The translations under genes were made by a program, and so were the position numbers. The notes below the pieces were generated by a model. That model was not told the DNA's origin and did not search any database. It saw only the letters and a list, made by a program, of their open reading frames with translations. 64,000 nucleotides of DNA from contig CAYFMP010000010.1 of assembly GCA_964344215.1 (NCBI GenBank), positions 7,446 through 71,445 of the forward strand, written 5' to 3'. This DNA is from an uncultured Thalassospiraceae bacterium. GTDB taxonomy: Bacteria > Pseudomonadota > Alphaproteobacteria > Rhodospirillales > Casp-alpha2. This document shows, one piece after another, positions 1-64,000 of the stretch; positions within the stretch are counted from its first letter, which is position 1, and each line of letters opens with the position of its first letter.

Positions 1-45
1 CCCTGGAAATCCCGTAGCCCGAAACCGCTCCGTCAGGCCAGCCAT
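1..45 (-). CDS. 5' end (15 codons, MAGLTERFRATGFPG) of an unidentified gene running off the left edge
   Basis: ATG at 43-45 on the minus strand with GGAGGA 3 nt upstream. Too short to classify. Confidence 0.3.
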   Translation of the reverse strand, partial: MAGLTERFRATGFPG

Positions 46-146
46 CGGTCCTCCGAAACTCGGCGATCTTCCCGATTGCCCGACGACGCAATGAGAGATC
101 GTTGCCGGGCGGTCCCGAAGCGGCGTAGGTCTACGTCGATCGCGAG

Positions 147-1046
147 TTACAAGCGAAACGGCTTGAGGCTCTGCTTGAAAGCCTCGACAAATTCGAGGGT
201 CGCGATCGAACGGGGCATGTAGGCCGGATAAAGGATATTGATCTGAAAGGGGATAGAGGGCTTGAAAGGTCTAATGACCAGGCCCTCGCTTTCGTATTCG
301 CGGGCATCGATTTCGCTGACCACGGACACGCCATAACCCTCGCTGACCATGATGCATGCCGGCGCGAACTGCCGCGTTTCGACAAGTCCCTTGAATTCCG
401 CTCCAACGGAATTGAAGGCCTGTTGCAGGGCGCCGTAGATGACATGGTCGCGGTTGTTGTGGATCAAGGGCAGGCCGTTCAGGTCTTTCGGCGTCACAAC
501 CTTCTTTTTTCCCAGCGGGTGTCCTTTGGGGGCGACGCAAACGGTGCGAATGAGGATGTCCTCCGATTCAATGGCCGGGTTTTCCTCGAACTTCTCCGAA
601 AGGCCGACATCGAACTGTTGAGCCGATATCCATTCCTGAATTCTCTCGGGCGCCCGCGGTTCCAAGGTCAAGGTCAGTCCAGGCCGTTCGTTCAAGAACC
701 TCGCCAACACTCTTGGAAGCAGCGAGGTCGCGAAACCCGGCAAACAGGCGACGCGCAAGTGACCGGCCTTTCTGTCCTGGATATCCTCTGTCAGTCGGGA
801 AATGTGGTTGAGATTGGCCAGCGCCTTCTCGACCTCGTCGAAGAGAACCCTGGCTTCCGGCGTCGTGCGTAAACGCCCCGAAAGACGTTGGAACAGGGAA
901 AAGCCAACGCTTTCCTCCAAGCTGGCGACCAGACGGCTGACGGCCGGCTGCGAGATCTTCAGGAACTTGGCGGCCTTCGTCATGTTGCCGTTGACGACGA
1001 CGGCGTGAAAAGCTTCGAGCTGACGGAGCGGAAGAGGCATGTCCAA
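147..1046 (-). CDS. LysR-family transcriptional regulator
   Basis: 299-aa ORF. N-terminal wHTH LRQLEAFHAVVVNGNMTKAAKFLKISQPAVSRLVASLEE is typical of LysR-type regulators. Divergent from the ugp operon. Confidence 0.9.
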   Translation of the reverse strand: MDMPLPLRQLEAFHAVVVNGNMTKAAKFLKISQPAVSRLVASLEESVGFSLFQRLSGRLRTTPEARVLFDEVEKALANLNHISRLTEDIQDRKAGHLRVACLPGFATSLLPRVLARFLNERPGLTLTLEPRAPERIQEWISAQQFDVGLSEKFEENPAIESEDILIRTVCVAPKGHPLGKKKVVTPKDLNGLPLIHNNRDHVIYGALQQAFNSVGAEFKGLVETRQFAPACIMVSEGYGVSVVSEIDAREYESEGLVIRPFKPSIPFQINILYPAYMPRSIATLEFVEAFKQSLKPFRL

Positions 1047-1306
1047 TTGTCCGAGCGTAAGGGCGGCAATACCTGATAATAATGCTCTATTATAATTTTG
1101 TCATATTAATTTACTTTGCATTATGCCCCGATTTCCCCTAAGTTTGTTGGTGTTCGAATTGACTGGTCTGGATTCTGTGCTCGCAGGTCAGGGGTTTCCA
1201 TCGGTTCTTGACGAAGGGCACCTGATATCCACGTTATAAATCAATAACTTAGTGGAGAGGGTCAGAAACGTTCAGAGCGACCCTCGATCAGCTAGGGAGG
1301 AAACAG
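1047..1306. promoter_or_regulatory. Divergent LysR/ugpB control region
   Basis: 260-bp intergenic region with an AT-rich core at 1075-1135. TTGACG at 1208-1213 has TA-rich -10 candidates 17-21 nt downstream. A 7-bp stem GAGGGTC/GACCCTC (1257-1285) sits just before the ugpB SD GGGAGG (1295-1300). TTGTCAT (1098-1104) resembles one Pho-box half-site. Confidence 0.35.
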
Positions 1307-2620
1307 ATGAATCACACGAGGACAATTCTCGGCGTTCTTACGGCCGTCATGGTCGGTGGACTTTCCGCATCGGCCTTGGCCGCCACGGAGATCCAGTGGT
1401 GGCATGCCATGGGCGGGGTCAACGGCGATCGCGTCAACAAGATCGCCAACGATTTCAATGCGACGCAATCCGATTTCAAGGTCGTGCCCGTCTACAAGGG
1501 CAACTATACCGAGACGATGACCGCCGCGGTCGCTGCCTTCCGGGCCAAGCAACAGCCCCACATCGTGCAGGTGTTCGAGGTCGGCACGGCGACGATGATG
1601 GCCGCCAAGGGCGCCGTCTATCCGGTCGAACAGGTCATGAAGGATGCCGGAGAGCCTTTCGACAAGTCCGTCTATCTTCCGGCCGTGATCAGCTATTACC
1701 AGACCTCGAAAGGCGAGCTTCTTTCGATGCCGTTCAACAGTTCGACGCCGGTGCTTTGGTACAACAGGGATGCCTTCAAGAAGGCCGGCATTTCATCGCC
1801 GCCGAAAACCTGGGACGACATGAAGAGCGCGTCCGAGAAACTGGTCGCCGCCGGCTATAAATGCGGTTTCTCGTTCGGATGGCAGTCCTGGGTGATGATC
1901 GAGAATTACAGCGCCTGGCACAATCTTCCGACCGGAACCAAGGAAAACGGTTTTGCCGGTTTGGATACCGAGTTCACCTTCAACAACGGCGCCGTTAAGA
2001 AACGTCTTGCCAGCATTGCCGATTGGTCCAAGAACAAGCTGTTCACCTACGGCGGGCGACGCGGCGACAGCCTTTCCATGTACACCAATGCCGAATGCGG
2101 CATGTGGATGAACTCGTCGGCCTATTACGGCAGCATCAAGAAGCAGGCCAAATTCGACTTCGCCCAGACCATGCTTCCTCTGGACACGGATGTCGCCGGC
2201 AAACCGCAGAATTCAATCATCGGCGGCGCCACCTTGTGGGTGCTTAGAGGGCACGACAAGGGCGACTACAAGGGGGTCGCCAAGTTCATGACCTACATGT
2301 CGTCGCCCGAGGTCCAGGCCTGGTGGCATCAGGAAACGGGATACGTGCCGATCACCACCCCGGCTTACGAGCTATCCAAGAAACAGGGGTTCTACGACAA
2401 GAACCCGGGCACCGACACGGCCATCAAACAGCTCAGCCTGAACGCTCCGACCCCGAACTCGCGTGGCTTGCGTTACGGAAGCTTCGTGCAGATCAGGGAC
2501 ATCCTCAACGAAGAGATGGAAGCGATCTGGAACGGCTCGAAGACGGCGGTCAAGGCGCTCGACGATGCCGCGGCGCGTGGTAACAAGCTGCTCAGAAAGT
2601 TCGAAAAAGCCCACGATTAA
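1307..2620 (+). CDS. ugpB: sn-glycerol-3-phosphate ABC transporter substrate-binding protein
   Basis: 437 aa with a signal peptide (ILGVLTAVMVGGLSASALA) and a family-1 SBP pattern (EIQWWHAMGG...). SD GGGAGG upstream. Followed by two MalFG-type permeases and an ATPase. Confidence 0.88.
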   Translation: MNHTRTILGVLTAVMVGGLSASALAATEIQWWHAMGGVNGDRVNKIANDFNATQSDFKVVPVYKGNYTETMTAAVAAFRAKQQPHIVQVFEVGTATMMAAKGAVYPVEQVMKDAGEPFDKSVYLPAVISYYQTSKGELLSMPFNSSTPVLWYNRDAFKKAGISSPPKTWDDMKSASEKLVAAGYKCGFSFGWQSWVMIENYSAWHNLPTGTKENGFAGLDTEFTFNNGAVKKRLASIADWSKNKLFTYGGRRGDSLSMYTNAECGMWMNSSAYYGSIKKQAKFDFAQTMLPLDTDVAGKPQNSIIGGATLWVLRGHDKGDYKGVAKFMTYMSSPEVQAWWHQETGYVPITTPAYELSKKQGFYDKNPGTDTAIKQLSLNAPTPNSRGLRYGSFVQIRDILNEEMEAIWNGSKTAVKALDDAAARGNKLLRKFEKAHD

Positions 2621-2723
2621 GAACCTCCCTAGGTTGACGTTCCCTGTCCCCGGCCTTTGCTTCGGCCGGGGACAGGGAATACGTTAACCGACACGCGGCT
2701 TATCGACATACGGGCTTTCCGAC

Positions 2724-3605
2724 ATGCTAAAACGCGTCCATTTCGGACCATCCGTGTTGCCGTTCGCTCTCGTCGCCCCGCAGATCGTCATCACGGTGGT
2801 GTTCTTCCTGTGGCCGGCGAGCCAAGCGCTCTATCAGTCGCTGCTGGTCGAAGACGCCTTCGGACTGAGCACGGAGTTCGTCTGGTTCGACAATTTCAGC
2901 GAGTTGGTTCAGGACGAGCATTACCTGGGTTCCTTCCAGCGCACGGTCCTGTTCTCGTTCTCCGTCGCCTTCCTGTCGATGGCGTTTGCATTGACGCTGG
3001 CGGCGATGGCCGACCGCGTGATCAAGGGAGCGACCACCTACCGGACACTGCTGATTTGGCCCTATGCGGTGGCCCCGGTCATCTCCGGGGCGCTCTGGGT
3101 GTTCATGTACGATCCGACGCTTGGCATCATCACCTATTCGCTGGGCGCCATGGGCTACGAATGGAACCACAAGCTCAACGGTACCGAAGCGATGATTCTG
3201 GTGATTATCGCTTCGGCCTGGAAGCAGGTCGCCTACAATTTCCTGTTCTTCCTGGCCGGCATGCAGGCGATTCCGAAATCCCTGATCGAAGCCGCGGCGA
3301 TAGACGGCGCCGGCCCGGCGCGGCGGTTCTTCACCATCATCTTCCCGCTGATCTCGCCGACCACGTTCTTCCTGTTGGTGATGAACGTCGTCTACGCGTT
3401 TTTCGAGACCTTCGGAATCGTCCACGCCGTCACCCAGGGCGGCCCCGCCAAGGCAACCGAGATACTGGTCTACAAGGTCTTCAACGACGGTTTCATCGGA
3501 CTTGATCTCGGCGGTTCGGCAGCGCAGTCGGTCGTCCTCATGCTGATCGTCATTTCGCTGACCGTCATCCAGTTCCGCTACGTCGAGAAGAAGGTCGAGT
3601 ACTGA
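2724..3605 (+). CDS. ugpA: sn-glycerol-3-phosphate ABC transporter permease
   Basis: 293 aa, multi-TM, with an EAA-loop region ([24 protein letters not shown]). Confidence 0.88.
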
Positions 3606-4453
3606 TGATCGAGCACCGGCCCGTCGTCACCTTCATCTCCCATGTCGTCCTGATCTTCGGCGTGATGATCATCGCTTTTCCGATCTGGATTACCTTCGTC
3701 GCGTCGACCCACGATTCCGTTCGAATGGTGCAGATTCCGTTGCCGCTCCTCCCGGGTGATCAGTTTTTCATCAACTTGCGGGACACCTTGACCAAAGGCC
3801 TCGAGGGCGCCGGCGCGCCGCCGGTCGGATTCATGATGATCAACAGCCTGATCATGGCCCTGATGATCGCCACCGGAAAGATCGCCATCTCTCTGTTGTC
3901 GGCGTTCGCCATCGTCTACTTCCGGTTCCCCTTCCGGATGGGGTTCTTCTGGATGATTTTCATCACCCTGATGCTGCCGGTCGAGGTCCGCATCCTGCCG
4001 ACCTTCGAGGTGGTCGCCAACCTCGGCATGCTCAATACCTATTGGGGATTGAGCATTCCGTTGATCGCCTCGGCGACGGCGACCTTCATGTTCCGTCAGG
4101 TGTTCCTCACCATACCCGATGAACTGTTGGAAGCGGCCCGCATCGACGGCGCCGGTCCGATGAGGTTCTTCGTGGACATCCTGGTTCCCTTGTCGCGCAC
4201 CAATATCGCGGCCCTGTTCGTCATCCTTTTCATCTATGGTTGGAACCAGTATCTGTGGCCGCTCCTGGTGACCACGGATCAGAGCATGTACACCGTGGTC
4301 ATGGGCATCAAGCAGATGCTGGAAGCCGCCGAACAGTCCCCCGACTGGCATTTGATCATGATGACTTCGCTGCTGGCCATGTTGCCACCGGTATTGGTGG
4401 TGCTGATCATGCAGAGGCTGTTCGTCAAAGGTCTGACCGAAACGGAGAAATAG
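3605..4453 (+). CDS. ugpE: sn-glycerol-3-phosphate ABC transporter permease
   Basis: 282 aa, multi-TM, with an EAA loop ([22 protein letters not shown]). The start overlaps the ugpA stop (TGATG). Confidence 0.88.
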
Positions 4454-4463
4454 GGAGCCGTCC

Positions 4464-5546
4464 ATGGCCCGCGTCAACCTGGAAAACGTCAAGAAAACCT
4501 ACCCCAACGGCTTCAAGGCGATTCACGGCGTCGACGTCGACGTGGCGGAGGGCGAGTTCATCGTGTTGGTCGGCCCATCGGGCTGCGGCAAATCCACTTT
4601 GCTTCGCATGGTTGCCGGTCTGGAAACCGTTACCGAGGGCACCATTACGATCGGCGATCGCCAGGTCAACGACCTGGAGCCGGCTGATCGCGACATCGCC
4701 ATGGTCTTCCAGAACTACGCCCTCTATCCGCATATGAACGTCTACGCGAACATGGCCTATGGGTTGAAGATCAGGGGACTCCCGAAGAACGAGATCGACG
4801 CGAGGGTCAAGAAGGCGGCCGGGATTCTGGAGTTGACGGACGAACAACTGGAACGCAAGCCCCGCCAACTGAGCGGCGGACAGCGCCAGCGCGTGGCCAT
4901 GGGCCGCGCCATCGTCCGCGAACCAAGCGTGTTTCTGTTCGATGAGCCGCTATCGAATCTGGATGCCAAGCTTCGGGTGCAGATGCGCATCGAAATCAAG
5001 AAACTTCAGGAACGGTTGGGAATCACCAGTATCTACGTCACCCACGACCAGGTCGAGGCGATGACCCTCGGCCACCGCCTGATGGTCCTCAACGCGGGTA
5101 TCGTCGAGCAACTGGGAACGCCCATCGAGCTTTATGAAAGACCGGCGTCGATGTTCGTCGCCGGTTTCATCGGCTCTCCTGCAATGAACTTCGCGAAAGC
5201 CCGGATCACGAACGACGGATCGGCGGTTGAGGTGTCCGGCGGCGATCGTTTGAATCTCGACGGCGCCCTTGCCGCCGAAGCCGGCCGCGACGTTGTCCTT
5301 GGCATACGGCCGGAGCATCTGGAATTGGCCGAGGACGGCGAAGGGACCGCTCATCTGACGGTTAGCCTGGTCGAGCAACTGGGGGCCGATACGTTGATCC
5401 ATGGGCATTTCGGCAGCGACCAAACCGATCTGACCATTCGAATAGGCGGCACGCGGGCGCTGTCGGCGGGCGAGATTCTGCCGCTTCGCGTCGAGCCGCG
5501 TCACCTTCATCTGTTCGATCGGCAGACTGAAAAACGGCTTGGTTGA
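4464..5546 (+). CDS. ugpC: sn-glycerol-3-phosphate ABC transporter ATP-binding protein
   Basis: 360 aa. Walker [10 protein letters not shown], signature LSGGQRQR, Walker [13 protein letters not shown], and a MalK-like C-terminal regulatory domain. Confidence 0.92.
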
Positions 5547-5569
5547 ATGCGATCCTCGGAACACCGCGT

Positions 5570-6562
5570 ATGCGAGCACAGATAACCGCCGGACTAATTG
5601 CGATGATGACAATGAGCGCTGCAGCGGCCGCCGCTGACTTCGATCTCCAGGGCCATCGCGGCGCGCGGGGGTTGGCGCCGGAGAACACGCTGTCGGGGTT
5701 CGCTCGGGCCCTCGGTATAGGCGTCGGTACGCTAGAACTGGACACCGGCGTAAGCGCCGATGGCGTCGTGGTCGTTATTCACAATCCACGGCTCGAGCCG
5801 GATATCGCACGGGACGCAATGGGTCGCTGGCTGGACGAAAGCAGTCCGCCGATCCACACCCTCGAGGTCGAAAAGATCAAGACCTATGACGTTGGTCGCC
5901 TTAACCCCGCCCGCCGCTATGCCAGCCGGTTTCCCGACCAGGTTCCGGTCGACGGCGCGCGGGTGCCGACTTTGGCCGAAACCTTCGAGTTGGTGAAGAG
6001 GTCGGGAAACCATGAAGTTCGTTTCAATATAGAAACCAAGCTCAACCCGCTGAAACCGCAAAACGCGCCATCGCCGGAGACGTTCGTCGAGGCGATCCTG
6101 AAGGTCGTGCGCGAATACGGCTTCGAGAACAGGGTGAGCATACAGTCGTTCGATTGGCAGACCTTGAAAGCCGTGCAGCATCTGGCTCCCAAGGTTCGGA
6201 CGTCTTACCTGACGGCCGCGCAATCGTGGGCCAACAATCTACGCCCCGGCGAACCGGGTCCGTCTCCCTGGCTTGGCGGTTACGATATCGATGCGTTCGA
6301 TGGCAGCGCGCCGGCCGCGGTGAAGGCGGCCGGTGGCGATATCTGGTCCTCCTATCACCGTGAAGTCACGGCCGACAATATCGAGAGAGCGCACGAACTC
6401 GGCCTATTGGTCAAGGTGTGGACGGTCAATGAGCGTGACCGCATGGAAACACTCATCGACATGGGCGTTGACGGTATCATTACCGATTACCCGGACATCC
6501 TGCGCGAGGTCATGGTGGACCGGGGTATGCCTGTCCCGCCGGCCACCCCGGTCGCGCCCTGA
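5570..6562 (+). CDS. Secreted glycerophosphodiester phosphodiesterase (GDPD family)
   Basis: Signal peptide MRAQITAGLIAMMTMSAAAAAA, then the GDPD motif QGHRGARGLAPENT. An alternative TTG start at 5543 overlaps the ugpC stop. Confidence 0.85.
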   Translation: MRAQITAGLIAMMTMSAAAAAADFDLQGHRGARGLAPENTLSGFARALGIGVGTLELDTGVSADGVVVVIHNPRLEPDIARDAMGRWLDESSPPIHTLEVEKIKTYDVGRLNPARRYASRFPDQVPVDGARVPTLAETFELVKRSGNHEVRFNIETKLNPLKPQNAPSPETFVEAILKVVREYGFENRVSIQSFDWQTLKAVQHLAPKVRTSYLTAAQSWANNLRPGEPGPSPWLGGYDIDAFDGSAPAAVKAAGGDIWSSYHREVTADNIERAHELGLLVKVWTVNERDRMETLIDMGVDGIITDYPDILREVMVDRGMPVPPATPVAP

Positions 6563-6585
6563 GGCGCTCCGACCCGTCCGCGCGC

Positions 6586-7635
6586 TCACTGCTGCTTGAA
6601 GATGTCCTCGGGCAGTATCTTGGCCAGCGTGTCGCGGGCCTTGGCCGCCTTCTCGTCGCCGAGGTTGGCGGCGCGGTCGATCCACATGAACGCCTGCAGG
6701 TCGTCCTTGTCGACGCCTTTCCCCTCGTAATAGAGGAAACCCAGGTTGTATTGGGCGGCGGCGTGGTCCTGCTCGCCGGCCTTGCGGAACCATTCGGCCG
6801 CTTTGGCGAAATCCTGTTCCATGCCCTGGCCCAGGTAGTTCATGATGCCGAGGTTGTACTGGGCGCCGGCGTGGCCCTTTTCGGCGGCGCGCTCGAACCA
6901 GTTGGCGGCGACCGCGTAGTCCTTCGGCACGCTGATCCCCTTGTAGTAGAGCAGTCCGCGCTTGTGGTCGGCGTCGGCGTCCATCTGCTGGAGTTCCGGC
7001 TGAGCCGGCGATGCCGGCTCGGGCGTCGGCGTCGCCGGCAAGGCGGCCTGTTGCTGCGGCGCCGGCTGTTCGGCCGGCATCGGTTCGGGTTGCGGCTCGA
7101 CTGTCGGCATCGGTTCGGGCTGCGGCTCGGCCGTCGGCATCGGCTCGGGTTGTGCTGCAGGCGCGGACTCCGGCACCGGTTCCGGCTCTGCGGTCGCCAC
7201 CTGTTCGGCCGCCGCCATCGGCTCGGCCGCTGGCATCGGCTCGGGCTGCGCGGCGGTCATGGGGATGGGCTCGGGCTGTGCCGACATCGGCTCGGGTTGC
7301 GCCGCCGCCGCCTCATCGGTTGCGGGCATGGCGGCGGGTTTGCGGCGCACCGGCTCGAGTTCGATGACGACCCTGGGCACGCCGCTCATCGAGCCCAGAC
7401 CGACGATATCGCGATAAGTCGATTTGACCGCGTAGAAGGCGTCGTCGATCTCGTAGGCGACGTCCTCCAGGACTTTGTGTTTGAGGGAAATGATGTCGTC
7501 CGTGTAGGCGCCGACGACGGGCAGGCTGCCGAGGGACGATGAAAGGGTCGAGTCGGGAATGGCGAGAACGGCGCCACCCAGAGCCAAAGCCACAAGAACG
7601 ACGATCCCGGCGATGATTTTCGGTATTCGCTTCAA
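6586..7635 (-). CDS. Membrane-anchored Sel1-repeat protein with a Pro/Glu-rich repeat linker
   Basis: 349 aa with a TTG start and an N-terminal TM (IIAGIVVLVALALGGAVLA). Central (A)QPEPMP-type repeats. C-terminal Sel1 repeats (GHAGAQYNLGIMNYLGQG, DHAAAQYNLGFLYYEGKG). Confidence 0.8.
   Translation of the reverse strand: MKRIPKIIAGIVVLVALALGGAVLAIPDSTLSSSLGSLPVVGAYTDDIISLKHKVLEDVAYEIDDAFYAVKSTYRDIVGLGSMSGVPRVVIELEPVRRKPAAMPATDEAAAAQPEPMSAQPEPIPMTAAQPEPMPAAEPMAAAEQVATAEPEPVPESAPAAQPEPMPTAEPQPEPMPTVEPQPEPMPAEQPAPQQQAALPATPTPEPASPAQPELQQMDADADHKRGLLYYKGISVPKDYAVAANWFERAAEKGHAGAQYNLGIMNYLGQGMEQDFAKAAEWFRKAGEQDHAAAQYNLGFLYYEGKGVDKDDLQAFMWIDRAANLGDEKAAKARDTLAKILPEDIFKQQ
7076..7165. repeat. Tandem 30-bp coding repeat (about 3 units; degenerate copies extend to about 7310)
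   Basis: Units 7076-7105 and 7106-7135 match at 27/30 nt (ggcatcggttcgggYtgcggctcgRcYgtc). They encode PTxEPQPEPM decapeptides on the minus strand. Confidence 0.75.
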
Positions 7636-7845
7636 CCGCGGATGTCCCCCAAGTGACCGAATTTCGAGGGCAGTCCGCCGTCGCCGGGGACCGCCAGCCT
7701 AAGTGGCTCCGGGCATTATACCCGGCGCGCCCCCGGTTTGAATTGCAATTGTGAGGGAAGTTCCTATCTGCTTGTTCCGGCCAACCGACGGTGCTTTAAC
7801 ACCCCTTCGGCCTGCCGCCCGCCAATCTCGACAAGGAGACACGAC

Positions 7846-8145
7846 ATGCCCGACGAAGTCCGCGCTTCCCATATCCTGCGTTCGACCAACGGACGCTCGA
7901 AGGAGGACGCGCTCAAGGAAATCAACGATATCAAGGCAGAGATCGAGCAAGGCTCGGATTTCGCCGACCTTGCCCGCGAGCATTCCGACTGCCCGTCCGG
8001 GCGGCGCGGCGGCGACCTCGGCGAATTCGGCCGCGGCGCCATGGTACCGGAATTCGAGGAAGCGGCGTTCAGCCTCGAAGTCGACGAGGTCAGCGACGCC
8101 GTCGAGACCGATTTCGGTTATCACCTGATCCTGCGCACCGCGTAG
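7846..8145 (+). CDS. ppiC: Parvulin-type peptidyl-prolyl cis-trans isomerase
   Basis: 99 aa from the ATG at 7846 (SD AAGGAG at 7833-7838). Motifs SHIL, CPSGRRGGDLGEFGRGAMVPEFEEAAF and FGYHLI are as in PpiC/Par10. Confidence 0.85.
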   Translation: MPDEVRASHILRSTNGRSKEDALKEINDIKAEIEQGSDFADLAREHSDCPSGRRGGDLGEFGRGAMVPEFEEAAFSLEVDEVSDAVETDFGYHLILRTA

Positions 8146-8156
8146 AGACCGCCTTC

Positions 8157-8495
8157 TCAGACGATCTCGCCATCGGGCCGGTAACGCCGCTGCGGGTCCT
8201 CGATCTCCAGAACCCAGAGATCAGGGTCGAACTTCACCTGGCGTTCGATGTAGGCATCGGCTTCGGTCTCCCCGACCGGCGCTTCGCCGGTGCCGCGCAT
8301 CCAGGCCCGCGCGCCGTCCGCCGTGCGGACCTGCGACAGAACCTCGACGCCGTCACCCAGGCGGTTGAGCTTGATCAGCACGACGCCGGCGTCCGGGTCG
8401 CCGCGCCTGACGACGATGGCCGGCATCAGGTTGACGTCGCACATCCTGATCTGCGCCTTGATCCACACGCCTGCCTTGAGAGCCGCTTCCGCCAC
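8157..8495 (-). CDS. DUF1491-family protein
   Basis: 112 aa from the GTG at 8493-8495 (AAGGA upstream). LKAGVWIKAQIRMCD...VLIKLNRL...FDPDLWVLEIED matches my memory of the alphaproteobacterial DUF1491 pattern. The longer 190-aa ORF has an Arg-rich, non-protein-like N-terminus. Confidence 0.65.
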   Translation of the reverse strand: MAEAALKAGVWIKAQIRMCDVNLMPAIVVRRGDPDAGVVLIKLNRLGDGVEVLSQVRTADGARAWMRGTGEAPVGETEADAYIERQVKFDPDLWVLEIEDPQRRYRPDGEIV

Positions 8496-8564
8496 GCCGC
8501 CGTCCTTTCCTCGTCGAGCCCGAGCCCCTAACCTTACCCGATCGTGATTTGGCGGAGCAAAGGG

Positions 8565-8966
8565 ATGTTCGAACTGCACGAGCGCCTTGAGTCCGATACC
8601 GAGTTGCTGGCCGAGTGGTCGCTGTCGAGCGTTTTGCTGATGCGCGACGCCGCCTATCCGTGGCTGATCCTGGTGCCGGCGCGCCCGCGGCTCCGCCATC
8701 TGCACGACCTCTCGGCGGCCGATCGCCAAACGGCGATGAACGAGATCGCCCGCGCCTCAGAAGCCCTGCAAACCCTCTACCGGCCCGACAAGATCAACGT
8801 GGCGGCGCTCGGCAACGTCGTCGATCAGTTGCACATCCACGTCATTGCCCGATTTCGCTCCGACCCGGCCTGGCCGGGGCCGGTGTGGGGCGCGCAACCG
8901 CCGACGGCCTATGGCGCGGCCGAGTTGGCCGAAACCGTCGCGAGGTTGCGCGAAGTTCTTGACTAG
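8565..8966 (+). CDS. HIT-family (histidine triad) protein
   Basis: 133 aa from the ATG at 8565 (GGAG 9 nt upstream). Histidine triad QLHIHVIAR. Confidence 0.8.
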   Translation: MFELHERLESDTELLAEWSLSSVLLMRDAAYPWLILVPARPRLRHLHDLSAADRQTAMNEIARASEALQTLYRPDKINVAALGNVVDQLHIHVIARFRSDPAWPGPVWGAQPPTAYGAAELAETVARLREVLD

Positions 8967-10651
8967 GCTTCGCTGGAGCTCTTCCTCGCCGCATCGCGTA
9001 TGCCCGACAGGGTGGCGGTCGGCGTAATGGCGTCCGGGTCGAGGGTCAGTTCGATGATGGCGGGGGTGCCGGCCTCGGCGGCACGTTCGAAGGCGGCGGC
9101 GAAGTCCTCGGTGCGCTCGACCTTCTCGCCATGCGCCCCGTAGGCCCGGGCCAGGGCGGCGAAGTCCGGGTTGACGAGGTCGGTGCCCGAGACCCGGTCG
9201 GGATAGCGGCGTTCCTGGTGCATGCGGATGGTCCCGTACATGCTGTTGTTGACGACGATGATGACGATGTTGATGCCGTACTGGACGGCGGTGGCCAATT
9301 CCTGGCCGGTCATCAAGAAACAGCCGTCGCCGGCGAACGCCACCACCGGGCGCTCCGGATAGAGCCGTTTGGCGGCGATCGCCGCCGGCACCCCGTATCC
9401 CATGGAACCGCTGGTCGGCCCCAACTGGGTGCCGAACCCGCGATAGCGGTAGAACCGGTGAACCCAGGTCGAATAGTTACCGGCGCCGTTGGAGACGATG
9501 GTCTCCGGCGGCAGGCTGTCGCTGAGCCATTTGACGATGTCGCCCAATTGCAGATCGCCGGGGATGGCGGTCGGCGCGTTCCAGGCCAGGTAGTCGTCGC
9601 GGGCCTGTCGGGTCCAGTCGCCCCACGGCGATGCCCCGGCCGGCTCAAGCGCGGCGGCGGCGGCGGCGAACGGTGCCATGCCGGCATTGATGGCCAGCGC
9701 CGGCTGATAGACGCGGCCCAACTCGTCGGCCCCGGGATGGACATGGACCAGGGTCTGTTTCGGGGTCGGGATGCCGAGCAGGGTGTAGCCGCTGGTCGTC
9801 ATCTCGCCCAAGCGCGGACCGACGGCGATTAGCAGGTCGCTCTCGTCGAGCCGGGCTGCCAGTTTCGGGTTGACGCCGATGGCGACGTCGCCGGCGTAGT
9901 TGGCGTGTTCGTTGTCGAACAGGTCCTGACAGCGGAACGAGCAGGTTACCGGCAGGTCGAAGGCTTCGGCGAACTTCCGGATGTCGGCGCAGGCTTCCGC
10001 ACTCCAGCCGCCGCCACCGAGCATGACCAACGGCCGATTGGCGTCGCCGAGAAAGCCGGCCAGACGTTGCATGTCGGCCGCCGCCGGATGGGCCTGGATG
10101 CGCGCCGCCGCGGCGATGTCGCCGGCCGGCGCCCGCTCTTGGAGCATGTCCTCGGGCAGGGCGAGAACGACCGGACCGGGCCGTCCCGAAGTGGCCAGGT
10201 GGAAGGCGTGGCTCAGGTATTCGGGAACGCGCGCCGAATCGTCGATTTGCGCTGTCCACTTGCTCATCTCGCCAAACATGCGGCGATAGTCGATTTCCTG
10301 GAAAGCCTCGCGGTCGACCATGGAACGCGCGATCTGGCCGATGAACAGGATCATCGGGATCGAATCCTGAAAGGCAACGTGCACGCCGCCGGATGCGTTG
10401 GTCGCACCGGGCGCGCGGGTCACGAAACAGATGCCGGGCCCGCCCGTCAGTTTGCCGTGGGCGGCGGCCATCATCGCCGCCCCGCCCTCCTGGCGGCAGG
10501 CCATGAGGTCGATTTCGGGCGCATCGACCAGCGCGTCCAACACCGAAAGGTAGCTTTCGCCAGGCACGCAGAAAGCCCGCCCGACGCCGTTGGTGCGTAA
10601 GGCGTCGACCAGCAACTGCGCGCCCGTCCGTTTGTTGTCCTTCGGTGCCAT
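8963..10651 (-). CDS. Thiamine-pyrophosphate-binding enzyme (acetolactate-synthase-like family)
   Basis: 562 aa with a three-domain TPP-enzyme pattern. TPP-binding motif AFAGDGCFLMTGQELATAVQYGINIVIIVVNNSMYG. Confidence 0.88.
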   Translation of the reverse strand: MAPKDNKRTGAQLLVDALRTNGVGRAFCVPGESYLSVLDALVDAPEIDLMACRQEGGAAMMAAAHGKLTGGPGICFVTRAPGATNASGGVHVAFQDSIPMILFIGQIARSMVDREAFQEIDYRRMFGEMSKWTAQIDDSARVPEYLSHAFHLATSGRPGPVVLALPEDMLQERAPAGDIAAAARIQAHPAAADMQRLAGFLGDANRPLVMLGGGGWSAEACADIRKFAEAFDLPVTCSFRCQDLFDNEHANYAGDVAIGVNPKLAARLDESDLLIAVGPRLGEMTTSGYTLLGIPTPKQTLVHVHPGADELGRVYQPALAINAGMAPFAAAAAALEPAGASPWGDWTRQARDDYLAWNAPTAIPGDLQLGDIVKWLSDSLPPETIVSNGAGNYSTWVHRFYRYRGFGTQLGPTSGSMGYGVPAAIAAKRLYPERPVVAFAGDGCFLMTGQELATAVQYGINIVIIVVNNSMYGTIRMHQERRYPDRVSGTDLVNPDFAALARAYGAHGEKVERTEDFAAAFERAAEAGTPAIIELTLDPDAITPTATLSGIRDAARKSSSEA

Positions 10652-10749
10652 CGGCGGTCCTCCCGTCCGCGCCGCCGGCGGCGACGTCTCCAGCCTATAC
10701 TAGGTCGCGGGCCGGTCTATCGCCACAGCGATAATTCCTTTTTGGGGGG

Positions 10750-10792
10750 TGTGATCCAGATCACTGCCAGGCCAGCGCGGGTTCCCTATAGT
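10750..10792 (+). promoter_or_regulatory. CRP/FNR-type box plus -10 element
   Basis: TGTGA-tccaga-TCACt at 10750-10765, whose inner GTGATCcaGATCAC is a perfect palindrome. TATAGT at 10787-10792. The box centre lies about 41.5 nt upstream of the expected start site. Confidence 0.4.
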
Positions 10793-10798
10793 CATCGT

Positions 10799-10848
10799 CG
10801 ATATTCACGATCTCTCTCCTTCGCCGGGCCCAACGCCCGGCGTTTTTT
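10799..10848 (+). ncRNA. Candidate ~50-nt sRNA, or terminated leader of the downstream small ORF
   Basis: Predicted start about 10799. CU-rich anti-SD-like tract (10811-10821), then the intrinsic terminator. The start site is inferred, not observed. Confidence 0.3.
10822..10848 (+). terminator. Rho-independent terminator
   Basis: 8-bp GC stem CGCCGGGC/GCCCGGCG, 5-nt loop ccaac, followed by TTTTTT. Confidence 0.65.
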
Positions 10849-10925
10849 ATGACTCCGCGATCGCCGCCACCGTGCTATCCTTATGGTTAAGACGGGACAA
10901 TCCCGCACTGTCGAGGTTGAGTACA

Positions 10926-11138
10926 ATGGTGGAAGGTGGAACAGCGGCCGGCCCGGTTGTTTCCGCGCCGCCGCCCGAACCGAACGGGCAGTTCGCGCCG
11001 AGCGTTTTCGACGCCGACCGGATCGAGCAGAAGGTCAAGGCCTCCTTGGTCAGGAAAGTTCGCAAACTGGTCGAGGACTATCCGGAGCGGACGTTGGAGA
11101 TTATCCGCGGCTGGATGGCCGAGGGCCGCGTGCATTAG
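10926..11138 (+). CDS. Small hypothetical protein (70 aa)
   Basis: ATG at 10926 with GAGG about 10 nt upstream. The protein-like C-terminus (KVKASLVRKVRKLVEDYPERTLEIIRGWMAEG) loosely recalls the FliF C-terminal tail. No firm family. Confidence 0.4.
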   Translation: MVEGGTAAGPVVSAPPPEPNGQFAPSVFDADRIEQKVKASLVRKVRKLVEDYPERTLEIIRGWMAEGRVH

Positions 11139-11158
11139 GGAATTCGGCCGAACGCCGG

Positions 11159-11542
11159 CTATTCGTGAACGACGAAATGGTAGATCTTCGAGATGATCCG
11201 CCATTCGCCGTCGACCTTCAGCAGAGTTAGAAGGTCTGTGAAGTATTTCGGCGGCACCGCCAGTTCGGCCTTGACGGCGGCCGCCTCGGGGCCGGCCATG
11301 TCGATGGAAATGATGCGGTCGAGCCGGGGCGCTTCCTGGCTGGCCGGGGATGGGCGGCCGTCGACCAGTTCCAGATACTCCTTCAAGCTCATATCGGACA
11401 TTTCGCCGTCGGTCGCCGAATACAAGTGCGCCCGTTCATGGAACGCGCGCCGCAGCTTGTCAGTATCACCTTCGTAGATGCCGTCGAAGTAGTCGTTGAG
11501 CGCTGCGACGATGTCGTCGAAGTCGGCAAATGCCTGTTCCAT
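11159..11542 (-). CDS. NTF2-like (SnoaL / lumazine-binding-like) protein
   Basis: 127 aa. LNDYFDGIYEGDTDKLRRAFH...GEWRIISKIYH pattern of NTF2-fold proteins. Confidence 0.65.
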   Translation of the reverse strand: MEQAFADFDDIVAALNDYFDGIYEGDTDKLRRAFHERAHLYSATDGEMSDMSLKEYLELVDGRPSPASQEAPRLDRIISIDMAGPEAAAVKAELAVPPKYFTDLLTLLKVDGEWRIISKIYHFVVHE

Positions 11543-11634
11543 GATAGCCTCCGCGGATCTTTCGTTGGCCTTCGGTCCGGGGGAACGGCCGATTATGCAC
11601 TGGAACCGGGCGCGAGGCCACCCGGCCGGTGTCT

Positions 11635-12861
11635 TCAGCCGCTCCGCACCTCGGCCGCCGACCGTCCGACGATGCGTTCGTAGACTTCCGCATCGGTGTC
11701 GCCCTCGCTGCCGATGACCAGGATACGGCTGTCCGCCGCCAGGCCGAGGGCCTCGGCCTGGACCGGGTCACGGCGGGCGGCGAGAGCGGCGGCGAGACCG
11801 GCGACCGCCGATTCGCCGGCCACCACCGGCGGGTCGTCGTCGACTCCATCGGCCAGCAACCGCATGGTATCCTCGGCCGCACGGTCGGACAGGGTGACGA
11901 AATCGTCGGCGCCGCCCCGCAGCACCTGCCAGGCGATCAGCGACACTTCGCCGGCGGCTAGCCCGGCCATCACCGTGTCGAGATCGCCCTCGATGGTCGT
12001 CGGCTGGCCGTTGCGGGCGGTCTCGAACAGACAGGCGGCGTTTTCCGGCTCGACGACGATGAAACGTGGCCGTTCGCTTCCCCAGGTCCGCCACAGAACG
12101 GCGCAGACGGCAGCCGCCAGGCCGCCGACGCCGCCCTGCACGAAGACGTGGGTCGGATGCTCGTCGTCGGCCAGTTGGGCGACGATTTCGCCGGCCATCA
12201 CCGCGTAGCCCTGCATAACGTCCCGGGGAAGATCGGTGTAGCCGTCGTAGGAGGTATCGGAAACCACGAAACGGCCTTCCGTTTCGGCGTCGGCCGCCGC
12301 TTGGCGCACCGAATCGTCGTAGTTTCCCGGAACCCGGACGACGCTGGCGCCGAACCGCTCGATGGCCCTTTTTCGGCCCTCGCTGACGGTGGCGTGAATG
12401 TAGATGACGCAGGCACACCCGAACATCCGCGCTCCCCAGGCGACGGAGCGGCCATGATTACCGTCGGTCGCCGAGGTCACGGTGATCTTCGAGGTGATCT
12501 CACGGTGGGTGCCGGCCAGCAGGTCGGTGGTGGTTACGGTCTCGCCGGTGGCCGCCTCGATCTCGCCAATTAACAGCCGCGAGACTGCATAGGCGCCGCC
12601 CAAGGCCTTGAAGCTGCCGAGGCCGAAACGGCCGCTTTCGTCCTTGTAGAATATGGCCTCGAGTCCGGCGGCGGCGGCCAGTCCCGGCAACCGGGTGAGG
12701 GGGGAGGGGGCGTAGCCGGGCCACGACGAGATATCGCGTTTGGCGGTCGTGAAACCGGCCTCGTCGAGTACCGCCTCCTCGACCGGCCCGTACGATCGGC
12801 TGCCAGCGGCGGCCGGGTTATGGAAGAGAGACAAGCGGGCGGACGGCAGCGGTGAAGACAT
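11635..12861 (-). CDS. dpaL: Diaminopropionate ammonia-lyase (PLP-dependent)
   Basis: 408 aa. KDESGRFGLGSFKALGGAYA (PLP lysine), TDGNHGRSVAW, VQGGVGGLAA and GESAVAGL are collinear with E. coli YgeX/DpaL as I recall it. Confidence 0.85.
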   Translation of the reverse strand: MSSPLPSARLSLFHNPAAAGSRSYGPVEEAVLDEAGFTTAKRDISSWPGYAPSPLTRLPGLAAAAGLEAIFYKDESGRFGLGSFKALGGAYAVSRLLIGEIEAATGETVTTTDLLAGTHREITSKITVTSATDGNHGRSVAWGARMFGCACVIYIHATVSEGRKRAIERFGASVVRVPGNYDDSVRQAAADAETEGRFVVSDTSYDGYTDLPRDVMQGYAVMAGEIVAQLADDEHPTHVFVQGGVGGLAAAVCAVLWRTWGSERPRFIVVEPENAACLFETARNGQPTTIEGDLDTVMAGLAAGEVSLIAWQVLRGGADDFVTLSDRAAEDTMRLLADGVDDDPPVVAGESAVAGLAAALAARRDPVQAEALGLAADSRILVIGSEGDTDAEVYERIVGRSAAEVRSG

Positions 12862-13006
12862 CGAGGGCCTGTAAACGCAAGGAAAGACCGAACCCTTGCA
12901 TAACCGACCCGGGGCTCCGGGGAAACCACTGATTGCATCAACAACCGCAGCATCGCAACTGGCGCGCCGGCAGGTGTTCGCACTTCTTCTCGAGCCGGCC
13001 GTGGCT

Positions 13007-13309
13007 CTAGATCTTGGCGCCGGCCTCCTGGGCTTTCGCTTTTTGCCAGTTTTCGCCCGCCGAGATCAGACAACTCAATCCGTCGGGCCGGGTGTTGATG
13101 ATCGTGAAGCTACCGGTGTCGGAGACGAAGACCTCGATCATCGTGCCGTTGTTGGACAGTCCTACGGAGTTCGGGACTTCCTGGTATTTTTCCTTCAAGG
13201 CCGCGATGACCTTGAGTCTTTCCCCACAGAGCATCTGGGCAGTGGCGGACGCCGGGAAGATGCTTAAAGCAATCAACAGAGCGCCCAGGATGGTGAACAA
13301 CTTACGCAT
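13007..13309 (-). CDS. Small secreted hypothetical protein (100 aa)
   Basis: ATG at 13307-13309 with AAGGAG upstream. Signal peptide MRKLFTILGALLIALSIFPASATA. Two Cys. Confidence 0.6.
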   Translation of the reverse strand: MRKLFTILGALLIALSIFPASATAQMLCGERLKVIAALKEKYQEVPNSVGLSNNGTMIEVFVSDTGSFTIINTRPDGLSCLISAGENWQKAKAQEAGAKI

Positions 13310-13649
13310 CTCGTTACGCTCCTTCTTTCCAAAAAAACAAAGGCCGTCCCCTCTCGGACGACCTCCCATGGAAATTGTTTGTTCGGACAACTATGCGGTT
13401 CGACCCCAGAACTGTCCTCTTGCGGCTAAAACTAGCGGTTCGTAGTTAACATCCAATAAAGAGAAATAATTCGCAAATCAAGATGGTCGAATTTGTAATT
13501 ATATTCCAACGAGTTGCAGTCGTTCCGCGGCGGCCCGGCATTCCTTGGGCGGAGAATTGGGAATTAACTGTCCGCCGGCGATGTAGCAATCATTTCAGGG
13601 CATTACGGTGCAATCGGGGCTCGAATCGCCGGCCCGCCGGCCGCAGCCC

Positions 13650-15128
13650 TCAGTTTTTCAGGCGATACACCGCCCAATCGGCGCCGGACAGGCCCCATTT
13701 CCGGTAGATGGCGGAAAGGCGGTAGGCTGCATCGCTGTCGGCGCCGGTTCGGCTCAAGACCGCCGTCGGCGCCGGGTTGCCGTCGAACAGGTTGACGATA
13801 TGCCACTCGGCCGGCCTCGCCCCGCCACGACCGGAAACGACGAACTCGATGCGATCGCTTAAACCCATTCTCGCCGCATAATGCTTGACGACGATGCCGA
13901 CCGCGAATTCCGGCTCCCCCGATACCCGGACCGGACCGGCGGCGGCGCTGGCGATATGGGCGAGCGCATCGGCGTAGCGCCCCCGCTGGTCGCCGAGAAA
14001 CGTATCGATCAGCACGAATTGGCCGTACAGGAACAACGCCATCGCCGCCGTCGCCGCAATCCGCCCGCGGCGTCCGTGCTCCGTCAACAGGACCAGACAG
14101 CGAGCCGCCGGAAACGCGATGAACACGGCCAGCACCAGGAAATAGCGCGGCCAAACGGCCGCCGTCGTGCCCAGCGCCGGGACGACCTGGTCGGCCAGAA
14201 CGATCCCGAACGGCAGCACCACGACCGCCATCAGCAGGAAGATCCAGAACCCGTCCCGGCGGCGGTATAGATGCCAGATCGGGCCGAGCGAGGCGATCGC
14301 CAGGACCAGGCCGACCCCGCGCGTCGCGCTGCCCTCCCCGTAGATATCGAGCCCGAACATCAGCCGCATCAGCCGGTCGTAGGAATCGCCGGCGGCAACC
14401 GCGGTGGCGGCGCCGCCGATGGTGGCCCTGTTCCAGGCAACGATCGCCACCGCGACGACGACGGCGAGTTGCACGCCGAACAGCGCCGCCGTCCTGCTGA
14501 GGGCGAATCCAACCGACCGGCTGCGTTGCCAGAATTCCACCACCGCCCACACCCCGAGCCCGACGAGGACGGCGAGAAAACTCAAGTGCGACGCGAGGCC
14601 GAGCAGGCAGACGACAACGAAGGCGGCGATCCGGCCCGGCGACGGGCGCTCGAAACCGCTATCCAGAAGGTAGGCCGCGACCAGGGCGGCGGCCACCGCC
14701 GGCGCATAACCGCGAGCCTCGCTGGCGTAGTGCACCATCGGATAGCTGAAGGCGACCATGGCCGCCGCCGCGGCGCCCTCCAGGACACTCCGCCTAGCAC
14801 CGATCGCCGCCGCCGCCGCCACCGCGATCATCCCGGAAACGATGGCCAGCGCCCGATAGGCGATCGGCTCGGCCCGCGGCCCGACGACAACGGCCCACAG
14901 GGTATTGAGCGGGTGGGTATTATCGTGCAACACGACGCCGAACCGCTCGAAGAAGGTGGCATGGGCCATGAAGCGGGCCAGGTTCTCCAGCGACCATATT
15001 TCGTCGAGCCACAGATCGCCCCGCGCCGCCATTACCCGCACGACGCCGGAAACCACGACGAGGACGGCAACAAGAAGAACGACTTGGCGCTGAGACAGGC
15101 CGGATGATGCAGGTTTTCCGATCAACAT
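13650..15128 (-). CDS. GT-C-fold membrane glycosyltransferase (ArnT/PMT-like, GT39/GT83-type)
   Basis: 492 aa with 10 or more hydrophobic helices. Asp-Glu loop motif LWLDEIWS after TM1. Lies 21 bp downstream of a GT2 gene. Confidence 0.7.
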   Translation of the reverse strand: MLIGKPASSGLSQRQVVLLVAVLVVVSGVVRVMAARGDLWLDEIWSLENLARFMAHATFFERFGVVLHDNTHPLNTLWAVVVGPRAEPIAYRALAIVSGMIAVAAAAAIGARRSVLEGAAAAAMVAFSYPMVHYASEARGYAPAVAAALVAAYLLDSGFERPSPGRIAAFVVVCLLGLASHLSFLAVLVGLGVWAVVEFWQRSRSVGFALSRTAALFGVQLAVVVAVAIVAWNRATIGGAATAVAAGDSYDRLMRLMFGLDIYGEGSATRGVGLVLAIASLGPIWHLYRRRDGFWIFLLMAVVVLPFGIVLADQVVPALGTTAAVWPRYFLVLAVFIAFPAARCLVLLTEHGRRGRIAATAAMALFLYGQFVLIDTFLGDQRGRYADALAHIASAAAGPVRVSGEPEFAVGIVVKHYAARMGLSDRIEFVVSGRGGARPAEWHIVNLFDGNPAPTAVLSRTGADSDAAYRLSAIYRKWGLSGADWAVYRLKN

Positions 15129-15149
15129 GCGATACGCCCGGATCGAGGT

Positions 15150-15854
15150 CTACCCGAGGACGTTATAGCGAACGATGCAATAGATCGCCCGCGCCGCATC
15201 GCGCCAGGTGATCTTCTTGCCGTTCTCGTAGGACCGGCAGGTATAGCCGATAGCGACCTCGTGAAATCGGGGCGGCGGCTTCAACCGCGATACCTTGGCG
15301 GTGAACTCCGGACAGAAACCGAACCGCTCCTCCCTGATTTCGACCGAATCCAGCAGATTTTTCCGAAACATCTTGTAGCACGTGCACATATCGGTCAGCC
15401 GGAGCCCAGTGAACAGATTGGAGGCCAGCGTCAGCACCCTGTTTGCCAACCTGTGCCAGAGGTGCAGGAACGCCGTCTTCTCCGGTTCCAGGAACCGCGA
15501 GCCGTAGACGACGTCGGCGCGATCCTCGACAAGGGGAGCGAGAAGTTTGGCGTAGTCGGCCGGGCTGTACTCGAGGTCGGCATCTTGAACGACAACCAGA
15601 TCGCCCCGCAGTACCGCGAAAGCGGTTCGCAAGGCGGCTGACTTGCCTCGGTTGACGGCATGTTCGAGAACCCGCACTTCGGTGTGGCGTTCGGCCAAAT
15701 CGCGGGCGATCGCCAGCGATCCGTCCGTCGACTTGTCGTCGACGATGACGATTTCCCGATCGAGTCCGAGCGTATCGGCGGCGAGCACGCGCCCGACGAT
15801 CTCGGCCAAGGTTTCCTCCTCGTTGAAACAGGGGATGACCACCGAAAGAATCAT
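15150..15854 (-). CDS. Family-2 glycosyltransferase (polyprenyl-phosphate sugar synthase-like)
   Basis: 234 aa from the ATG at 15852-15854. MILSVVIPCFNEE, DDKSTDGS, QDADLEY (DxD). Confidence 0.85.
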   Translation of the reverse strand: MILSVVIPCFNEEETLAEIVGRVLAADTLGLDREIVIVDDKSTDGSLAIARDLAERHTEVRVLEHAVNRGKSAALRTAFAVLRGDLVVVQDADLEYSPADYAKLLAPLVEDRADVVYGSRFLEPEKTAFLHLWHRLANRVLTLASNLFTGLRLTDMCTCYKMFRKNLLDSVEIREERFGFCPEFTAKVSRLKPPPRFHEVAIGYTCRSYENGKKITWRDAARAIYCIVRYNVLG

Positions 15855-15948
15855 GTGAATCGGACCGCTCCGCTCGACTTTGCGCGAAGCGCAACCTATC
15901 ACATTTTTTTCGCGGGCCGGCCATTCGCGGCCGGGCGGCGGCCAGGCC

Positions 15949-17718
15949 TCAGGAGCCGGGCAAGGCGGCAAGCGTGACCGAGAGCTTGGCAAAGGCGCGG
16001 GCCCGGCTCCAGGTGTTGTCGATGTCGCCTGCGATCCTAAGCGCCTCGCGAAACGCCGCCCACGCTGCGGCAGGGGTGCTGTCGGCGGCTCGCGCCGTGG
16101 CCAGGTCGCCGAGCAGCCAGACCCGGCGCAGCGGACTCTTGATGGCCGCCGTCGCGGCGCGGGCGCGGGCTTCGGTGGCGGCGCCGGCGGCGGCGCCGAA
16201 CAGGCGTTTCTTTTCGGCCGCCATGACCCAGAAGATCTCGGCCCGGAATTCGTCTTCCGTGATCTTCTCCAGGGTCTCTTCGGCCAAAACCAGGAAGCGG
16301 CGTGCCTCGGCCGGACGGTGGGTGATGGAGATCTTCAGAAGGTCGAGGGCGATGCGGCTGGCGGCGTGGTTGCGGGCGTAGTTGAGGCGGACCTTGGCGG
16401 CCGTGGCCAGCGCCTTGGCGATGGTTCGCTCGGCGTCGGCGAGATTGCCGCGCTTGGCCTGGACAACGGCGATCCGGCTCAACACCTGCGCCCGATAGCG
16501 CGCGGCGCGGACCTCGGCGGCGGCGGCCAGGGCATCCGTTTCGTCGCCGGCTTCGGCCAGCGCCGTTGCGGCCGAGATCAGCACCGGCATCCTGAGCGTC
16601 GCCGTGCGAACCGCCTTCAACATATCCAGCGCGCGCACCGGTTCGCCCATCTCGGCCAGAGCGGCGGCGACGTTGCCGAAGGCGATGGCGCGGTCGCGGC
16701 GCGGCTTGATTCTTTCGGCCCGGCCGAGCGCTTTCTTCAGGTTGTCGGCGGCCGATTCCCTGAGGCCGATCCGGTAGAGAACCAGGGCGAGGCGGGTCCT
16801 AAGGTCGACCTCGCGGGCGGCGTCGACGGCGGAGTCGAGGACGGCGTTAAGACGGCGGGCAGTGCGGGCGGCGTTGGCTTGATCTTCCGCCTTCGATTGG
16901 ATGACGGCGATCGCCGCCAACGCTTCCAGCCGCTGATCGGCGTCGGGCACGGAATCGGCGGCGGCCAACGCCTCGTTCGGGCGACCGGCCTGGGCATGGG
17001 CGGTGGCGGCGTCCTTCAGGGCGTTGATGATGAGACGCGGGTCGGCGATCCGGCTCGCAGTGCGCAGCGATTCGGCCTTCAGGCCGGCCTTCGCCTGGGC
17101 GACCAGGATTTCGCCCAGCGCCCAATCGCGCATGTTATCCTTAGATATGGCTTTGGCGCTTTCGGCGGCTTCGGCCAGCAGGCAGGATTCGGTCGGCCGC
17201 GCCAGGCAGCCCGATACGTCGCGGGTCGGATCGGCTGGCCCGATCCGCTTACCGTTGACAAGTGATCGGGTTTCGGGGCGGCTGAGCAGGGCCTGGCGGG
17301 CGGCTTCCTTGCTCTCGGCGCGGACCCGGTCGAGACGCTTCAAGAGGGCGGCCGAGCGCAGGCGTTTGTCGATGGCCTCGGCCAGGCCGCGGGTGACACG
17401 GCCGTCGGCCGGTAGGCCGCTGCGCCGCTGGAAGGTGCGAACGGCGCCGACGGTGGCCCGGTCGAGACGGCCATTGACGTCGCCGCCATAGATGCCGAGC
17501 TCGGCGAGGCCGCGCTGGACGCGGCGTACCAGAACGTCGTGGCCGGCGCGCTTGGCGTCGCCAAGGGCGGCCAGTTGGGCGCCCGGTTCGCCGCGCGTGG
17601 CGGCGCCGGCGGCGCCGACGATGGCGGCGCTGGACGCGATCAGGCAAATGATAACGGCGCCGATTAGGGCGGGGATCCCCCGTGAGCACATTTGCCGATG
17701 GTGCTGTTCTGGCATCAT
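15949..17718 (-). CDS. Secreted peptidoglycan-binding-domain protein with a long Ala-rich helical-repeat region
   Basis: 589 aa from the ATG at 17716-17718 (GGAG 6 nt upstream). Signal peptide, then a PG_binding_1-like segment VQRGLAELGIYGGDVNGRLDRATVGAVRTFQRRSGLPADGRVT. Confidence 0.72.
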   Translation of the reverse strand: MMPEQHHRQMCSRGIPALIGAVIICLIASSAAIVGAAGAATRGEPGAQLAALGDAKRAGHDVLVRRVQRGLAELGIYGGDVNGRLDRATVGAVRTFQRRSGLPADGRVTRGLAEAIDKRLRSAALLKRLDRVRAESKEAARQALLSRPETRSLVNGKRIGPADPTRDVSGCLARPTESCLLAEAAESAKAISKDNMRDWALGEILVAQAKAGLKAESLRTASRIADPRLIINALKDAATAHAQAGRPNEALAAADSVPDADQRLEALAAIAVIQSKAEDQANAARTARRLNAVLDSAVDAAREVDLRTRLALVLYRIGLRESAADNLKKALGRAERIKPRRDRAIAFGNVAAALAEMGEPVRALDMLKAVRTATLRMPVLISAATALAEAGDETDALAAAAEVRAARYRAQVLSRIAVVQAKRGNLADAERTIAKALATAAKVRLNYARNHAASRIALDLLKISITHRPAEARRFLVLAEETLEKITEDEFRAEIFWVMAAEKKRLFGAAAGAATEARARAATAAIKSPLRRVWLLGDLATARAADSTPAAAWAAFREALRIAGDIDNTWSRARAFAKLSVTLAALPGS

Positions 17719-17892
17719 CGAAACTCCGGTTTTTTTCAACAGTCGGCCGAAAAGGTTAACAAGCGGTTAGGAATCCGCCGTTTGGCCCGGCCAGAGCGCT
17801 ATCCGGCAGGATTACGCTCGAAGCGGGCTGTACAAGCGCGGGTCGGGCGGGCGATAGTCCGCAAAGCGCAGGCGGCAACGAAAGGAGCGGCG

Positions 17893-18195
17893 ATGAAGAC
17901 AGAGACACCGGAAACAATGGCAGGCTCGCCGATCGAGTTACTGGACGGTTGGGAGCGGCAGGCCGGCGCCGTCTTGGCCGACGCCCCGGCCGACGCCCTG
18001 GCCGCGGCCGAACAGCTCGACACCTTTGAACGCCACTCGCCCGAATGGTTCGCCGTCCACGTCCTGTTCTGCGTCCACGCCACGCGCCGCAACCGCGCCG
18101 ACGGCAATCTGGACGATGCCCTGTTCACCATGGCGCGCGCCCAGGAACTGGTGTCGACGGCGTTGGCCCAGGGCAAGTGGGAAGGGAATTCGTGA
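17893..18195 (+). CDS. Hypothetical protein (100 aa)
   Basis: ATG at 17893 preceded by AAAGGAG. Composition is protein-like. No recognised motif. Confidence 0.45.
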   Translation: MKTETPETMAGSPIELLDGWERQAGAVLADAPADALAAAEQLDTFERHSPEWFAVHVLFCVHATRRNRADGNLDDALFTMARAQELVSTALAQGKWEGNS

Positions 18196-18254
18196 ATGCG
18201 CCGGCCGGTTGGGATATGCTGAATGGACGGCCGGAGCGAACGGAGGACCGAACG

Positions 18255-19103
18255 ATGAGCGAGACATTCCGAATCGCCTGCGTACAGAACCGGGGCCAGG
18301 CGGACATGGCGGCGAGCCTGGACGAGGCCGAGGACCTTTCGGGCCGCGCCGCCGCCGACGGCGCCGAGATCATCCTGTTGCCCGAGTTCTTCTCGTGCCT
18401 CGACGTCGGGGCCGACCGCTTCGAAGTCGGCGCCACCGAGGAAGCCGGCCATCCGGCGCTGCAGCGATTTTCCGGGTTCGCGCGCGACCGCGGCGTCTGG
18501 GTGCTGCTCGGTTCGCTCGCCGTGACCACGGCCGAGGGCAAAATCCTCAACCGCTCCATTCTGCTCGACGGTTCAGGTGCCGTCGTCGCCCGCTACGACA
18601 AGATCCACCTGTTCGATGTCGACCTGGCTGGCGGCGAGAGTTACCGCGAGTCGGACACCGTCGAAGCCGGCGACGAGGCGGTGCTGGCGCCGACGCCGTG
18701 GGGGCTGATGGGCTTGACCATCTGCTACGACCTGCGCTTCGCGCACCTGTATCGGGCGTTGGCCCAGGCCGGGGCGCTGTTCCTGACGGTGCCGGCGGCG
18801 TTTACCAAGACGACCGGCGAGGCTCACTGGCACACGCTGTTGAGGGCGCGGGCCATCGAGACCGGCTCCTTCGTGTTCGCACCGTGCCAATGGGGCAGGC
18901 ACGGCGACGGCGAGACCTACGGTCATTCGCTGATCATCGATCCATGGGGGCGGGTACTGGCCGACGCCGGCACCGATGGCGGCTTCGTCGTCGCCGATAT
19001 CGACCCGGCTCTGGTCGCCGAGGCCCGCGCCATGATCCCGGCCCTCAAGCACGACCGCCCGTACGCGGCACCGGCGCCGGCCACCCTCGAGCGGGTCGGC
19101 TAA
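18255..19103 (+). CDS. Carbon-nitrogen hydrolase (nitrilase superfamily, Nit/YbeM-like)
   Basis: 282 aa from the ATG at 18255 (GGAGGA upstream). Glu-Lys-Cys triad contexts LLPEFF, YDKIHLF, TICYDLRF. Confidence 0.85.
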   Translation: MSETFRIACVQNRGQADMAASLDEAEDLSGRAAADGAEIILLPEFFSCLDVGADRFEVGATEEAGHPALQRFSGFARDRGVWVLLGSLAVTTAEGKILNRSILLDGSGAVVARYDKIHLFDVDLAGGESYRESDTVEAGDEAVLAPTPWGLMGLTICYDLRFAHLYRALAQAGALFLTVPAAFTKTTGEAHWHTLLRARAIETGSFVFAPCQWGRHGDGETYGHSLIIDPWGRVLADAGTDGGFVVADIDPALVAEARAMIPALKHDRPYAAPAPATLERVG

Positions 19104-19106
19104 GGG
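19086..19106. repeat. Direct repeat copy 1 (3' end of the nitrilase-family gene)
   Basis: ctcgagcgggtcggctaaggg, identical to 19888-19908. Confidence 0.9.
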
Positions 19107-19127
19107 CGGAAAGAACCCCACCGCAGC

Positions 19128-19799
19128 ATGGACTCTCTGTTGATTTTCGACTTCGACGGAGTCGTCGCCGACAGCGAAGCGTTGGCCAACACCGTGCTGG
19201 CCGAGGTGGTCTCGGAACTCGGCATGCCGACGACGCTGGAGGATGCCTACGACCGCTATATGGGAAAACGGTTTGCCGAGGTGATTTCTGAAATCGAGGT
19301 TGTCACCGGCAGAACGCTGCCCGCGACTTTCGCCGACGATTTCCAGGCTAGGATGCTGGACAGATTTCGAAGCGATCTGAAGACGGTAGAAGGCGCCGAG
19401 ATCTATATCGAAACTTTCTCGCATGTTCCGAAATGCATCGCTTCCTCCTCTTCACCGGATCGTCTCGCCGTCAGCCTCGATGTCCTCGGGTTGAGCGAGA
19501 CATTCGGGCCGCACGTTTACAGCGCCTCGTTGGTGCCTCGCGGCAAACCCCATCCCGATATTTTCCTCCACGCGGCGGCGCAGGTCGGGGTCGAGCCGGC
19601 CCGCGCGGTGGTCATCGAAGACAGTGTCTTGGGAGTCGAGGCCGGGATTGCCGCCGGCATGACCGTGATCGGAGTTCTGGCCGCGTCGCATATTCGGGAC
19701 GGGCATGGCGAACGCCTTTCCGCCTCCGGCGCGCACCATGTTGCAGAGAACTTCGAGGAGGTGACGAGGCTTACCCACGGCATCCTGGCCGAATTCTGA
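19128..19799 (+). CDS. HAD-superfamily hydrolase (subfamily IA, phosphatase/beta-PGM-like)
   Basis: 223 aa. Motif I LIFDFDGVVADSE, motif II SSSS, motif III/IV K...EDSVLGVEAGIAAGM. Confidence 0.85.
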   Translation: MDSLLIFDFDGVVADSEALANTVLAEVVSELGMPTTLEDAYDRYMGKRFAEVISEIEVVTGRTLPATFADDFQARMLDRFRSDLKTVEGAEIYIETFSHVPKCIASSSSPDRLAVSLDVLGLSETFGPHVYSASLVPRGKPHPDIFLHAAAQVGVEPARAVVIEDSVLGVEAGIAAGMTVIGVLAASHIRDGHGERLSASGAHHVAENFEEVTRLTHGILAEF

Positions 19800-19887
19800 T
19801 CCCGCTCCGATGGATTCTTCCGTTCCGGCCTTCTTGGTGCGGCTCAGGACCGCGTTCAGCAGGACGTTGGCGCCGGTGCTGGCGACG

Positions 19888-19908
19888 CTCGAGCGGGTCG
19901 GCTAAGGG
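19888..19908. repeat. Direct repeat copy 2 (orphan copy of the nitrilase-family gene end)
   Basis: Exact 21-nt repeat of 19086-19106. The in-frame context APVLATLERVG-stop compares with APAPATLERVG-stop in copy 1. Confidence 0.9.
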
Positions 19909-19921
19909 TGTTCCGAACGAT

Positions 19922-20176
19922 TCAGGTCTCGGCCGTCTGCGGCTTTCCTATGGCGTTGCCGGATGCAACCTCTTCGGCCGGATAACGGTTGGAGCCGAAG
20001 CGGACGACCAGGACGGCGATCGCCAGCAGCAGGATTCCGCCGGTGACGATGAGGATGCGGACGTCCAGGCCGTGTTCGATGCTGATGAACCCGAACAGCA
20101 GCCGGGTCAGCACCGCCATCGCCATCTGGGCGCCCAGGCCGACCCGGGTTCGGGTTATCGCGCTGGCCGGTTCCAT
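19922..20176 (-). CDS. Possible small two-TM membrane protein (84 aa)
   Basis: Two hydrophobic segments (MAMAVLTRLLFGFISI, ILIVTGGILLLAIAVLVV). No recognisable family. Weak. Confidence 0.3.
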   Translation of the reverse strand: MEPASAITRTRVGLGAQMAMAVLTRLLFGFISIEHGLDVRILIVTGGILLLAIAVLVVRFGSNRYPAEEVASGNAIGKPQTAET

Positions 20177-20433
20177 CGAGCCCAGGTCCTACGTCATTCC
20201 GTGGAACCTGAGGCTGGCCGAGAAGCTGGAGGACGCCGTCGACGACGCCGTCCGCAAGAACTCGACGATCATTCTCAAGGACCCCTTCTATCGGCGCAGC
20301 TTCGAGGAATGGGGCGACCTCAACGTCGAAATCGTGCCGCCGCCGCTGCCGCCGCAGAAAAAACCGCTACTGCCGCCGCGCGTCTTCAATCCGCGCAAGG
20401 GCAGCATCCGAGCCGCCGCCGCCGGCCGGCCGG
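20170..20433 (+). pseudogene. Start-less coding-like fragment
   Basis: Protein-like translation SYVIPWNLRLAEKLEDAVDDAVRKNSTIILKDPFYRRSFEEWGDLNVEIVPPPLPPQKK with no ATG/GTG/TTG at its 5' end. The frame then runs antisense into the next gene. Confidence 0.25.
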
Positions 20434-21678
20434 TCAGTCCGAGGGCTGCCGTTCGGCCCGGGTCAACAGCGCGTGCAACAGCACGTTGCACCCCGCTTCG
20501 CAATCCTCGGGCGTGGCGTTCTCGATCTCGTTGTGGCTGATGCCGTCCTCGCACGGCACGAAGATCATGCCGGTCGGCGCGATGCCGGCCATGAAGACGG
20601 CGTCGTGGCCGGCGCCCGACACGATCTCCATGTGATCAAGGCCATGCGCCTCGGCGCCCTCGGCGACGGCGGCGACGCAGGCCGGGTCGAACGGCGTTGG
20701 CGGGAAATCCCAGAAATCGACGACGTCGATCTCGACCCGGGTTTCATCGGCGGCGGCCGTCGCGAACGCCTTCAGCTCGGCGTCCATCTTGAGCAACGTC
20801 GCTTCCTCCGGGTGACGGAAGTCGACGGTCAGGAAGACGCTGCCCGGAATGACGTTGCGCGAATTGGGGCTGACCCGCATGTGGCCGACCGTGGCGCAGG
20901 CGTTGGGCGCATGGGCGTGACCGATGCGGTTGACCTCGCCGACCACTCTCGACGCCCCGAGCAGCGCATCGCGGCGGACCGGCATCGGCGTCGGGCCGGC
21001 GTGCGACTCGCGACCCGTCACCGTGACCTCGTACCAGCGCTGTCCCTGAGCGGCGGTGACGACACCGATGGTCTTCTCCTCCGCCTCTAGGATCGGCCCT
21101 TGTTCGATGTGCAGCTCGAAATAGGCGCCGGCCTCGTGGCCGGTGGCTGGGCGGTCGCCGTCGTAGCCGATGCGGGCCAGTTCCGAGCCCAGCACCAGAC
21201 CGTCGACGTCACGGGCCGCCTTGATGTCGCCCAAGTCGAAGACGCCGGCGTAGACGCCGGACCCCATCATCGCCGGCGAGAACCGCGAGCCTTCCTCGTT
21301 GGTCCAGCACACGACCTCGATGGGGGCGGCGGTTTTGACGGCGTGGTCGTTCAGGGTGCGGATCGCCTCGAGCCCGGCCAGCACGCCGAGGACGCCGTCG
21401 AAGCGGCCGCCGGTCGGCTGGGTGTCGAGGTGACTGCCGGCCATGACCGGCGGCAGTGTCGCATCGGCGCCCTCGCGGCGGGCGAAGATGTTGCCGACGG
21501 CGTCGACCTCGACCGTGCAGCCGGCCTCGTTGCACCACTCGACGAAGAGATCGCGGCCCTGCTTGTCGAGATCGCTCAAGGCGAGCCGGCAATTGCCGCC
21601 CTTGTCGGTGGCGCCAACCTCGGCCATCTCCATCAGGCTGCGCCACAGCCGGTCCCCGTCGATGCGGATGTTCCTCAA
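20434..21678 (-). CDS. N-carbamoyl-L-amino-acid hydrolase / allantoate amidohydrolase family (M20 peptidase fold)
   Basis: 414 aa from the TTG at 21676-21678, which overlaps the upstream stop (cCTTGAgg). RIDGDRLWRSLMEMAEVG, AGSHLDTQPTGGRFDGVLGVLAGLEA, WTNEEGSRF. Confidence 0.85.
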   Translation of the reverse strand: MRNIRIDGDRLWRSLMEMAEVGATDKGGNCRLALSDLDKQGRDLFVEWCNEAGCTVEVDAVGNIFARREGADATLPPVMAGSHLDTQPTGGRFDGVLGVLAGLEAIRTLNDHAVKTAAPIEVVCWTNEEGSRFSPAMMGSGVYAGVFDLGDIKAARDVDGLVLGSELARIGYDGDRPATGHEAGAYFELHIEQGPILEAEEKTIGVVTAAQGQRWYEVTVTGRESHAGPTPMPVRRDALLGASRVVGEVNRIGHAHAPNACATVGHMRVSPNSRNVIPGSVFLTVDFRHPEEATLLKMDAELKAFATAAADETRVEIDVVDFWDFPPTPFDPACVAAVAEGAEAHGLDHMEIVSGAGHDAVFMAGIAPTGMIFVPCEDGISHNEIENATPEDCEAGCNVLLHALLTRAERQPSD

Positions 21679-23234
21679 GGCCGCATCCGCTCGCGCGGCA
21701 GCTTGATGTCGAAACGCTCGCGGATCTCGGCGTCGAGCTCGGGAGCGATGTGTTCCGGATAGTGGGTGGAGAGGATCTCGGCTACCCGGTCGCGCGCCTT
21801 CTGGACGACGTCGGTCGAGCCGATCTCGACCCATTCCTTCGGACTGGTGCGATCGCCGACCGTTGGGTACTCGAAATCCGACTGCATGCGCTGCATGGTC
21901 TGATCGTGGCTCAGAAAATGGCCGGGGCCGTCGAGGCAGACCTGGCGGATGGTTTCGACCGACAGGCTGTCGTCGGTGACCTCGATGCCGCGCACCGAGC
22001 GCAGCACGCCGCCGAGCATGTCGTTGTCGATGACCAGGCTTTCCGGACAAAAACCCAACAGGCTGGCGTGCATGCCGGCCGATTCGTAGATCAGGTTGGC
22101 GCCGGAATTGCCGACCAGGGAAGCGGTATAGCCCTTCTCGTAGCCCGATTGCGCGTCGGGAACCTTGGAGTCCGTCATGCCGGCGGCGACGCTGCCGGTC
22201 AGGTCGTAGAAGTTCAGCATCTGGGCGCAGGCCGAACTGAGCAAGGATTGCTCGCCGCTGCCGGCGCTCAGCATGCCGGTGCGCAGATCGGAGACGAAAG
22301 GCCAGGCGCCCATCATGCAAGGATGGCCGGGCGACAGCAGGTTGACGTAAACGACGGCGGCCAGCACCTCGGCCACGCACTGAACGACGGCGCCGGCCAG
22401 CGGCGCCGGCGCCGTCGCCCCGGCCTGTCCGGCCGACAGCAGCAGTACCGGCATGCCGCCGCGCACGGCCGCCTCCATGCATTCGCAGGTTTCCTCGGCG
22501 AACTTCAGCGGCGGCACCACGTAACAACTCGACATGCTGACGAACGGACGCGCCCGCCACTCCGCCTCGCCGCCGGCCACCATGTGCAGCATGGCCAGGG
22601 TCTCGTCGACGTGATCGGGGCTGACCCACGAGGTGCCGATGTGTTTCTGGGTGGCGGCGATCGCCGCGTAGCAGGTGTTGATGTCGAGGTCGCGGTTGTC
22701 GGTCATGTCGCGGGCGACGACCGAGCGCTGGAAGAAGTGGATGTTGTCCATGCAATCGACGATGCGACCGACATCGTAGAGGTCGGCCAGGGTCGATTCC
22801 CGGTACTCGCCGCTGAGCGCGTCGACCATATGGACGGCGGCGCCGCCGGTGCCGAAATAGACCCGTTTGCCCGAAGGCTCCATGTCGTGGGCCGGGTCGC
22901 GGCCGTGCAGGGTGAAGTTGCGCCCCGCCACGGCCAGCATGTCCTCGACCAGGCCGCGCGGGAACAGCAGGCGCCCGTCCTCGGTCAGGCTGCCGCCGGC
23001 GCCGGTGACCAGTTCGATGCAGCTCGGGATGGCGCGGTCGAAGCCGACCTGTTCGAGGACATCGAGGGCGGCGTGATGGATGCGCTGGACTTCGGCGTCG
23101 GTCAGCGGCTTATAGAGGCCGCCTTCGAGGCCCGGACGGACGGCGCGCAACTCGGCCGTCGGCGGAGCCGCTCTCAACTCGTGGCGGGCGCTGCGTCCAC
23201 CGCGCCGCTTGGTTGTCGCTTGATCCGGGGCCAT
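21675..23234 (-). CDS. MttB-superfamily (trimethylamine methyltransferase-like, non-Pyl) protein
   Basis: 519 aa from the ATG at 23232-23234 (GGAG 6 nt upstream). LTDAEVQRIHHAALDVLEQVGF near the N-terminus, and a length typical of MttB family members. Confidence 0.8.
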   Translation of the reverse strand: MAPDQATTKRRGGRSARHELRAAPPTAELRAVRPGLEGGLYKPLTDAEVQRIHHAALDVLEQVGFDRAIPSCIELVTGAGGSLTEDGRLLFPRGLVEDMLAVAGRNFTLHGRDPAHDMEPSGKRVYFGTGGAAVHMVDALSGEYRESTLADLYDVGRIVDCMDNIHFFQRSVVARDMTDNRDLDINTCYAAIAATQKHIGTSWVSPDHVDETLAMLHMVAGGEAEWRARPFVSMSSCYVVPPLKFAEETCECMEAAVRGGMPVLLLSAGQAGATAPAPLAGAVVQCVAEVLAAVVYVNLLSPGHPCMMGAWPFVSDLRTGMLSAGSGEQSLLSSACAQMLNFYDLTGSVAAGMTDSKVPDAQSGYEKGYTASLVGNSGANLIYESAGMHASLLGFCPESLVIDNDMLGGVLRSVRGIEVTDDSLSVETIRQVCLDGPGHFLSHDQTMQRMQSDFEYPTVGDRTSPKEWVEIGSTDVVQKARDRVAEILSTHYPEHIAPELDAEIRERFDIKLPRERMRP

Positions 23235-23380
23235 GGCCGGCTCCAAGCCGTTGTTCTGAATCGGATTTGAACCGAAGTTTTTTTCCGCTGCAACAAAATT
23301 CGTCATGCTTTGAAAAACCCTTGTGCGCCGCTGCCGGCATTCGTTTACTGGAGGTCTCGGAACCGGCATTCGCACCACCC

Positions 23381-24037
23381 ATGACCACGCTCGTTTTGGC
23401 CGCCACCGTCTTCGTCATCACCCACCTGCTGCCGGCGGTCGGGCCGTTGCGCGCCGCCCTCGTCAACGGCTTGGGCTTTCGACTCTATATGACGCTGTAC
23501 TCGCTGCTCAGCCTCGCCGCCATCGTCTGGCTGGGCTGGGCGTACGCCGATGCGCCGTATCTGGAGGTGTGGCCGCAGACGGCACCTGGCCGCTGGGTGC
23601 CGGCCCTCGTCATGCCGGTCGCCTGCTGGCTATGGGTGGCCGGCCTGAGTTCGCCGAATCCGTTTTCTCTCAGTTTGGCCGCCGGCGACCTCGACCTTGC
23701 CCGGCCCGGCATCGTCGCCGTGACCCGTCATCCGGCGGTCTGGGCCTTTGTCCTGTGGGCGGCGGCCCATATCGTGCCGAACGGCGATCAAGCCAGCCTC
23801 GTCCTGTTCGGCCTGTTGACGGCGTTGAGCCTGGCCGGCATCGCCAGCCTCGACCACAAGCGGCGCGCCAAGATGGGAGCGGAAGAATGGGAACGGAAAG
23901 CGGCGGCGGCGCGGCGGACGGCGAGGGCGACGGCGCTGGCCCAGATCGGATGGAAGCAATGGCTCGGCTCGGCCGCCCTCTACGGCCTGCTGTTCGCCGT
24001 TCACGAGCCGCTGCTCGGCGTCGCGGCTACGCCTTGA
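23381..24037 (+). CDS. NnrU-family membrane protein
   Basis: 218 aa from the ATG at 23381, multi-TM. TRHPAVWAFVLWAAAHIVPNGD motif. Confidence 0.72.
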   Translation: MTTLVLAATVFVITHLLPAVGPLRAALVNGLGFRLYMTLYSLLSLAAIVWLGWAYADAPYLEVWPQTAPGRWVPALVMPVACWLWVAGLSSPNPFSLSLAAGDLDLARPGIVAVTRHPAVWAFVLWAAAHIVPNGDQASLVLFGLLTALSLAGIASLDHKRRAKMGAEEWERKAAAARRTARATALAQIGWKQWLGSAALYGLLFAVHEPLLGVAATP

Positions 24038-24209
24038 GGATGGCGGCCGCCGCTTGATCCCGGTCAAGCCGGAACCGGGCCTCCCTTAACTCTCTGTTAG
24101 GGTCGCGGCGATACCCTTACCCGGAGTGTGGGAAATGGGTTGGAGCGCGATCCGGCCGATCGGACCATTCGACCGGATGGCGCTCTCGAGGACAGGTGGG
24201 AGTCGAACC

Positions 24210-25187
24210 ATGTCGATCACCGAACGCATAGACAACATCACGCGCATACCGGCCGAGTACCGCTCGGCCCTGCCGCCGCCGCCGAAAAGCGTCAAGATAG
24301 AGCTGACGGCGCGCTGCGACTATCAATGTTTCTTCTGCGCCACCGGCTACAAGCTGCGCCAGAAAAGCGACATCGATTGGGATTTCTATCGGCGGATCGT
24401 CCGCGAGATGCGCGACGCCGGGGTCGAGGAGCTGGGCGTCTTCTATCTCGGCGAATCGTTCCTCTACAAGAGGCTGCCCGAGGCCATCCGCTATGCCAAG
24501 AAGGAGGTCGGTTTCCCGTACGTGTTCCTGACCACCAACGGGCGGATGACGGTGGCCGAGCGGGTCCGCGCGTGCATGGAGGCCGGACTGGACAGCCTCA
24601 AGTTCTCGTTCAACTGGGCCGACCCTGAGCAATGCCTGGAGATCACCCGTGTCGACGCCTTCGACACGGTGGTCCACAACATCCAGGAAGCGCGTCGGGT
24701 GCGCGACGAGGTCGAGGCGGCGACCGGACACCGCTGCGGCCTCTACGCGTCTTCGATCCACTACGACGGCGAGCAGCAGCAGCGCATGGAACGGGCCGTC
24801 GCCATGATCGAACCTTACGTCGACGAGCACTACTGGCTGCCGCTCTACGGCCAGGCCGGTCTGACCGCCGGCGCCCGCGGCACCAGGCCGGTCGCCGGCA
24901 ACGTCGGCCGCGCCGGCAACATGCGCGACCCGCTGCCGTGCTGGGCTGTGTTCACGGAGGGCCACATCACGTTTGACGGCCACCTGTCGGCCTGCTGCTT
25001 CGACCACGACGGCCGTTTCAACATGGGCGACCTCAACGAGCAGTCGTTCCTGGAGGCCTGGAACAGCGTCGCCTTTCAGAAGCTGCGGCGGGCCAATTTG
25101 GAAAAGGACGTCGCCGGCACCGCGTGTGAGTCCTGCATCGCCTATCAGGACCACATCGTCGACGCGCCGCAGGCGATCAGCGCTTAA
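24210..25187 (+). CDS. Radical SAM enzyme with a C-terminal SPASM/twitch-like Cys cluster
   Basis: 325 aa from the ATG at 24210. CDYQCFFC (CxxxCxxC). C-terminal CWAVF...LSACCFDHDG...GTACESC. Confidence 0.85.
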   Translation: MSITERIDNITRIPAEYRSALPPPPKSVKIELTARCDYQCFFCATGYKLRQKSDIDWDFYRRIVREMRDAGVEELGVFYLGESFLYKRLPEAIRYAKKEVGFPYVFLTTNGRMTVAERVRACMEAGLDSLKFSFNWADPEQCLEITRVDAFDTVVHNIQEARRVRDEVEAATGHRCGLYASSIHYDGEQQQRMERAVAMIEPYVDEHYWLPLYGQAGLTAGARGTRPVAGNVGRAGNMRDPLPCWAVFTEGHITFDGHLSACCFDHDGRFNMGDLNEQSFLEAWNSVAFQKLRRANLEKDVAGTACESCIAYQDHIVDAPQAISA

Positions 25188-25349
25188 GAGATGCTTCCGA
25201 TCGGTTGGCATCGGCGGCCGGTTCCGACCGATCGGATCGCACCTCTCCAGCACATCGAAAATCCGAGCAAGGACATCCGACGAACTTGAACCCGGGTGGT
25301 TCGGTTCGTTCGGATACGGCTCGAGACCGCGTTCAGGCGTCGAAAGCTC

Positions 25350-26069
25350 TCAGCGGATCTTGGCGAGAAGCTGCTTGGCCTGCTGCACGCATCCGAATTT
25401 CGCCATCCATACCACCCTGTAAGCGTCGGACTGCAGATTGCCGGGAGCCACGAAGATCGTCAGGCGGCTGGCCGTGACCGAGCCTTTGAGCCGGGCCATG
25501 AACTTGGCGCCGTCCTCGAGAGTGACTTTCTCCGGCCAATCGACGGTGGCGGCGCCGGCCGGCCAGGACACCGACGATTTGCTGCGGTCGGTGAGGTTGC
25601 GCAGCGACAGCTTGGTCTTCCTACCGGCCTTCGAGCGCCACAGCTTGACCGGTCTGCCGGCGTTCACGCAGTGATTGCCGGAGCGGGTGATATCGACCAC
25701 CCACGGGTCGTCCGGAGCTTCCGGCGGCTTGGCGGCGCGCATGGTGCCGAGCTCCCCGGTTTCCTTGCCCGCCCCGGTCAGCAAACCGGAAAGAGACGCC
25801 ACCAGGTTGCCGCCGTCGGCGCCGCCGCCGCCGGCCTCGACCGGGCCCGACCGTGGTCCGGCGAGAGTCATCGGCGTGCCGGCTTCGGTAATCAGCGTCA
25901 CTTCGGCGCCGGCCGGCACATCGAGCGCGGCACCGGATTTGAATACCTGGCCGGCTTTGATGTCGGGCGCCGTACTGGCGATGACGACCATGTCGCCGGC
26001 CAGCGCCGCGCCGGCGAAGCCAATGAAGACGATGAAGAGGAGAAAGACCAATCCGCGGGATACCATCAC
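25350..26069 (-). CDS. Secreted FecR-like / unknown two-domain protein coupled to the CHASE2 cyclase
   Basis: 239 aa with a signal peptide (LVFLLFIVFIGFAGAALA). The start (GTG 26069 or ATG 26066) overlaps the cyclase stop. The N-terminal beta-rich segment resembles FecR-type domains, a weak call. Confidence 0.6.
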   Translation of the reverse strand: MMVSRGLVFLLFIVFIGFAGAALAGDMVVIASTAPDIKAGQVFKSGAALDVPAGAEVTLITEAGTPMTLAGPRSGPVEAGGGGADGGNLVASLSGLLTGAGKETGELGTMRAAKPPEAPDDPWVVDITRSGNHCVNAGRPVKLWRSKAGRKTKLSLRNLTDRSKSSVSWPAGAATVDWPEKVTLEDGAKFMARLKGSVTASRLTIFVAPGNLQSDAYRVVWMAKFGCVQQAKQLLAKIR

Positions 26070-28018
26070 TTCTCTCCCATGACGATACGAGTACCGGATT
26101 CGCCGCTTTCCAGCCTTTTCAGGTGAAAGGCGGCCAACCCATCCTCTGGATTCAATTCTAAAACATTCCGAAAAGCCGTAACAGCCTCGGGGTTATCCTC
26201 CTCCATATACCGGAAAGCCTCGGCATAGGCTGTGACGGCGCGCATAGTCTTGCTGTCATCGGAAACCGGTTCGAATACCTCGATCGCTTCCTCCTTGCCC
26301 TTCAGCACGAGGGCGCCGACTTGCCGGAATTCGAGGTCGGGACATTGGCGGGCGGTGGTTTCGCTGATGCAGACCCGGGTGCCGAGGTGCTTGTTGACGC
26401 TTTCCAGGCGGGCCGCCGTGTTGACGGTGTCGCCGAGGCCGGTGTAGTCGAAGAACTGCTCGCTGCCGAAGTTGCCGACGGTGGCGATCCCGGTATGGAC
26501 GCCGATACGGGTGATGCCGACTTCGACGCCGCGCGCCGCCTGGTCCTCGACGAAACGCTGGCCGAAGGCGTCCATCTCGAGGGCGCAGGCGACGGCGCGG
26601 GCCCGGTGGTCGGGCTGCTCGACCGGCGCATTGAAAAAGGCGACAACGGCATCGCCGATCAGCTTGTCCAGAGTCGCATCGTGCTTGAGCGCGATGTCCA
26701 GCATTCCGCCCATGTACTCCCACAGCAATTTGACCAGCGCTTCCGGCTCGGTGCGCTCGGTCAACGACGTGAAGCTAGCCATGTCGGTGAACAGGAAGGT
26801 CAGTTCGCGGCGGTCGCCGCCGACCTTGAGCTGGTCGGGGTCGGCGATCAATTGGTCGACGACGGAGCGCGACACGAAGTGCGAAAAGGCCTCGCGGATG
26901 TAGCGTTTCTGCTCGCGGTCGCGGCGCCCGAGATAAGCGACGCCGCCGCCGCTGCCGATCAGAAAGGCGATCGAGGGAGGCAGCAGCGGTAGCATCAGGC
27001 CGGTTTGGCCATAGGCGGCGAAGCCGCCGATCCAGACGGCGGCGACGATGACGGCGACCAGTAGGCCCTTGACGGCGGTGACGGCGTCGAGCGCCGCCAC
27101 CGCCAACCCGAGAACGGCGACCGCCAGGACCAGCGCCGCCGTGCCGCCGGTGCCGAGCGCCGGCTTGTTGCGGCCGTCGAGCAGTTGGGCCAGGGCGTGG
27201 GCATGGACGACGACGCCGGGCAGCGAGCCGGCACGGGCGCCGCGGGCGGCGGCGAACGGGGTGCGGTGGCGGTCGATCATCGGCAGGTCTGCACCGATCA
27301 GGAAGACCTTGCCGGCCAGCCACGGCTTCGGCAGGAACGCCGCGGTATGGGCCGGGAACCTCTTGAAGGCGGGAGTTTTGGAGTCGGGCGGCGGCCGGTA
27401 GGCGAGGTCGAGGTCGTCTTTCGGCGTCGAGCGACCGAGAAGGTCGGCGATGACGCTCATGAAGCCGGGCCGCCACTTGCCGTCGATGGTCTCGCCGGCA
27501 TAGATCCAGCGCACGGTGCCGTCGGCGCCGTCCTTGGCCAGGTTGGCCGGGCCGCTGCGGATGCCGGAGGTGAAGGCGCCGAGATAGGCTGCTTGCTTCT
27601 TGGTCAGTCCGAACCCCTTGCCGGCCGAAGCGACCACGACCGGCGTCGACAACTCAAGCAGGGTTTTGCGGAGCAGGTTGTCCTTGGCCGGCTCGGTCGG
27701 CTGGTCGAACAGGATGTCGATACCGATGGCGGCCGGCCTGGCTTCGTCGAGTTTCCTCAAGAGCGCCGCCAGGAAACCGCGGTCGACCGGCGAGCGGTAG
27801 GGAAGCGCCGCCAGGGTGTCCTCGGTGATGGTGAGGACGACGACGTCCGCGTTCTGCGGTTCGGGCGAGGCCAGGGCGCCGAACCGGAAATCGGCCAGCC
27901 AGTTCTCCGTCACCTGGACGATCGGCAGCAGGCGTGGCAGGCCGAGGCCGACGCTGGCCGAAAGAACGGCGATCAGCAGAACCGGAACGATGTCTCGAGG
28001 GGAAATCGAATGGAACAT
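26066..28018 (-). CDS. CHASE2-sensor class III adenylate/guanylate cyclase with a C-terminal TPR-like tail
   Basis: 650 aa. N-terminal TM + CHASE2 (VVVLTITEDTLAALPYRSPVDRGFLA), three TMs, cyclase core (LTFLFTDMASFTSL...KLIGDAV...FGSEQFFDYTGLGDTVNTAARLES). Confidence 0.9.
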   Translation of the reverse strand: MFHSISPRDIVPVLLIAVLSASVGLGLPRLLPIVQVTENWLADFRFGALASPEPQNADVVVLTITEDTLAALPYRSPVDRGFLAALLRKLDEARPAAIGIDILFDQPTEPAKDNLLRKTLLELSTPVVVASAGKGFGLTKKQAAYLGAFTSGIRSGPANLAKDGADGTVRWIYAGETIDGKWRPGFMSVIADLLGRSTPKDDLDLAYRPPPDSKTPAFKRFPAHTAAFLPKPWLAGKVFLIGADLPMIDRHRTPFAAARGARAGSLPGVVVHAHALAQLLDGRNKPALGTGGTAALVLAVAVLGLAVAALDAVTAVKGLLVAVIVAAVWIGGFAAYGQTGLMLPLLPPSIAFLIGSGGGVAYLGRRDREQKRYIREAFSHFVSRSVVDQLIADPDQLKVGGDRRELTFLFTDMASFTSLTERTEPEALVKLLWEYMGGMLDIALKHDATLDKLIGDAVVAFFNAPVEQPDHRARAVACALEMDAFGQRFVEDQAARGVEVGITRIGVHTGIATVGNFGSEQFFDYTGLGDTVNTAARLESVNKHLGTRVCISETTARQCPDLEFRQVGALVLKGKEEAIEVFEPVSDDSKTMRAVTAYAEAFRYMEEDNPEAVTAFRNVLELNPEDGLAAFHLKRLESGESGTRIVMGEK

Positions 28019-28258
28019 GGTACGGGCCCGCCGCCCCTACCATAGAGCGCGTTTCGTCGAATTTGAAACGCCAATCGGAGTCGGATCGAGTTTGTCGGCG
28101 ACCGCCGGCGAATTCGGGCGTCGCCGAGGAAGACGACAGCAGGTCGGCGATAAGCGGCGGTCGGGGGTGGACGTTCACCGCGCGCGCGATCGGGCGCGGA
28201 AAGAAAGGGTGGCACGGGTCCCATCGACCCGGCGCCGCCCTCTTGACCTGGCGAAGCC

Positions 28259-28531
28259 CTAATTGATGTTCTGCAGAAGCTGCGGCCTCTTCGCGGCCGC
28301 CTTATCGGCCAACTTTTGGCACTTCTTTTTCTTGCCCTTGGCGGCGGCGGCGGCCGCTTTTTCGAGAAGATTCTTGGCCGCTTGAACGTTCGAGTTCTTG
28401 GCGTTGCCGGCGGACAGCGCGTCCTGCATGGCGGCGACCCTGGAGGCGCAGTCGGCACGGGCCGGGGTGGCGGTGGCGAACGCGGTAAGGAAAAGCGCCG
28501 CCGCGGCGGCGGACAGGATGGTGGGTTTCAT
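28259..28531 (-). CDS. Small secreted Ala/Lys-rich protein (90 aa)
   Basis: Signal peptide MKPTILSAAAAALFLTAFATATPARA. Two Cys. No family recognised. Confidence 0.5.
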   Translation of the reverse strand: MKPTILSAAAAALFLTAFATATPARADCASRVAAMQDALSAGNAKNSNVQAAKNLLEKAAAAAAKGKKKKCQKLADKAAAKRPQLLQNIN

Positions 28532-29022
28532 CTCTTGGTTTCCCCCTCAGGTGGTAGCTCGACAGTCGGGCGATAGTTTACGGCTTTTTCGCCGCCTGTA
28601 AACGGGGTGCCGGAAACGCCGACTTTCCCCGCCACGCCAACGTGGCGCCGAACAAAACCGGCGCCGCCGGGCCTCTGCGGTATCAGGTTCAGGGTTGACC
28701 CGGTGAAACGGAGAACGGCCGTCATCAAGTGGGTTGGACGCGCCGTGGTGTCTTAAAACGAGGATATCCACGGTACCCTTGGCCACCTAATCCGGTTCGG
28801 GGCTGGTTTCCCGCGCTGGGTCGGTTTCCCCTGTTTGGGGAGAGGTCCGTGTCGTCTCCTCGTAGGCTTTTCGGTCGAATGCGGACATGGATCGCAGCGC
28901 GCCCGGAAGTTTGCTGGCAGCCTCAAGCAGGCTTCGGCAAGCCATGCGCGGAAAAATCCGTTCGGAAAAATCGAGGTTTGGGCGAACTCCTGGCGACCCT
29001 CAAATGAGAGCTTTTTCAGACG

Positions 29023-29496
29023 TTAGGAAAACCCGGGCCGGAACACCATCAGCGCCAATATCGCCGTCATGGCGATGAGCGCCGGCCAGCCCAGGACGAA
29101 CCATAGCCGCATACAGCGGTGATAGTCGGCTGGTAGCGGCTCGTTCTCGGCGCCGCGGGTGGCCAGGTCGCGCATGCGGATTTGCAGTCGGACGACCGGC
29201 AACCAGCAGCCGGCGGCCAGGACGTAAAGGCCGAGGCTGGCGACGATCCAGGTTTCCGACCAGGTATAGCCGGCGAGGTGAACGAGCCAGGCCCCGGTCA
29301 ACGGCTGCAGGAATACCGTCGGCGTGGTGAATATCCAGTCGGCCAGGACGACGGTGCGGCTGACCGAAGCGATGGCCCGGACTTCGCCTCGCAGATGGGT
29401 CGCGTACATGAAGAACGCGGTGCCCACTCCGGTGCCGACCAGTACCGTCGCCGACAGGATGTGGAGCAGCTTCACGGCGCTGAAAAGATCCATCAT
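29023..29496 (-). CDS. DUF2269-like integral membrane protein
   Basis: 157 aa, four TM segments. The start overlaps the upstream stop (ATGA). LKLLHILSATVLVGTGVGTAFFM pattern. Confidence 0.65.
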   Translation of the reverse strand: MMDLFSAVKLLHILSATVLVGTGVGTAFFMYATHLRGEVRAIASVSRTVVLADWIFTTPTVFLQPLTGAWLVHLAGYTWSETWIVASLGLYVLAAGCWLPVVRLQIRMRDLATRGAENEPLPADYHRCMRLWFVLGWPALIAMTAILALMVFRPGFS

Positions 29497-30812
29497 CGCC
29501 GCTCCGCCAGCACCATCATGACGAGGATCGCCGGGATCAGCGCAAGGTTCTTGACCAGCCCGCCCAGGGGTGCCAGCCACAACTCCGGCGCCTCCAGCCC
29601 GACGACGAACGTATATCCAAGAACCATCACCAGCATGGCCAGACCGGCCGGGCGGACGAAACGGGCGAACAACGCTGCGGCCCCGACCAGGATGTCGAGG
29701 ATCGAGGTCGACCAGATCGCCAAGCGATGGGTTTCCGAATCCATACCGAGGGTCGGTACCTCGCTCAGGAACGCCGACGAAATCATTGCGAAGCCGGCGA
29801 TCCCGGAGACGATCCACACGGCCGCAAGGCACAACCGCAGAACCGGGCCGAGGAAATAGAGGCGTGCATGCCAGCGGTCCTGGACGTGGCTGGGATGACG
29901 AGCAAGCGCCTCGCTAACGCTGATCGGCCTATGGCCGCTCAATGCTTCCAGGGTCTCGAAGGCGTCGTCGGCGCCGACATTGCCCCGCATCAACATCTTG
30001 TACATTGCCCGGCCCAGAGGTCCGGAGCCGAAGATCTGGCCCAGCGCGGCGCCGAATCGGACGGCAGCGCCCGGTAGCTTGGCGATGCGGACGGGCCGCA
30101 ACTTCAGCCATTGCCGCAGGTTGACCAGAAACGTGGCGAGATCCATGTGCTCTGGCCCGACGGCCTCGACGACCCTCCTGATCGGCTTGGTCCGGTCGAT
30201 GATGCCGACGACAGCAGCCGCCAGGTCCTCCGCCGTGATCGGCGCCATCTGTAGGGAGTTCCGTGAACCCGTACCCGGGACGAACAGCACCCATGGCAGC
30301 GCCGCCATGGCACGCAGCAGCGAGGTGCCGCCGTAGCTGCCCGCCGGTGACCAGACCAGCGACGGGCGGACAACGGTCCAGTCGAGGGAGGTCGCCATCA
30401 ATGCCTTGTCGCCTTCGTGCTTGGAGGCGACGAAGGCCGTGTCGGCGGCGTCACCAATGGCCGATATCTGGACGACCTTGTCGACGCCAACCTGTTCACA
30501 GGCCGCGAACAGGGCCACCGGTGCGACGCGGTGAACCCGATCGAAGGTCGCTTGGCCGGTCTCGCGCAGGATGCCCGCGCAATTGACCACGGCCTCGACG
30601 CCGTCGAGCCGCGGCAGCCAGTCGCCGGGTTCAAGGTCGCGGGCGAAGTCGCAGGCGATGCGGCCCGGCGGCGATACGCCGGTCCCGGCGCGGACCCCGC
30701 GTAGGACCGTGTGACCGCCGGATTCCAACGCCGCCGCCACGTGACTGCCGATGAACCCGTTGGCCCCCGTAACCAGAATACGCACCCGTCTTTCTCCTCC
30801 CCGCGCGCCCAT
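29493..30812 (-). CDS. NAD(P)-binding SDR/NmrA-like domain fused to a DoxX-like membrane domain
   Basis: Rossmann motif ILVTGANGFIGSHV. The C-terminal ~130 aa are four hydrophobic helices. An alternative GTG start lies at 30851. Confidence 0.78.
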   Translation of the reverse strand: MGARGGERRVRILVTGANGFIGSHVAAALESGGHTVLRGVRAGTGVSPPGRIACDFARDLEPGDWLPRLDGVEAVVNCAGILRETGQATFDRVHRVAPVALFAACEQVGVDKVVQISAIGDAADTAFVASKHEGDKALMATSLDWTVVRPSLVWSPAGSYGGTSLLRAMAALPWVLFVPGTGSRNSLQMAPITAEDLAAAVVGIIDRTKPIRRVVEAVGPEHMDLATFLVNLRQWLKLRPVRIAKLPGAAVRFGAALGQIFGSGPLGRAMYKMLMRGNVGADDAFETLEALSGHRPISVSEALARHPSHVQDRWHARLYFLGPVLRLCLAAVWIVSGIAGFAMISSAFLSEVPTLGMDSETHRLAIWSTSILDILVGAAALFARFVRPAGLAMLVMVLGYTFVVGLEAPELWLAPLGGLVKNLALIPAILVMMVLAERR

Positions 30813-30878
30813 ACTATCCCACTTGTTGAAATCCCGTCTCCATGGTTTCACAATCCATGGCTGAACGGGGAGATATCA

Positions 30879-31292
30879 ATGGAAGCGGTTTTCAAGAGCT
30901 TGCTGGCCGGGTTTCCGATCCTGATGCTGCATTCGGCGCTGACGTTTGCCATCCTGATTTGCGGCGTCCTGGTCCATGTCAGGATCACGCCCTACAGCGA
31001 CGTCAAGCTCGTCAAGGAAGGAAATACGGCTGTCGCGGTGACACTAGGCGGTGCGATCCTGGGTCTGGCGATCCCTTTGGCGTTCTGTTTGGCGAGCAGC
31101 GTCAGCGGACTCGATATCCTGGTTTGGGGTGTCGTCGTCGTGGTTCTGCAGTTGATCGCTTACAAAATCGCCGACTTCATTCTCAGCGACCTGCCACAGC
31201 GTATCGAAAATGGAGAAATCGGCGCCGCCGTCTTTCTGGTCTCGATCAAGCTCGCGGTGGCCGCGATCAATGCCGCCGCCGTCGTCGGTTAG
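30879..31292 (+). CDS. DUF350 (YjfL-like) membrane protein
   Basis: 137 aa from the ATG at 30879 (GGGGAG upstream). ITPYSDVKLVKEGNTAVAVTLGGAILGLAIPL parallels E. coli YjfL ITPHNEWQLIKNNNTAASLAFSG. Confidence 0.78.
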   Translation: MEAVFKSLLAGFPILMLHSALTFAILICGVLVHVRITPYSDVKLVKEGNTAVAVTLGGAILGLAIPLAFCLASSVSGLDILVWGVVVVVLQLIAYKIADFILSDLPQRIENGEIGAAVFLVSIKLAVAAINAAAVVG

Positions 31293-31328
31293 GGCCGGGC
31301 GGCCGACGCGGATTGAGGAAACCCCGAC

Positions 31329-32219
31329 ATGCGCATCACGACCTTCCTGTTTCTCCTGTGGGCCGGCATCGGGGTCGGCGGACTCATCCTGGAAGAGGTC
31401 GAGGCGTGGTGGCAGGATAGCTTTTCGCGCCGGCCGGATCCTCGGATCTTCGAAGGACCGCTTTGGGAGTTCGCCACCGAGGATTGGCAGCACTGGGATG
31501 TTGCCCCGAGCGAGAACGAAGTTCCGAGGCAGGCACCCGTGTTGAAAGAGATGGTTATCGAGGAACTCGAGGAAGGTGGCCCCGTCGTCGGGACGGCGTT
31601 CTCCGTGACAAGATCGGGATACTGGCTGACCGCCCGTCATGTCGTCGACAACTGCGGGAAGGTGCTGATCCAGGTCGCCTCGGATACGGGTATCAGAGTA
31701 CGAAAAATTGTCTCTCACCCGAAAGCCGATGTCAGTCTGCTGGAGACCGACCGGGGGTTCCCGCCGCTGGCCGTCGCGAAGGAGGCTGGGGACCCCGAGA
31801 ACGGATTTCACTTCGGTTTTCCACGCGCCATTCCGGGCGCGCTTCACACCACGTATCTGGGTCAAGGCCGTATCATGTTTCCAAGCCGGGTCGACTCCTC
31901 GGAGCCTGTTTTCGTCTGGACCGAGGAATCGCGCGTGCCGAATGTTTTCGAATCGCTGGGTGGGATAAGCGGTGGCCCGGTCGTCGACGATGCGGGTCGG
32001 GTCATCGGCGTGATATTGGCGGAATCGGCACGCCGCGGACGGACCTACTCGGCGACGCCCGCGACGGTCGGCCAGACACTCGATCTGGCCGGAGCCGACA
32101 TCACGGCGCCGGATACCGCCTTTTCTTACCGGCAAAGACTTACGGCAGACGATTACGCCAAGTTCGGCCGTGCCGTCATAAGAGGCTTGACGGTGGCCCG
32201 GGTGATCTGCCGGCAATAG
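31329..32219 (+). CDS. Membrane-anchored trypsin-like (S1-fold) serine peptidase
   Basis: 296 aa with an N-terminal TM. His context GTAFSVTRSGYWLTARHVV, Asp context ADVSLL, Ser context GGISGGPVVD. Confidence 0.7.
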   Translation: MRITTFLFLLWAGIGVGGLILEEVEAWWQDSFSRRPDPRIFEGPLWEFATEDWQHWDVAPSENEVPRQAPVLKEMVIEELEEGGPVVGTAFSVTRSGYWLTARHVVDNCGKVLIQVASDTGIRVRKIVSHPKADVSLLETDRGFPPLAVAKEAGDPENGFHFGFPRAIPGALHTTYLGQGRIMFPSRVDSSEPVFVWTEESRVPNVFESLGGISGGPVVDDAGRVIGVILAESARRGRTYSATPATVGQTLDLAGADITAPDTAFSYRQRLTADDYAKFGRAVIRGLTVARVICRQ

Positions 32220-32243
32220 AGCCCGGTCGCGTTCGAGCCGTAT

Positions 32244-32729
32244 CTACCTGGCGAGCGAGAAAATCTCGGTCAACAGCCGACCGATAGTTTCCGCCATGCC
32301 GTCGAGGTCCCGATAGACGGCTTTCAGGGCCCGAACGTGGGCGAACACCAGAACCGCGACGGCGATCGCTACGACGGCGCGACCGATCCTGCCTCTTCCC
32401 CAACCTATACCCAACACCGCGCAGATCGCCGGCCACCAGATCATGTAGACGATCACCAACCCCGGAGTCGAAAGGCGGCGGACCGGCGGAACAAGAAGCG
32501 GTGGAATCGCCATCAGATATTCCAACGGTTTCAGGGCGGAAATCCCCTGCGCCGCGCCGCTCAACCCGATGGCCAGCAATAGGACGGCAATCGCCATGCC
32601 GATCACGGCGCCGACCGACCATGGCTTCCTCAGGTGTTCCAATTTCGGACCATACTTCCAGTTCGGATCACGGACGACGATACACGAGTGCGACCGCCAC
32701 GTCTCGAACGGGAGGCAAGGGAACGGCAA
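32244..32729 (-). CDS. Hypothetical membrane protein
   Basis: 161-aa ORF with a TTG start. Three to four hydrophobic segments. Start uncertain. Confidence 0.4.
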   Translation of the reverse strand: MPFPCLPFETWRSHSCIVVRDPNWKYGPKLEHLRKPWSVGAVIGMAIAVLLLAIGLSGAAQGISALKPLEYLMAIPPLLVPPVRRLSTPGLVIVYMIWWPAICAVLGIGWGRGRIGRAVVAIAVAVLVFAHVRALKAVYRDLDGMAETIGRLLTEIFSLAR

Positions 32730-32830
32730 CGCCGCCCTCGCGCGCGACCCGACGACGGGGGATCGGCGACGCCCTCGTAGTCGGCTTCAATTGTGACAAC
32801 CCTTGGCGACACAGATCCAGAAGCCGCCGG

Positions 32831-34135
32831 TTAGTTGCTCGGCTCGACGTTCGAAGCGGGCTCGTCTTCGTCGGCTGCCGGCCCGGAAAGGGGCGGGGTT
32901 CCCTCCACCGGTTTGATTTTGAGCGGTGGAATGCGGATATCCGGAAACACTTTGACGACGTGGTTTCGGTGCGCCCACCTGACGATGCCGGCGAGGTCGC
33001 CGTAGGCGGCGATGGCCTCGTCCTCGGCGCCGAACCGCACGAATGCCCGCAGGCTCGGGCCATACTCGTCGATCTGCCACGGCCAGCCGTAGGTGAGCTC
33101 CATGTGTCGATGGGGCGGATAGAGCGGCGAGGCGACCACCCGCAGGTACTTCTCGCCGATCCGGTCCAACTCCTCGATCCCCGTCGGGTGCTCCAGGTGG
33201 TGAGGGAAGACCACGTTGCCGGCGGTGTCCCGGTGGTGGCCTCCGAACCGCTTGAGCACCTTGCGAGCCGTCTCCGGGGTCAGGGCGAGCAGAACCTCGC
33301 CGGGAATCGGTCCCGGCTTCAACGGCCGGCTCCTTGCCGCCACCTCGGCCTCCGAGGGGCGCCAGGATAACCAGGCGGTGACGAACTCCAGGAGGTTGCG
33401 AACGTATCTGGTGTGACCGAGTCGCAGGTCCACCCTGACCAGGTAGTACTTGATCAGAGGCGAGTTCGGCGCATTGAGGCGGGCCTGATGCAAGCGTGCC
33501 GCCGACTCGTTCAATCGCCCCAGACGCTCGAGGGCGACGGCGTGAGCGAGTTCGCAGTCCCACCAACAGTACCCATGGCCGCCGTTGCTTTCGACAAGCA
33601 GTCGTTCGGCCTCGACGTTTTCGCCGAGAGCCAGGAGCGCCCAGGCCCGATACTTGGGAAGCTCCTTGAACGCCGACTTCTCGATCGTCCCCGCCATTTT
33701 CTCCAGAAGCGAAGCGGCCTCCCGGAAGTCGCCACGATCCATCATCTCGACCGCGCGATAGAGGGTCTTGCGCCACGGCTCCCGACCCCGGTAGCGCGGA
33801 TTGAAGCGGCTGAAACCGCCGGCCAGCGTCAGGGGATCGATGGGCTCGACACCGGCCGCGACGGCGGCGGAAAGAAGCTCCTGCGCTTCATCGACGTTTC
33901 CCTCCCGCAGGGCTTCGACGACCGGCAATTCGGAGGTCGGCTCGGCCGCCAGCGAACCGTCCACCGGCAAGGCGACCAGCAGCGACCAGAGGATTATCGA
34001 CGCCAGCGCCGCCGCGACCCATGAACGGACGGACGCGGACTTGGAATCGGTCTTCCGGCCCACTCCATCGGTCACGGAAGGGATGTGGGCGGTCCTGTTG
34101 GGCAGATATTGAGGAGTAGAACGGCGTTTTCTCAT
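32831..34135 (-). CDS. Anchored/secreted helical-repeat (TPR-like) protein with an unrecognised His-rich C-terminal half
   Basis: 434 aa. The ATG lies 3 nt after the stop of the giant gene (TAAaccATG). N-terminal TM WVAAALASIILWSLLVALPV. TPR-like helices. C-terminus GGHHRDTAGNVVFPHHLEH... Confidence 0.65.
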   Translation of the reverse strand: MRKRRSTPQYLPNRTAHIPSVTDGVGRKTDSKSASVRSWVAAALASIILWSLLVALPVDGSLAAEPTSELPVVEALREGNVDEAQELLSAAVAAGVEPIDPLTLAGGFSRFNPRYRGREPWRKTLYRAVEMMDRGDFREAASLLEKMAGTIEKSAFKELPKYRAWALLALGENVEAERLLVESNGGHGYCWWDCELAHAVALERLGRLNESAARLHQARLNAPNSPLIKYYLVRVDLRLGHTRYVRNLLEFVTAWLSWRPSEAEVAARSRPLKPGPIPGEVLLALTPETARKVLKRFGGHHRDTAGNVVFPHHLEHPTGIEELDRIGEKYLRVVASPLYPPHRHMELTYGWPWQIDEYGPSLRAFVRFGAEDEAIAAYGDLAGIVRWAHRNHVVKVFPDIRIPPLKIKPVEGTPPLSGPAADEDEPASNVEPSN

Positions 34136-34138
34136 GGT

Positions 34139-37100
34139 TTACTGGCTCCACGACCCGTCGGCCTGCCGGCAGGCGACGGATTGTCCGGTGCGTTCCTCGC
34201 GTCCCTTGAGGATGAATATCTGCCGATAGACGCGGCAGGGCTCGCCGTTCTGACCCGCGAAGCGGCCGCTCAGGACGATCAGGCCGGCATGTCCGATTCC
34301 GTTGTTCTCCCAGCGAAAAGCCTCTCCGTCGCGGGCGATCTGAAAAGCCGCCAGGTAGGTTTCGTGAATGACATCGCGGTCGGCCTTCGTCAGCCGCGTC
34401 TTCACGGAATCGCTGACGCCGGGGCCGAGCAACGTCGTGTCGATGCGCTTCAGGAACGCGAGCTTCGCCTGCTGCATTGCCTGCTTCTTGGCTTCCTGCT
34501 CCTTGATCTCGAGCAACCGCTGCTGCTCGGCCAGCGCCTGCTGCGCGCGCGCTTCGAGAACCGTGGCCCGCTGCGCCATCAGGCCCTCGTGCCCGGGGGA
34601 TACGTCGAGCCCCTTGGCGGCGAAGGACCCGGCCTTCTCGAATTCCTCCATTATGAGGGCGTTCCTCGACAGTGCCAGATAACGCTCGGCGATGCGGACC
34701 ATTCCTTCCTTTGCTTCTCGGCTGTCCGGATCGATTTCGAGGACGCTCCGGAGCGTCTCGTAGGCGTTGTCGCCGGGCGGCGCGGTCAGGCGATCCGCGG
34801 CCAGCTGCCCGGCGGCCGTATCGAGGAGTTGGCGGAGCCGGTCGGATGGGGGCGGCGGCGCCAGCGAGGCCGTAACCGCCGCCGATTCCTTTTCGAGATC
34901 CTCGGAAAGCTCCTTTTGCGGCGGTGTTTGGCCCGGCCGCTCGTAGGCGACCAGTCGCGGTTGTCGTGCCGCCACGGTGCGTCCTTCCTTGTCCACTTGA
35001 ATCAGGGTCGTCTTGCGATCGGCGATCTCGACGCCGTCGATGCGGACATCCTTGCCGGCGGCGCGGATCACCACGCCGTAAACGCCGGCCGGAACCTCCA
35101 CGGCCGGGCCGCCGACCCGTCCGTCCGCGATCGTCTCTCCGCCCAGGTCGCGCACCTCGAACGGCGCGTTGAAGGTTTGGCGGAGGGCGGCGCGAAGCTT
35201 TTCTGCGTTGCCGGCTTCGTAGAACGTACCGCCAGCCACTTCCGCCAGGTCGCGAAGACTGTCGGCGATGTTCTTGCGGCCGACGGCGAATCCGACGATG
35301 TCCATTCGAACCTTGAAACCGGACTCCCGCAAGTCGCGGATAACTTCCGGCGGAAAGTATGGACTTCCCGGTCCATGGCAATCGTCGACGCCGTCGGTGA
35401 CCAGGATCACCTTTCTGTCCTCGGCGTCGGACGGAAAGTCGCCGGGGATCTGGCTCAGGCTGTAGCCCATGGCCGTCTGGCTCTTGCGCCCGCCGTGGAC
35501 GCGCTGGCCGATCCATTCGATGAGCTTGCCCCGGTAATCCGCGTTCATCGGCACGATCTTCGCCACCTGCCCCGTCGTCGAGAGACAGCGATCGCGCTTG
35601 CTGGCGTTGGGATTGCTCGGCGGAAACCCGAAAGCCCGCAGTCCCAGAAGAACCCCGTCGGGGATGTCCTCGATCATGCCGATAAGCGCTTTCTTCGCCG
35701 CCGTCAGCCTGTTCTTCTCTTTCGGGCAGCGGACGTCGCGGTTCAGGCACCATCCCATGCTGCCGGAGAGATCGACCACGAGGTCGATGGCGGCGGCGTT
35801 CGGGGCGACGACCCGCTCGCCGATCTCTTCTATTCGCAGGGTTCCCATGCCCCGGGATACGTCGGCTTTGAGGCGGTAAAAGGTATCGCTCGAGATTTCC
35901 TCGCGAACGGCGCCATAGAGATCGACAAGTCTTTCGGAGGCGGGCGTGAACAGGAACCGCCCGCCGGTCGCTTCCGCCATGGCGCGCAGCGTGTCGGCGC
36001 CGGTGCTGGCGTAGTCCTTGGAGAAGACGTCCCAAAAATAACTCAACGGCTCGCCGAGCCCGATGGTGTAAATGCGGACGGAATCGGTCTCGACGGTCTC
36101 CCAGAACTTCCGGTAGGACGCGCCCTTGGACGTGGAATCCTTGCCGTCGGTCATGGCGATGATGGCCCTGTTCCCGACCTTGCCGACCGCTTCCTTGGCG
36201 GCGACGATGGCGTCGAAGAACGAGGTCCCCCCCTTGGCATAGATCACACGATCCTTTCCGGTGTTTTCCAGAATCCCGATCAGCAGGCAATGCTGCCGGG
36301 CCGATCCGCTCTCGGGGCAGGCGTCCTTGACCTGCTGCTGTGCCTTCTCTGGATCGATTTCCTCGACATCCGCCCCGAACCGAATCAGACGGATGTCCTC
36401 GTCGGCCGGGGCGCCGCGGATATAGGAAACGAGCGCCTCGCGCAGGTGCTCGGTCCGGCCCTCCATGCTGCCGCTGGTGTCAAAGACGAGAGCGACCGTG
36501 GTCCTCGGCTGACTGACGCGGAACCGGTAACGACCGGCCGGCACGTTCCACGACCAGTCGAACCGGGGCGTCGTCGCCGTCGCCGGGCTGAAGGTCTTGA
36601 CCGTGTTTCCCGTCTCGTCCTCCAGTCCGACCGAGGTTCGAATGTAGGGCCGACTCTCCATCTCCACGTTGATGGTGTTGAAAGGTTCCTCCGGCGCCAA
36701 GGCGAAGAAATCGGTCTCGCCGGAGCGGGTTCGACCGGCGACGGTTTTTCCCGTTTGCAGCGGGTTGGCCGTGGCCGGCGTATCGTTGGCCTCGGTCTCG
36801 CAAACGACGTCGGCGCCGCCGCAGGCGAACGGCTCGACGCCGCCCGGTGTCGTTGCCCGCGCCCCCACGGCTTCGCTACCGGGTCGGGCCTCGACGAGGA
36901 TAGAGTGGCGGCCGCCGGCGGTCTCCTCGATCACGCGGACCTTCCCTAGGGTCGTGCGCGAACCGCCGTGATTCGACAGGATGCGCAACTCCACATAGCG
37001 CGCCGGTGTCGGTTCATTGAAGACAAGCTCCCATGGGCCGCCTTCTTTCGACAGGACCAGCGGCTGCGGTCGGTCGAAAGCCGCCGTCCGGAAATCGGCA

Positions 37101-39787
37101 ACCGGGCTTCGGCGCGAGACCAGGACCCGGAGGTCCTTGATGCGCGTCTCCGGCGGATCAGTGGCCGAGGGGACGACAACGATCTTGCGAAGTAGCGCCT
37201 CGCGGCCGTCGCGGAAGCCGATCACCAACCGAATGGGGAAGTCCTCCTCGCCCCGCGTCTCGGGTGTTGCCCAGGCCATCTTCTCCAGCTTTTCGTCACG
37301 ATGGTCGATCAGCAGGCTGGCGTTTCTTTCCTGCTCCTGGGTCGAGAAGAACGCCAGGTGTCCGCCCAAGCGGGAGTCGGCGATGTCGAACTCGGCGTCG
37401 GCCAGGACGGAAGCGCGGCCGGCCGCCTCGAAGACCTTGACCTCGCCCAGGACCGGCGCCTTGCCGCCGTAGGTGGAGCGGACGATCAACTTCAGGAAAC
37501 GCGCCTCGGTCGGCGCGAATCGCACCACCCGGGGTCCCCAGTCGGAATCCAGGATATAGGTGCCGATCTTCGCAAAACCGGCTTCGTCCTGAAAACTCTC
37601 CGCCGTCGAGGCGTGCAGTTCGAACAGACGGACGTGGCGAGCGGGCTTCCTGCCTCCGGCTTCGACGCGGGAATCCAGTACCACGGTGTCGATCGTGGCC
37701 ACTTGCCCGTCTCGAAAAGCGAGGATCAGTTGTTGGGTCTGGCCCGGTCCGTCATTCCCCGACCAGCCCGGCGACGCCGCGTGGCTGCCGTCCGTCAGGT
37801 ATCTCGCGAACCAACCGTTGTCGTTGTACGGATAGGAGCCGGCGTATTCGGAAGTGGCGGCGACGACACGGCCGCCGAGGCCGTTCCAGGCGATATTCAG
37901 GCGGCCCGCCGTCTGCCCGGCCAGCGGTTCCGTGAAAGCTTCGGCCAACAGGGTGGTCTCGCCGGCGGCCGGGGTTTCGGGGACGATCACGTCGTCGATC
38001 GCCGCCCTCAGCGTGTAGGGTTCTCCGCCGATGGCTCGATAAACGGACCGTATGGCGACGCGAAGGCGGCGGGCGCGGACGGCCGGAAACGAGAGTTCCT
38101 GGTAGGCCTCGACGTTGTCCAGCAGATAGGTGCCGAGCGGCGTGAAATCGCCGGCCTGTTCGGAGTTCGAGTAGGACACCTCCACCTCTCTCGGCACTGC
38201 GGTCTTGGAATACCCGCCGACGACGGGGCGCAGGAGAAGGCGGTCGAGCCGCGCCTCACGCCCGTCCAGGAAGCCGAGGACGAATCCCTGGCCGGCGGCG
38301 GCGCCCGCAGTCAGCCACGATCCCGCCGAGGGGCCGATCAGCTTGTCCTTGTCGGCGGCGCGCGACGACACCCAGATCACCCGGCCGCCGAGGGCGGGAT
38401 CGGCCAGGTTGGCCATGCGGTCGCTCTTCGCGACCTCGGCCACCGGCCGCGTCCGAACGCCCTCGAGTATCGACGGGCGGCCCTGGGATTCCAGGGCCAT
38501 CAACTCGACGATCCCGTAGCGGCCGCCGGCGTGGGTGGAAAGCACCCTGAGCTTGAGCCGCCGCGCCCGGACCGGCGCGAAGGCGATCTCCTGGAAGCGC
38601 ATCACCGGCCGCATCTGAGCCCGTCCGACGGTTCTGAAGTCGTCTCCCTCGGCGCTGGAGGACACGGCCACCTCGATCTCTTTCGGAAAGCCCCGCCCCT
38701 TGTCCGGCATCACAACGACCTTTTCGAGCAGCGCCTCGCGGTCGCCGAAGAACGAGAACACCAGGTCGTGCGGCAGGTCGGCCCGTTGCGGGAGCCAGTT
38801 GGTGTACGAGTCGCCGTCGATCATCCTGATTCTTTCGCTCTTGTAGGACGGCACGGACGCGACCCATCCACCGTTGGCGAAGGCGGCGACGTTGACGGCC
38901 GGGCCGACGTCGGCTTCCTCGATCGGGTGGACCGGCAACGTCGGCGTCGGTTCCGCTTCCGCCGCCGATCCGGCCGGCGGGGACGCCGGTTCGGCGGCAT
39001 CTGGCGCGGCGGCGGGCTTCGAGGTTGCGGGCGCAACCGGCGCCTCGGCCGTTTCGGTCGCCGATGCCGCCGAAGGCGGTGGCGCCTCGGGCGTTTCGGT
39101 GGCCGGCGCGGCGACGGCGCCGGCCGGCGGTTCCGCCGCCTCCAGGACCATGATCTCGCCGATCGCCGCTTTTCGCGGCTTGCCGGGCCTGCCTTCGTAG
39201 ATCGACAGGATGCGGACGCGGACGAAGCGCGCCGGCCGCGGCGCGAAGGCCAGCGACTGCAAGCTCTTTTGTTCCTTCAGCAGATAGACGCCGACGGCCT
39301 CGAAGCCGGTTTTCGGTCCGCTCGCCGAAACGGCGATCTCGACCTCCTTGGGCAGCCGCCCGCGCTGCCAGTGGCCGGAGCGGATCACCACCCGGTCGAT
39401 TGTCGCCGTCCCGCCGCCCAGTTCGATGACGATGTCCGTGGGCTCGACCGGCGACAGGTCCTCGCCCGCCCGCCAGCCGTTTTTCAGCTTGCCGTCGATG
39501 AGACGGTCCTTGGCGAAATCGTTGGACGGCACGCCGACGACCCGGCCGCCGGCCGCGGAAAGCGCCAGATTGCTAGAGGCCGAAAGTTCGGGATCGGCAA
39601 TTGGCTTTGCTACCTCGGCTTCAGCCGCCAGCGGGAGCACGGTTGGAATACTGAGTAGAAGGCCGGCGACAGTTGCAGCAGCGCAGCAGAACGCAAGTCG
39701 GGCACTGAGACGTGCGACAGGGTTTGGAGAAAGACATGTTACCGTGTCAACGTATGTATATCTCCGTTCGTGTGTCCGCCAAAACAT
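34139..39787 (-). CDS. Giant (1,882 aa) membrane-anchored multidomain surface protein: 5x discoidin-like, PPC-like, 2x vWA, coiled coil, surface-antigen-like end
   Basis: ATG at 39785-39787, or TTG at 39814. ORF-track numbering: TM 41-65; F5/8-type-C-like modules about 80-225, 305-442, 468-612, 638-796, 808-963; PPC-like 1003-1102 (NDTPATANPL); vWA1 1105-1300 (DTSGSM, GGTSFF, MTDGKD); vWA2 1342-1550 (DLSGSM, SQTAMG, VTDGVDD); coiled coil 1750-1790; C-terminal WENNGIGHAG...CRVYRQ...ACRQADGSW. Confidence 0.85.
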   Translation of the reverse strand: MFWRTHERRYTYVDTVTCLSPNPVARLSARLAFCCAAATVAGLLLSIPTVLPLAAEAEVAKPIADPELSASSNLALSAAGGRVVGVPSNDFAKDRLIDGKLKNGWRAGEDLSPVEPTDIVIELGGGTATIDRVVIRSGHWQRGRLPKEVEIAVSASGPKTGFEAVGVYLLKEQKSLQSLAFAPRPARFVRVRILSIYEGRPGKPRKAAIGEIMVLEAAEPPAGAVAAPATETPEAPPPSAASATETAEAPVAPATSKPAAAPDAAEPASPPAGSAAEAEPTPTLPVHPIEEADVGPAVNVAAFANGGWVASVPSYKSERIRMIDGDSYTNWLPQRADLPHDLVFSFFGDREALLEKVVVMPDKGRGFPKEIEVAVSSSAEGDDFRTVGRAQMRPVMRFQEIAFAPVRARRLKLRVLSTHAGGRYGIVELMALESQGRPSILEGVRTRPVAEVAKSDRMANLADPALGGRVIWVSSRAADKDKLIGPSAGSWLTAGAAAGQGFVLGFLDGREARLDRLLLRPVVGGYSKTAVPREVEVSYSNSEQAGDFTPLGTYLLDNVEAYQELSFPAVRARRLRVAIRSVYRAIGGEPYTLRAAIDDVIVPETPAAGETTLLAEAFTEPLAGQTAGRLNIAWNGLGGRVVAATSEYAGSYPYNDNGWFARYLTDGSHAASPGWSGNDGPGQTQQLILAFRDGQVATIDTVVLDSRVEAGGRKPARHVRLFELHASTAESFQDEAGFAKIGTYILDSDWGPRVVRFAPTEARFLKLIVRSTYGGKAPVLGEVKVFEAAGRASVLADAEFDIADSRLGGHLAFFSTQEQERNASLLIDHRDEKLEKMAWATPETRGEEDFPIRLVIGFRDGREALLRKIVVVPSATDPPETRIKDLRVLVSRRSPVADFRTAAFDRPQPLVLSKEGGPWELVFNEPTPARYVELRILSNHGGSRTTLGKVRVIEETAGGRHSILVEARPGSEAVGARATTPGGVEPFACGGADVVCETEANDTPATANPLQTGKTVAGRTRSGETDFFALAPEEPFNTINVEMESRPYIRTSVGLEDETGNTVKTFSPATATTPRFDWSWNVPAGRYRFRVSQPRTTVALVFDTSGSMEGRTEHLREALVSYIRGAPADEDIRLIRFGADVEEIDPEKAQQQVKDACPESGSARQHCLLIGILENTGKDRVIYAKGGTSFFDAIVAAKEAVGKVGNRAIIAMTDGKDSTSKGASYRKFWETVETDSVRIYTIGLGEPLSYFWDVFSKDYASTGADTLRAMAEATGGRFLFTPASERLVDLYGAVREEISSDTFYRLKADVSRGMGTLRIEEIGERVVAPNAAAIDLVVDLSGSMGWCLNRDVRCPKEKNRLTAAKKALIGMIEDIPDGVLLGLRAFGFPPSNPNASKRDRCLSTTGQVAKIVPMNADYRGKLIEWIGQRVHGGRKSQTAMGYSLSQIPGDFPSDAEDRKVILVTDGVDDCHGPGSPYFPPEVIRDLRESGFKVRMDIVGFAVGRKNIADSLRDLAEVAGGTFYEAGNAEKLRAALRQTFNAPFEVRDLGGETIADGRVGGPAVEVPAGVYGVVIRAAGKDVRIDGVEIADRKTTLIQVDKEGRTVAARQPRLVAYERPGQTPPQKELSEDLEKESAAVTASLAPPPPSDRLRQLLDTAAGQLAADRLTAPPGDNAYETLRSVLEIDPDSREAKEGMVRIAERYLALSRNALIMEEFEKAGSFAAKGLDVSPGHEGLMAQRATVLEARAQQALAEQQRLLEIKEQEAKKQAMQQAKLAFLKRIDTTLLGPGVSDSVKTRLTKADRDVIHETYLAAFQIARDGEAFRWENNGIGHAGLIVLSGRFAGQNGEPCRVYRQIFILKGREERTGQSVACRQADGSWSQ

Positions 39788-39861
39788 CCCTTTTTCTTCG
39801 TCGATGTTCACCAATTTCGTTTTCTCGTTCGATAGAGAATCTGGTTACACTGCTCCTCTAT

Positions 39862-42405
39862 CTACAGTCTTCCACCTAGGATCTTTCCAGGGTTCCCCAT
39901 ACTCGGAACGGTTCCAATAATCCCACCAACCACCTGAACAATGATTGCCTGGTAAAAACGTTTCCGGCCCAATGAAAGAATTCCCCCGAATCCAGAAACC
40001 AAACCAGCGAATCCACAGATCCCGACATCGGTCCAATCGTTCGCGCTGATCATGCACTGACCGACGTTTATGATGCCGACTAACACATGGATAATGAATC
40101 TCTCAGTAAGGTCCTGACCTCTTCCCCCTTCCATTATGCCCAGCAGATCTCCGTTGGTCGGATCAATTCGCCACCATCCCACGAGGAGGCCAGAGGTCGT
40201 TTCAGAAAACTTCTCCGGCACAATGACGACGGCACCTCTGCGCAGGTCTCCTTCAATGTCCGCTTTCGCATTCTCCGAAATTTCGAGTTGTTCCAATTCA
40301 CTCAAGGATTTTTCATCGCCGCGCAATAAAACCAGCCGAACGTCATTCTTAGCGGCAGCGTCGAAAACGGCTTTTATATTGTTCGAAACCCGCCAGGAAC
40401 CTGGTGAAGAGTTCGCTGGCCTCACGAAAAGTTGGGCGAGGTGCCTCTCAACGGCCGTCTCGATGATGCCCTTGTACATTCGGTATTTTGTGGCACTCCG
40501 GCCTTCAGCATCGTTTGCTTCATTTTGCCTGGAAAACACACGTACGGGAGTGCGAACGATGTCAAATCCTTCGGTCATTGTGGCTTGTTTCGCGCCCTTG
40601 GCCGACATACGCCGCTCGTAGATCACCAATCCGGGTCGGTTGACGAAGGATCGGAGGTCGGGAAATCGTATTTCTGCAAGGGATGCCGCAGCCGATGCCG
40701 AGTTTCTCTCAAATTCCATCAACCTACTTGGAAACAACCGAACTCTTTGCTTGGCAATAGAAGTGTCCTCGGCGGAACGATTGTACGCTATGCTCAACAG
40801 TGAATTCAGGTACTTCCTGTTTCCCGTGATTGTTGCAATATGACTGTAGGTGAGATAGGCCTCATCAAGTAGTCCTACTGGCGTCATGATTTCCATGGAG
40901 CGAAACAGTTGTAGTTTCAGCTTTTCGATGTCCCGGTACACTCTGGGGTGAGCGGACCAATGTTCCCTCCCACTCTTCGACCATTTTTCGATCGAGATTG
41001 ATTTTGCGATGTCACGGCGAACGCTGAACCGACTCACCTCCGCTCCTAGACCCCGTGGCGAATCCAAAGTGTAGGTCGCCCAAAGCCCTCCGATGCGCTT
41101 GCCATCCGATTGCGGCGGAGTCGTCGAATTCTTACTGGTTGTTGGTTGTGTCAGAGGCGTCAATCGTCCAATGATCGACGTTAACGTTTCCCTTTGGGGC
41201 GCGGCAAAGTTTCCAAGCATCGTTGCCAACGAACCTTTCTTATAGTCGTAAACCCTGCCGTGGAAGTCGAAGGAGCGGCCGATTACGGGGTCGTAATCTC
41301 CAACAATCAGCATAGGCGTGAATTCGGAGATAGCCGCAATCCTCTCCCTCGACGTTAGTTTTTGGTTGGGGTTTATGTTTGGTAGATTGATCAGGACAAC
41401 GCTCTGGCCGACTAATTCTGCTACGCGCAGTTTCACCGCGAGCAGCTCGTGATCTACGGTTTCACCGCCATTCTGCATTTCCGCATGGTCAATCGTGCGA
41501 AGTATGACACTCAAGCCGAGGACATGAAAAAGCCTATCGGGCAAGGTATTTAAAAAATACGATGGATCGGCTGGAACTTCCCCAACGTTGGAGTTGCCGA
41601 ACGAAGGGTCGACGTTGATCCAATTTCCCGATCGGTCTTGAAATTGCACCCAGAAATGCTCACGCGCTTCGGCCACCATCTCTTTATACGTTCGGCCACG
41701 GTCATCATCGGTTCCGAGTGCGACCCCGTATTCGGACAGTGTGTGATTGATTAGCGCATAATCGTCTTCCACATCTTCCCAGAGATGTTCCGCAAAATCC
41801 TCAGATCGATCGGTAATCTCACTGTGAACACGCTGTAGAGCAGAATTATCGAGACCCAACATACCTAAAAGCTTGCTCACTTCTTCCAGAGTGATTATGT
41901 CCGCTTTATCGCCAAGTGTTGTTTTTGGTTCGAATACTTCTTCCACCAACCTCTTGGCATCGCCATCGCCGAGCCGTCCCATGGCGAACCGCGTCTTGAA
42001 CCCATTCTTTTTCAGAAGTTCCGCCAGCAGCACGCTTTGATCGAGCGAGTTGCCGGCCCGTCCCATCAGCGTCCCCTTGGCGCCGCGCAACACCCCCCAA
42101 TAGGGCTCGTAGCGCACCTCGTCGCGGACGAAGGCGAAGATCTTCTCGACGTCCGGCCCCAGCGCCTCCGCCTTGGCTTCGACGTCGAACCTGGTCTTGT
42201 CGATCTTCCCTTCCAGGTATTCGAGGGCGGCGAACATGCGGTCCAGCCGCTCCTTCGCCTGCTCGTAGGTCAAGTCGGGCCGGGCTTCGCCCGGCGCCGG
42301 CGCGCCGGTCTGGGCGACGACTTGAGACGGCAGCACGGTCGCCGCCGCGAAGGCGGCGGCGGTGAGCGCGGCGATGGTTTTCCGACGAACGATGGAACAA
42401 AGCAC
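39862..42405 (-). CDS. Secreted transglutaminase-fold protein (Ser at the nucleophile position) with a Gly-rich hydrophobic C-terminus
   Basis: 847 aa from the GTG at 42403-42405 (GGGAGG 7 nt upstream). Signal peptide ...AAFAAATVLPSQVVAQ. TGase-core-like VRDEVRYEPYWGVLRGAKGTLMGRAGNSLDQSVLLAELLKKNGFKTRF and HFWVQFQDRSGNWINVDPSF. Confidence 0.78.
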   Translation of the reverse strand: MLCSIVRRKTIAALTAAAFAAATVLPSQVVAQTGAPAPGEARPDLTYEQAKERLDRMFAALEYLEGKIDKTRFDVEAKAEALGPDVEKIFAFVRDEVRYEPYWGVLRGAKGTLMGRAGNSLDQSVLLAELLKKNGFKTRFAMGRLGDGDAKRLVEEVFEPKTTLGDKADIITLEEVSKLLGMLGLDNSALQRVHSEITDRSEDFAEHLWEDVEDDYALINHTLSEYGVALGTDDDRGRTYKEMVAEAREHFWVQFQDRSGNWINVDPSFGNSNVGEVPADPSYFLNTLPDRLFHVLGLSVILRTIDHAEMQNGGETVDHELLAVKLRVAELVGQSVVLINLPNINPNQKLTSRERIAAISEFTPMLIVGDYDPVIGRSFDFHGRVYDYKKGSLATMLGNFAAPQRETLTSIIGRLTPLTQPTTSKNSTTPPQSDGKRIGGLWATYTLDSPRGLGAEVSRFSVRRDIAKSISIEKWSKSGREHWSAHPRVYRDIEKLKLQLFRSMEIMTPVGLLDEAYLTYSHIATITGNRKYLNSLLSIAYNRSAEDTSIAKQRVRLFPSRLMEFERNSASAAASLAEIRFPDLRSFVNRPGLVIYERRMSAKGAKQATMTEGFDIVRTPVRVFSRQNEANDAEGRSATKYRMYKGIIETAVERHLAQLFVRPANSSPGSWRVSNNIKAVFDAAAKNDVRLVLLRGDEKSLSELEQLEISENAKADIEGDLRRGAVVIVPEKFSETTSGLLVGWWRIDPTNGDLLGIMEGGRGQDLTERFIIHVLVGIINVGQCMISANDWTDVGICGFAGLVSGFGGILSLGRKRFYQAIIVQVVGGIIGTVPSMGNPGKILGGRL

Positions 42406-42632
42406 GGCCTCGCCTCCCTTCAGGACCGGAAAGGAATCCCCGGGGCTTCCCGGCTCCACTCGCCTCCCTGCCTTCGTCAAAGCGGGAGGTCGCATTTCGT
42501 AATATCCATACTATCGTTCAGGTTTTTCGAGTATGACGGAAATCCGTCCGCCGTCCAAGCCGCGAAACCGTTCGTCTGCTGGTCCCTCGATTACCGGAGT
42601 TTTCCGCCGCCTCTACCAGCCGTCCAGTCAAA

Positions 42633-42977
42633 TTAGCCAGGTCCGGGCACGCTCGAATTCGGCCCGTCGAAGACGCAAGGCGCGCAGAGCCGGTCGCAGC
42701 GGAGCGCCGCCAGGATGTCCTTCAAACCGTGCAGCGTCAGGTGCGGTGTTCGGCGGATTTGCTCAACGATGAAGTCCCGATGTCGATCAAGGACTAGACG
42801 GCGATGTCCGCCCATCTGGCCCGGCGCCACGCTGCCCGTCGCCCAATAGCGTTGCGACCACTTCACCACAGAGGAAACCGCAACACCAAAACGCTCGCCA
42901 ACAGACCGGCAGCTCTCCCCAGACCCAACCGCCGAAACAACCCGTTCTCGAAGATCATTGGAAAAAGGCCGTGCCAT
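42633..42977 (-). mobile_element. IS630-family transposase N-terminal remnant
   Basis: MARPFSNDLRERVVSAVGSGESCRSVGERFGVAVSSVVKWSQRYWATGSVAPGQMGGHRR... is the HTH part of IS630-type transposases. Homology stops after about 95 aa. No DDE domain or inverted repeats were found. Confidence 0.7.
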
Positions 42978-43148
42978 GGAGGCTGGCCTCCTCCTCGAGC
43001 ATCCATCCTGAATCACATTCTCAGCAAAATGGGGATCCCATGTCGATTCAATCACGCAATGACAGGCTCTAGAACGACATCACCAAGACCCAAACAACCG
43101 AGCTTGTCTCATGGGCCCGATTATAGAAGCGGACTTCTCGACCCACAC

Positions 43149-45992
43149 TCAATGAAATGGATTTTCCAAGGTTGCCTTCTTGATCGCCGCAACCAACTGT
43201 GCCCTCTTGTAGGGCTTGCGGAGTAGGGTCACGTTGCGGTGTGCGGTATCGTCGGGGCTGCATTGGTTGATGTCCTTGTCGGGATATCCCGATGTCAGCA
43301 GCATCTTGATTCGAGGATGCTTCCGCCCGACGACTTCGGCGAGGTCGAACCCGCTCATTCCTGCAGGCATGATGACGTCGCTGAGCACCAAATCGATGGT
43401 GTCGCCTCTGGCATCCAGGATTTCCTGTGCCGACGGTCCGTCTTCTGCATCAATCACCCGACAACCAAGCTTGCTCAAAGTGCAGGCTGTTGTCGCTCGA
43501 ACCTGCGGGTCGTCCTCGACCACCAAGACGGTCTTCTCCTCGAGTGCGGCGGCAGATAACGGCGTATCATCCCCTTGCTGCCTGTTCCCTCTCTTTGCAA
43601 TCGGAAGATAGAGTGAAATTGTCGTTCCCTCTCCCTTCTTGCTGGCGACACCGACATGGCCATTGGATTGGTGAATGAACCCGTAGACCATACTTAGGCC
43701 CAGGCCGGTGCCCTCTCCGATCCCCTTCGTCGTGAAGAACGGCTCCAGCACTCGATCAATGTTCTCCTCGTCAATTCCAACGCCTGTGTCGGTAACGGTG
43801 ATCAGGGCATGGAGACCGTAGACCTCTTCATTACTCGGTCCCAACCGTTCACCTCCAAGATCGACGGAAGACGTTCTTATGTTCAGCACGCCTCCATCCG
43901 GCATGGCGTCGCGTGCGTTGAGAGCCAAGTTGAGAAGGGCGTTGCCGAACAAGGCCGGGTCAACGTCGACAAGGAATTCTTCGTCAAAGAACTCCGTGTC
44001 GATCCTGATATCCTCGCCCAGCGTTCGCTCCAATAATCTGAGCGTGTCCGTAATCAGCTCATTGGCGTCTACGATCTTGGGAGAAAGCGTTTGTTGACGC
44101 GAAAAGGCAAGCAGCTGCTGAGTCAGGGCAGCCCCCTTGTCGACGGCCTTCAATGCCGCCTCGATATTGCTACGTAAGGGAGTATCGATTTGCATCTTGT
44201 CCATTGCCAACTCAAGGTTGCCGGCCACAATGTGCAGGATGTTGTTGAAGTCGTGGGCGACGCCTCCCGTCAATTGCCCGACGGCCTCCATCTTTTGCGC
44301 CTGGCGGAGTTGCTCCTCCGTGCGGTTGTGTTCTGTGAGATCGACATGCACCGCCCCAACCCCGACTATACCGCCATCAGAACCAAAAACCGGGAACTTG
44401 GTCGTGAGGAATTCCGTAACGGAATCGCCGCGATGGAACTTCTCGTCGCGTGAGATTACCTGTCTGCTCTCAATAACTTCACGATCATGATGTATGCCCG
44501 ACCGTGCGAAGTCGCTGTCGAAAACCTCGCGCGGAGTCCTGCCGATGATTGCCTCGGTGCTCATGCCGGCAATCGTCTCGAAGTACTTGTTGACCAACAA
44601 GTAGCGTCCTTCGATATCCTTAAGAGAGATTGCATCGGGAGAATTCTCGACAATTGCCCGCAACCTAGCCTCGTTTTCTCGCAACGCCTCCTCCGCCTGC
44701 GTCCGCTCGATGGCGATACTGGCCAGTTGGGCGGCGGTCTCGATGCTATCCAGGTCAAATCGGGTAGGCTGGCGCGGCTGGTGATAATACATGGCGAAAG
44801 TCCCCAGCACGTTACCGGCGCTCGATATGATCGGTTGCGACCAACACGCTCTCAGGTCCGCCGCGGCGGCAAGATCTCGGAAATCGACCCAGTAGGGGTG
44901 TGTCAGGACGTCCTCAGCAATGACCACTTCGCCGGTGTAAGCGGCCGCGCCGCACGAACCCACATCCTCGCCGATTTCCAGTCCGTCGATTGCTTCGTTG
45001 TAAAAGGCCGGCAGACTTGGCGCTGCCCCATGACGGAGCTGCCTGCCCTTATTGTCGAGAAGCAATACGGAGCCGAGCATTTCCGGGTTGATTTCCTCGG
45101 CGGTCGTTACCAGGAGCGATAAGACTTCCTCCAGTGAGCCTCCGGTGGCTAAACGTTCCAACACCTTGTTGCGGCCTTCAAACAGGGTCGCCATCCGGTG
45201 GCGCTCGGTGATTTCAATTGATATGGAACCCAGGCCGATGGGGTCGCCGCGTGAATCAAGGATCGGGAACCGGGTCTCCAGGTCCGTATGGAATTCTCCG
45301 TCGCGACAATATGGAATTTCGACCTCCTTACGAATCGCGGAACAGGTTTCCAAGACCTCGCGGTCGAAGTCCTCGATATAGTCGAAGGCCTTGTCGCTAT
45401 GGATATCGGCAGCGGTCTTTCCCTCAATCTCCCCAAGGGTGACGCCGTAGCGCTCCTCGAATTCGCGGTTCGCCAGGATGTAACGACCTTCCAGATCCTT
45501 GAACACGATCTCGACCGGCGAATTGTCGATGAGGGACCTAAGCTTGGCCTCTCTCAATTTAAGCTTCTTCTCCCTAGCCCGGCTTTGCCGGCGACTATCT
45601 GCCTGATCCAGCAGGTTTCGGACGATACTTGGAATCAACTCGAGATAGATGCCCTCGTTATCCTTGATTACATAGTTAGAGATACCGAGCGCCAAAGCCT
45701 CGGCTGCAATCCGCTCGCTCCCTTTTCCCACAACCATGATTATGGGAAGGTCGCCATCCTTCTCCAGAAGCTCCTGTGCAATCTCAATCCCGGGTCGGTC
45801 GGGGAGTTGAGAATCGACTGCGACGATGTCATACGGGGCATCGGCGTGCATCGCTAGACCGGCTTCGCCGCTAAAGGCGACATCGATCAGATAGCCGTAC
45901 GCTTCCACTGCCGTCTTGAACAGCTCACATAGCGGCTTTTCATCTTCGACATAGAGAATGCGAACGCCTCGCACGAACGGCCTCCTTTTCAT
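43149..45992 (-). CDS. Hybrid sensor histidine kinase: REC-PAS-GAF-PAS-HisKA-HATPase-REC
   Basis: 947 aa. N-terminal REC ([10 protein letters not shown]...VAVDSQLPD). GAF ([22 protein letters not shown]...). H-box [12 protein letters not shown]-boxes DTGVGI, GTGLGLS. C-terminal REC ([10 protein letters not shown]...[13 protein letters not shown]). Confidence 0.9.
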
Positions 45993-46114
45993 TCTACAAT
46001 AACGCGAAGAACGATTGTTGTTCAACCGGGTCTGGGAGCGTTAAAATATGCGAAAATATCAGAGAGGTGTATTTCCTGCATTGATCCGCGTCAAACGGGA
46101 ATTGATTTTCGTGC

Positions 46115-46525
46115 TTAGCCCAGCGACGTTTGCTCCTGATGCCGTGGCCCGCTCCAGCCACCGGCATCTCGATGTGCCGGAGTGTGGCTGACATCGCGTA
46201 TCGCAGCCGCCAATTCCATGAACTCAAAGGGTTTGCGAAGTAGGACTGCCTCGGTCTCGTCCGGCTCTTCTGCACTTGGGAAACCTTCCGAATGCTCCGA
46301 AGCCACCAGCACTTTTGTGCCTTGACAATGGCGTTTCAATTCTCAGGCCAGATCCAGACCACTCATCCCTGGAACCAAAACCATATCACTCACCACAAGA
46401 TCGGCATGGCCGTCCTAATCTTCGGGAAGCGTCAGAGCCGACGGGCTGTCTACCGCTTCCAGCCCGTCGTAGCCGAGCCGGTTTGGCTCGACGGCCATTT
46501 GTCGTCCATCAGCGTCTTGCCTGAA
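46115..46525 (-). pseudogene. Degraded receiver-domain (response regulator) gene
   Basis: The minus-strand frame reads ...RLGYDGLEAVDSPSALTLPED-TAG-DGHADLVVSDMVLVPGMSGLDLA-TGA-ELKRHCQGTKVLVASEHS...AVLLRKPFEFMELAAAIRDV. In-frame stops at 46415-46417 and 46343-46345. A probable frameshift lies near 46500. The 5' limit is approximate. Confidence 0.65.
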
Positions 46526-46667
46526 CGGGTTTTTTGCGTTGTTCCGGAATCTATCAGTTGCCGGCGATCATCAAGATTTCCAGATGTTTCGATATGTATC
46601 CGGGTTCCGTCGAGGCGCTTGGTGGAGCTAGAATCCGGCAGCTAGCTCGCGGGAACACCACCGCCGT

Positions 46668-47321
46668 TCAGACGTCCGCCACCGACTGGGAACCGACATT
46701 CCGATCGAGAGGAGTACCGGCGCTCACCCCTCCATGGAGGCTCTCTTCGCCGCTTTTCAGGTGGACGACGATGCCCTTGGAATCGTCGAGGTCGAGAGCC
46801 TTTTCATCATCGAGGCCGCGGCACGTCCCGCGTAACGCCTTGCCAGCTTCACGGTGGGTGACGACGACGTAGCAGGCATTCCGGTCCTGGACCGCAAGCC
46901 AAGAAAGAAGGCGCGATTTCGCGTTCTTGAAACTCTCGCCGCCAACGGGAACGTATACCGTGCGGTTGACGACCCAGTTCCCCCAGTCGTCGGGATAGCG
47001 CTCGTCGACCTCGTCCCGGGTTCTGCCCTCCCAGCGGCCGAAACTGCGTTCCATAAGACGTTCGTCAAAGAGAACGGTCTGGAAATCCCAACCCAGGTGA
47101 TTGCAGATGATCGCCGTCGTTTGCTTGCAGCATCGCAGTGGGCTCGACTGGAAGACGACGTTGTCGCGACCGGCCAGCTCAGGGGCCAACTGCGCCGCCG
47201 CCGCCTGGACCTGTGCGACGCCGGCCGGGGTCAAATCCGACTCCATTTGGCCCTGGAAAACCCCGTTGCGATCCCACTCGGTTTCGCCATGGCGGATCAG
47301 GTAGATCTCGGGATGCAGCAT
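46668..47321 (-). CDS. Histidine phosphatase family protein (phosphoglycerate-mutase-like)
   Basis: 217 aa. N-terminal IYLIRHGETEW (RHG motif). A later H in VVVTHREAG. Confidence 0.85.
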   Translation of the reverse strand: MLHPEIYLIRHGETEWDRNGVFQGQMESDLTPAGVAQVQAAAAQLAPELAGRDNVVFQSSPLRCCKQTTAIICNHLGWDFQTVLFDERLMERSFGRWEGRTRDEVDERYPDDWGNWVVNRTVYVPVGGESFKNAKSRLLSWLAVQDRNACYVVVTHREAGKALRGTCRGLDDEKALDLDDSKGIVVHLKSGEESLHGGVSAGTPLDRNVGSQSVADV

Positions 47322-47757
47322 GCCGATATCCTAGACAACAACGCCGGCCTTCAGGATGAGGTCTCTCGGTGGCAGCGAAAACCGATGTGGGAGCGACAAT
47401 TCGATCACGGCCTCCTCCGGAGCCTCCTTGCTCCGAGCAGTCGAGTCTGTTCGGGGCCAATTACCTCAATATGACAAAGTTCCGAAGGCGGTGGGGCCCG
47501 AATTTGTAAGGGGTCCGAAAATTTTTGTAAGCGCACTGTAAAGATGCAGTCCTACCTGTTTACCGTTATTCCGGACAGGTGATACCGTGCAGGCGTATCC
47601 GATGATGGTCGCGACTTCTGGGTCCAGCAGCCGGCGGCAAAGGTATTGGGCGCTGAAAATGGCTGTAGAAACATATGGCTGCGAGGGTTTCCAAGCCGCT
47701 CGAATCTGAAGGTCAAGCGCCCGGAAAACGGCAAATCCCAGCGACGAGGGAACGTTC

Positions 47758-50700
47758 ATGAACATCGGCTTCGGATTGCGGCGGCGCGAGAGATTCCTCT
47801 ACCTCGTCGGTATCCTGGTGGCGATTTCGGCCGTCGTGATGGGAATATCGATGTTCGTGCTCTTTCGGGCCTCGATCGAGTCGAAAAAGCACGACCTCGT
47901 GGAAATGGTCAAGAGCCACGCCCGCGTCATCGAAGGCGTGGCGGAGCACGAACGTTCGACGTCGCAAGGCAGCGATCCGGTTTCGCATGAGCATACGCCC
48001 GCTACCCAACGGGTACTCGATTCACTCAGCAAAGGCAGCGGGTTCGGTGCCACCGGCGAGTTCGTTATTGCGCAACGCGAAGGGGATCGGATCGTGTTCC
48101 TGTCCACGCCGCGCCATCTCGATCACCCGATCGTGCCGATGCCGATCGGCGCCGAGGAAGCCGAGCTGATGCGCCGGGCTTTGGCCGGAGAAGGCGGGAC
48201 CATCAGGGGGCTCGACTACCGGGGGGTCGAGGTGCTGGCCGCCTTCGAACCCCTGCCGTCGCTGAAAATGGGGATTGTCGCCAAGCTGGACATGACGGAA
48301 ATTCGTGCTCCCTTCTTGACGGCGGCGGCGGTCGCGGGCGCCATCGGAATCCTGATCATCGCCTTGGGCGTTCTCGTCTTTCGCCGGATCGGCGTCGAGT
48401 CCGTGCTGAGGGCGGCCGGCGGCGTATCGGCCGCGCCCGTCGTCGGGCCGCCGGGAAGCGAGCAAGGCATTCCGGCCGGTCATCTCGCCGTCCTGATTGG
48501 GCTTGCGCTGACCATCTTCGCCCTCGATCTGGTGACGCCGCTGGGCATCGCCGGCGGCGTGCCCTTTGTCGCCCTGATCCTGGCCGGTTGGTGGTTGCCC
48601 CGGCGATCCGACATATACGTTCTGGCGGCCGCCGCTTCCATCCTTACCGGGCTCGGATACGCCTTCTCGCCGGTGGCGGGGGACCCCGTCGTCGTCCTGA
48701 TCAACCGCACCTACGCGCTTTTCGTGATCTGGCTGACGGCGATCATCGTCAGCATCGCCAAGGCCTCCGAAATCGCCGTCAGGGACCGTGACGAGCGGGT
48801 GCGCTCGATCGTCGAGACGGTCATCGACGGCATCGTCACCATCGATACCTCGGGATCCATTGAATCCTTCAACCCGGAAGCGGAACGCCTGTTCGGTTAC
48901 GGCGCCGACGAGGTGATCGGCCGGAATGTCGGGATGTTGATGCCGGAACCGTATCGACGCAATCACGATTCCTACGTGCGGAACTATCTGAAGACGGGCA
49001 AGGCGAACGTGATCGGTTTGGGCCGTGAAGCGGTCGCGCTCCGCAAGGACGGTTCGGAATTCCCGATCGAATTGGCCGTCAGCGAGATGGCGGTCGGCGG
49101 TCGGCGCAAGTTCACCGGCGTCGTTCGCGACATCACCGAACGCAAGCAGGCCGAGGCGCAACTCAAGGAAAGCCGGGACGAACTGGAGGTCCAGGCCGAT
49201 CAGTTGCAGGAAATGGCCCACACCAGCGAACGGGAGCGCTTGCGGGCGGAAGAGGCGACGGAAGCGAAATCGAGGTTCCTGGCCAACATGAGCCATGAGT
49301 TGCGAACCCCGTTGAACGCTATCATCGGATACAGCGAGATGCTGCTCGAGGACGCCGAGGAAGCGGGCGACAAGAACTATCTTCCGGACCTCGGAAAGAT
49401 CAACACCGCGGGCCGGCACCTGCTCGAATTGATCGCCGATATTCTGGACATATCGAAAATCGAAGCCGGCAGAATGGAAATCTTCGCCGAGCCGTTCTCC
49501 GTGGCCGGACTGGTCGGCGAGGCCGTCGATACGGTGCAACATTTGGCGGAAGCAACGGACAATCGGTTGAAAACGGATTGCCCGGCGGATATCGGGGACA
49601 TGCATAGCGACCTGACCAAGACCCGTCAAATACTGCTGAACCTGCTCGGTAACGCCACGAAATTTACCGAGGGTGGAACGATTTCGCTAATCGTTCGCCG
49701 GTTCACAGATTCCGACCGGGACTGGATCGAATTCAAAGTCAAGGACACAGGAATAGGCATCTCCGACGAGCAGCGAGAGATTCTGTTCGCCGACTTCGTT
49801 CAGGCGAATTCGTCGTCGACCCGGGCGCATGTCGGCACCGGCCTCGGTTTGGCCATCAGTAAGAGGTTCTGCCAACTCATGGGAGGCGAAATCGGCATCG
49901 AGAGCGAGGTCGGCGTCGGCTCGACGTTCACCGTCACGCTGCCGGCCAGGATGACGGAAAAGCGTCCGACCGGGGGCGCCGCGGAGACGAACGCCGTTTC
50001 CGAGCAAAACGCGTGGGCCGAAGAATTCGTCGCTTCTCGGAAAAGCGGAGAACCCCTGGCCCTGGTCATCGACGACGATGACGATGCACGGAACTTGGTC
50101 GCCGGACATTTGAAACGGCGCGGCTATGCGGTCCACTCGACCGGCGACGGCGACAGCGGGATCGAACTTGCCGCGGTCCATCGCCCGACGGTGATAACGC
50201 TCGACGTCAACATGCCCGGGACCGACGGCTGGACGGTCATGGAGCGACTCAAGGAGAACCCCGAAACGGTCGATATCCCGGTCATTTTCATCACCATATC
50301 CGACGACCGGAAGAAAGGCTTTGCACTGGGAGCGGCGGAGTTCCTGAAGAAGCCGATCGACCGGAACAAGCTGGTCGAAGTCCTGAACAACTGTTTGGGT
50401 CACCACAGAGGCGGCGAGATACTGGTTGTCGAGGACGACAAATTCGTGCGTGACTTCCTGACGGTTTCGTTGCGCGACATGGGTTGGATATTGAGGGCGG
50501 TGGAGGACGGATTAAGCGCCCTGGACAGCGTCGAGAACAAAGCCCCGGACGTCATTATCCTCGATTTAATGCTGCCCCGAATGGACGGGTTCGAGTTCGT
50601 CGACCGCCTTCGTGAGAACGACGCGTGGCGGAACATAGCGATTATCGTGTTGACCGCCAAGAGCCTGACCGCCGAAGAGCATCGTCGGATCAACGGAATC

Positions 50701-50808
50701 GTGGAGAATGTCATGTTGAAATCCCTGGTCAGCATGGCCGACGTAACCCGGCAGATCGATTTGATTGCCGGCAGGCTGATCGCCACGGGCAGGGAGGGGG
50801 AGAGATGA
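47758..50808 (+). CDS. Hybrid sensor histidine kinase: periplasmic Cache-like sensor, membrane module, PAS, HisKA, HATPase, REC, REC
   Basis: 1016 aa. TM-flanked ~170-aa periplasmic domain. H-box MSHELRTPLNAIIGYSEML. DTGIGI / GTGLGLAIS. Two receivers (LALVIDDDDDA..., ILVVEDDKFV...). Confidence 0.9.
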   Translation: MNIGFGLRRRERFLYLVGILVAISAVVMGISMFVLFRASIESKKHDLVEMVKSHARVIEGVAEHERSTSQGSDPVSHEHTPATQRVLDSLSKGSGFGATGEFVIAQREGDRIVFLSTPRHLDHPIVPMPIGAEEAELMRRALAGEGGTIRGLDYRGVEVLAAFEPLPSLKMGIVAKLDMTEIRAPFLTAAAVAGAIGILIIALGVLVFRRIGVESVLRAAGGVSAAPVVGPPGSEQGIPAGHLAVLIGLALTIFALDLVTPLGIAGGVPFVALILAGWWLPRRSDIYVLAAAASILTGLGYAFSPVAGDPVVVLINRTYALFVIWLTAIIVSIAKASEIAVRDRDERVRSIVETVIDGIVTIDTSGSIESFNPEAERLFGYGADEVIGRNVGMLMPEPYRRNHDSYVRNYLKTGKANVIGLGREAVALRKDGSEFPIELAVSEMAVGGRRKFTGVVRDITERKQAEAQLKESRDELEVQADQLQEMAHTSERERLRAEEATEAKSRFLANMSHELRTPLNAIIGYSEMLLEDAEEAGDKNYLPDLGKINTAGRHLLELIADILDISKIEAGRMEIFAEPFSVAGLVGEAVDTVQHLAEATDNRLKTDCPADIGDMHSDLTKTRQILLNLLGNATKFTEGGTISLIVRRFTDSDRDWIEFKVKDTGIGISDEQREILFADFVQANSSSTRAHVGTGLGLAISKRFCQLMGGEIGIESEVGVGSTFTVTLPARMTEKRPTGGAAETNAVSEQNAWAEEFVASRKSGEPLALVIDDDDDARNLVAGHLKRRGYAVHSTGDGDSGIELAAVHRPTVITLDVNMPGTDGWTVMERLKENPETVDIPVIFITISDDRKKGFALGAAEFLKKPIDRNKLVEVLNNCLGHHRGGEILVVEDDKFVRDFLTVSLRDMGWILRAVEDGLSALDSVENKAPDVIILDLMLPRMDGFEFVDRLRENDAWRNIAIIVLTAKSLTAEEHRRINGIVENVMLKSLVSMADVTRQIDLIAGRLIATGREGER

Positions 50809-51185
50809 CGAAAGTGGCGGTCGAACGCAGAATTCTGGTGGTCGAGGACGACGAAATGAGCCGCGATATCATGATGCGACGGCTCGGCGGCCAAGGGTTC
50901 GACGTCATCCTCGCGGTCGACGGCCGCGATGGCGTTGAAAAGGCGGTGACGGAACAGCCCGATCTCATTCTGATGGATTTGGACTTGCCGATCATGGACG
51001 GGTGGCAGGCGATGAGCGCGTTGAAGGCTCGGCAAGCGACGAATTCGATTCCCATCATCGTCGTATCGGCCCATGCGATGGGCGAACACAACAGAAAAGC
51101 CCTGGAGGTCGGGGGCGACGATTTCGAAACAAAACCCATCAGGTTCCATGAGCTCCTAGCAAAGATCAGACGGTTTCTCGAATGA
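50805..51185 (+). CDS. Single-domain response regulator (CheY-like)
   Basis: 126 aa. ATGA overlap with the upstream stop. ILVVEDDEMSRD...LILMDLDLPIMDG...ETKP. Confidence 0.9.
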   Translation: MTKVAVERRILVVEDDEMSRDIMMRRLGGQGFDVILAVDGRDGVEKAVTEQPDLILMDLDLPIMDGWQAMSALKARQATNSIPIIVVSAHAMGEHNRKALEVGGDDFETKPIRFHELLAKIRRFLE

Positions 51186-53233
51186 ACCGGATAGGCGTCC
51201 AGGATAGACCGGTTTCCGTTCTGCTGGCCGACGACAGCGCGGCCAACCGCGATATGCTGGTCCGCCGTCTGACTAGGCACGGTTTTCATCTTGATGTGGC
51301 CAAAGACGGCGTGGAAACGCTCGAGCGAGCGCGGCCCGAAGAATTCGACTTGCTGCTTCTGGACATAATGTTGCCCGACATGACCGGCATCGAGGTTCTC
51401 GAGGAGTTACGCAGGCTTCATTCTGCGACCGCGTTTCCGATCATCATGGTAACGGCGGATGCGACGAGCGAAACCCTCGTCGAAGCGCTCGACAAGGGAG
51501 CGAACGACTATGTGACCAAGCCCGTCAACCTCCCTGTCCTGCTGGCGCGGATCGACAACCAAATTCGTTCCAAGGAAGCGGAACGAAAGCTCCGCGAATT
51601 GGCAGCCGGTCTCGAAGACATGGTTGCCGAGAGAACGGCGGAATTGCAAACGGCCAACGAGAATCTGCAAGCGGAGATCGAGACCCGCAAGCGAATGGAA
51701 GCCGTTTCCGTCCGCCTCACGGCGGCCGTCGAAGCCCTGTCGGAAAGCGTCGCTATTTTCGATGCCGAGGACCGCCTCGTCTTCGGCAACCAACAGTTCA
51801 GGAAGTACAACAAGGTTGTCGAGGACTATGTGGTGCCCGGCACTCCTTACGAGACATTGATGCGCCAGCTCGTCAAGAATGGCATGTTTCCCGAAGCCGA
51901 CGGCCGCGAGGAAGAATGGCTGGCTGAACGCATCGATCAGCACCGCAATCCGAGGGGGAACCTCGAGATCAAGCACCGCAACGGCGTTCATCTGTTGGTC
52001 GCCGAAGAGCGCCTACCCGACGGCGGGATCGCAACGCTAGCGACCGATATCACCGAGAGAGTGAAGGCGGAGAGGGCCCGAGAGGAATTGGAGGCGCAGT
52101 TGCGCCAGGCCCAGAAGCTGGAAACCCTCGGCACGCTGACCAACGGCATCGCGCACGACTTCAATAATATCCTGTCGCCGATCATGGGATATGTCGACAT
52201 GGCGCTGCGTGATCTCGAGGAGGGAAGCCGCATATACTCAAACCTCTGGCACGTCCTTGTGGCGGCCAAGCGCGCTAAGGAACTGGTAGAGCAAATCCTG
52301 TTTTTCGGCGGCACGATGGAGAAGGAGCCGCAGGATTTGAACGTGGCCGACGTGGTCGAGGAGGCACTGAAGCTCCTCCGCCCCTCCATCCCCTCGACCA
52401 TCGAGATCGAATCGCGGACTTCCCCGGGATTGCCCCTGGTGAGAGCCGATCCGACGCAGATCCATCAGATCGTCATGAACCTTTGCACCAACGCCTACCA
52501 GGCAATGCGGAACGAAGGGGGAATATTAACGGTCGAAGTCGACGAGATCGCGGCGGCAACGGCGACGTTGCAGAAGTCCGAGGGTGGAGACCGGAGTATC
52601 AGGCTGCGGATAACGGATACCGGCCCCGGCATGGAACCGACGATCATCGATCGTATCTTCGAGCCGTTTTTTACGACCAAGGAGGTCGGCGAAGGAACAG
52701 GACTTGGCCTATCCGTCGTACACGGTATCGTCGTCAGTCACAGCGGCTCAATCACCGTCGACAGCGAACCAGGCCGGGGCACGGTTTTCGATATCTGTCT
52801 TCCGGCGTTGGACACGGACTCGACGATCGAAAGAACGGTGGTCGAGGAGGTCCGAACCGACCCGGCCGTTGGCGGACGTCTGCTTCTTGTCGATGACGAC
52901 AAGGATGTCGCCGATTTGGGGCGCCAGATGCTCGAGCGGCTGGGCTATGAGGTCATTCTGGAGAACGACTCCGAGAGCGCCTTTGAAATCTTTCGCTCGT
53001 CGCCAAAGGCTTTTGACGCCGTACTGACGGATTACGCGATGCCACGAATGACCGGCACCGAGCTGGCTCAGGCACTCAGGGCCATCCGCCCGGACCTCCC
53101 GATCATCATCATGACCGGCGCCAAGGACGCGGCGGAATTCCCAATCGAGGAAAACTCCGAGATCAGCGTCGTGCTCTCCAAGCCGGTGGCCTTACGCGAG
53201 CTCAGCGATGCCGTTCGCGAAGCAATGGAATAG
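51182..53233 (+). CDS. Hybrid histidine kinase: REC-coiled coil-PAS-HisKA-HATPase-REC
   Basis: 683 aa. ATGA overlap with the upstream stop. H-box [17 protein letters not shown] / GTGLGLSV. Terminal receiver [10 protein letters not shown]...[12 protein letters not shown]. Confidence 0.9.
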
Positions 53234-53237
53234 GTGA

Positions 53238-56200
53238 ATGACGTCCGGAACCGGGAGCAAAGACCGTGACGGCCGGTGCCGCACGTGGGGATTGCCGCGG
53301 CGCCTTCGTCATCAGGTCGGTCGTACCGTCCGCGTGGCGGCGCTGGCGGCGGCGGTGTTCGCGGCCGCGGCCGCGGCATTACAAGAGGCCAGAGCCAACG
53401 AGCGCGTGTTCGTCGGCGCTTCGACAAACAACTTCCCTTCCGTCAATGTATTGGACAAAAATGGCGAACCGACGGGATTCGACCGGGAGCTCGCGCAAGC
53501 CGTCGTCGCTGCGGCCGGGGGCACGGTGACTCACATGTATTCCCCGATTTGGACCGAAGTGCTGAAATGGTTGGACAGCGGCGAGGCCGATTTCGTTCAC
53601 GATACGGGATTCACCGAAGATCGGTTGGCCTATCTGGACTACAGCGATCCCATACTCGAGATGCCGGAGCGGATTTTCGTCAGATCGGAACGCTTCGACA
53701 TCGCCCGGTTCGAGGACCTGAATGGAAGGACGATCGCCTGCATCAACCAGCACACCAGCCATCTCTTTTTGGTGAAGTTTCCCGAGATCGAATGCGAGAT
53801 CGTCAAGCGGCCGGTCGACGGGATTCTGGCGGTTCTCAACGGCGACGTCGACGCCTTCGTCTACCCACGTCAGATCGCCCTCTACTACGCCTACAACATG
53901 CGTCTTCGCGGCGAAATCAAAGCGGTCGGCCCACCCGTTCGCACGCTCACCTGGAACATGGCCGTGAAGAAAGGGAACCGAGATGTTATGGCGATGTTGA
54001 ACGAAGGCATCGCCAAGGTCAAAGCCAGCGGCGAACTAAAGAAGATCTACGACAAGTGGTTCGGCGAATCGATGTTTCACGGCCATTCGACCGATGCTAT
54101 CGCTGTCGTTGCGGGCGGCGCCATTGTGATGACGGCGCTCGCCGCCGTTATCGCGTTCATCCTGTTTTACGCGCTGAAGACCCGGTCGGCCCGCGATCGC
54201 CTGGCCGAGACGCTGGAAATCAGCCGACGGTTCGAGGAGGCACTCCGCGATAGCGAGGAGCGGTTCCGCGTCATCGCCGAGACCACGCCGGTCGCCATGA
54301 TCGTCGCCCGAATGTCGGATGCCCGGATCGTCTATTCGAACCATCATGCGGCGCACGTTCTCGGGTTGCACGACACCGCCCTGTTCGGCCGCACGTTGAC
54401 CGATTTCTACGTCGAGCCGTCTCGCCACGAACGCCTGCTCGAGGCGGCCGCCAACCAACGCGTCGTCCGCGATATCGAGCTCGAACTGTGCGCCGTCGAC
54501 GGGACCGTCGTATCGATCCTGGTGGCGATCAGGAAAATCCTTTACGACGGCGAGGAATCGATCGTGTTCGGCTTCAACGACATCTCGGAGCGCAAGCGCA
54601 CGGAGGAAGCGCTCAGGCAAAGCGAGGCGCGTTACGCCGGGATCGTCGAGGACCAGACCGACCTGATCAGCCGGATAGCGGGCGACGGCACGCGGACATT
54701 CGTGAACTCGTCGTTCTGCCGGCTCCTGGGAAAGACCGAGGCGGAATTGCTTGGCACGCCGGTATATGAGATTGTTCATCCCGACGACGTTCCGCAGCTA
54801 AGGAAGTACTTGGCCGCGTTCACGCCCGAATCGTCCAGAAGCGAGACCGAGAATCGCGTCCGCCGTCACGACGGGGAGTACCGTTGCATTCATTGGGTCT
54901 ATCGGGCGGTCTTCGATCCGAAAGGCCGGGTGCGGGAATACCAAGCCGTCGGGCGCGATATAACCGAGCGCAAGAGGTTGGAATCGATCTCCGAGCGCCT
55001 GACCGCCGCCATCGACGCGCTGTCCGAGGGGGTCGCCCTTTACGATGCCGAGGACCGGTTGGTCTTCGCCAACAAGAAACTCATCGAGAACAACGCGCCG
55101 ATGGCCGAGCACATCAGGCCCGGCCTCGGCTTCGAGGATTTTGTTCGAATGCTGGCGGCCAACGGGCTGGTACCGGAAGCGGCGGGGCGCGAAGAGGAAT
55201 GGCTGGCGGAGAGAGTGGCGCGGCACAGGAACCCCGAAGGGCCGTTCGAACAGCCACGGCTGGGCGGAAAGCATCTGCTTATCAGCGAAAAGCGCCTCCC
55301 AGACGGCGGCACCATGTCGCTCGCCACCGATATCAGCGAACGCAAGCGGACGGAAGAAGCGCTCCGGGACAGCGAGGCGCGCTATGCGGCGATCGTCGAG
55401 GATCAAACCGAGTTCATTGGCCGTTCGACGGCTGACGGGACTCGCATTTTCGTCAACGGCGCCTATTGTCGGTTTCTCGGCAAGACCGAAGACCAGTTGA
55501 TCGGGTCCCAGGTGCGAGACGTCCTCCATCCCGACCATGTCGAACTGCTTGAAGAGTGCTTGGCGTCACTGACACCGGGGTCTCCCCGGGCCGAAGCTGA
55601 CAACCGCGTTCGTCGCCACGACGGAGAATACCGCTGGGTTCACTGGGCCGTTCGCGGCGTCTTCGACGACGACGGCGATCTCGTCGAGTTCCAGTCGGTC
55701 GGGCGCGACATTACCGAGCGCCGCCGCGCCGAAGAAGCCGCCCAACGGCTGGGCCGGCTCGTCGAATCTTCGCTCAACGAAGTCTACGTATTCGATGCGG
55801 AGACCCTCCTGTTCACCGATGTCAACGCGGGCGCGCGGCGCAATCTCGGCTATGGGATGGACGAGCTGCGCGTTTTGACACCGCTCGATCTGAAACCCGA
55901 GTACACGAGGCAATCGTTTGAAGCTCTTCTCCGCCCGCTGCGCGACGGCGAGCAGCAAATCGTCACCTTCGAAACCGTCCACAGGCGGAAGGACGGCAGT
56001 GAATACCCGATCGAAGTTCATCTGCAATTGTCCTCCACCGAATCGCCGCCGGTGTTCATCGCCAATATTCTGGATGTCACCGAGCAGAAAGGCGCCGCGG
56101 CCTTGCGCGAGGAACTGGAGGCACAACTGCGTCAGGCTCAGAAACTTGAAACTCTGGGCACCCTCACCAACGGCATCGCCCATGACTTCAACAATATCCT

Positions 56201-57278
56201 GGCGCCGATCCTGGGTTTCGTGGAAATGGCGCTGTGCGACCTACCGGAAGGCACGCAGACCCACCGCAATCTCAATCAGGTCTTGCGCGCCGCCCTTCGG
56301 GCCAAGGACCTGGTCCGACAAATCCTTACCTTCGGCGGCAAGTTGGAGCAGGAATTCCGACCACTCGACGTGGCGGTCATCGTTGCCGAGGCGTTGGGTC
56401 TGCTTCGACCTTCCCTGCCCTCGACCATCGAGATCGACGTCGATATCAGCCCCGATCTGCCCAGGATCATGGGGAACCCGACGCAGATACACCAAGTCGT
56501 CATGAACCTCTGCACAAATGCCTACCAAGCGATGCGGGACGAGGGCGGCATCTTGGGTGTTGGTATCGATACGGTCGAACCAGGGAGCGAGAAACTCCCG
56601 ATCAGTCTTGGGGCGGGAACGTATGTAGAGCTGACCATATCCGACTCCGGGCGCGGGATGGATGCGGAAACGATGGAGCGGGTGTTCGAGCCGTTCTACA
56701 CAACTCGGGAAGTCGGCGATGGAACGGGCCTCGGCTTGTCGGTGGCTCACGGCATCATCGGCGGCCACAACGGCACCATAACCGTTCAAAGCGCACCCGG
56801 TCGGGGAACGGCCGTTCGAGTCTACCTGCCGGTGACGGAAGCCAATACGCGAGAGGAGCCAGTGACGGCAGCCGACTCGGCATCGACCTTCGAGGGCAAC
56901 CATGTCCTCTATGTGGACGATGAAGTCGAGATCACCGAAATGAGCCGTCAAATGCTCGAGAGACTCGGTTTTCGGGTAACCGTTTCGACGGACTCGCGCA
57001 AGGCGCTAGAAACTTTCCGCGCCGAGCCCGACGCGTTCGATATCGTGATTACCGACTACACCATGCCGAAATTGACCGGACTGAAACTGTCCGAAGAAAT
57101 CCACAGGATTTATCCAGCGATGCCGATCATCCTGATGACCGGCGCCAAGGAAACCATTTCCCGGGCCGACCGGATCAGTCCGGCTATTCGCGTGGTGCTC
57201 AACAAGCCCGTCGAAATGGACGAGTTTTCCGGCGCCATCGGAGTAGCGTTGAATCCGACCCGTGCGGTTGGATCCTGA
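53238..57278 (+). CDS. Sensor hybrid histidine kinase: periplasmic type-3 solute-binding domain, TM, 5 PAS, HisKA, HATPase, REC
   Basis: 1346 aa. The SBP_bac_3-like region (FVGASTNNFPSVNVLDKNGEPTGFDRELA...) is followed by a TM (AIAVVAGGAIVMTALAAVIAFILF), repeated PAS modules, the H-box [11 protein letters not shown] and the receiver VLYVDDEVEI...VITDYTMPKLTG. Confidence 0.9.
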   Translation: MTSGTGSKDRDGRCRTWGLPRRLRHQVGRTVRVAALAAAVFAAAAAALQEARANERVFVGASTNNFPSVNVLDKNGEPTGFDRELAQAVVAAAGGTVTHMYSPIWTEVLKWLDSGEADFVHDTGFTEDRLAYLDYSDPILEMPERIFVRSERFDIARFEDLNGRTIACINQHTSHLFLVKFPEIECEIVKRPVDGILAVLNGDVDAFVYPRQIALYYAYNMRLRGEIKAVGPPVRTLTWNMAVKKGNRDVMAMLNEGIAKVKASGELKKIYDKWFGESMFHGHSTDAIAVVAGGAIVMTALAAVIAFILFYALKTRSARDRLAETLEISRRFEEALRDSEERFRVIAETTPVAMIVARMSDARIVYSNHHAAHVLGLHDTALFGRTLTDFYVEPSRHERLLEAAANQRVVRDIELELCAVDGTVVSILVAIRKILYDGEESIVFGFNDISERKRTEEALRQSEARYAGIVEDQTDLISRIAGDGTRTFVNSSFCRLLGKTEAELLGTPVYEIVHPDDVPQLRKYLAAFTPESSRSETENRVRRHDGEYRCIHWVYRAVFDPKGRVREYQAVGRDITERKRLESISERLTAAIDALSEGVALYDAEDRLVFANKKLIENNAPMAEHIRPGLGFEDFVRMLAANGLVPEAAGREEEWLAERVARHRNPEGPFEQPRLGGKHLLISEKRLPDGGTMSLATDISERKRTEEALRDSEARYAAIVEDQTEFIGRSTADGTRIFVNGAYCRFLGKTEDQLIGSQVRDVLHPDHVELLEECLASLTPGSPRAEADNRVRRHDGEYRWVHWAVRGVFDDDGDLVEFQSVGRDITERRRAEEAAQRLGRLVESSLNEVYVFDAETLLFTDVNAGARRNLGYGMDELRVLTPLDLKPEYTRQSFEALLRPLRDGEQQIVTFETVHRRKDGSEYPIEVHLQLSSTESPPVFIANILDVTEQKGAAALREELEAQLRQAQKLETLGTLTNGIAHDFNNILAPILGFVEMALCDLPEGTQTHRNLNQVLRAALRAKDLVRQILTFGGKLEQEFRPLDVAVIVAEALGLLRPSLPSTIEIDVDISPDLPRIMGNPTQIHQVVMNLCTNAYQAMRDEGGILGVGIDTVEPGSEKLPISLGAGTYVELTISDSGRGMDAETMERVFEPFYTTREVGDGTGLGLSVAHGIIGGHNGTITVQSAPGRGTAVRVYLPVTEANTREEPVTAADSASTFEGNHVLYVDDEVEITEMSRQMLERLGFRVTVSTDSRKALETFRAEPDAFDIVITDYTMPKLTGLKLSEEIHRIYPAMPIILMTGAKETISRADRISPAIRVVLNKPVEMDEFSGAIGVALNPTRAVGS

Positions 57279-57338
57279 GGAGTTGGAAGACCTATCGACC
57301 CTACGGACGCACCGCACGATGCAGTCGGTGCGGAAGGT

Positions 57339-58064
57339 TCAAGAATCGGCGGCCGTTACACGGACGGCGAACTTGTAGCCGACGCCCCGAATGGTCTTTA
57401 CGTATTTCGGCGCTTTTGGGTCGGGCTCGATCTTCTGACGCAGCTTTCCGACCAGTACGTCGATGCTGCGATCCGTCGGTTCCCAATCGCGGTGGCCGAC
57501 AAGATCGAGCAGACGATCGCGGCTTAGCGCCTGATTTGGATGACGGGCAAAGCTCGCCAACAGTTGAAATTCGTAGGTCGTGAGATGAACCGGCTCGGCG
57601 TCGGGAGAGTGGAGTTCATGTCCCAGCAGGTCGAGCCGCCACCCTTCGAATTCGAGAACCGCTTGGCCTTCATCGGGAATGACGTTCTTGCCGCGTTGCG
57701 TTCGCCTCAGAATCGTGTTGATCCGGGCAATGAGTTCCCGTTGTTCGAACGGCTTCGTGATGTAGTCGTCAGCCCCGACTTCGAGCCCTACGACCTTGTC
57801 TACCGTATCGCCTTTTCCGGTTAGCATGACAATCGGGATGTCCGATCCGGCGCGAATTTCCCGCGCCAAGGAGAGGCCGTCTGTACCGGGGAGCACGAGA
57901 TCGAGAATAACGAGATCGGGTTTACGGAGGTTCATTCGAGTCCGCATCTGCTCGGCATCGGCGGCGATTGCCACGCGAAACCCCTCGCGGGTCAGCTGTT
58001 GATCCAGTAGATCGCATATCGCCGGATCGTCATCGACTACCAGAATGTCGCCCTTCGATTCCAA
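57339..58064 (-). CDS. OmpR/PhoB-family response regulator
   Basis: 241 aa with a TTG start (GGGAGG 5 nt upstream). REC (ILVVDDDPAI...VILDLVLPGTDG) plus winged helix (LTTYEFQLLASFARHP...IRGVGYKF). Confidence 0.92.
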   Translation of the reverse strand: MESKGDILVVDDDPAICDLLDQQLTREGFRVAIAADAEQMRTRMNLRKPDLVILDLVLPGTDGLSLAREIRAGSDIPIVMLTGKGDTVDKVVGLEVGADDYITKPFEQRELIARINTILRRTQRGKNVIPDEGQAVLEFEGWRLDLLGHELHSPDAEPVHLTTYEFQLLASFARHPNQALSRDRLLDLVGHRDWEPTDRSIDVLVGKLRQKIEPDPKAPKYVKTIRGVGYKFAVRVTAADS

Positions 58065-58155
58065 GCAGACCTCCCGTCCGCCAGATGTTAGGAGGCTCGA
58101 ATTGGTGATGCCTCATTCCCAGTATAGTTGAGCATCATCGAATGCAAAGCAAAAG

Positions 58156-58194
58156 CAAGCGACGGAGCCAAAGTTTCGCTGTCGCTTGTTTGTT
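58156..58194 (+). terminator. Terminator-like hairpin in the OmpR / CHASE-kinase divergent region
   Basis: 8-bp stem CAAGCGAC/GTCGCTTG with a 17-nt loop, followed by TTTGTT. The reverse strand is also followed by a T-rich tract. Confidence 0.35.
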
Positions 58195-58457
58195 CGACCC
58201 TCAGTTACAAAACTTAACGATCCGGTTTCGAATATTCACTTGATTTGAATTCAATCGTTACCGGTACCCACTACGCTGACAGCGAGATCGGACTGAACGC
58301 CGCGAAGGCGTGGAAGAAGCAAACTCCAGCCGGTCTCGCTGGAACGAAGGTGGTCGAAGAAAAGTTGGGATGGCTAAGGCAGAGACTGCTCCGAGAGACT
58401 TCAGTTCACCAATCCGCCATAGCGGGCCCATCACTTGGATCATGCGGAGGAACGGGG

Positions 58458-60401
58458 ATGAGTGATCTCTCGAGAACTCAGTCCGCTGCGGATGTTTATC
58501 GAGATTGGTTTCAGTACTTGCCGGCCAGCCTCGTTCTGTGCTTCGGTTTGGTCGCCACGGTGGCCGCGGTCTACGCCGCCTCGAACTACAACCTCGCGCA
58601 AGAGCACCAGAAATTCGAGCGTCTTGCCAACCAATACACCTCGGCTATTTTCCAGTCGATCGACCGCAATCTGGTGGCAATCCGATCGCTGGCAGCCCTC
58701 TACGCGGCTTTCAAATCGGTCGAGCGGGAGGAATTCGAAGCGTTCACGCGAACGACCCTTTCCGAACTTCCCGGCATTCGAGCGATGGAATGGGTTCCCA
58801 GGGTCCGTGCCTATGAGCGGTCACGGTTCGAGGCCTCGGCGAGGGCCGACGGGTATCCCGGGTTCCGAATAACCGAAGCGGACCCGTCCGGAACTCCGGT
58901 GCGGGCCATGCCACGCCCCGAGCACTTTCCCGTCTATTATGTCGAACCCTTCAAAGGCAATGAAGCAATGCTCGGCTTTGACCTGGCTTCGAATCCGGCC
59001 TGGGCGGCGGCGCTCAGCTTGGCGCGCGACAGCGGATCGATGGTCGCAACCGAGCCTATCAAGCTAGTTCGAGGTTCATCCGAGCAGATCGGCTTTCTCA
59101 TCCTCCAGCCCATCTACAGCGACGGACCGCCGACTGGGCAGACCGACGACCGGCAACGCAATTTGCAGGGATTCGCCCTCGGCATATTCGTCGTCGGCGA
59201 GATCGTCGATGCGGCCTTGAGCCGATTCGAAGAAGCCGGCGATCTCGAATTCTACCTCCACGACATCGACGCCGAGCGCGAGAACAGGTTTCTCCATCAC
59301 CGCCCCGGGTTGGAACGCGGCGAGTTACGTGGTTCGGTGATGGAGGCGGTGGCTGCTCGCAATTTCAGTTTCGCCGAAAAACGCAATATCGCCGGCCGGG
59401 ACTGGTCGGTCGTCGTCCAAAGAAGCGCTGCCGCCGACGGTGGATCGTTGATGCCGTGGGCGATTGCTCTCCTCTGCCTGATGATCACCGCAGCCATGGT
59501 TTGGTACATGATTTCGTCGCGGAACTGGGCCGACAGCGTCGAGGAAATGGTGGTGGCTCGCACCGCCGACCTCCACGCCCGCGAGCGGGAGCTCTCCGAT
59601 CACCGCGATAAGCTTCAACGCGAAGTCGCCGAACGGGAGCGGGGGTTCAGCGAGCTGCAGCGGGAGTTCATCTCCATGGCGTCGCACGAGTTCCGAACCC
59701 CTCTGGCCATCATCGACGGAGCCGCGCACCGTATGCACCGCAACAGCCAGGACCTCACGCCGGACGAGCTGAAACGTCGCGTCACGAAAATCCGTCAATC
59801 CGTGAAGCGCATGCTCAATCTGATCGACACCATGCTCTGCACTTCGCGGCTGGATGCCGGAAAGATCGATATGGCATTGCAGTCCTGCGATCTCGCCTAC
59901 GTACTCTGCGATGTCTGCGAACGCCAGCAGGAGATTTCCCCGGACCACGCCATCGATGTTTATGTCGAGGGCCTGACGGAACGGGTGATGGCCGACCCGC
60001 GACTCCTCGACCAGGTATTCACCAACCTTCTGTCGAACGCCGTGAAGTACTCGCCGCACAGCCGCAGGATTGATGTCGTCGGGCGGATCGAAGGCGTACA
60101 GGCCATAGTTTCCGTCAGGGACTACGGGGTCGGGATTCCCGAGGACGAGGCGGACAGGCTGTTCGACCGCTTCTTCAGGGCTCGGACGTCCCAAGGTATC
60201 GCCGGTACTGGGATCGGCCTCAATCTCGTCCGGCGGCTTGTCGAAATGCACGACGGATCGATCGAAGTCGAAAGTGTCGAGGGGGCCGGTGCCGAGTTCA
60301 CCATCCATCTGCCTATCCGAATCGAACAAGCGAAACCGAAGCCTGTCACCGGCGATCCTCTCACGGCTCTCGAAAGGACGGTCGACGAACTCACAGCCTA
60401 A
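58458..60401 (+). CDS. CHASE-domain sensor histidine kinase
   Basis: 647 aa from the ATG at 58458 (GGAGGA upstream). TM, CHASE (IRAMEWVPRV...FPVYYVEPFKGNEAMLGFDLASNP...), TM, H-box MASHEFRTPLAII, DYGVGI / GTGIGLNL. Confidence 0.88.
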   Translation: MSDLSRTQSAADVYRDWFQYLPASLVLCFGLVATVAAVYAASNYNLAQEHQKFERLANQYTSAIFQSIDRNLVAIRSLAALYAAFKSVEREEFEAFTRTTLSELPGIRAMEWVPRVRAYERSRFEASARADGYPGFRITEADPSGTPVRAMPRPEHFPVYYVEPFKGNEAMLGFDLASNPAWAAALSLARDSGSMVATEPIKLVRGSSEQIGFLILQPIYSDGPPTGQTDDRQRNLQGFALGIFVVGEIVDAALSRFEEAGDLEFYLHDIDAERENRFLHHRPGLERGELRGSVMEAVAARNFSFAEKRNIAGRDWSVVVQRSAAADGGSLMPWAIALLCLMITAAMVWYMISSRNWADSVEEMVVARTADLHARERELSDHRDKLQREVAERERGFSELQREFISMASHEFRTPLAIIDGAAHRMHRNSQDLTPDELKRRVTKIRQSVKRMLNLIDTMLCTSRLDAGKIDMALQSCDLAYVLCDVCERQQEISPDHAIDVYVEGLTERVMADPRLLDQVFTNLLSNAVKYSPHSRRIDVVGRIEGVQAIVSVRDYGVGIPEDEADRLFDRFFRARTSQGIAGTGIGLNLVRRLVEMHDGSIEVESVEGAGAEFTIHLPIRIEQAKPKPVTGDPLTALERTVDELTA

Positions 60402-60427
60402 TTCGGAAAGAATGGGAATAACGGGAA

Positions 60428-60808
60428 ATGACCAAGATACTGTGCATCGAAGACGAGATACCCATTCAAGAGGACATCGTCGAGGAGTTGATCGATTTCG
60501 GATTCGAGGTCATCGCTGAAACGAACGGCCGGGACGGACTGCGCGCGATCATTCGGGACCAACCCGACCTCGTAATCTGCGACTGCCTGATGCCCGAGAT
60601 GACCGGCAGCGACATGTTCGAGGTGCTGAAGAGTGATTACCCGGAATTCGCCGGGATGCCTTTCATCTTTCTCTCGGCTCACGCTGACAGGAAACACATC
60701 GAGGACGGCGTCGACCTCGGCGCCGACGCTTATCTCACCAAGCCGGTCAATTTCGACATTCTGCTGACGATGATCGACGGTTTGCTGCAACGGGAAAAGG
60801 AAGCATGA
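60428..60808 (+). CDS. Single-domain response regulator (paralogue 1 of 4)
   Basis: 126 aa. ILCIEDEIPIQEDIVEEL...PDLVICDCLMPEMTG...PFIFLSA...GADAYLTKPVNFDILL. Confidence 0.9.
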   Translation: MTKILCIEDEIPIQEDIVEELIDFGFEVIAETNGRDGLRAIIRDQPDLVICDCLMPEMTGSDMFEVLKSDYPEFAGMPFIFLSAHADRKHIEDGVDLGADAYLTKPVNFDILLTMIDGLLQREKEA

Positions 60809-60869
60809 GCGCAAGTCGGGTCGACCGAGAAACGGAGGCCGCCCGCAGTTGCTGGGGAGAACAGGGAAA

Positions 60870-61757
60870 ATGGCGAGAATAGTTTGCGTCGAGGACCAGA
60901 CCGAAATCCGTGAAGATATCGCCGCCGAGTTGAAGGACGCCGGGCACATGGTATTCGAGGCCGAAAACGGCGTCACCGGCCTCAGCATCATCCAGAATTG
61001 CAATCCGGACCTTATCTTCTGTGACATCAACATGCCGGGGATGGACGGACGGCGACTTCTGTCCGAAATCCGCAACAATTACCCGAATCTGGCCGACATA
61101 CCGTTCATCTTCCTTTCGGCCTTGAATGAACGCGAGGACATCATCGCCGGCAAGATCGAAGGCGCCGACGATTACCTTGTTAAACCAATCGATTTCGATT
61201 TGCTCCTGGCAACCGTTGAATCCCAATTGCGCCAAGTCCAGCGAATGGTGAATAAGCGGGATCAACAGTTCGTAAGGCTCTATAAGACGCTTTCCGAAAG
61301 GTTCGCGAGCCAACACGATCCGAATTCGAAAAACGCCGAACCGTCGGCGCCGGACGATGTCGGGTCGATCAACTTGGTGACCGTCACCAATCAGGAGATC
61401 GACCTAAGCGAATTCCATCAGGCGATGGTCTCGCGCGGACATCGCGTGATCCAGATGGAGAGCGGACTGGAGTTTGTTCGCTCTCTCGAGCAATTCTCAC
61501 TCGACGTCTGCGTAGTGTCGTTCAACACAGTGGATGTCCAGGCTCCGGCCGTCGCCAACCTGCTTTCCGGCGCCGGTCTGAACCGCTTTCCGCTTCTGCT
61601 GGTCATGCCACCAAGCGCGCAAGATGTCGATGGGGCCGGATCCCGGGATTTCGCCGACACCGTTAGATGGCCGTGTGATGTCGGCGACTTAGTCCGGCGG
61701 GTGGAGGTCTTGTCGACCATGCGCGCATGTCCGGAAAAACAATCGGCGATGGCCTAG
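60870..61757 (+). CDS. Response regulator (paralogue 2) with a C-terminal pseudo-receiver-like domain
   Basis: 295 aa from the ATG at 60870. The receiver is as in its paralogues (IVCVEDQTEIRED...LIFCDINMPGMDG...PFIFLSA...DDYLVKPIDFDLLLATV). The C-terminal ~150 aa show an alternating beta/alpha pattern but lack the acceptor Asp. Confidence 0.85.
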   Translation: MARIVCVEDQTEIREDIAAELKDAGHMVFEAENGVTGLSIIQNCNPDLIFCDINMPGMDGRRLLSEIRNNYPNLADIPFIFLSALNEREDIIAGKIEGADDYLVKPIDFDLLLATVESQLRQVQRMVNKRDQQFVRLYKTLSERFASQHDPNSKNAEPSAPDDVGSINLVTVTNQEIDLSEFHQAMVSRGHRVIQMESGLEFVRSLEQFSLDVCVVSFNTVDVQAPAVANLLSGAGLNRFPLLLVMPPSAQDVDGAGSRDFADTVRWPCDVGDLVRRVEVLSTMRACPEKQSAMA

Positions 61758-61779
61758 TCGGTGACGAAGAGGCGACGAA

Positions 61780-63618
61780 ATGGAAAAGATCCTGTGCATC
61801 GAAGATCAAGCCGAACTTCGCGAGGATTTGGCTGAAGAACTGGTCTCCGCAGGCTACGAAGTCTACGAGGCCGGCGACGGCCGCGAGGGCCTGGAGGCGA
61901 TACGGCGGCACCAACCTGATCTGGTCCTTTGCGATGTCAATATGCCGGTGATGAACGGCCGGGAACTTCTCAAGCAAGTGCGGGAAAACCACCAGGACTT
62001 CTCGAACATGCCATTCATTTTCCTGACGGCGCTCGGCACTCGATTGGACGTGATCGAGGGGAAGAACCTGGGGGCCGACGATTACCTTACAAAGCCCGTC
62101 GATTTCGATCTGCTGTTGGCGACCGTGCGCTCGCGCCTTCAGCAAATCAGCCGGATCGAGGAATCGAACCAGGAGGAACTGAGAAAGCGCGATAGTGAAA
62201 TCATGATGGCGCAGGCGACGATACGCCGGTACGCGTATTTTGATGCGCTGACGGGGCTCCCCAACCGCACGCAACTGTCAGCCTATCTGAAGAATGCGCT
62301 GGTCACGGCCGAGGCCAAGAACCTCAGCGCCGTGCTTGTTTTCATCGAACTAGAGCACTTCGGCTCGATCGGTGTTCGCCTCGGCCGTCCGGTGGCCGAC
62401 AAGGTACTGAAGACGATTGGCGATTGCCTGGCCGACGACCTGGACCGATTCGGTGAGTTGTTCGCCACCGACGAACACATGCCGTTCGTCGCCACCCTGG
62501 GGCCGGCGACCTTCGCCGTGCTGCTGCCGGGCGTGTCGGACACAACGGATATCTCCCGCTATATCGAACGCACCACGGCGTTGTTGGCGAAACCGATCGC
62601 GGTCGGCGGGACCGAGGTGTTCGTTTGTGCCAACATCGGGATTTCCCGCTATCCGGAACACGGAACCAACGAAATCGAACTGTTGCACGCGGCCGGCGTC
62701 GCGCTTCAGATCGCCAACGCCGAAGGCAACGGAGTAACCAGAACCTACGACCCGATCCTGAACGAGGAAATCCGATATCGGGCCGACCTCATGCAGGCCT
62801 TGCACAACGCGGTCAAAGATCGGGAGTTCGAGCTTCACTACCAACCCCAGGTCGATATCGGCTCCGGCCGTATCGTAGGCGTCGAGGCGCTCATGCGTTG
62901 GCGGAGGCCCGGCCACGGACTGGTTTACCCGGCCAGCTTCATCTCGGTGGCCGAGGCCACGGGTCTGATCGTATCGATGACGGAATGTGCGCTCGCGACC
63001 GCATGCCGGCAGGTTCTCGCTTGGCGCGAAACGGGGTGGCGCGATTTGCGGGTCGCCGTCAACCTGTCGCCGAAACACCTCAAGCAGCCCGATTTCGTGG
63101 ATACCATAACCCGAATCGTAGACGGGACGGGGCTCCCGTTCACGCAATTGGAACTCGAGATCACCGAGAGCGCAGTCGTCGACGAAGGAGGAACTGAACT
63201 GGAGGCCCTCCGCCGGCTCCACGATGCGGGGATCTCCCTCTCCATCGACGATTTCGGAACCGGGTACTCGTCGCTTTCGTACCTGAAGCGCTTTCCGTTC
63301 GACACCCTGAAGATCGACCAGTCGTTCGTTCGCGGTATCGGCACCGACCCACGAGACCAGGCGACCGTCGAGGCGATCATTCAGCTAGCCCGCTCGCACG
63401 ACCTGGGACTCATCGCCGAAGGGGTAGAGACTGAGGATCAGTTGGAGTGGCTGAGACAGCACGGTTGCGACCTGTTCCAGGGATTCCTGTTCAGCGAGCC
63501 CCTGCCTTCGGAAGATCTCCGTCGCTTCGTCGACGGACGCTCCGACGCCGCCATCCATACCCACAACGATCGCGAAACGATCGTTCCTCGTGACAGCCAC
63601 GAGCCTCTGCGCGCGTGA
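61780..63618 (+). CDS. REC - degenerate GGDEF - EAL protein (probable c-di-GMP phosphodiesterase; paralogue 3)
   Basis: 612 aa. Receiver ILCIEDQAELRED...LVLCDVNMPVMNG...PFIFLTA...DDYLTKPVDFDLLLATV. GPATF replaces GGDEF at 62500-62514. EAL core GVEALMRW, DDFGTGYSSLSYLKRFP, KIDQSFV, EGVE. Confidence 0.9.
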   Translation: MEKILCIEDQAELREDLAEELVSAGYEVYEAGDGREGLEAIRRHQPDLVLCDVNMPVMNGRELLKQVRENHQDFSNMPFIFLTALGTRLDVIEGKNLGADDYLTKPVDFDLLLATVRSRLQQISRIEESNQEELRKRDSEIMMAQATIRRYAYFDALTGLPNRTQLSAYLKNALVTAEAKNLSAVLVFIELEHFGSIGVRLGRPVADKVLKTIGDCLADDLDRFGELFATDEHMPFVATLGPATFAVLLPGVSDTTDISRYIERTTALLAKPIAVGGTEVFVCANIGISRYPEHGTNEIELLHAAGVALQIANAEGNGVTRTYDPILNEEIRYRADLMQALHNAVKDREFELHYQPQVDIGSGRIVGVEALMRWRRPGHGLVYPASFISVAEATGLIVSMTECALATACRQVLAWRETGWRDLRVAVNLSPKHLKQPDFVDTITRIVDGTGLPFTQLELEITESAVVDEGGTELEALRRLHDAGISLSIDDFGTGYSSLSYLKRFPFDTLKIDQSFVRGIGTDPRDQATVEAIIQLARSHDLGLIAEGVETEDQLEWLRQHGCDLFQGFLFSEPLPSEDLRRFVDGRSDAAIHTHNDRETIVPRDSHEPLRA

Positions 63619-63643
63619 GTTCAATTGTAGAGGTAGCAAGATT

Positions 63644-64000
63644 ATGAAGACGGTTCTTTGCATCGAAGACGAGCCCGATATCCGTGAAACGATCGTCGAG
63701 GAACTTGAGGACTGCGGATTTCGGGCAATCGAGGCCGGCAACGGTGAGGAAGGGCTTGAAATGCTCTTTCGGTACGAACCGGATCTCGTGCTCTGCGACA
63801 TCAACATGCCGGTCCTGGACGGGAATGAGCTCCTTACCGTCCTCAGGAGAGACCATCCGGAACTCGCGGAGATCCCGTTCATTTTCCTTTCGGCAAACGC
63901 CGATCGAAGTCACATCATTGCCGGCAAGGAATTGGGCGCCGACGACTATTTGACGAAGCCGATCGATTTCGATGTTCTGAACGCTACCGTCAAATCGCGG
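63644..64000 (+). CDS. Response regulator (paralogue 4), partial; runs off the right edge
   Basis: ATG at 63644. MKTVLCIEDEPDIRETIVEEL...LVLCDINMPVLDG...PFIFLSA...DDYLTKPIDFDVL. 119 codons visible with no stop. Confidence 0.85.
   Translation, partial: MKTVLCIEDEPDIRETIVEELEDCGFRAIEAGNGEEGLEMLFRYEPDLVLCDINMPVLDGNELLTVLRRDHPELAEIPFIFLSANADRSHIIAGKELGADDYLTKPIDFDVLNATVKSR

Follow-up and report, generated by a model that had tools for sequence, protein, structure and literature searches.

The window, a stretch of 64,000 nucleotides from an uncultured Thalassospiraceae bacterium, probably carries an independent gene for a trans-acting small RNA (sRNA) of about 49 nt, which would be switched on from a class II activator-dependent promoter and would silence the translation of a porin of the Porin_4 family. 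Judged by comparison across genomes, the locus is a real, conserved sRNA gene of a new family without an Rfam entry. The promoter, the RNA and the two neighbouring genes are laid out as follows.

8963..10651, minus strand: divergent gene for a TPP-dependent enzyme (Pfam TPP_enzyme_N/M/C), a neighbour outside the unit
10750..10765, plus strand: CRP-type box TGTGATCCAGATCACT, centre at 10757.5, read from the sequence
10787..10792, plus strand: -10 hexamer TATAGT, 22 nt 3' of the TCAC
10800..10848, plus strand: predicted sRNA of about 49 nt, ending in the U-run
10800..10808, plus strand: 5' seed block GAUAUUCAC, complementary to GUGAAUAUC, the porin start codon and codons 2-3
10811-10821, plus strand: CU-rich tract, read from the sequence
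10813..10825, plus strand: CU-rich block UCUCUCCUUC(GCC), complementary to (GGU)GAAGGAGAGA, the Shine-Dalgarno region of the porin mRNA
10822..10848, plus strand: putative Rho-independent terminator with an 8-bp GC stem, a 5-nt loop and U6
10926..11138, plus strand: 70-aa ORF without a Pfam match, the downstream neighbour outside the unit

Every element that the sequence-only reading had named, that is, the box, the -10, the CU tract, the hairpin and the T6, lies where that reading had placed it. The distance from the box centre to the first base of the -10 is 29.5 bp, which gives -41.5 with the -10 at -12 to -7; counted from the start of transcription, the box centre lies at -41.5 if the start is 10799 and at -42.5 if it is 10800. 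We infer that the RNA starts with a purine 7-8 nt 3' of the -10, at G10800. The locus has the hallmark of a class II CRP promoter, a TGTGA-N6-TCACA-like site near -41.5 that overlaps the -35 region, and the class II spacing proposed earlier is confirmed and is kept in every homologous copy. The original label, “CRP/FNR-type box”, can be narrowed, as the half of it that stands is the CRP type (GTGA/TCAC) and not the FNR type (TTGA/TCAA). Read on the minus strand, the positions 21-23 nt from the box give CTGTGG, GCTGTG and TGTGGC, none of them a TAnnnT; the geometry therefore fits one strand only, as had been claimed, and class II geometry is absent for the TPP-enzyme gene.

The 49-nt RNA (10800-10848) is predicted to fold into 22 free nucleotides followed by the terminator hairpin, at -17.6 kcal/mol and z = -3.6. 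The hairpin is CGCCGGGC-ccaac-GCCCGGCG at 10822-10842, followed by T6 at 10843-10848, and the last 4 nt of the CU-rich block form the base of its stem.

The whole unit recurs in at least 51 of the 96 genomes of the window's GTDB family, spread over 13 of its 18 genera, and, outside it, in a single genome from a neighbouring family; conservation of the box, the -10 and the hairpin in relatives, on which the sequence-only reading had made its candidate depend, is thereby borne out. When the whole intergenic region was compared by BLAST with 60 related genomes, matches appeared in three other genera and were confined to the part that runs from the -10 to the terminator; at the loci of all three, the box and the -10 were found upstream at equal spacing. 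A first covariance model was built from four sequences. Covariance-model matches at E <= 0.01 were found in 63 of the 96 family genomes and 14 of the 18 genera, full-length matches at E < 1e-3 in 51 genomes; three loci at E > 2e-3 (L142-L144) were discarded as false positives of the model, and a second match in the window's own genome (C26) proved to be a gene-end terminator. When 301 genomes of the order were searched with a rebuilt model, the RNA turned up outside this family just once, in a genome of family f2, whose copy also has the box, the 22 nt and the -10. The members of the family are all MAGs, and the named records are those of an uncultured “Rhodospirillales bacterium” or “Thalassospiraceae bacterium”. 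A collection-wide scan with the pattern gave about 13 matches outside Alphaproteobacteria, close to the estimated chance number.

The unit is composed of GTGA-N6-TCAC, 22 variable nucleotides, TAnnnT, 6-7 nt, GAUAUUCAC, a short variable linker, CUCUCCUUC, the hairpin and the U-run, and this layout, with spacers that vary, was seen in all 47 loci inspected by eye. The box is a perfect GTGA-N6-TCAC in 45 of 47 homologous promoters, with variation in its inner six bases and in the 22-nt spacer, while the homologues' -10, at the same distance, is TATGGT, TATGTT, GATAnT or TATAAA. Of the 44 loci that the pattern could parse, 34 have 34-35 nt between the TCAC and the 5' block, the rest being mostly parsing artefacts or the 3-nt-longer form of genus g10. 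Between the conserved blocks of the unit the sequence drifts. The hairpin is also clearly maintained: over 49 aligned copies, 94.2% of the cells are paired and five of the eight pairs have changed on both sides, values that none of 500 shuffles matched and that compare with 33-44% paired in slid controls.

A search of Rfam, one of the checks suggested earlier, brought no family to its gathering score, either in the whole window or in the region itself (CyaR, MicF, SorX and mmgR included). The best match at E <= 10 was SorX (RF02784), with 26.5 bits against a gathering score of 46.6, and we rejected this identity because the alignment rests almost wholly on the terminator.

The box is not an isolated site. 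TGTGA-N6-TCAC occurs 23 times in the window's genome. No fewer than 14 of these sites are intergenic, against about 3.5 expected by chance, where intergenic sequence is 15% of the genome under a gene finder that deliberately over-calls. Most of the sites have a TAnnnT 21-23 nt downstream. The genes 3' of boxes encode flagellin, FlaF, a PilZ protein, a GGDEF-EAL protein, two CheY-like regulators, a metallo-beta-lactamase-fold protein and, identified by eye, a Flp-type pilin, and two further short box-driven units resemble CU-rich sRNAs with terminators.

Six CRP/FNR-family proteins are encoded in the genome, three with an FNR-like E--SR helix and three, those at C25, C53 and C104, with a CRP-like RE helix. 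The most likely activator is the CRP homologue at C25:20228-20923, an assignment made on residue conservation and phyletic presence. Aligned with E. coli CRP, this protein keeps R180, E181 and R185 as well as the phosphate-binding RS motif (RETVAR, PRSAS), and the alignment likewise fits the cyclic-nucleotide pocket of a CRP-type activator; its ligand may be a cyclic nucleotide. The sequence-only reading had thought a cNMP-responsive regulator plausible in view of a class III cyclase encoded in the window (26066-28018), a link that is conjectural. Orthologues of the C25 type, at 53-68% identity, occur in 91 of the 96 family genomes, and their recognition helix, STTRETVARV, is invariant in all 12 orthologues checked. 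The two other CRP-like paralogues are missing from most of the RNA-carrying genomes. Genera without the RNA have the C25-type homologue too, and co-occurrence is therefore uninformative here.

It is unlikely, in our view, that the RNA and its porin target are real and the box is nevertheless bound by some other regulator, either a CRP/FNR paralogue or an unrelated protein recognising GTGA-N6-TCAC, perhaps with a signal other than a cyclic nucleotide. Such a protein could be found among the six family members, and among the three with an RE-type recognition helix in particular: C53 (helix RESINK) adjoins a palindromic box, TGTGAACCAGTTCACA, which resembles the site footprinted for Rhodospirillum centenum CgrA. 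The C25-type gene, for its part, has no box upstream in 11 genomes, hence no sign of autoregulation, and is only loosely near the RNA, 23-280 kb away. However, we rejected C53 as the activator because its type is present in only 4 of 96 genomes, and the C104 paralogue because genus g11 has the RNA but not this protein; the three proteins with the E--SR helix are expected, as members of this family with that helix are, to prefer TTGA sites. The C25-type protein stays our candidate.

What the free part of the RNA would act upon is suggested by its reverse complement, GAAGGAGAGA-N-GUGAAUAUC, which resembles a Shine-Dalgarno sequence, a spacer and a GUG start codon. The initiation region of a Porin_4 gene on a contig other than that of the RNA (C9:41422-42543) reads GAAGGAGAGA-ccaaa-GUGAAUAUC; its protein matches PF13609 Porin_4 at 2.4e-24 and has a signal peptide and a C-terminal Phe. 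The CU-rich tract had been described as complementary to Shine-Dalgarno sequences in general, and it faces, more specifically, that of a particular porin mRNA. In a duplex scan of the RNA's own genome, the best non-self duplex was with a MaoC-like gene (19 contiguous pairs, -34.8 kcal/mol), the second best with a site beside another box (-30.5 kcal/mol), and the third with the 5' end of the C9 gene, ggtGAAGGAGAGAccaaaGUGAAUAUCaaa (-30.0 kcal/mol). The C9 porin is the only scanned site that matches both conserved blocks of the RNA. A porin paralogue at C12 is not a predicted target, its initiation region being different.

The complementarity is maintained while both partners change. Porin orthologues in genera g1, g5, g11 and g18 keep GGUGAAGGAGA(G/A)ACCAAA-(G/A)UGAAUAUC, and the alternation of GUG and AUG at the start-codon position supports that position as the true start; in g5 the codon is AUG and one pair is lost. 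In g10, GAUGAGAUUCACUCUUAC of the RNA stands opposite GUAAGAGUGAAUCUCAUC of the porin 5' UTR with an 18/18 match, and the compensatory change is GAGAUUCAC with GUGAAUCUC, a U-to-G in the RNA matched by an A-to-C in the target. The g10 pairing site, at -32 to -15, is upstream of the Shine-Dalgarno sequence and stops 14 nt short of the AUG, and the mechanism may differ in detail there. Further paired changes are found in g6 (GAUAUCCAC with GUGGAUAUC, and CCUUACAC with GUGUAAGG), in genome G010 (GAUGUUCAA with GUGAACAUC), in g7, where the linker is complementary to the porin as well, and between g1 and g11 (CUCUCC/GGAGAG versus UUCUCC/GGAGAA). In genomes G112 and G113 the target has changed (to GUGAACAUC) without a matching change in the RNA. 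Calculated duplexes reflect this pattern: in a 24 x 24 matrix, cognate pairs reach -28 to -41 kcal/mol in 22 genomes, and the RNA of g10 with a non-g10 porin, or the reverse, gives -11 to -26 kcal/mol. In genomes G071 and G014, the first covariance model even picked up the strand opposite the porin 5' end.

The two genes also tend to occur together. RNA and porin are both present in 54 genomes, the RNA only in 6, the porin only in 18 and neither in 18, with a Fisher p = 2e-5 that ignores phylogeny; counted by genus, the figures are 12, 1, 1 and 4. The four RNA-less genera g2, g4, g13 and g17 are also without the porin family, and the assemblies of the six RNA-only genomes are mostly incomplete. 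RNA and porin gene are about 1.4 Mb apart in the complete genome G114, and the initiation region of the porin has what is expected of a trans-acting sRNA's target, namely conserved complementarity in a distant mRNA, accompanied by compensatory changes. Covariation shows that the unpaired part of the predicted RNA pairs with the porin initiation region and that the two sides have co-evolved. Target prediction, another of the checks suggested earlier, hence leads to the Porin_4 mRNA, through the duplex scan and the comparison across genera alike.

We consider it very unlikely that the RNA is instead a general anti-Shine-Dalgarno regulator, or has other main targets, with the porin match as a secondary effect. 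Its CU-rich block would be able to pair with many ribosome-binding sites of the GGAG type, the scan returned 5245 windows at -17 kcal/mol or better in its own genome, the porin is surpassed there by the MaoC-like gene, and other box-driven CU-rich RNAs are found in the same genome. The porin site, however, is alone in matching both blocks and in changing with the RNA across genera, and the MaoC-like gene was set aside because the 12 related genomes searched contain nothing closer to it than relatives of 32-39% identity.

Silencing of the porin remains the preferred reading, and it would proceed as follows. A CRP homologue, likely of the C25 type, would bind GTGA-N6-TCAC at -41.5 and give rise to class II activator-dependent transcription. 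The RNA so made would consist of 22 unpaired nucleotides, a GC hairpin and a U-tail, a shape that fits an Hfq-dependent sRNA. Pairing would be in two blocks, UCUCUCCUUC over the Shine-Dalgarno sequence and GAUAUUCAC over the GUG start codon and codons 2-3; it would block the binding of ribosomes and probably trigger decay of the porin mRNA. Since ribosome binding would be blocked, the porin would be turned down when the activator is on. The sRNA is probably dependent on Hfq: its sequence has the own promoter, the unstructured seed and the Rho-independent terminator with U-tail of an Hfq-type sRNA, the 3' end of the terminator looks like an Hfq-binding 3' end, and hfq is present in the genome (a tblastn match at C30:17698-17898, 54% identity over 67 aa to E. 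coli Hfq).

The sequence-only reading had left a choice between an sRNA and a terminated leader of the 70-aa ORF, and the comparison across genera decides for the former. That the short transcript is a leader or attenuator controlling the ORF 78 nt downstream is highly improbable. The ORF does follow the RNA on the same strand in g1, g7 and g18, where read-through of the terminator could feed it, and these are the only genera in which it and the TPP-enzyme gene flank the RNA. In g5, g9 and g11, however, the flanking genes differ and the ORF is absent, and the unit there is equally conserved and unchanged in form; the ORF also lies at no fixed distance from the RNA, the interval being anywhere between 85 and about 480 nt. 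Genome G008 harbours three sibling copies inside 3 kb; every one is preceded by a box and promoter of its own, and their linkers differ. Neither the constant linkage to a downstream gene nor the alternative structure or leader peptide of an attenuator is found, for the 22-nt free part has no leader-peptide start codon and no alternative fold, and its conserved bases are accounted for by pairing to a gene elsewhere in the genome. The differing flanks, the sibling copies and the lack of a competing fold or start codon therefore disfavour the leader, and the unit is conserved as a whole across 13 genera whatever its flanking genes, as expected of an sRNA. Finally, as the RNA is known from sequence alone, one might take the pattern for a conserved DNA element (an operator and a stray terminator) with no functional RNA, but we give this virtually no chance, given that compensatory changes maintain the hairpin, that the sequence from promoter to hairpin is conserved as expected of an mRNA-pairing RNA, and that there is no upstream plus-strand gene for the terminator to serve.

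With the sRNA reading, outer-membrane permeability would probably be tied to the cyclic-nucleotide signal that also governs motility and adhesion genes, in bacteria that are uncultured. For the new sRNA family, a path from regulator to sRNA to target can be proposed from sequence information only, and the natural variants (g1/g11, g6 and g10) supply pairs of mutant and suppressor. More tentatively, the RNA may be one arm of a cyclic-nucleotide/CRP “lifestyle” regulon that comprises flagellin, FlaF, the Flp pilin, PilZ, GGDEF-EAL, the two CheY-like regulators and at least three CU-rich sRNAs; CRP would then control the cell surface both transcriptionally and via a set of sRNAs, and fast sRNA-porin evolution would, in one genus, have shifted the pairing site away from the start codon to the 5' UTR. 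We take this wider picture seriously while leaning somewhat against it. Were it true, the sRNA-porin pair would offer a series of compensatory mutants made by nature.

Mechanisms of this kind are familiar from enterobacteria, so the finding is an extension of an existing theme rather than the start of another. In the literature searched, we found no description of a porin-controlling or CRP-driven sRNA in Rhodospirillales. The best reading is that the RNA works like the CRP-dependent (CyaR) and the porin-silencing (MicF) sRNAs of enterobacteria. CyaR (RyeE) is CRP-dependent and Hfq-dependent and pairs with the Shine-Dalgarno sequence of ompX, lowering translation and stability (PMC11795201). 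Control of the CRP type and Shine-Dalgarno pairing on the mRNA of an outer-membrane protein are shared features, predicted from sequence in our case. There is, by contrast, no homology to CyaR in sequence or structure, and the Rfam search did not bring up CyaR even at E <= 10; the present RNA, in Rhodospirillales, is about 49 nt long and forms a two-part duplex from its very 5' end and the CU block, whereas CyaR, in Gammaproteobacteria, has a length of about 87 nt.

MicF, MicC, MicA and RybB are trans-encoded sRNAs that use their 5' part to cover, by base pairing, the Shine-Dalgarno sequence and start codon of porin mRNAs and that end in a terminator hairpin with a U-tail; MicF acts on ompF by translational repression. 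The RNA described here resembles them in directing its 5' part against the Shine-Dalgarno sequence and start codon of a porin and in its terminator hairpin with U-tail. It differs in having a CRP-type box, where their regulators are OmpR, SoxS, MarA or sigma-E, in the lack of an Rfam match, and in its phylum-level lineage and porin family. With FnrS of E. coli it shares the arrangement of a short sRNA gene with a class II site for a CRP/FNR-family protein near -41.5, but FnrS has an FNR box (TTGAT-N4-ATCAA), an oxygen response and metabolic-enzyme targets, and there is no homology. SorX of Rhodobacter sphaeroides is, likewise, alphaproteobacterial and has a C/U-rich stretch before a GC terminator; unlike the present RNA, which has its own promoter, it is processed from a 3' UTR.

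The closest parallel on the side of the regulator is CgrA, the CRP homologue of R. centenum, which binds cGMP and protects TGTGA-N6-TCACA in footprinting (PMC4681086). Boxes of the CRP type are therefore used in Rhodospirillales. No sRNA is reported in the CgrA regulon (PMC4681086), and C53, the protein beside the CgrA-like box, is confined to 4 of the 96 family genomes, as given above. The two regulons differ in content as well, that of CgrA being concerned with cyst development and the one described here with motility, adhesion and c-di-GMP genes.

The CRP-type box (TGTGA-N6-TCAC) occurs at about 23 sites in the genome from which the window comes, most of them with a TAnnnT -10 21-23 nt downstream, examples being C28:18576, C62:20534, C68:18976, C16:610, C22:49492, C43:16559, C43:17310 and C24:4577 (contig:position). 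With class II spacing, such boxes stand ahead of genes for flagellin, FlaF, an Flp pilin, a PilZ protein, a GGDEF-EAL protein, two CheY-like regulators in tandem and an MBL-fold protein, a set suggestive of a regulon for motility, adhesion and c-di-GMP. Two of the box-driven units resemble sRNA genes, and a CRP-like gene is accompanied by a palindrome of its own:

C16:45849-46011 (L153:100-262), minus strand: second box-driven unit, with the box TGTGACGGGCGTCACT, then TATGGT, then the transcript
C30 ~2555-2683 (L154:105-235), minus strand: third box-driven, sRNA-like unit, with TGTGATACCCGTCACA, TATAGA, ~85 nt and a GC terminator
C53:18465-18480 and 18556-19239 (L079): palindrome and CRP-like gene (helix SRESINK)

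The predicted transcript of the C16 unit is about 105 nt long, carries three C/U-rich tracts and ends in CCCUCCCUGUUAAACUCGCCGGG, a hairpin and U7. Its 3' part is kept in 45 of the 96 genomes of the family and in 13 of the 18 genera, the genera that lack the porin sRNA among them. The promoter is box-driven in genera g3, g11 and g17 and of another kind in g18. Against Rfam, no family scored above threshold for this unit, SorX, SorY and mmgR being weak matches. In the C30 unit, the ~85-nt stretch includes CCUCCCUUCCCUC before the GC terminator; a tRNA gene adjoins this unit.

The porin sRNA itself, a predicted RNA of about 49 nt, is present in three sibling copies in the MAG OFTM364 (G008, L039:4017-6770), spaced 1.3-1.5 kb apart, each with a box and -10 of its own, and the copies diverge in the linker that joins the two seed blocks. 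In the 5' UTRs of its predicted porin targets (L095-L124), a palindrome of the GGGGAUAUCCC(C) type is conserved ~20-35 nt upstream of the start codons, directly upstream of the sRNA pairing site; this palindrome may form a 5' stem-loop. A MaoC-like dehydratase gene (C19, start 19385, minus strand) may be a lineage-specific second target: 19 contiguous pairs with the genome's own sRNA (-34.8 kcal/mol) span the Shine-Dalgarno sequence and the GUG start codon, and no close orthologue of the gene was found in 12 related genomes. The search pattern GATATTCAC-N(3-9)-CTCCTTCNCCGG also matched in five Gemmatimonadota MAGs (L047, L049, L052, L058 and L059), more than we would expect by chance for a single phylum.

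Three further features lie within the window:

10718-10740, plus strand: small inverted repeat TATCGCCACAGCGATA, then a T-rich run, just upstream of the porin sRNA box
10926-11138, plus strand: 70-aa ORF downstream of the porin sRNA
22079-22178, minus strand: match to Rfam PYLIS_3 (pyrrolysine insertion sequence of mttB) within an MttB-family gene

The inverted repeat is terminator-like in the terminator scan; A/T-rich sequence is also found upstream of homologous porin sRNA promoters, where it could be an UP element. The 70-aa ORF, without a match in Pfam, is kept downstream of the porin sRNA in g1, g7 and g18 at 38-69% identity. The PYLIS_3 match, at 59.2 bits (gathering score 38), is probably coding-sequence similarity rather than a Pyl signal, because the aligned UAG position reads AUG here.

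The C53 CRP-like gene was found in only 4 of the 96 family genomes. The palindrome TGTGAACCAGTTCACA comes after the gene and is itself followed by a -10 and an ORF for a hydrophobic peptide of 35 aa; it is similar to TGTGAAGCAGTTCACA, the footprinted site of CgrA, the CRP homologue of R. centenum (PMC4681086).

Follow-up and report, generated by a model that had tools for sequence, protein, structure and literature searches.

The locus described here exemplifies a gene pair that is widespread among bacteria yet undescribed: a membrane-anchored protein of transglutaminase (TGase) fold (g1) is encoded beside a giant exported discoidin/vWA protein (g2). The conserved unit is this g1–g2 pair and not the three-gene operon that had been proposed from the letters and translations alone (hereafter the sequence-only reading). 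That reading had not recognized the gene combination as a described system, and it is indeed undescribed as far as Pfam, NCBIfam, PADLOC, the PDB and the literature show. Within the window (the whole stretch of DNA analyzed, 64,000 nucleotides), the locus comprises the following features:

39862..42405, minus strand: g1, 847 aa, an exported, C-terminally membrane-anchored TGase-fold protein without the catalytic Cys (ORF, SD-GTG start, Pfam, AF2)
39788..39861, minus strand: g1–g2 spacer, 74 bp, in which a terminator-like site was sought and none found
34139..39787, minus strand: g2, a 1,882-aa Sec-exported giant protein
32831..34135, minus strand: g3, a 434-aa anchored TPR protein, a lineage-specific addition outside the conserved pair
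32244..32729, minus strand: gene for a small 3-TM protein, which may end the transcript; not recurring elsewhere
31329-32219, plus strand: trypsin-like gene (Pfam Trypsin_2, E=5e-14)

ORF calls and hydrophobicity confirmed the layout first read from the sequence, i.e. three minus-strand ORFs separated by 74 and 3 bp whose products carry signal or anchor segments: g1, g2 and g3 each have one N-terminal hydrophobic segment (Kyte–Doolittle). In their longest forms the ORFs of g1 and g2 begin at 42495 and 39814, respectively; the GTG start of g1 at 42405, chosen in the sequence-only reading, has AAGGGAGG just upstream. The g2–g3 spacer (TAA-acc-ATG, 3 bp) couples g3 translationally to g2. In this genome g3 rides on the g1/g2 transcript, as perhaps does the small membrane protein, whose gene contains a terminator-like hairpin (32284-32266). 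The trypsin-like gene is convergent with the minus-strand operon and is therefore not co-transcribed. The window neighbours of the trio encode hybrid histidine kinases, a phosphatase, an epimerase and a CHASE2 cyclase.

The g1–g2 adjacency is far beyond chance. Of the 41 well-flanked loci (those with 5.5 kb or more of flank on each side), 24 have homologues of the two genes as direct neighbours, the pair loci belong to at least six phyla, including Proteobacteria, Acidobacteriota, Gemmatimonadota, Deinococcota and Planctomycetota, and the two genes are found in four relative orientations. In a reverse search from relatives of g2, a g1 homologue adjoined in two cases out of three (L089, from Thioalkalivibrio sp. 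XN279, and L091); a g1 gene was also looked for next to the g2 relative P0026 and was absent. The proposed functional tie between the TGase-fold protein and the giant is thus supported by adjacency kept across phyla as well as by the reverse searches. One could still suppose that g1 and g2 act independently in the envelope and are merely syntenic, given that 16 of the 41 well-flanked loci have no giant within 1.2 kb of the g1 homologue (some of these have instead a 650-aa discoidin/OmpA protein 0.2-2.4 kb downstream). However, adjacency persists across phyla and in all four orientations while every other neighbour changes, so that synteny by descent alone is insufficient, and we regard this supposition as barely credible.

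The trio as a unit did not survive the same comparison. The product of g3 is TPR-like, as had been read (Pfam TPR_19 and TPR_14), but it has no homologue in 5.8 billion proteins; moreover, searches of the 83 distinct related loci gave no match to g3, to the trypsin-like protease or to the small protein, and apart from the pair each gene family there recurs in 8 loci at most. Both g3 and the protease gene are local neighbours, outside any conserved system. As for the protease noted beyond the trio, its domain assignment stands, but it lies on the opposite strand and never co-occurs with the pair.

These counts also bear on whether the locus could represent a vWA system of the Bat/MoxR type, or else one that serves defence or conflict by means of vWA and peptidase modules. 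The Bat operon (BatA/BatB vWA, BatC TPR, MoxR, DUF58) resembles it in that membrane or periplasmic vWA proteins are encoded beside a TPR protein (here the TPR gene adjoins the vWA gene as in BatB and BatC), the BatA model gives a weak match on the vWA region of g2 (19.9 bits versus a cut-off of 380), and vWA–peptidase ternary systems exist (PMC7159879, PMC8195603). By contrast with the Bat operon, however, the TPR gene is lineage-specific here. Since every non-pair family is limited to 8 of the 83 loci or fewer, there is no constant MoxR or DUF58 partner, and no AAA+ or DUF58 match was obtained in the genes adjoining the trio or in the recurring neighbour families scanned. In addition, neither g1 nor g2 matched the PADLOC anti-phage defence models, and both are exported whereas those systems are cytoplasmic. 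An assignment of this type is accordingly very unlikely.

The main features of g1 are:

41605..42156, minus strand: TGase/papain-like core, residues 84-267, with a ~100-aa helical insert (Pfam, AF2, invariant columns)
42046-42048, minus strand: S120, the nucleophile position, with N119 directly before it (invariant in alignments)
41656-41658, minus strand: H250, invariant in alignments A1 and A2
41608-41610, minus strand: D266, invariant in alignments A1 and A2
40090..41544, minus strand: residues 288-772, a conserved beta-rich/helical region (alignments A1-A3; AF2 pTM 0.80)
40117-40176, minus strand: motif GWWRxD...G..LG....G.G, residues 744-763, invariant, closing the 288-772 region
39916..40098, minus strand: Gly-rich hydrophobic tail, residues ~770-830, a predicted membrane anchor

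The TGase/papain-like signature attributed to g1 stood as regards the fold, the His and the Asp, but not the catalytic Cys, whose place is taken by Ser at position 120. Transglut_core (PF01841) matched residues 84-267 in the Pfam search with E=2.8e-7 (31.2 bits versus a cut-off of 23), and the AF2 model of g1 (pTM 0.76) has a core topology compatible with this fold: a helix begins at residue 120, the His is on strand 249-256 and the Asp follows strand 262-265. Foldseek gave weak matches to the TGase-like structures 3kd4, 8z4f and 3isr, each with E>1, and hhalign placed D266 on the catalytic Asp of FXIIIa, in a weak match to an FXIIIa fragment. Cys occupies the nucleophile position in none of ~240 sequences (19 homologues, 75 locus ORFs and 145 representatives), the residues found there being S, A, G, D, P, N and T. 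Ser is present in 105 of the 145 representatives (about 70%); Ala, Gly, Asp or Pro account for about a quarter of the representatives and for more than half of the genome loci. Only a few sequences lack N119, and 136 of the 145 representatives have the H.W...W..D (His...Asp) motif. Across these alignments the family keeps its Asn-x-x-Asp...His...Asp pocket though the thiol nucleophile is lost throughout.

Because the nucleophile position is never Cys, thiol cross-linking as in clotting is unsupported, as is thiol processing of the giant by g1. The sequence-only reading had likened the module set to that of metazoan clotting and matrix cross-linking; in a model of that kind, a TGase would cross-link or process the giant into a clot-like extracellular matrix with help from the protease and the TPR protein. 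TGase-fold, discoidin, vWA and trypsin-like domains do occur together within 11 kb, and every product is exported or anchored. Yet the family-wide lack of Cys contradicts thiol chemistry, the protease is encoded on the opposite strand, its gene and the TPR gene are absent from the related loci, and the TPR protein is without detectable homologue. The parallel, attractive as it is, does not stand, and the chance that such a model holds seems to us slight in the extreme.

The residues kept in g1 raise another prospect: as about 70% of the representatives have Ser and the full-length alignments show an invariant His and Asp, Ser-His-Asp hydrolase activity is possible in many members. Acting on a papain/TGase scaffold, g1 would then mature or release g2 as LapG does LapA. 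Such a role would fit S120 in the window protein, the prevalence of Ser and of the His...Asp motif among the representatives, and the helix–strand–strand core geometry preserved in the AF2 model; moreover, a giant vWA adhesin with a TGase-like protease as its partner has been described before (PMC10990149, PMC13090378, PMC4694147). Indeed, like the Lap system (the BTLCP protease LapG, the adhesins LapA/CdrA/DvhA, LapD and the LapBCE T1SS), the pair links genetically a periplasm-facing TGase/papain-fold protein to a giant modular vWA envelope protein. However, LapG is a BTLCP with a Cys-His-Asp triad, whereas g1 is an 847-aa membrane-anchored protein without the Cys and has no Pfam match to BTLCP (PF06035) at E<=0.01. 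Similarly, the Lap adhesins are T1SS-secreted and have RTX repeats and an N-terminal retention module, whereas g2 has an N-terminal Sec signal segment, no retention module and no Pfam match to RTX or HemolysinCabind. No LapD-type c-di-GMP receptor or LapBCE/T1SS gene was found among the window neighbours, and no such family recurs in the 83 loci. Finally, giants adjoin both Ser-type and Ala-type g1 proteins: despite the Ala, Gly, Asp or Pro borne by so many members, 21 Ala-type proteins still have an adjacent giant. Processing of this kind is thus unlikely, albeit worth keeping in mind.

TgpA of Pseudomonas aeruginosa keeps the Cys-His-Asp triad, and its gene is usually accompanied by MoxR and DUF58. 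The protein, described as a transglutaminase (PMC3507681), resides in the inner membrane with its Transglut_core domain in the periplasm, and its structure is cited as PDB 6G49 in PMC10318531. Like g1, it exposes a Transglut_core fold to the periplasm from a membrane anchor; unlike g1, it has neither a ~500-aa region with the WW motif nor a giant partner, and no TgpA chain was among the best 50 Foldseek matches for g1. Inactive TGase-fold proteins acting as scaffolds are known, e.g. EPB42 (erythrocyte band 4.2) and Rad4 (PMC10318531). Indeed, EPB42, Rad4/XPC and CC2D2A have, like g1, lost the nucleophile and retained the fold for binding or scaffolding (PMC10318531), but they are eukaryotic and cytoplasmic or nuclear, and the classic pseudo-TGases often lose the His and Asp, both of which g1 keeps.

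The C-terminal ~500 residues of g1 match no Pfam or NCBIfam model and no PDB entry in Foldseek at E<=1e-3. In the tail beyond, Kyte–Doolittle analysis recognizes hydrophobic segments at 770-788 and 794-812 (AF2 confidence is low over residues 770-847, with pLDDT <50), and one or more hydrophobic segments follow the WW motif in 119 of the 141 relatives carrying that motif. At the N-terminus, 3-7 TM segments are present in about 30 of the 149 g1 relatives scored, a further likeness to TgpA. The family amounts to 2,896 cluster representatives (50%-identity clusters) at E<=1e-30. Conservation of the pair, together with the export and anchor signals, is in keeping with the exported, envelope-located module initially envisaged.

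Most of the initial domain calls proved real, with Pfam matches for g1, g2, g3 and the trypsin-like product. In g2, three regions are distinguished:

36908..39580, minus strand: five discoidin-like (F5/8 type C) modules, residues ~70-960, with a Pro/Ala-rich linker after module 1
34958..37540, minus strand: conserved core, residues ~750-1610 (tblastn coverage profile, 50 loci)
34139..34840, minus strand: variable C-terminal tail, with a TPR-like helical segment, a coiled coil and a weak 17kDa_Anti_2-like end

With the whole protein, Pfam F5_F8_type_C (PF00754) matched in 3 stretches (E=4e-22, 79.1 bits versus a cut-off of 28.2); NADase_discoid also matched the region, below the model cut-off. 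The five modules originally counted each align to one same domain of the giant of locus L009, but when they were scanned singly Pfam supported only modules 1, 2 and 4 (E~1e-5), module 5 giving E=0.27 and module 3 no match, so that modules 3 and 5 are backed solely by the alignment to the L009 module. The core, which is the part common to the partners of g1 homologues, contains module 5, a ~100-aa module without assignment, two vWA domains and a beta-sandwich. Both vWA domains and their intact DxSxS motifs were verified: VWA_2/VWA_3 at 1098-1246 and VWA at 1336-1532 are above the Pfam cut-offs, with MIDAS residues DTSGS at 1103 and TDG at 1213 in vWA1, and DLSGS at 1339 and TDG at 1464 in vWA2. 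At least one DxSxS is retained in 36 of 39 giant partners. By contrast, a PPC-like module, also proposed for g2, went unconfirmed, PF04151 having no match and residues 975-1095 yielding FlgD_ig alone (E=0.009). The surface-antigen-like end is matched by 17kDa_Anti_2 (E=6e-4), but below the cut-off; the tail is common to few relatives (tblastn coverage) and aligns with the L001 giant. Some giant partners have OmpA or PG_binding_1 domains, which indicates the periplasm and peptidoglycan.

Taken together, we favour, with slightly less than even confidence, a two-gene envelope module in which the anchored pseudo-TGase g1 and the exported giant g2 would form a non-enzymatic tether or adhesion scaffold. 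g1 would be exported, then held in the cytoplasmic membrane by its Gly-rich hydrophobic C-terminal tail, and g2 would be exported via Sec. The variable, lectin-like N-terminal discoidin array of g2 might bind envelope or matrix glycans, while its core (module 5, vWA1, vWA2 and the beta-sandwich) would dock on g1, plausibly via a metal-ion-dependent vWA contact at the MIDAS sites; g1 is probably a non-catalytic docking partner for this core. The membrane-tethered scaffold would link the cytoplasmic membrane to peptidoglycan, outer layers or matrix, and its physiological role would be adhesion or envelope tethering without enzymatic cross-linking.

g1 belongs to an unmodelled family of 2,896 50%-identity clusters whose C-terminal region is without Pfam, NCBIfam or PDB counterpart. 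Since its constant genomic partner is a giant vWA/lectin protein, there is a concrete, testable idea for both protein sets, which are annotated 'hypothetical' or 'VWA domain-containing' across many phyla and now gain a functional hypothesis. The family-wide change from Cys to Ser or Ala with His and Asp kept represents either a pseudoenzyme conversion or the replacement of one nucleophile by another within the papain/TGase fold. It is conceivable, if rather doubtful, that thousands of diderm bacteria carry an unrecognized envelope system, exchanged between lineages as a cassette and including a new ~500-residue domain, in which an anchored TGase-fold protein, its thiol swapped for Ser or its nucleophile lost, would either form an obligate complex with a giant lectin/vWA protein (a new membrane-to-wall/matrix tether) or be a Ser-His-Asp papain-fold enzyme with the giant as substrate. 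Genetics is feasible, the pair being present in Thioalkalivibrio sp. XN279 and Wenzhouxiangella sp. XN79A, which are named, apparently cultured strains.

One further feature bears on the exchange of the pair:

39580..41970, minus strand: low-GC3 patch of 2.4 kb, running from g1 codon ~150 to codon 847, through the spacer and on from g2 codon 1 to codon ~70

Since this patch spans the g1/g2 junction, g1 and g2 would have been exchanged together, and its base composition suggests exchange of the pair by recombination. Both edges of the patch fall within family-conserved sequence blocks, and its junctions are also present in an independent ENA contig.

ORF analysis reproduced the three consecutive minus-strand genes placed here by the sequence-only reading, and a Pfam search bore out most of the domains claimed for their products. 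The genes, their neighbours and a base-composition patch are as follows:

39862-42405, minus strand: g1, encoding the 847-aa transglutaminase-fold (TGase-fold) protein; Pfam Transglut_core at residues 84-267 (E=2.8e-7)
34139-39787, minus strand: g2, encoding the 1,882-aa discoidin/vWA giant; Pfam F5_F8_type_C (E=4e-22), VWA_2/VWA_3 at residues 1098-1246, VWA at residues 1336-1532
32831-34135, minus strand: g3, encoding the 434-aa TPR protein; Pfam TPR_19 and TPR_14, above or near cut-off
32244-32729, minus strand: small 3-TM ORF; terminator-like hairpin at 32284-32266
31329-32219, plus strand: trypsin-like protease gene; Pfam Trypsin_2 (E=5e-14)
39,580-41,970: low-GC3 patch, ~2.4 kb; GC3 0.35-0.6 against 0.9 on either side

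The g1 gene starts with a GTG at 42405, with AAGGGAGG directly ahead. No terminator-like site was found in the 74-bp spacer between g1 and g2, the g2-g3 junction reads TAA-acc-ATG, and the GC3 of g2 and g3 (~0.82) corresponds to the regional codon bias. Because of its terminator-like hairpin, the small 3-TM ORF may be the last gene of the transcript; the trypsin-like gene is convergent with the operon. No tRNA or rRNA genes were found within the window. Each of the three products displays one N-terminal hydrophobic segment, in agreement with the signal or anchor sequences attributed to them, and g1 has two or three further hydrophobic segments at its C-terminal end. The two vWA domains of g2 both contain the DxSxS motif claimed for MIDAS sites and also TDG, its five discoidin-like modules can all be aligned to one module of a relative, and the TPR-like nature of g3 was recovered as well. 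A 'PPC-like' module in g2 was not confirmed by the domain search, and its supposed 'surface antigen' C-terminus gave a below-threshold match (17kDa_Anti_2, E=6e-4).

The conserved unit is the g1-g2 pair, not the trio of g1, g2 and g3 that had been proposed. Indeed, g3 has no homologue besides itself among 5.8 billion proteins, and neither g3, the small protein nor the protease, which also lies on the opposite strand, gave a tblastn match in 88 related loci (83 distinct). A genome scan for g1, restricted to one genome per species, yielded 78 loci from Alpha- and Gammaproteobacteria, Acidobacteriota, Gemmatimonadota, Trueperaceae/Deinococcaceae, Planctomycetota, Verrucomicrobiota and Ardenticatenaceae, the nearest relatives being in Alphaproteobacteria and Rhodospirillaceae MAGs. 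Homologues of g1 at 30-41% identity lie on contigs with an adjoining g2-like giant (e.g. L001, L004, L008 and L009): the L001 giant (1,919 aa) is 34% identical to g2 across 1,590 residues, and that of L004, in divergent orientation, 33% across its full length. Using our own ORF calls together with tblastn, and counting g2-like ORFs of at least 1,000 aa at most 1.2 kb away, we examined the 41 loci flanked by 5.5 kb or more in each direction: in 24 of them a giant adjoins the g1 homologue, and in one more (L026) the g2-like ORF is broken into pieces. When all loci showing the giant are tallied, even those whose other flank is short, same-strand giants are downstream of g1 in 24 cases and upstream of it in 6, and divergent and convergent arrangements number 2 each. 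Besides the pair, no third gene family occurs in more than 8 loci, which leaves a Bat/MoxR system, like the trio, unsupported.

In the reverse direction, g1 homologues adjoin the g2 relatives P0036 (Thioalkalivibrio sp. XN279) and P0028, the exception being P0026, a giant with fused TPR repeats. The stretch of g2 common to the partners (residues ~750-1600) runs from module 5 through an unassigned module and the two vWA domains to the beta-sandwich behind them. A single-linkage cluster joining both families reflects overlapping ORF calls and not fusion proteins: the tblastn frames differ, and there is therefore no g1-g2 fusion.

In one sub-clade (L013, L015, L017, L019 and L023), the giant is replaced by a ~650-aa discoidin/alpha-toroid-like/OmpA protein. 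Located 0.2-2.4 kb downstream of the g1 homologue and often followed by a DUF4412 protein, it has a discoidin-like N-terminus and a peptidoglycan-binding OmpA end, with a SQHop_cyclase_C-like (alpha-toroid) region between them. In L033 (3953-18473), a single g1 homologue lies between two g2-like giants of 1,815 and 1,781 aa that are encoded on the other strand, and one Gemmatimonadales MAG harbours two separate g1 loci (L020 and L022). The sole noteworthy recurring neighbour is a BTAD+TPR (SARP-like) regulator of ~845 aa, found upstream of the pair in 8 loci (including L039, L044, L046 and L049) from one group of related MAGs. The upstream phosphatase gene shows no similarity to L008, and thus no synteny.

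The g1 family is large, as judged from searching 1.84 billion cluster representatives with its profile (2,896 matches at E<=1e-30, rising to 5,256 at E<=1e-10), and the Pfam model covers only its first third; nearly all of the best 150 matches are full length (~800 aa). In the AF2 model of g1 (pTM 0.76), the core follows the papain/TGase order: the helix beginning at residue 120 leads into a helical insert of ~100 residues, after which come His250, on a strand, and Asp266, past the next strand. S120 occupies the position of the TGase catalytic Cys (G-x-C, helix N-terminus). None of the 19 homologues, 75 locus ORFs and 145 representatives scored has Cys at this position; the residues found there are Ser, Ala, Gly, Asp, Pro, Asn and Thr. 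Only a few sequences lack N119. The full-length alignments show no variation at D122, H250 or D266, and 136 of the 145 representatives contain the His...Asp motif. The TGase signature claimed for g1 thus stands as a Transglut_core match but not as a catalytic Cys. Thiol transglutaminase cross-linking is unsupported, since no scored sequence has a Cys at position 120, and the analogy with clotting, which also involved the non-recurring protease, does not survive.

The main rival explanation is that g1 processes the giant by Ser-His-Asp chemistry, in the manner of the Lap system, in which a TGase-like protease (LapG) is associated with a giant vWA adhesin (PMC10990149, PMC13090378, PMC4694147). 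Ser is predominant at the nucleophile position and the His and Asp are conserved in the family, which favours such a mechanism, but giants adjoin Ser-type and Ala-type g1 proteins alike, and the number of Ala/Gly members that keep a giant speaks against Lap-like processing as a family-wide mechanism. While the Lap system is the closest analogue to g1-g2 in presumed working mode, all its testable defining features are missing from the pair.

Foldseek searches with residues 288-772 of g1, modelled separately (pTM 0.80), and with full-length g1 returned no PDB match at E<=1e-3, both query models being multi-domain, which reduces sensitivity; nor does any family model match residues 288-772. Neither the g1 profile nor the g1 core had a meaningful match in PDB sequence searches, and when the family was compared by hhalign with an FXIIIa fragment, only the Asp block aligned, with low probability. 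NCBIfam and PADLOC had no match for g1 or g3, and a defence system is unsupported in view of the PADLOC result. The 288-772 region ends with an invariant motif, GWWRxD...G..LG....G.G, behind which lie hydrophobic segments rich in Gly: at least one hydrophobic segment follows this WW motif in 119 of 141 motif-bearing relatives, and ~30 of 149 scored relatives have 3-7 N-terminal TM segments. From these segments, g1 is predicted to be an extracytoplasmic, membrane-anchored protein.

In the g1-g2 pair, a giant envelope protein is associated with its own TGase-fold accessory protein. The giant, predicted to be exported, combines lectin-like modules with two MIDAS-type vWA domains; its thiol-less partner is likewise predicted to be exported and membrane-anchored; their linkage is tight, orientation-independent and extends across phyla; and some g1 partners contain peptidoglycan-binding domains (OmpA, PG_binding_1). 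On this basis, we propose that g1 would dock onto the conserved core of g2, plausibly via a metal-ion-dependent vWA contact, and that docking would tether a putative glycan-binding scaffold to the cytoplasmic membrane, with a putative role in envelope tethering or adhesion. A scaffold role of inactive TGase folds is established for EPB42 and Rad4 (PMC10318531).

This g1-g2 pair was not found described in literature searches; the claim of an undescribed gene combination holds for the pair within the reach of these and of the Pfam, NCBIfam, PADLOC and PDB searches, and there is a real chance that its mechanism is new. The most striking idea of the sequence-only reading fails, and a large, unmodelled, genetically tractable gene pair emerges. 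TgpA retains the catalytic Cys. Like g1, it displays a periplasmic Transglut_core from a membrane anchor, but it has neither the WW-motif region nor a giant partner (PMC3507681).

The GC3 of g1, 0.9-1.0 to about codon 115, has dropped to 0.4 at codon 150; values remain low across the spacer and into g2, and ~70 codons into that gene they jump to 0.9 again. The patch covers the 3' five-sixths of g1, the spacer and the g2 signal-peptide codons, its edges coincide with the pair's two most conserved blocks ('RAGNSLDQSVLLAELL' in g1 and 'SNLALSAAGGRVVGV' in g2), and its junctions are identical in an ENA contig of another assembly. Because both edges fall inside conserved blocks, the patch looks like a replacement, by homologous recombination, from a lower-GC relative with the same pair. 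The GC3 of g1 is below that of the giant in 24 of 32 pairs; low GC3 is not clearly a family trait, since g1 is not below other neighbouring genes. Just upstream of g1, between it and a lower-GC hybrid histidine kinase gene (43149-46025), a 140-aa minus-strand ORF (42633-43055) with PAX/HTH_23 matches only is possibly the N-terminal remnant of a transposase.

Elsewhere in the window, a 59-bit Rfam match to PYLIS_3, the pyrrolysine insertion element of mttB (22079-22178, minus strand), lies within an MttB-family gene (21675-23378; Pfam MTTB, E=1.6e-109) and probably reflects coding-sequence conservation and not a working Pyl element. Sensor kinases are densely packed between 43149 and 60401, with four hybrid histidine kinases (43149-46025, 47758-50808, 51182-53233 and 53238-57278) and a CHASE-domain kinase (58245-60401); a CHASE2 adenylate/guanylate cyclase is encoded at 26066-28018. 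The 65% GC block encodes two other envelope-type proteins, both on the minus strand: one of 596 aa carrying a PG_binding_1 domain (15949-17739) and a Sel1-repeat protein of 349 aa (6586-7635).

Follow-up and report, generated by a model that had tools for sequence, protein, structure and literature searches.

The closest described systems each resemble one part of the protein analysed here. CBM32 and F5/8 type C (discoidin) modules belong to the same fold family as its N-terminal array; to our knowledge, they have no universally conserved ligand-site residues that could be checked by sequence. Clostridial collagenases ColG and ColH carry collagen-binding domains (s3a and s3b in ColG, s3 in ColH), and in ColG an N-terminal cluster of acidic residues and asparagine binds Ca2+. 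Proximal thread matrix protein 1 (PTMP1) of the mussel byssus, a eukaryotic protein, has two consecutive vWA domains that bear a MIDAS. The Bat proteins (BatA-BatC) are bacterial envelope vWA proteins with TPR partners or fusions, although Bat function itself is not established (PMC3557215). The 17 kDa surface antigen lipoproteins of Alphaproteobacteria, finally, combine a glycine zipper with a PF16998 domain.

In the locus studied here these parts occur in one gene. A single unbroken open reading frame at positions 34139-39787 (minus strand) of the window (i.e. the whole stretch of 64,000 nt that was analysed) comprises 1,882 codons from its ATG. The encoded protein, referred to below as the giant, consists from N- to C-terminus of five discoidin/F5_F8_type_C modules, a PPC module, two vWA domains, a beta-sandwich, a helical stalk and a PF16998 domain. 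Literature searches returned no paper on a discoidin-PPC-2xvWA-sandwich architecture. The features of the locus are as follows, where "window-free HMM" stands for a model built from 42 modules of other family proteins, with the giant's own modules left out:

39862..42495, minus strand: upstream gene for an exported transglutaminase-fold protein of 877 aa (Pfam Transglut_core 3e-7)
39620..39787, minus strand: N-terminus, residues 1-56 (from the sequence: charged n-region of 30 aa, hydrophobic L31-A54, PLAAEA/EV)
39134..39586, minus strand: discoidin-like module 1, residues 68-218 (Pfam F5_F8_type_C 8.7e-6 alone; window-free HMM 9.3e-40)
38909..39133, minus strand: Pro/Ala/Glu-rich linker, residues 219-293 (from the sequence)
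38483..38908, minus strand: discoidin-like module 2, residues 294-435 (Pfam F5_F8_type_C 2.3e-6, 28.2 bits; window-free HMM 1.3e-37)
37976..38425, minus strand: discoidin-like module 3, residues 455-604 (window-free HMM 1.7e-28 over the whole model length; aligns with the other modules)
37421..37912, minus strand: discoidin-like module 4, residues 626-789 (Pfam F5_F8_type_C 3.3e-5; window-free HMM 8.6e-38)
36920..37402, minus strand: discoidin-like module 5, residues 796-956 (window-free HMM 7.8e-33; last-module clade support 98/98)
36506..36829, minus strand: PPC module of the collagenase collagen-binding-domain type, residues ~987-1094 (family profile against the PDB; Foldseek)
35888..36505, minus strand: vWA domain 1, residues ~1095-1300 (Pfam VWA_2 and VWA_3; MIDAS D1103, S1105, S1107, T1188, D1214)
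35798..35887, minus strand: predicted beta-hairpin linker between the vWA domains, residues ~1301-1330 (AF2 strands E345-354 and E357-364 of the core model)
35174..35797, minus strand: vWA domain 2, residues ~1331-1538 (Pfam VWA 5.8e-6; MIDAS D1339, S1341, S1343, T1438, D1465)
34949..35173, minus strand: predicted seven-strand beta-sandwich, residues ~1539-1613 (AF2 strands E585-655, pLDDT 81-92)
34403..34915, minus strand: predicted helical stalk, residues 1625-1795 (AF2 helices H25-100 and H108-161)
34142..34402, minus strand: C-terminal 17kDa_Anti_2 domain (PF16998) with two conserved Cys (Pfam 6e-4; alignment; pLDDT 88-97)
32831..34135, minus strand: downstream TPR gene, 434 aa (Pfam TPR_19 and TPR_14; one N-terminal hydrophobic segment)

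Discoidin modules and the PPC-vWA core

The five modules (~140-165 aa, with 27-38% identity to module 1 in the all-module alignment) each repeat the motifs N-[LVI]-A, GG-[RHW]-[VL], [LI]-[IT]-DG, P-[KR]-E-[VI]-E-V and A-R-x-[VL]-x-[VL]. As a whole, the giant matches Pfam F5_F8_type_C (PF00754) with 79.1 bits (E 4e-22) over three stretches, the gathering cut-off being 28.2. Scanned singly, only module 2 attains this cut-off (28.2 bits), while modules 1, 4 and 5 score 26.3, 24.4 and 11.9 bits and module 3 has no match. The window-free HMM, on the other hand, recovers all five end to end (E 1e-28 to 1e-40), and a profile made of the five modules matches solved F5/8 type C/CBM32 structures (7jnb 7.7e-11, 1tvg 6e-6). 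The fold is assigned from these Pfam, HMM and profile searches, the structure models covering other parts of the giant. Judged in this way, the modules are homologous, old and of the discoidin/F5_F8_type_C fold, as a sequence-only reading of this DNA had proposed from their shared motif pattern. Compared with known CBM32 and F5/8 type C modules they are very diverged, and they are arrayed, 1-6 to a protein in this family, before a vWA core.

That reading also held the modules to be too diverged for recent DNA repeats, and this is borne out: tandem repeats are absent from the giant's DNA, and direct repeats are at most 52 nt long with 60-84% identity. Together with a module tree in which the modules are old and positionally orthologous (module 5 being the ortholog of the last module in every family member), these results led to the rejection of a recent DNA duplication. 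Module 4 has a longer loop insert than the others, and the Pro/Ala/Glu linker that had been described between modules 1 and 2 is indeed present.

The sequence-only reading further placed a PPC-like module after the array. Pfam PPC (PF04151) gives no match in residues 958-1095 at E <= 10, with FlgD_ig (0.009) as the only match. Despite this, the family profile of the module retrieves ColG s3a-s3b (5iku, 8.6e-12), the ColH collagen-binding domain (3jqw, 3.8e-6) and 4hpk (2.6e-5) from the PDB over positions 2-103, and the AF2 model superposes on 2o8o, 4hpk and 3jqw with a TM of 0.69-0.71 and an rmsd of 2.3-2.9 A (Foldseek). The giant contains the acidic/Asn motif C-E-T-E-A-N-D. In the family alignment its E, N and D do not vary and the second E hardly does; this conserved E-x-E-x-N-D and D motif may correspond to the Ca2+-binding cluster of ColG. 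By profile and predicted fold, the module is thus related to the clostridial collagenase collagen-binding domain, from which it differs in having no attached peptidase and no Pfam PPC match.

Both vWA domains are above the Pfam cut-offs (VWA_2 35.1 and VWA_3 33.8 bits at residues 1098-1246; VWA 27.1 bits at 1336-1532). Their DxSxS...T...D residues are invariant in 11 family members, and the secondary-structure string of the model places them at the canonical loop positions: between beta1 and alpha1, at the N-terminus of a helix and where beta4 ends. Judged from sequence and predicted secondary structure, both domains have complete, invariant MIDAS motifs, in line with the earlier claim of two complete vWA domains. 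Domain 1 holds a Cys-bearing insert of low model confidence, whereas Cys1401 and Cys1470 in domain 2 are invariant across the aligned family sequences. The hairpin between the domains has a conserved YRLR...G.G.L.V...GE motif. The small beta-sandwich that had been suspected behind the vWA domains is predicted by AF2; it has no Pfam match, is conserved family-wide, and is where many members terminate.

The top fold matches to the core model are PTMP1 (4e-13), ITIH1 and the pilus adhesin SpaC. PTMP1 is the best structural match and shares the two consecutive MIDAS-bearing vWA domains, but identity is 15-16%, the query-normalised TM is low (0.22), and the PPC module, sandwich and discoidin array of the giant are all missing from it. 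The score against TIGR03788 (marine proteobacterial sortase target) is 13.1 bits versus a cut-off of 551.65.

Export and the C-terminal tail

The sequence-only reading had assumed a single N-terminal anchor, which does not hold up well. Orthologs of the giant have ordinary cleavable signal peptides (one has a lipobox), and in the giant itself an AxA-type site can be read directly after the hydrophobic stretch. The 30-aa n-region and 24-aa hydrophobic stretch are also compatible with an uncleaved signal anchor, yet the N-terminus is probably a cleavable Sec signal peptide. The recorded version of the protein (P0002, 1,833 aa) begins at V50, which would remove this segment; in-frame ATG, GTG or TTG codons are absent between codon 2 and V50. 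Because orthologs have signal peptides and Cys pairs are invariant, the giant appears to be exported, and the mature protein would reside in an oxidising compartment, i.e. the periplasm or the cell surface. No secretion genes were found among the neighbouring genes scanned, so that surface exposure is putative.

At the other end, the predicted stalk consists of a TPR-like pair and, after it, a helix of 54 residues, in agreement with the helical or coiled-coil stalk read from the sequence, and it can be aligned with the beginning of the TPR region that is fused in the relative P0003. The C-terminal domain, in which a resemblance to surface antigens had been noticed, scores 20.0 bits (E 6e-4) and 18.0 bits against PF16998, below the cut-off of 26.6, and has neither a sequence nor a structural match in the PDB. 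The resemblance is nevertheless upheld by comparison with lipoproteins. The source genome encodes two 17 kDa-type lipoproteins, and its own Gly-zipper lipoprotein (itself PF16998 at 1.8e-11) matches the domain at 3e-8. When the domain is aligned with lipoproteins from related genomes (26 sequences in the alignment), one of which reaches 44.3 bits against PF16998, all eight invariant columns (W, N, G, G, C, C, G, W) are kept; the tail of a relative (P0036), scanned alone, scores 31.9 bits. The last ~90 residues thus appear to be the same domain as in the 17 kDa antigens, but in the giant they follow neither a lipobox nor a glycine zipper and cap a protein of 1,882 aa.

Relatives carry different tails after the same core, namely PG_binding_1 (E 1e-10 to 4e-24), SH3_3, PDZ, TPR or PF16998, and in this lineage the two-Cys beta domain of the PF16998 type otherwise ends outer-membrane-type glycine-zipper lipoproteins. 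Following the range of tails among relatives, envelope docking is more likely to sit in the C-terminal tail than at the N-terminus.

Family and neighbouring genes

The architecture had been called unusual, and a word-indexed search indeed suggested that the giant was unique or nearly so. This was overturned by an exhaustive core-profile search, in which the PPC-2xvWA-sandwich core was found whole in at least 150 distinct 50%-identity clusters. Members have 0-6 discoidin modules before the core (typically 2), with 5 or 6 in seven of 150 cluster representatives. Two full-length co-linear orthologs (P0090, 39% identity, and the giant of locus L108, 34%) have five or six modules and the same tail. 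Since exported bacterial proteins of a sizeable, unnamed family have this layout too, the giant is not a one-off; it belongs to an uncharacterised family assembled from known domains, and there to a small sub-family in which stalk and C-terminal domain are the same. Annotation goes no further than "VWA domain-containing protein" or "hypothetical" (e.g. for P0090, the L108 giant and P0003). Compared with these relatives, the giant has a longer Pro/Ala/Glu linker (that of P0090, for instance, is shorter) and a long n-region before the signal sequence, and its locus has a separate downstream TPR gene.

The upstream neighbour has Ser at the catalytic Cys position of its transglutaminase fold (motif GNSLDQS), and none of its homologs has Cys there. 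Fourteen loci were compared, including that of the window; at eight of the 13 others (L001, L002, L003, L007, L008, L108, L111 and L112) a gene of this kind adjoins the family member, and in P0103 the transglutaminase-fold domain is fused to the core. The downstream TPR gene starts 3 nt after the stop codon of the giant. The other family loci examined yielded no separate TPR gene; TPR regions are fused to relatives of the giant (P0003, P0026, P0029 and others). Promoter and terminator scans around the giant gave no signal above chance, with no terminator-like site in either flanking intergenic gap. The recurrent adjacency, the fusions (P0103, and TPR in P0003), the 3-nt gap and the lack of a terminator-like site link the giant to its neighbours; against concerted action stand the absence of the transglutaminase-fold gene from some loci (L005, L113) and that of a separate TPR gene from the other loci examined.

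The giant may or may not be a recent horizontal acquisition: its protein body is missing from all 30 genomes of the same family or order that were searched, yet its GC content (0.663) is typical of the genome (0.638). It is the transglutaminase-fold gene (GC 0.541) and the DNA lying beyond it that deviate in composition. The locus is also bordered by an IS630 stub and by a stretch of low GC.

Possible roles of the giant

The explanation that fits best, with a probability of roughly 0.6, is that the giant is an exported, envelope-tethered, multivalent, metal-dependent binding protein that acts with both of its neighbours. The C-terminal tail would dock the mature protein to the envelope, the lectin-like modules may attach to a glycan or some other polymer, and each MIDAS could hold an acidic side chain of a protein ligand via a divalent cation. 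The giant would do so together with the Cys-less transglutaminase-fold protein, which is probably its non-catalytic binding partner, and with the TPR protein.

It is unlikely, but worth considering, that the protein is part of a Bat-like vWA/TPR assembly in the periplasm or inner membrane, held by an uncleaved N-terminal anchor and serving envelope homeostasis or stress tolerance rather than adhesion. The TPR partner (compare BatA/BatB/BatC), the long hydrophobic N-terminal segment and a fold match of the core model to 4jdu, an aerotolerance-related protein of Bacteroides (1.4e-6), would suit such an assembly, and the peptidoglycan-binding tails of relatives suit a periplasmic location. NCBIfam models for BatA (3e-4) and acidobact_VWFA (7.8e-14) match weakly, but below their cut-offs, and all scores of the Bat type are far below (BatA 19.9 bits versus 380). 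Moreover, Bat proteins are ~300 aa long with a single vWA domain and membrane helices, and lack discoidin arrays and a PPC module; the genes scanned beside the giant include neither a MoxR ATPase nor a DUF58 gene, and the cleavable signal peptides of orthologs argue against an anchor.

It is distinctly improbable that the giant is a surface adhesin which crosses the outer membrane by some export route and binds collagen-like proteins, others with a triple helix or those of the extracellular matrix. Three domain types of the giant do have collagen-binding exemplars: the ColG/ColH collagen-binding domain, the tandem vWA domains of PTMP1 together with integrin I domains, and the discoidin domains of discoidin-domain receptors. 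However, PPC, vWA and discoidin domains each bind many other ligands, the peptidoglycan-binding tails of relatives point inward, no secretion genes lie nearby, and nearly all family members found stem from metagenome assemblies, across phyla that are diverse and for the most part uncultured. A role in conflict or defence, as part of a ternary vWA-based system whose sensor is lectin-like, is very improbable: predicted conflict systems do include vWA and discoidin-fold lectin domains (PMC8195603), the transglutaminase-fold partner of one relative has a PF03497 toxin-type domain and the IS630 stub and low-GC stretch lie alongside, but the signal peptide and the Cys pairs point to a protein outside the cytoplasm, MoxR, STAND and effector domains are absent from the giant and its two neighbours, and PADLOC gave no match for the giant or the transglutaminase-fold protein, on which membership of a defence system was rejected.

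Returning to an envelope-tethered binding protein, a more far-reaching proposal can be put forward tentatively, with the balance tilting against it. The giant and its Cys-less transglutaminase-fold neighbour may form an undescribed two-gene envelope module, patchy across many phyla, in which interchangeable C-terminal tails would fix a lectin-array/PPC/tandem-vWA protein in peptidoglycan or the outer membrane, and this protein would act with the pseudo-transglutaminase as an envelope scaffold or sensor. Such a role, if true, is one assigned to none of the constituent domain families. For the PF16998 "17 kDa antigen" domain the giant provides a second context, as the terminal part of a large binding protein. 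Pairing with a transglutaminase-fold protein that lost its catalytic Cys recurs in the family, in one case as a fusion. The PPC-2xvWA-sandwich core itself defines a large family that has neither a Pfam or NCBIfam model nor a studied member, and its variable C-terminal tails, as modules for docking to the cell wall or envelope, offer a concrete, testable hint as to where these giants work.

Domain architecture of the giant protein

The giant protein is encoded by one unbroken reading frame of 1,882 codons counted from the ATG (window 34139-39787, minus strand), and the architecture that the sequence-only reading had assigned to it (five discoidin/F5_F8_type_C modules too diverged to be recent DNA repeats, a PPC-like module, two complete vWA domains, a small beta-sandwich, a helical stalk and a surface-antigen-like C-terminus) turned out to be correct domain by domain. 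The long opposite-strand ORFs across the gene are the usual by-product of its 66% GC.

The short motifs by which the modules had been recognised occur five times at regular spacing, and cutting the protein at these positions yields five modules (M1 to M5, from N- to C-terminus) of ~140-165 residues each, which align to M1 at 27-38% identity. At the DNA level no tandem repeats were found over the modules, and direct repeats in the gene are at most 52 nt long (60-84% identity); given the weak module identity and the lack of long DNA repeats, the modules are old duplicates. Against the Pfam model F5_F8_type_C the whole protein scores 79.1 bits (cut-off 28.2, E 4e-22), while the modules taken alone score as follows.

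Scores of the single modules against F5_F8_type_C
M1: 26.3 bits
M2: 28.2 bits (at the cut-off)
M3: no match
M4: 24.4 bits
M5: 11.9 bits

A profile of the five modules matches solved F5/8 type C domain proteins (7jnb, 7.7e-11; 7jfs, 6.6e-10), as well as the galactose-binding-like domain of IFT25/HSPB11 (1tvg, 6e-6) and several CBM32 modules. Furthermore, an HMM built from 42 modules of other family proteins, with the giant protein's own modules left out, recovers all five over the full model length (E 1e-28 to 1e-40), and the discoidin assignment holds for each of them. The last module before the core is positionally orthologous throughout the family (98/98 support).

After the last module, alignment shows a co-linear block of ~620 residues that is common to the giant protein and its closest relatives (the proteins P0003, P0004 and P0005, and ORFs at loci L001-L008). 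The block starts with the PPC-like module, to which the Pfam PPC model gives no match. A profile of this segment made from ten family members does match the collagen-binding domains of clostridial collagenases (ColG s3a-s3b, 5iku, 8.6e-12; ColH, 3jqw, 3.8e-6), including ColG s3b across the entire domain (2.6e-5), and the PPC part of an AlphaFold2 model of residues 958-1627 (mean pLDDT 75.4, pTM 0.70) superposes on such domains with a TM of 0.69-0.71 and an rmsd of 2.3-2.9 A. The MIDAS motif DxSxS...T...D is intact in both vWA1 (D1103/S1105/S1107/T1188/D1214) and vWA2 (D1339/S1341/S1343/T1438/D1465). In an 11-sequence family alignment these ten residues never vary, nor do C1401 and C1470 of vWA2, and by the secondary structure of the predicted model the MIDAS residues stand behind the first strand, ahead of a helix and where the fourth strand ends. 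The two vWA domains are joined by a beta-hairpin, and vWA2 is followed by a beta-sandwich of seven strands (pLDDT 81-92), at which many relatives terminate. The best structural match of the whole core model is the tandem-vWA matrix protein PTMP1 of the mussel byssus (4e-13), with inter-alpha-inhibitor heavy chain 1 and the pilus adhesin SpaC among the further top matches; integrin beta I-like domains and a Bacteroides aerotolerance-related vWA protein are matched as well.

vWA1 also carries an insert of ~35 residues with two Cys (DACPESGSARQHC; residues ~1140-1180, window ~36250-36370), modelled with low confidence, which is common to the orthologs P0090 and L108 and missing in more distant relatives.

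For the tail (residues 1625-1882), a model that drew on 25 homologs of its last domain (mean pLDDT 82.8) shows several helices, one of them 54 residues long (1732-1785), followed by a compact four-strand domain (pLDDT 88-97). The first stalk helices align with the beginning of the TPR region fused to P0003. With the Pfam model 17kDa_Anti_2 (PF16998) the last ~90 residues give only a weak match below the cut-off (E 6e-4), yet they retain every invariant column when aligned with ~170-aa proteins of the same genome and 24 related genomes. Among these proteins is a lipoprotein that carries a lipobox together with a glycine zipper (PF16998, 1.8e-11). Neither by sequence nor by fold was a match to a solved structure found for this domain. 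Of the 30 related genomes searched, 27 have proteins of the same small kind, and the genome of the window encodes two (open frames of 166 aa):

C51:15783-16046 (locus L082, 1489-1983), minus strand: small PF16998 protein, 164 aa from its start codon, with lipobox and glycine zipper
C107:7957-8208 (locus L083): small PF16998 protein, open frame of 166 aa

Probable export and tethering

As read from the sequence, the N-terminus consists of a charged n-region of 30 residues and a hydrophobic stretch of 24 residues, followed by PLAAEA|EV, an AxA-type site with Pro at -6. The earlier proposal of an N-terminal anchor is not supported: relatives (L006, P0004, L007, P0090) open with ordinary signal peptides and one (L003) with a lipobox, and the segment probably serves as a signal peptide whose n-region is long, an anchor left uncleaved being the less likely alternative. 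The database entry (P0002, 1,833 aa) begins at the GTG of V50 (window 39640). This start would cost the protein its hydrophobic export segment and is probably miscalled. From codon 2 to V50 no other start codon lies in frame, and upstream the frame is open as far as a TTG at 39814.

About 30 of the 150 best-scoring representatives of the family continue for over 150 residues past the sandwich. Among the tails scanned, five contain PG_binding_1 (E 6e-10 to 4e-24) and others SH3_3, PDZ or TPR, while that of P0036 combines PG_binding_1 with a 17kDa_Anti_2 domain above Pfam's cut-off. All of these are modules for docking to the envelope or the cell wall. Taken with the conserved Cys pairs, they assign the family to an extracytoplasmic location, and they suggest the tail rather than the N-terminus as the tethered end.

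Distribution and origin of the family

A word-indexed search had suggested a near-orphan, which was overturned by an exhaustive profile search: among 1.84 billion cluster representatives, 5,290 match the core profile at an E below 1e-30. The 150 that score highest (422-933 bits) nearly all have the core complete or as far as their length permits; P0165 matches it only as short repeated stretches.

Discoidin-like modules before the core in the best 150 core-profile representatives
0 modules: 20
1 module: 26
2 modules: 82
3 modules: 9
4 modules: 6
5 modules: 6
6 modules: 1

Two proteins are full-length counterparts. P0090 (1,787 aa; 39% identity across 1,859 aligned positions) agrees with the giant protein in its five modules, its stalk and its C-terminal domain, and a 1,919-aa protein at locus L108 (34% identity) has six modules, its alignment extending across the stalk as far as the beginning of the C-terminal domain. 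With at least 150 such representatives and two counterparts, the architecture, contrary to the earlier claim, is not unusual in nature but only in database annotation: neither Pfam nor NCBIfam has a model covering the core, a literature search on the core and architecture found no paper, and the family is sizeable yet unnamed.

Convergent with P0090 lies a gene (L107 6100-10152, minus strand) for a 1,350-aa protein with Big_7 and Sel1, of which a 298-aa stretch is 46% identical to the vWA2 region of the giant protein; it is a second paralog at that locus, built differently.

A search of 30 genomes from the same taxonomic family or order turned up no copy of the giant protein's body, only the small lipoproteins with its C-terminal domain. 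In GTDB, the species with a full-length relative are few and lie far apart (Alphaproteobacteria MAGs, a Rhizobiaceae MAG, Gammaproteobacteria, Vicinamibacteria, Trueperaceae and Ca. Geohabitans), and this distribution, with none in close genomes, would point to horizontal spread. In contrast, the GC of the gene (0.663) is normal for the genome (0.638).

Neighbouring genes and proposed function

39862-42495, minus strand: exported 877-aa transglutaminase-fold protein (Transglut_core, 3e-7), 74 nt upstream of the giant gene
42633-43055, minus strand: 140-aa ORF, matching only the HTH N-terminus of IS630-type transposases (4.8e-7)
30711-32219, plus strand: DUF350 membrane protein (2.1e-31), then a 296-aa trypsin-like peptidase (Trypsin_2, 5.4e-14), convergent with the giant operon
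31044-32216, minus strand: 390-aa ORF, probably spurious

The transglutaminase-fold protein has Ser at the position of the catalytic Cys (GNSLDQS), and its homologs all carry GN[SAT]xD[RQ][AS], none with Cys at that position. The His and Asp contexts are retained, and the C-terminal end forms a hydrophobic tail rich in Gly. A homolog adjoins a family member at L001, L002, L003, L007, L008, L108, L111 and L112, while L005, L113 and the truncated or short loci yielded none. In P0103 (1,786 aa) a transglutaminase-like domain without the Cys (GSNLDRT, residues ~1110-1440) is fused behind the vWA core, which links the two neighbouring genes. At L002 (4992-8873, plus strand; Alphaproteobacteria MAG) the partner is 1,293 aa long and its C-terminus matches PF03497 (Anthrax_toxA family domain, 1.2e-14), a domain that the window's partner does not have. 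Downstream, a TPR protein of 434 aa, which has a single hydrophobic segment, begins 3 nt past the stop codon of the giant gene; its homolog was not found at other family loci, and TPR regions are fused to several relatives. Neither intergenic gap contains a terminator-like site.

The GC of the transglutaminase-fold gene (0.541) falls among the lowest values of 2-kb windows in the genome, and the region past this gene, with the IS630 stub inside, is also a compositional outlier. Over window 39600-42000 the GC falls from 0.68-0.73 within the giant gene to 0.50-0.53 over most of the transglutaminase-fold gene, and climbs to 0.667 in the latter's first ~400 bp (2-kb windows at or below 0.52 make up 0.7% of the genome, mean 0.638). 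The gene is a compositional mosaic within a conserved pair, and the 140-aa ORF is a transposase stub at the border of the locus.

The giant protein is a string of putative binding domains (a lectin-fold array, a collagen-binding-domain-type module and two metal-dependent adhesion domains) on a stalk that terminates in an envelope-type domain. With a probability of roughly 0.6, it would be exported and held at the envelope as a multivalent binding or scaffold protein, cooperating with the pseudo-transglutaminase and the TPR partner. A Bat-like vWA/TPR assembly of the inner membrane seems unlikely, and a surface adhesin for collagen-like ligands is less probable still. A role in a conflict system, for which a PADLOC search gave no match, is very improbable. 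As a multi-domain vWA/lectin envelope protein the giant protein adds one more to a known kind, and it is one member of a family that, as a whole and together with its pseudo-transglutaminase partner, merits a description.
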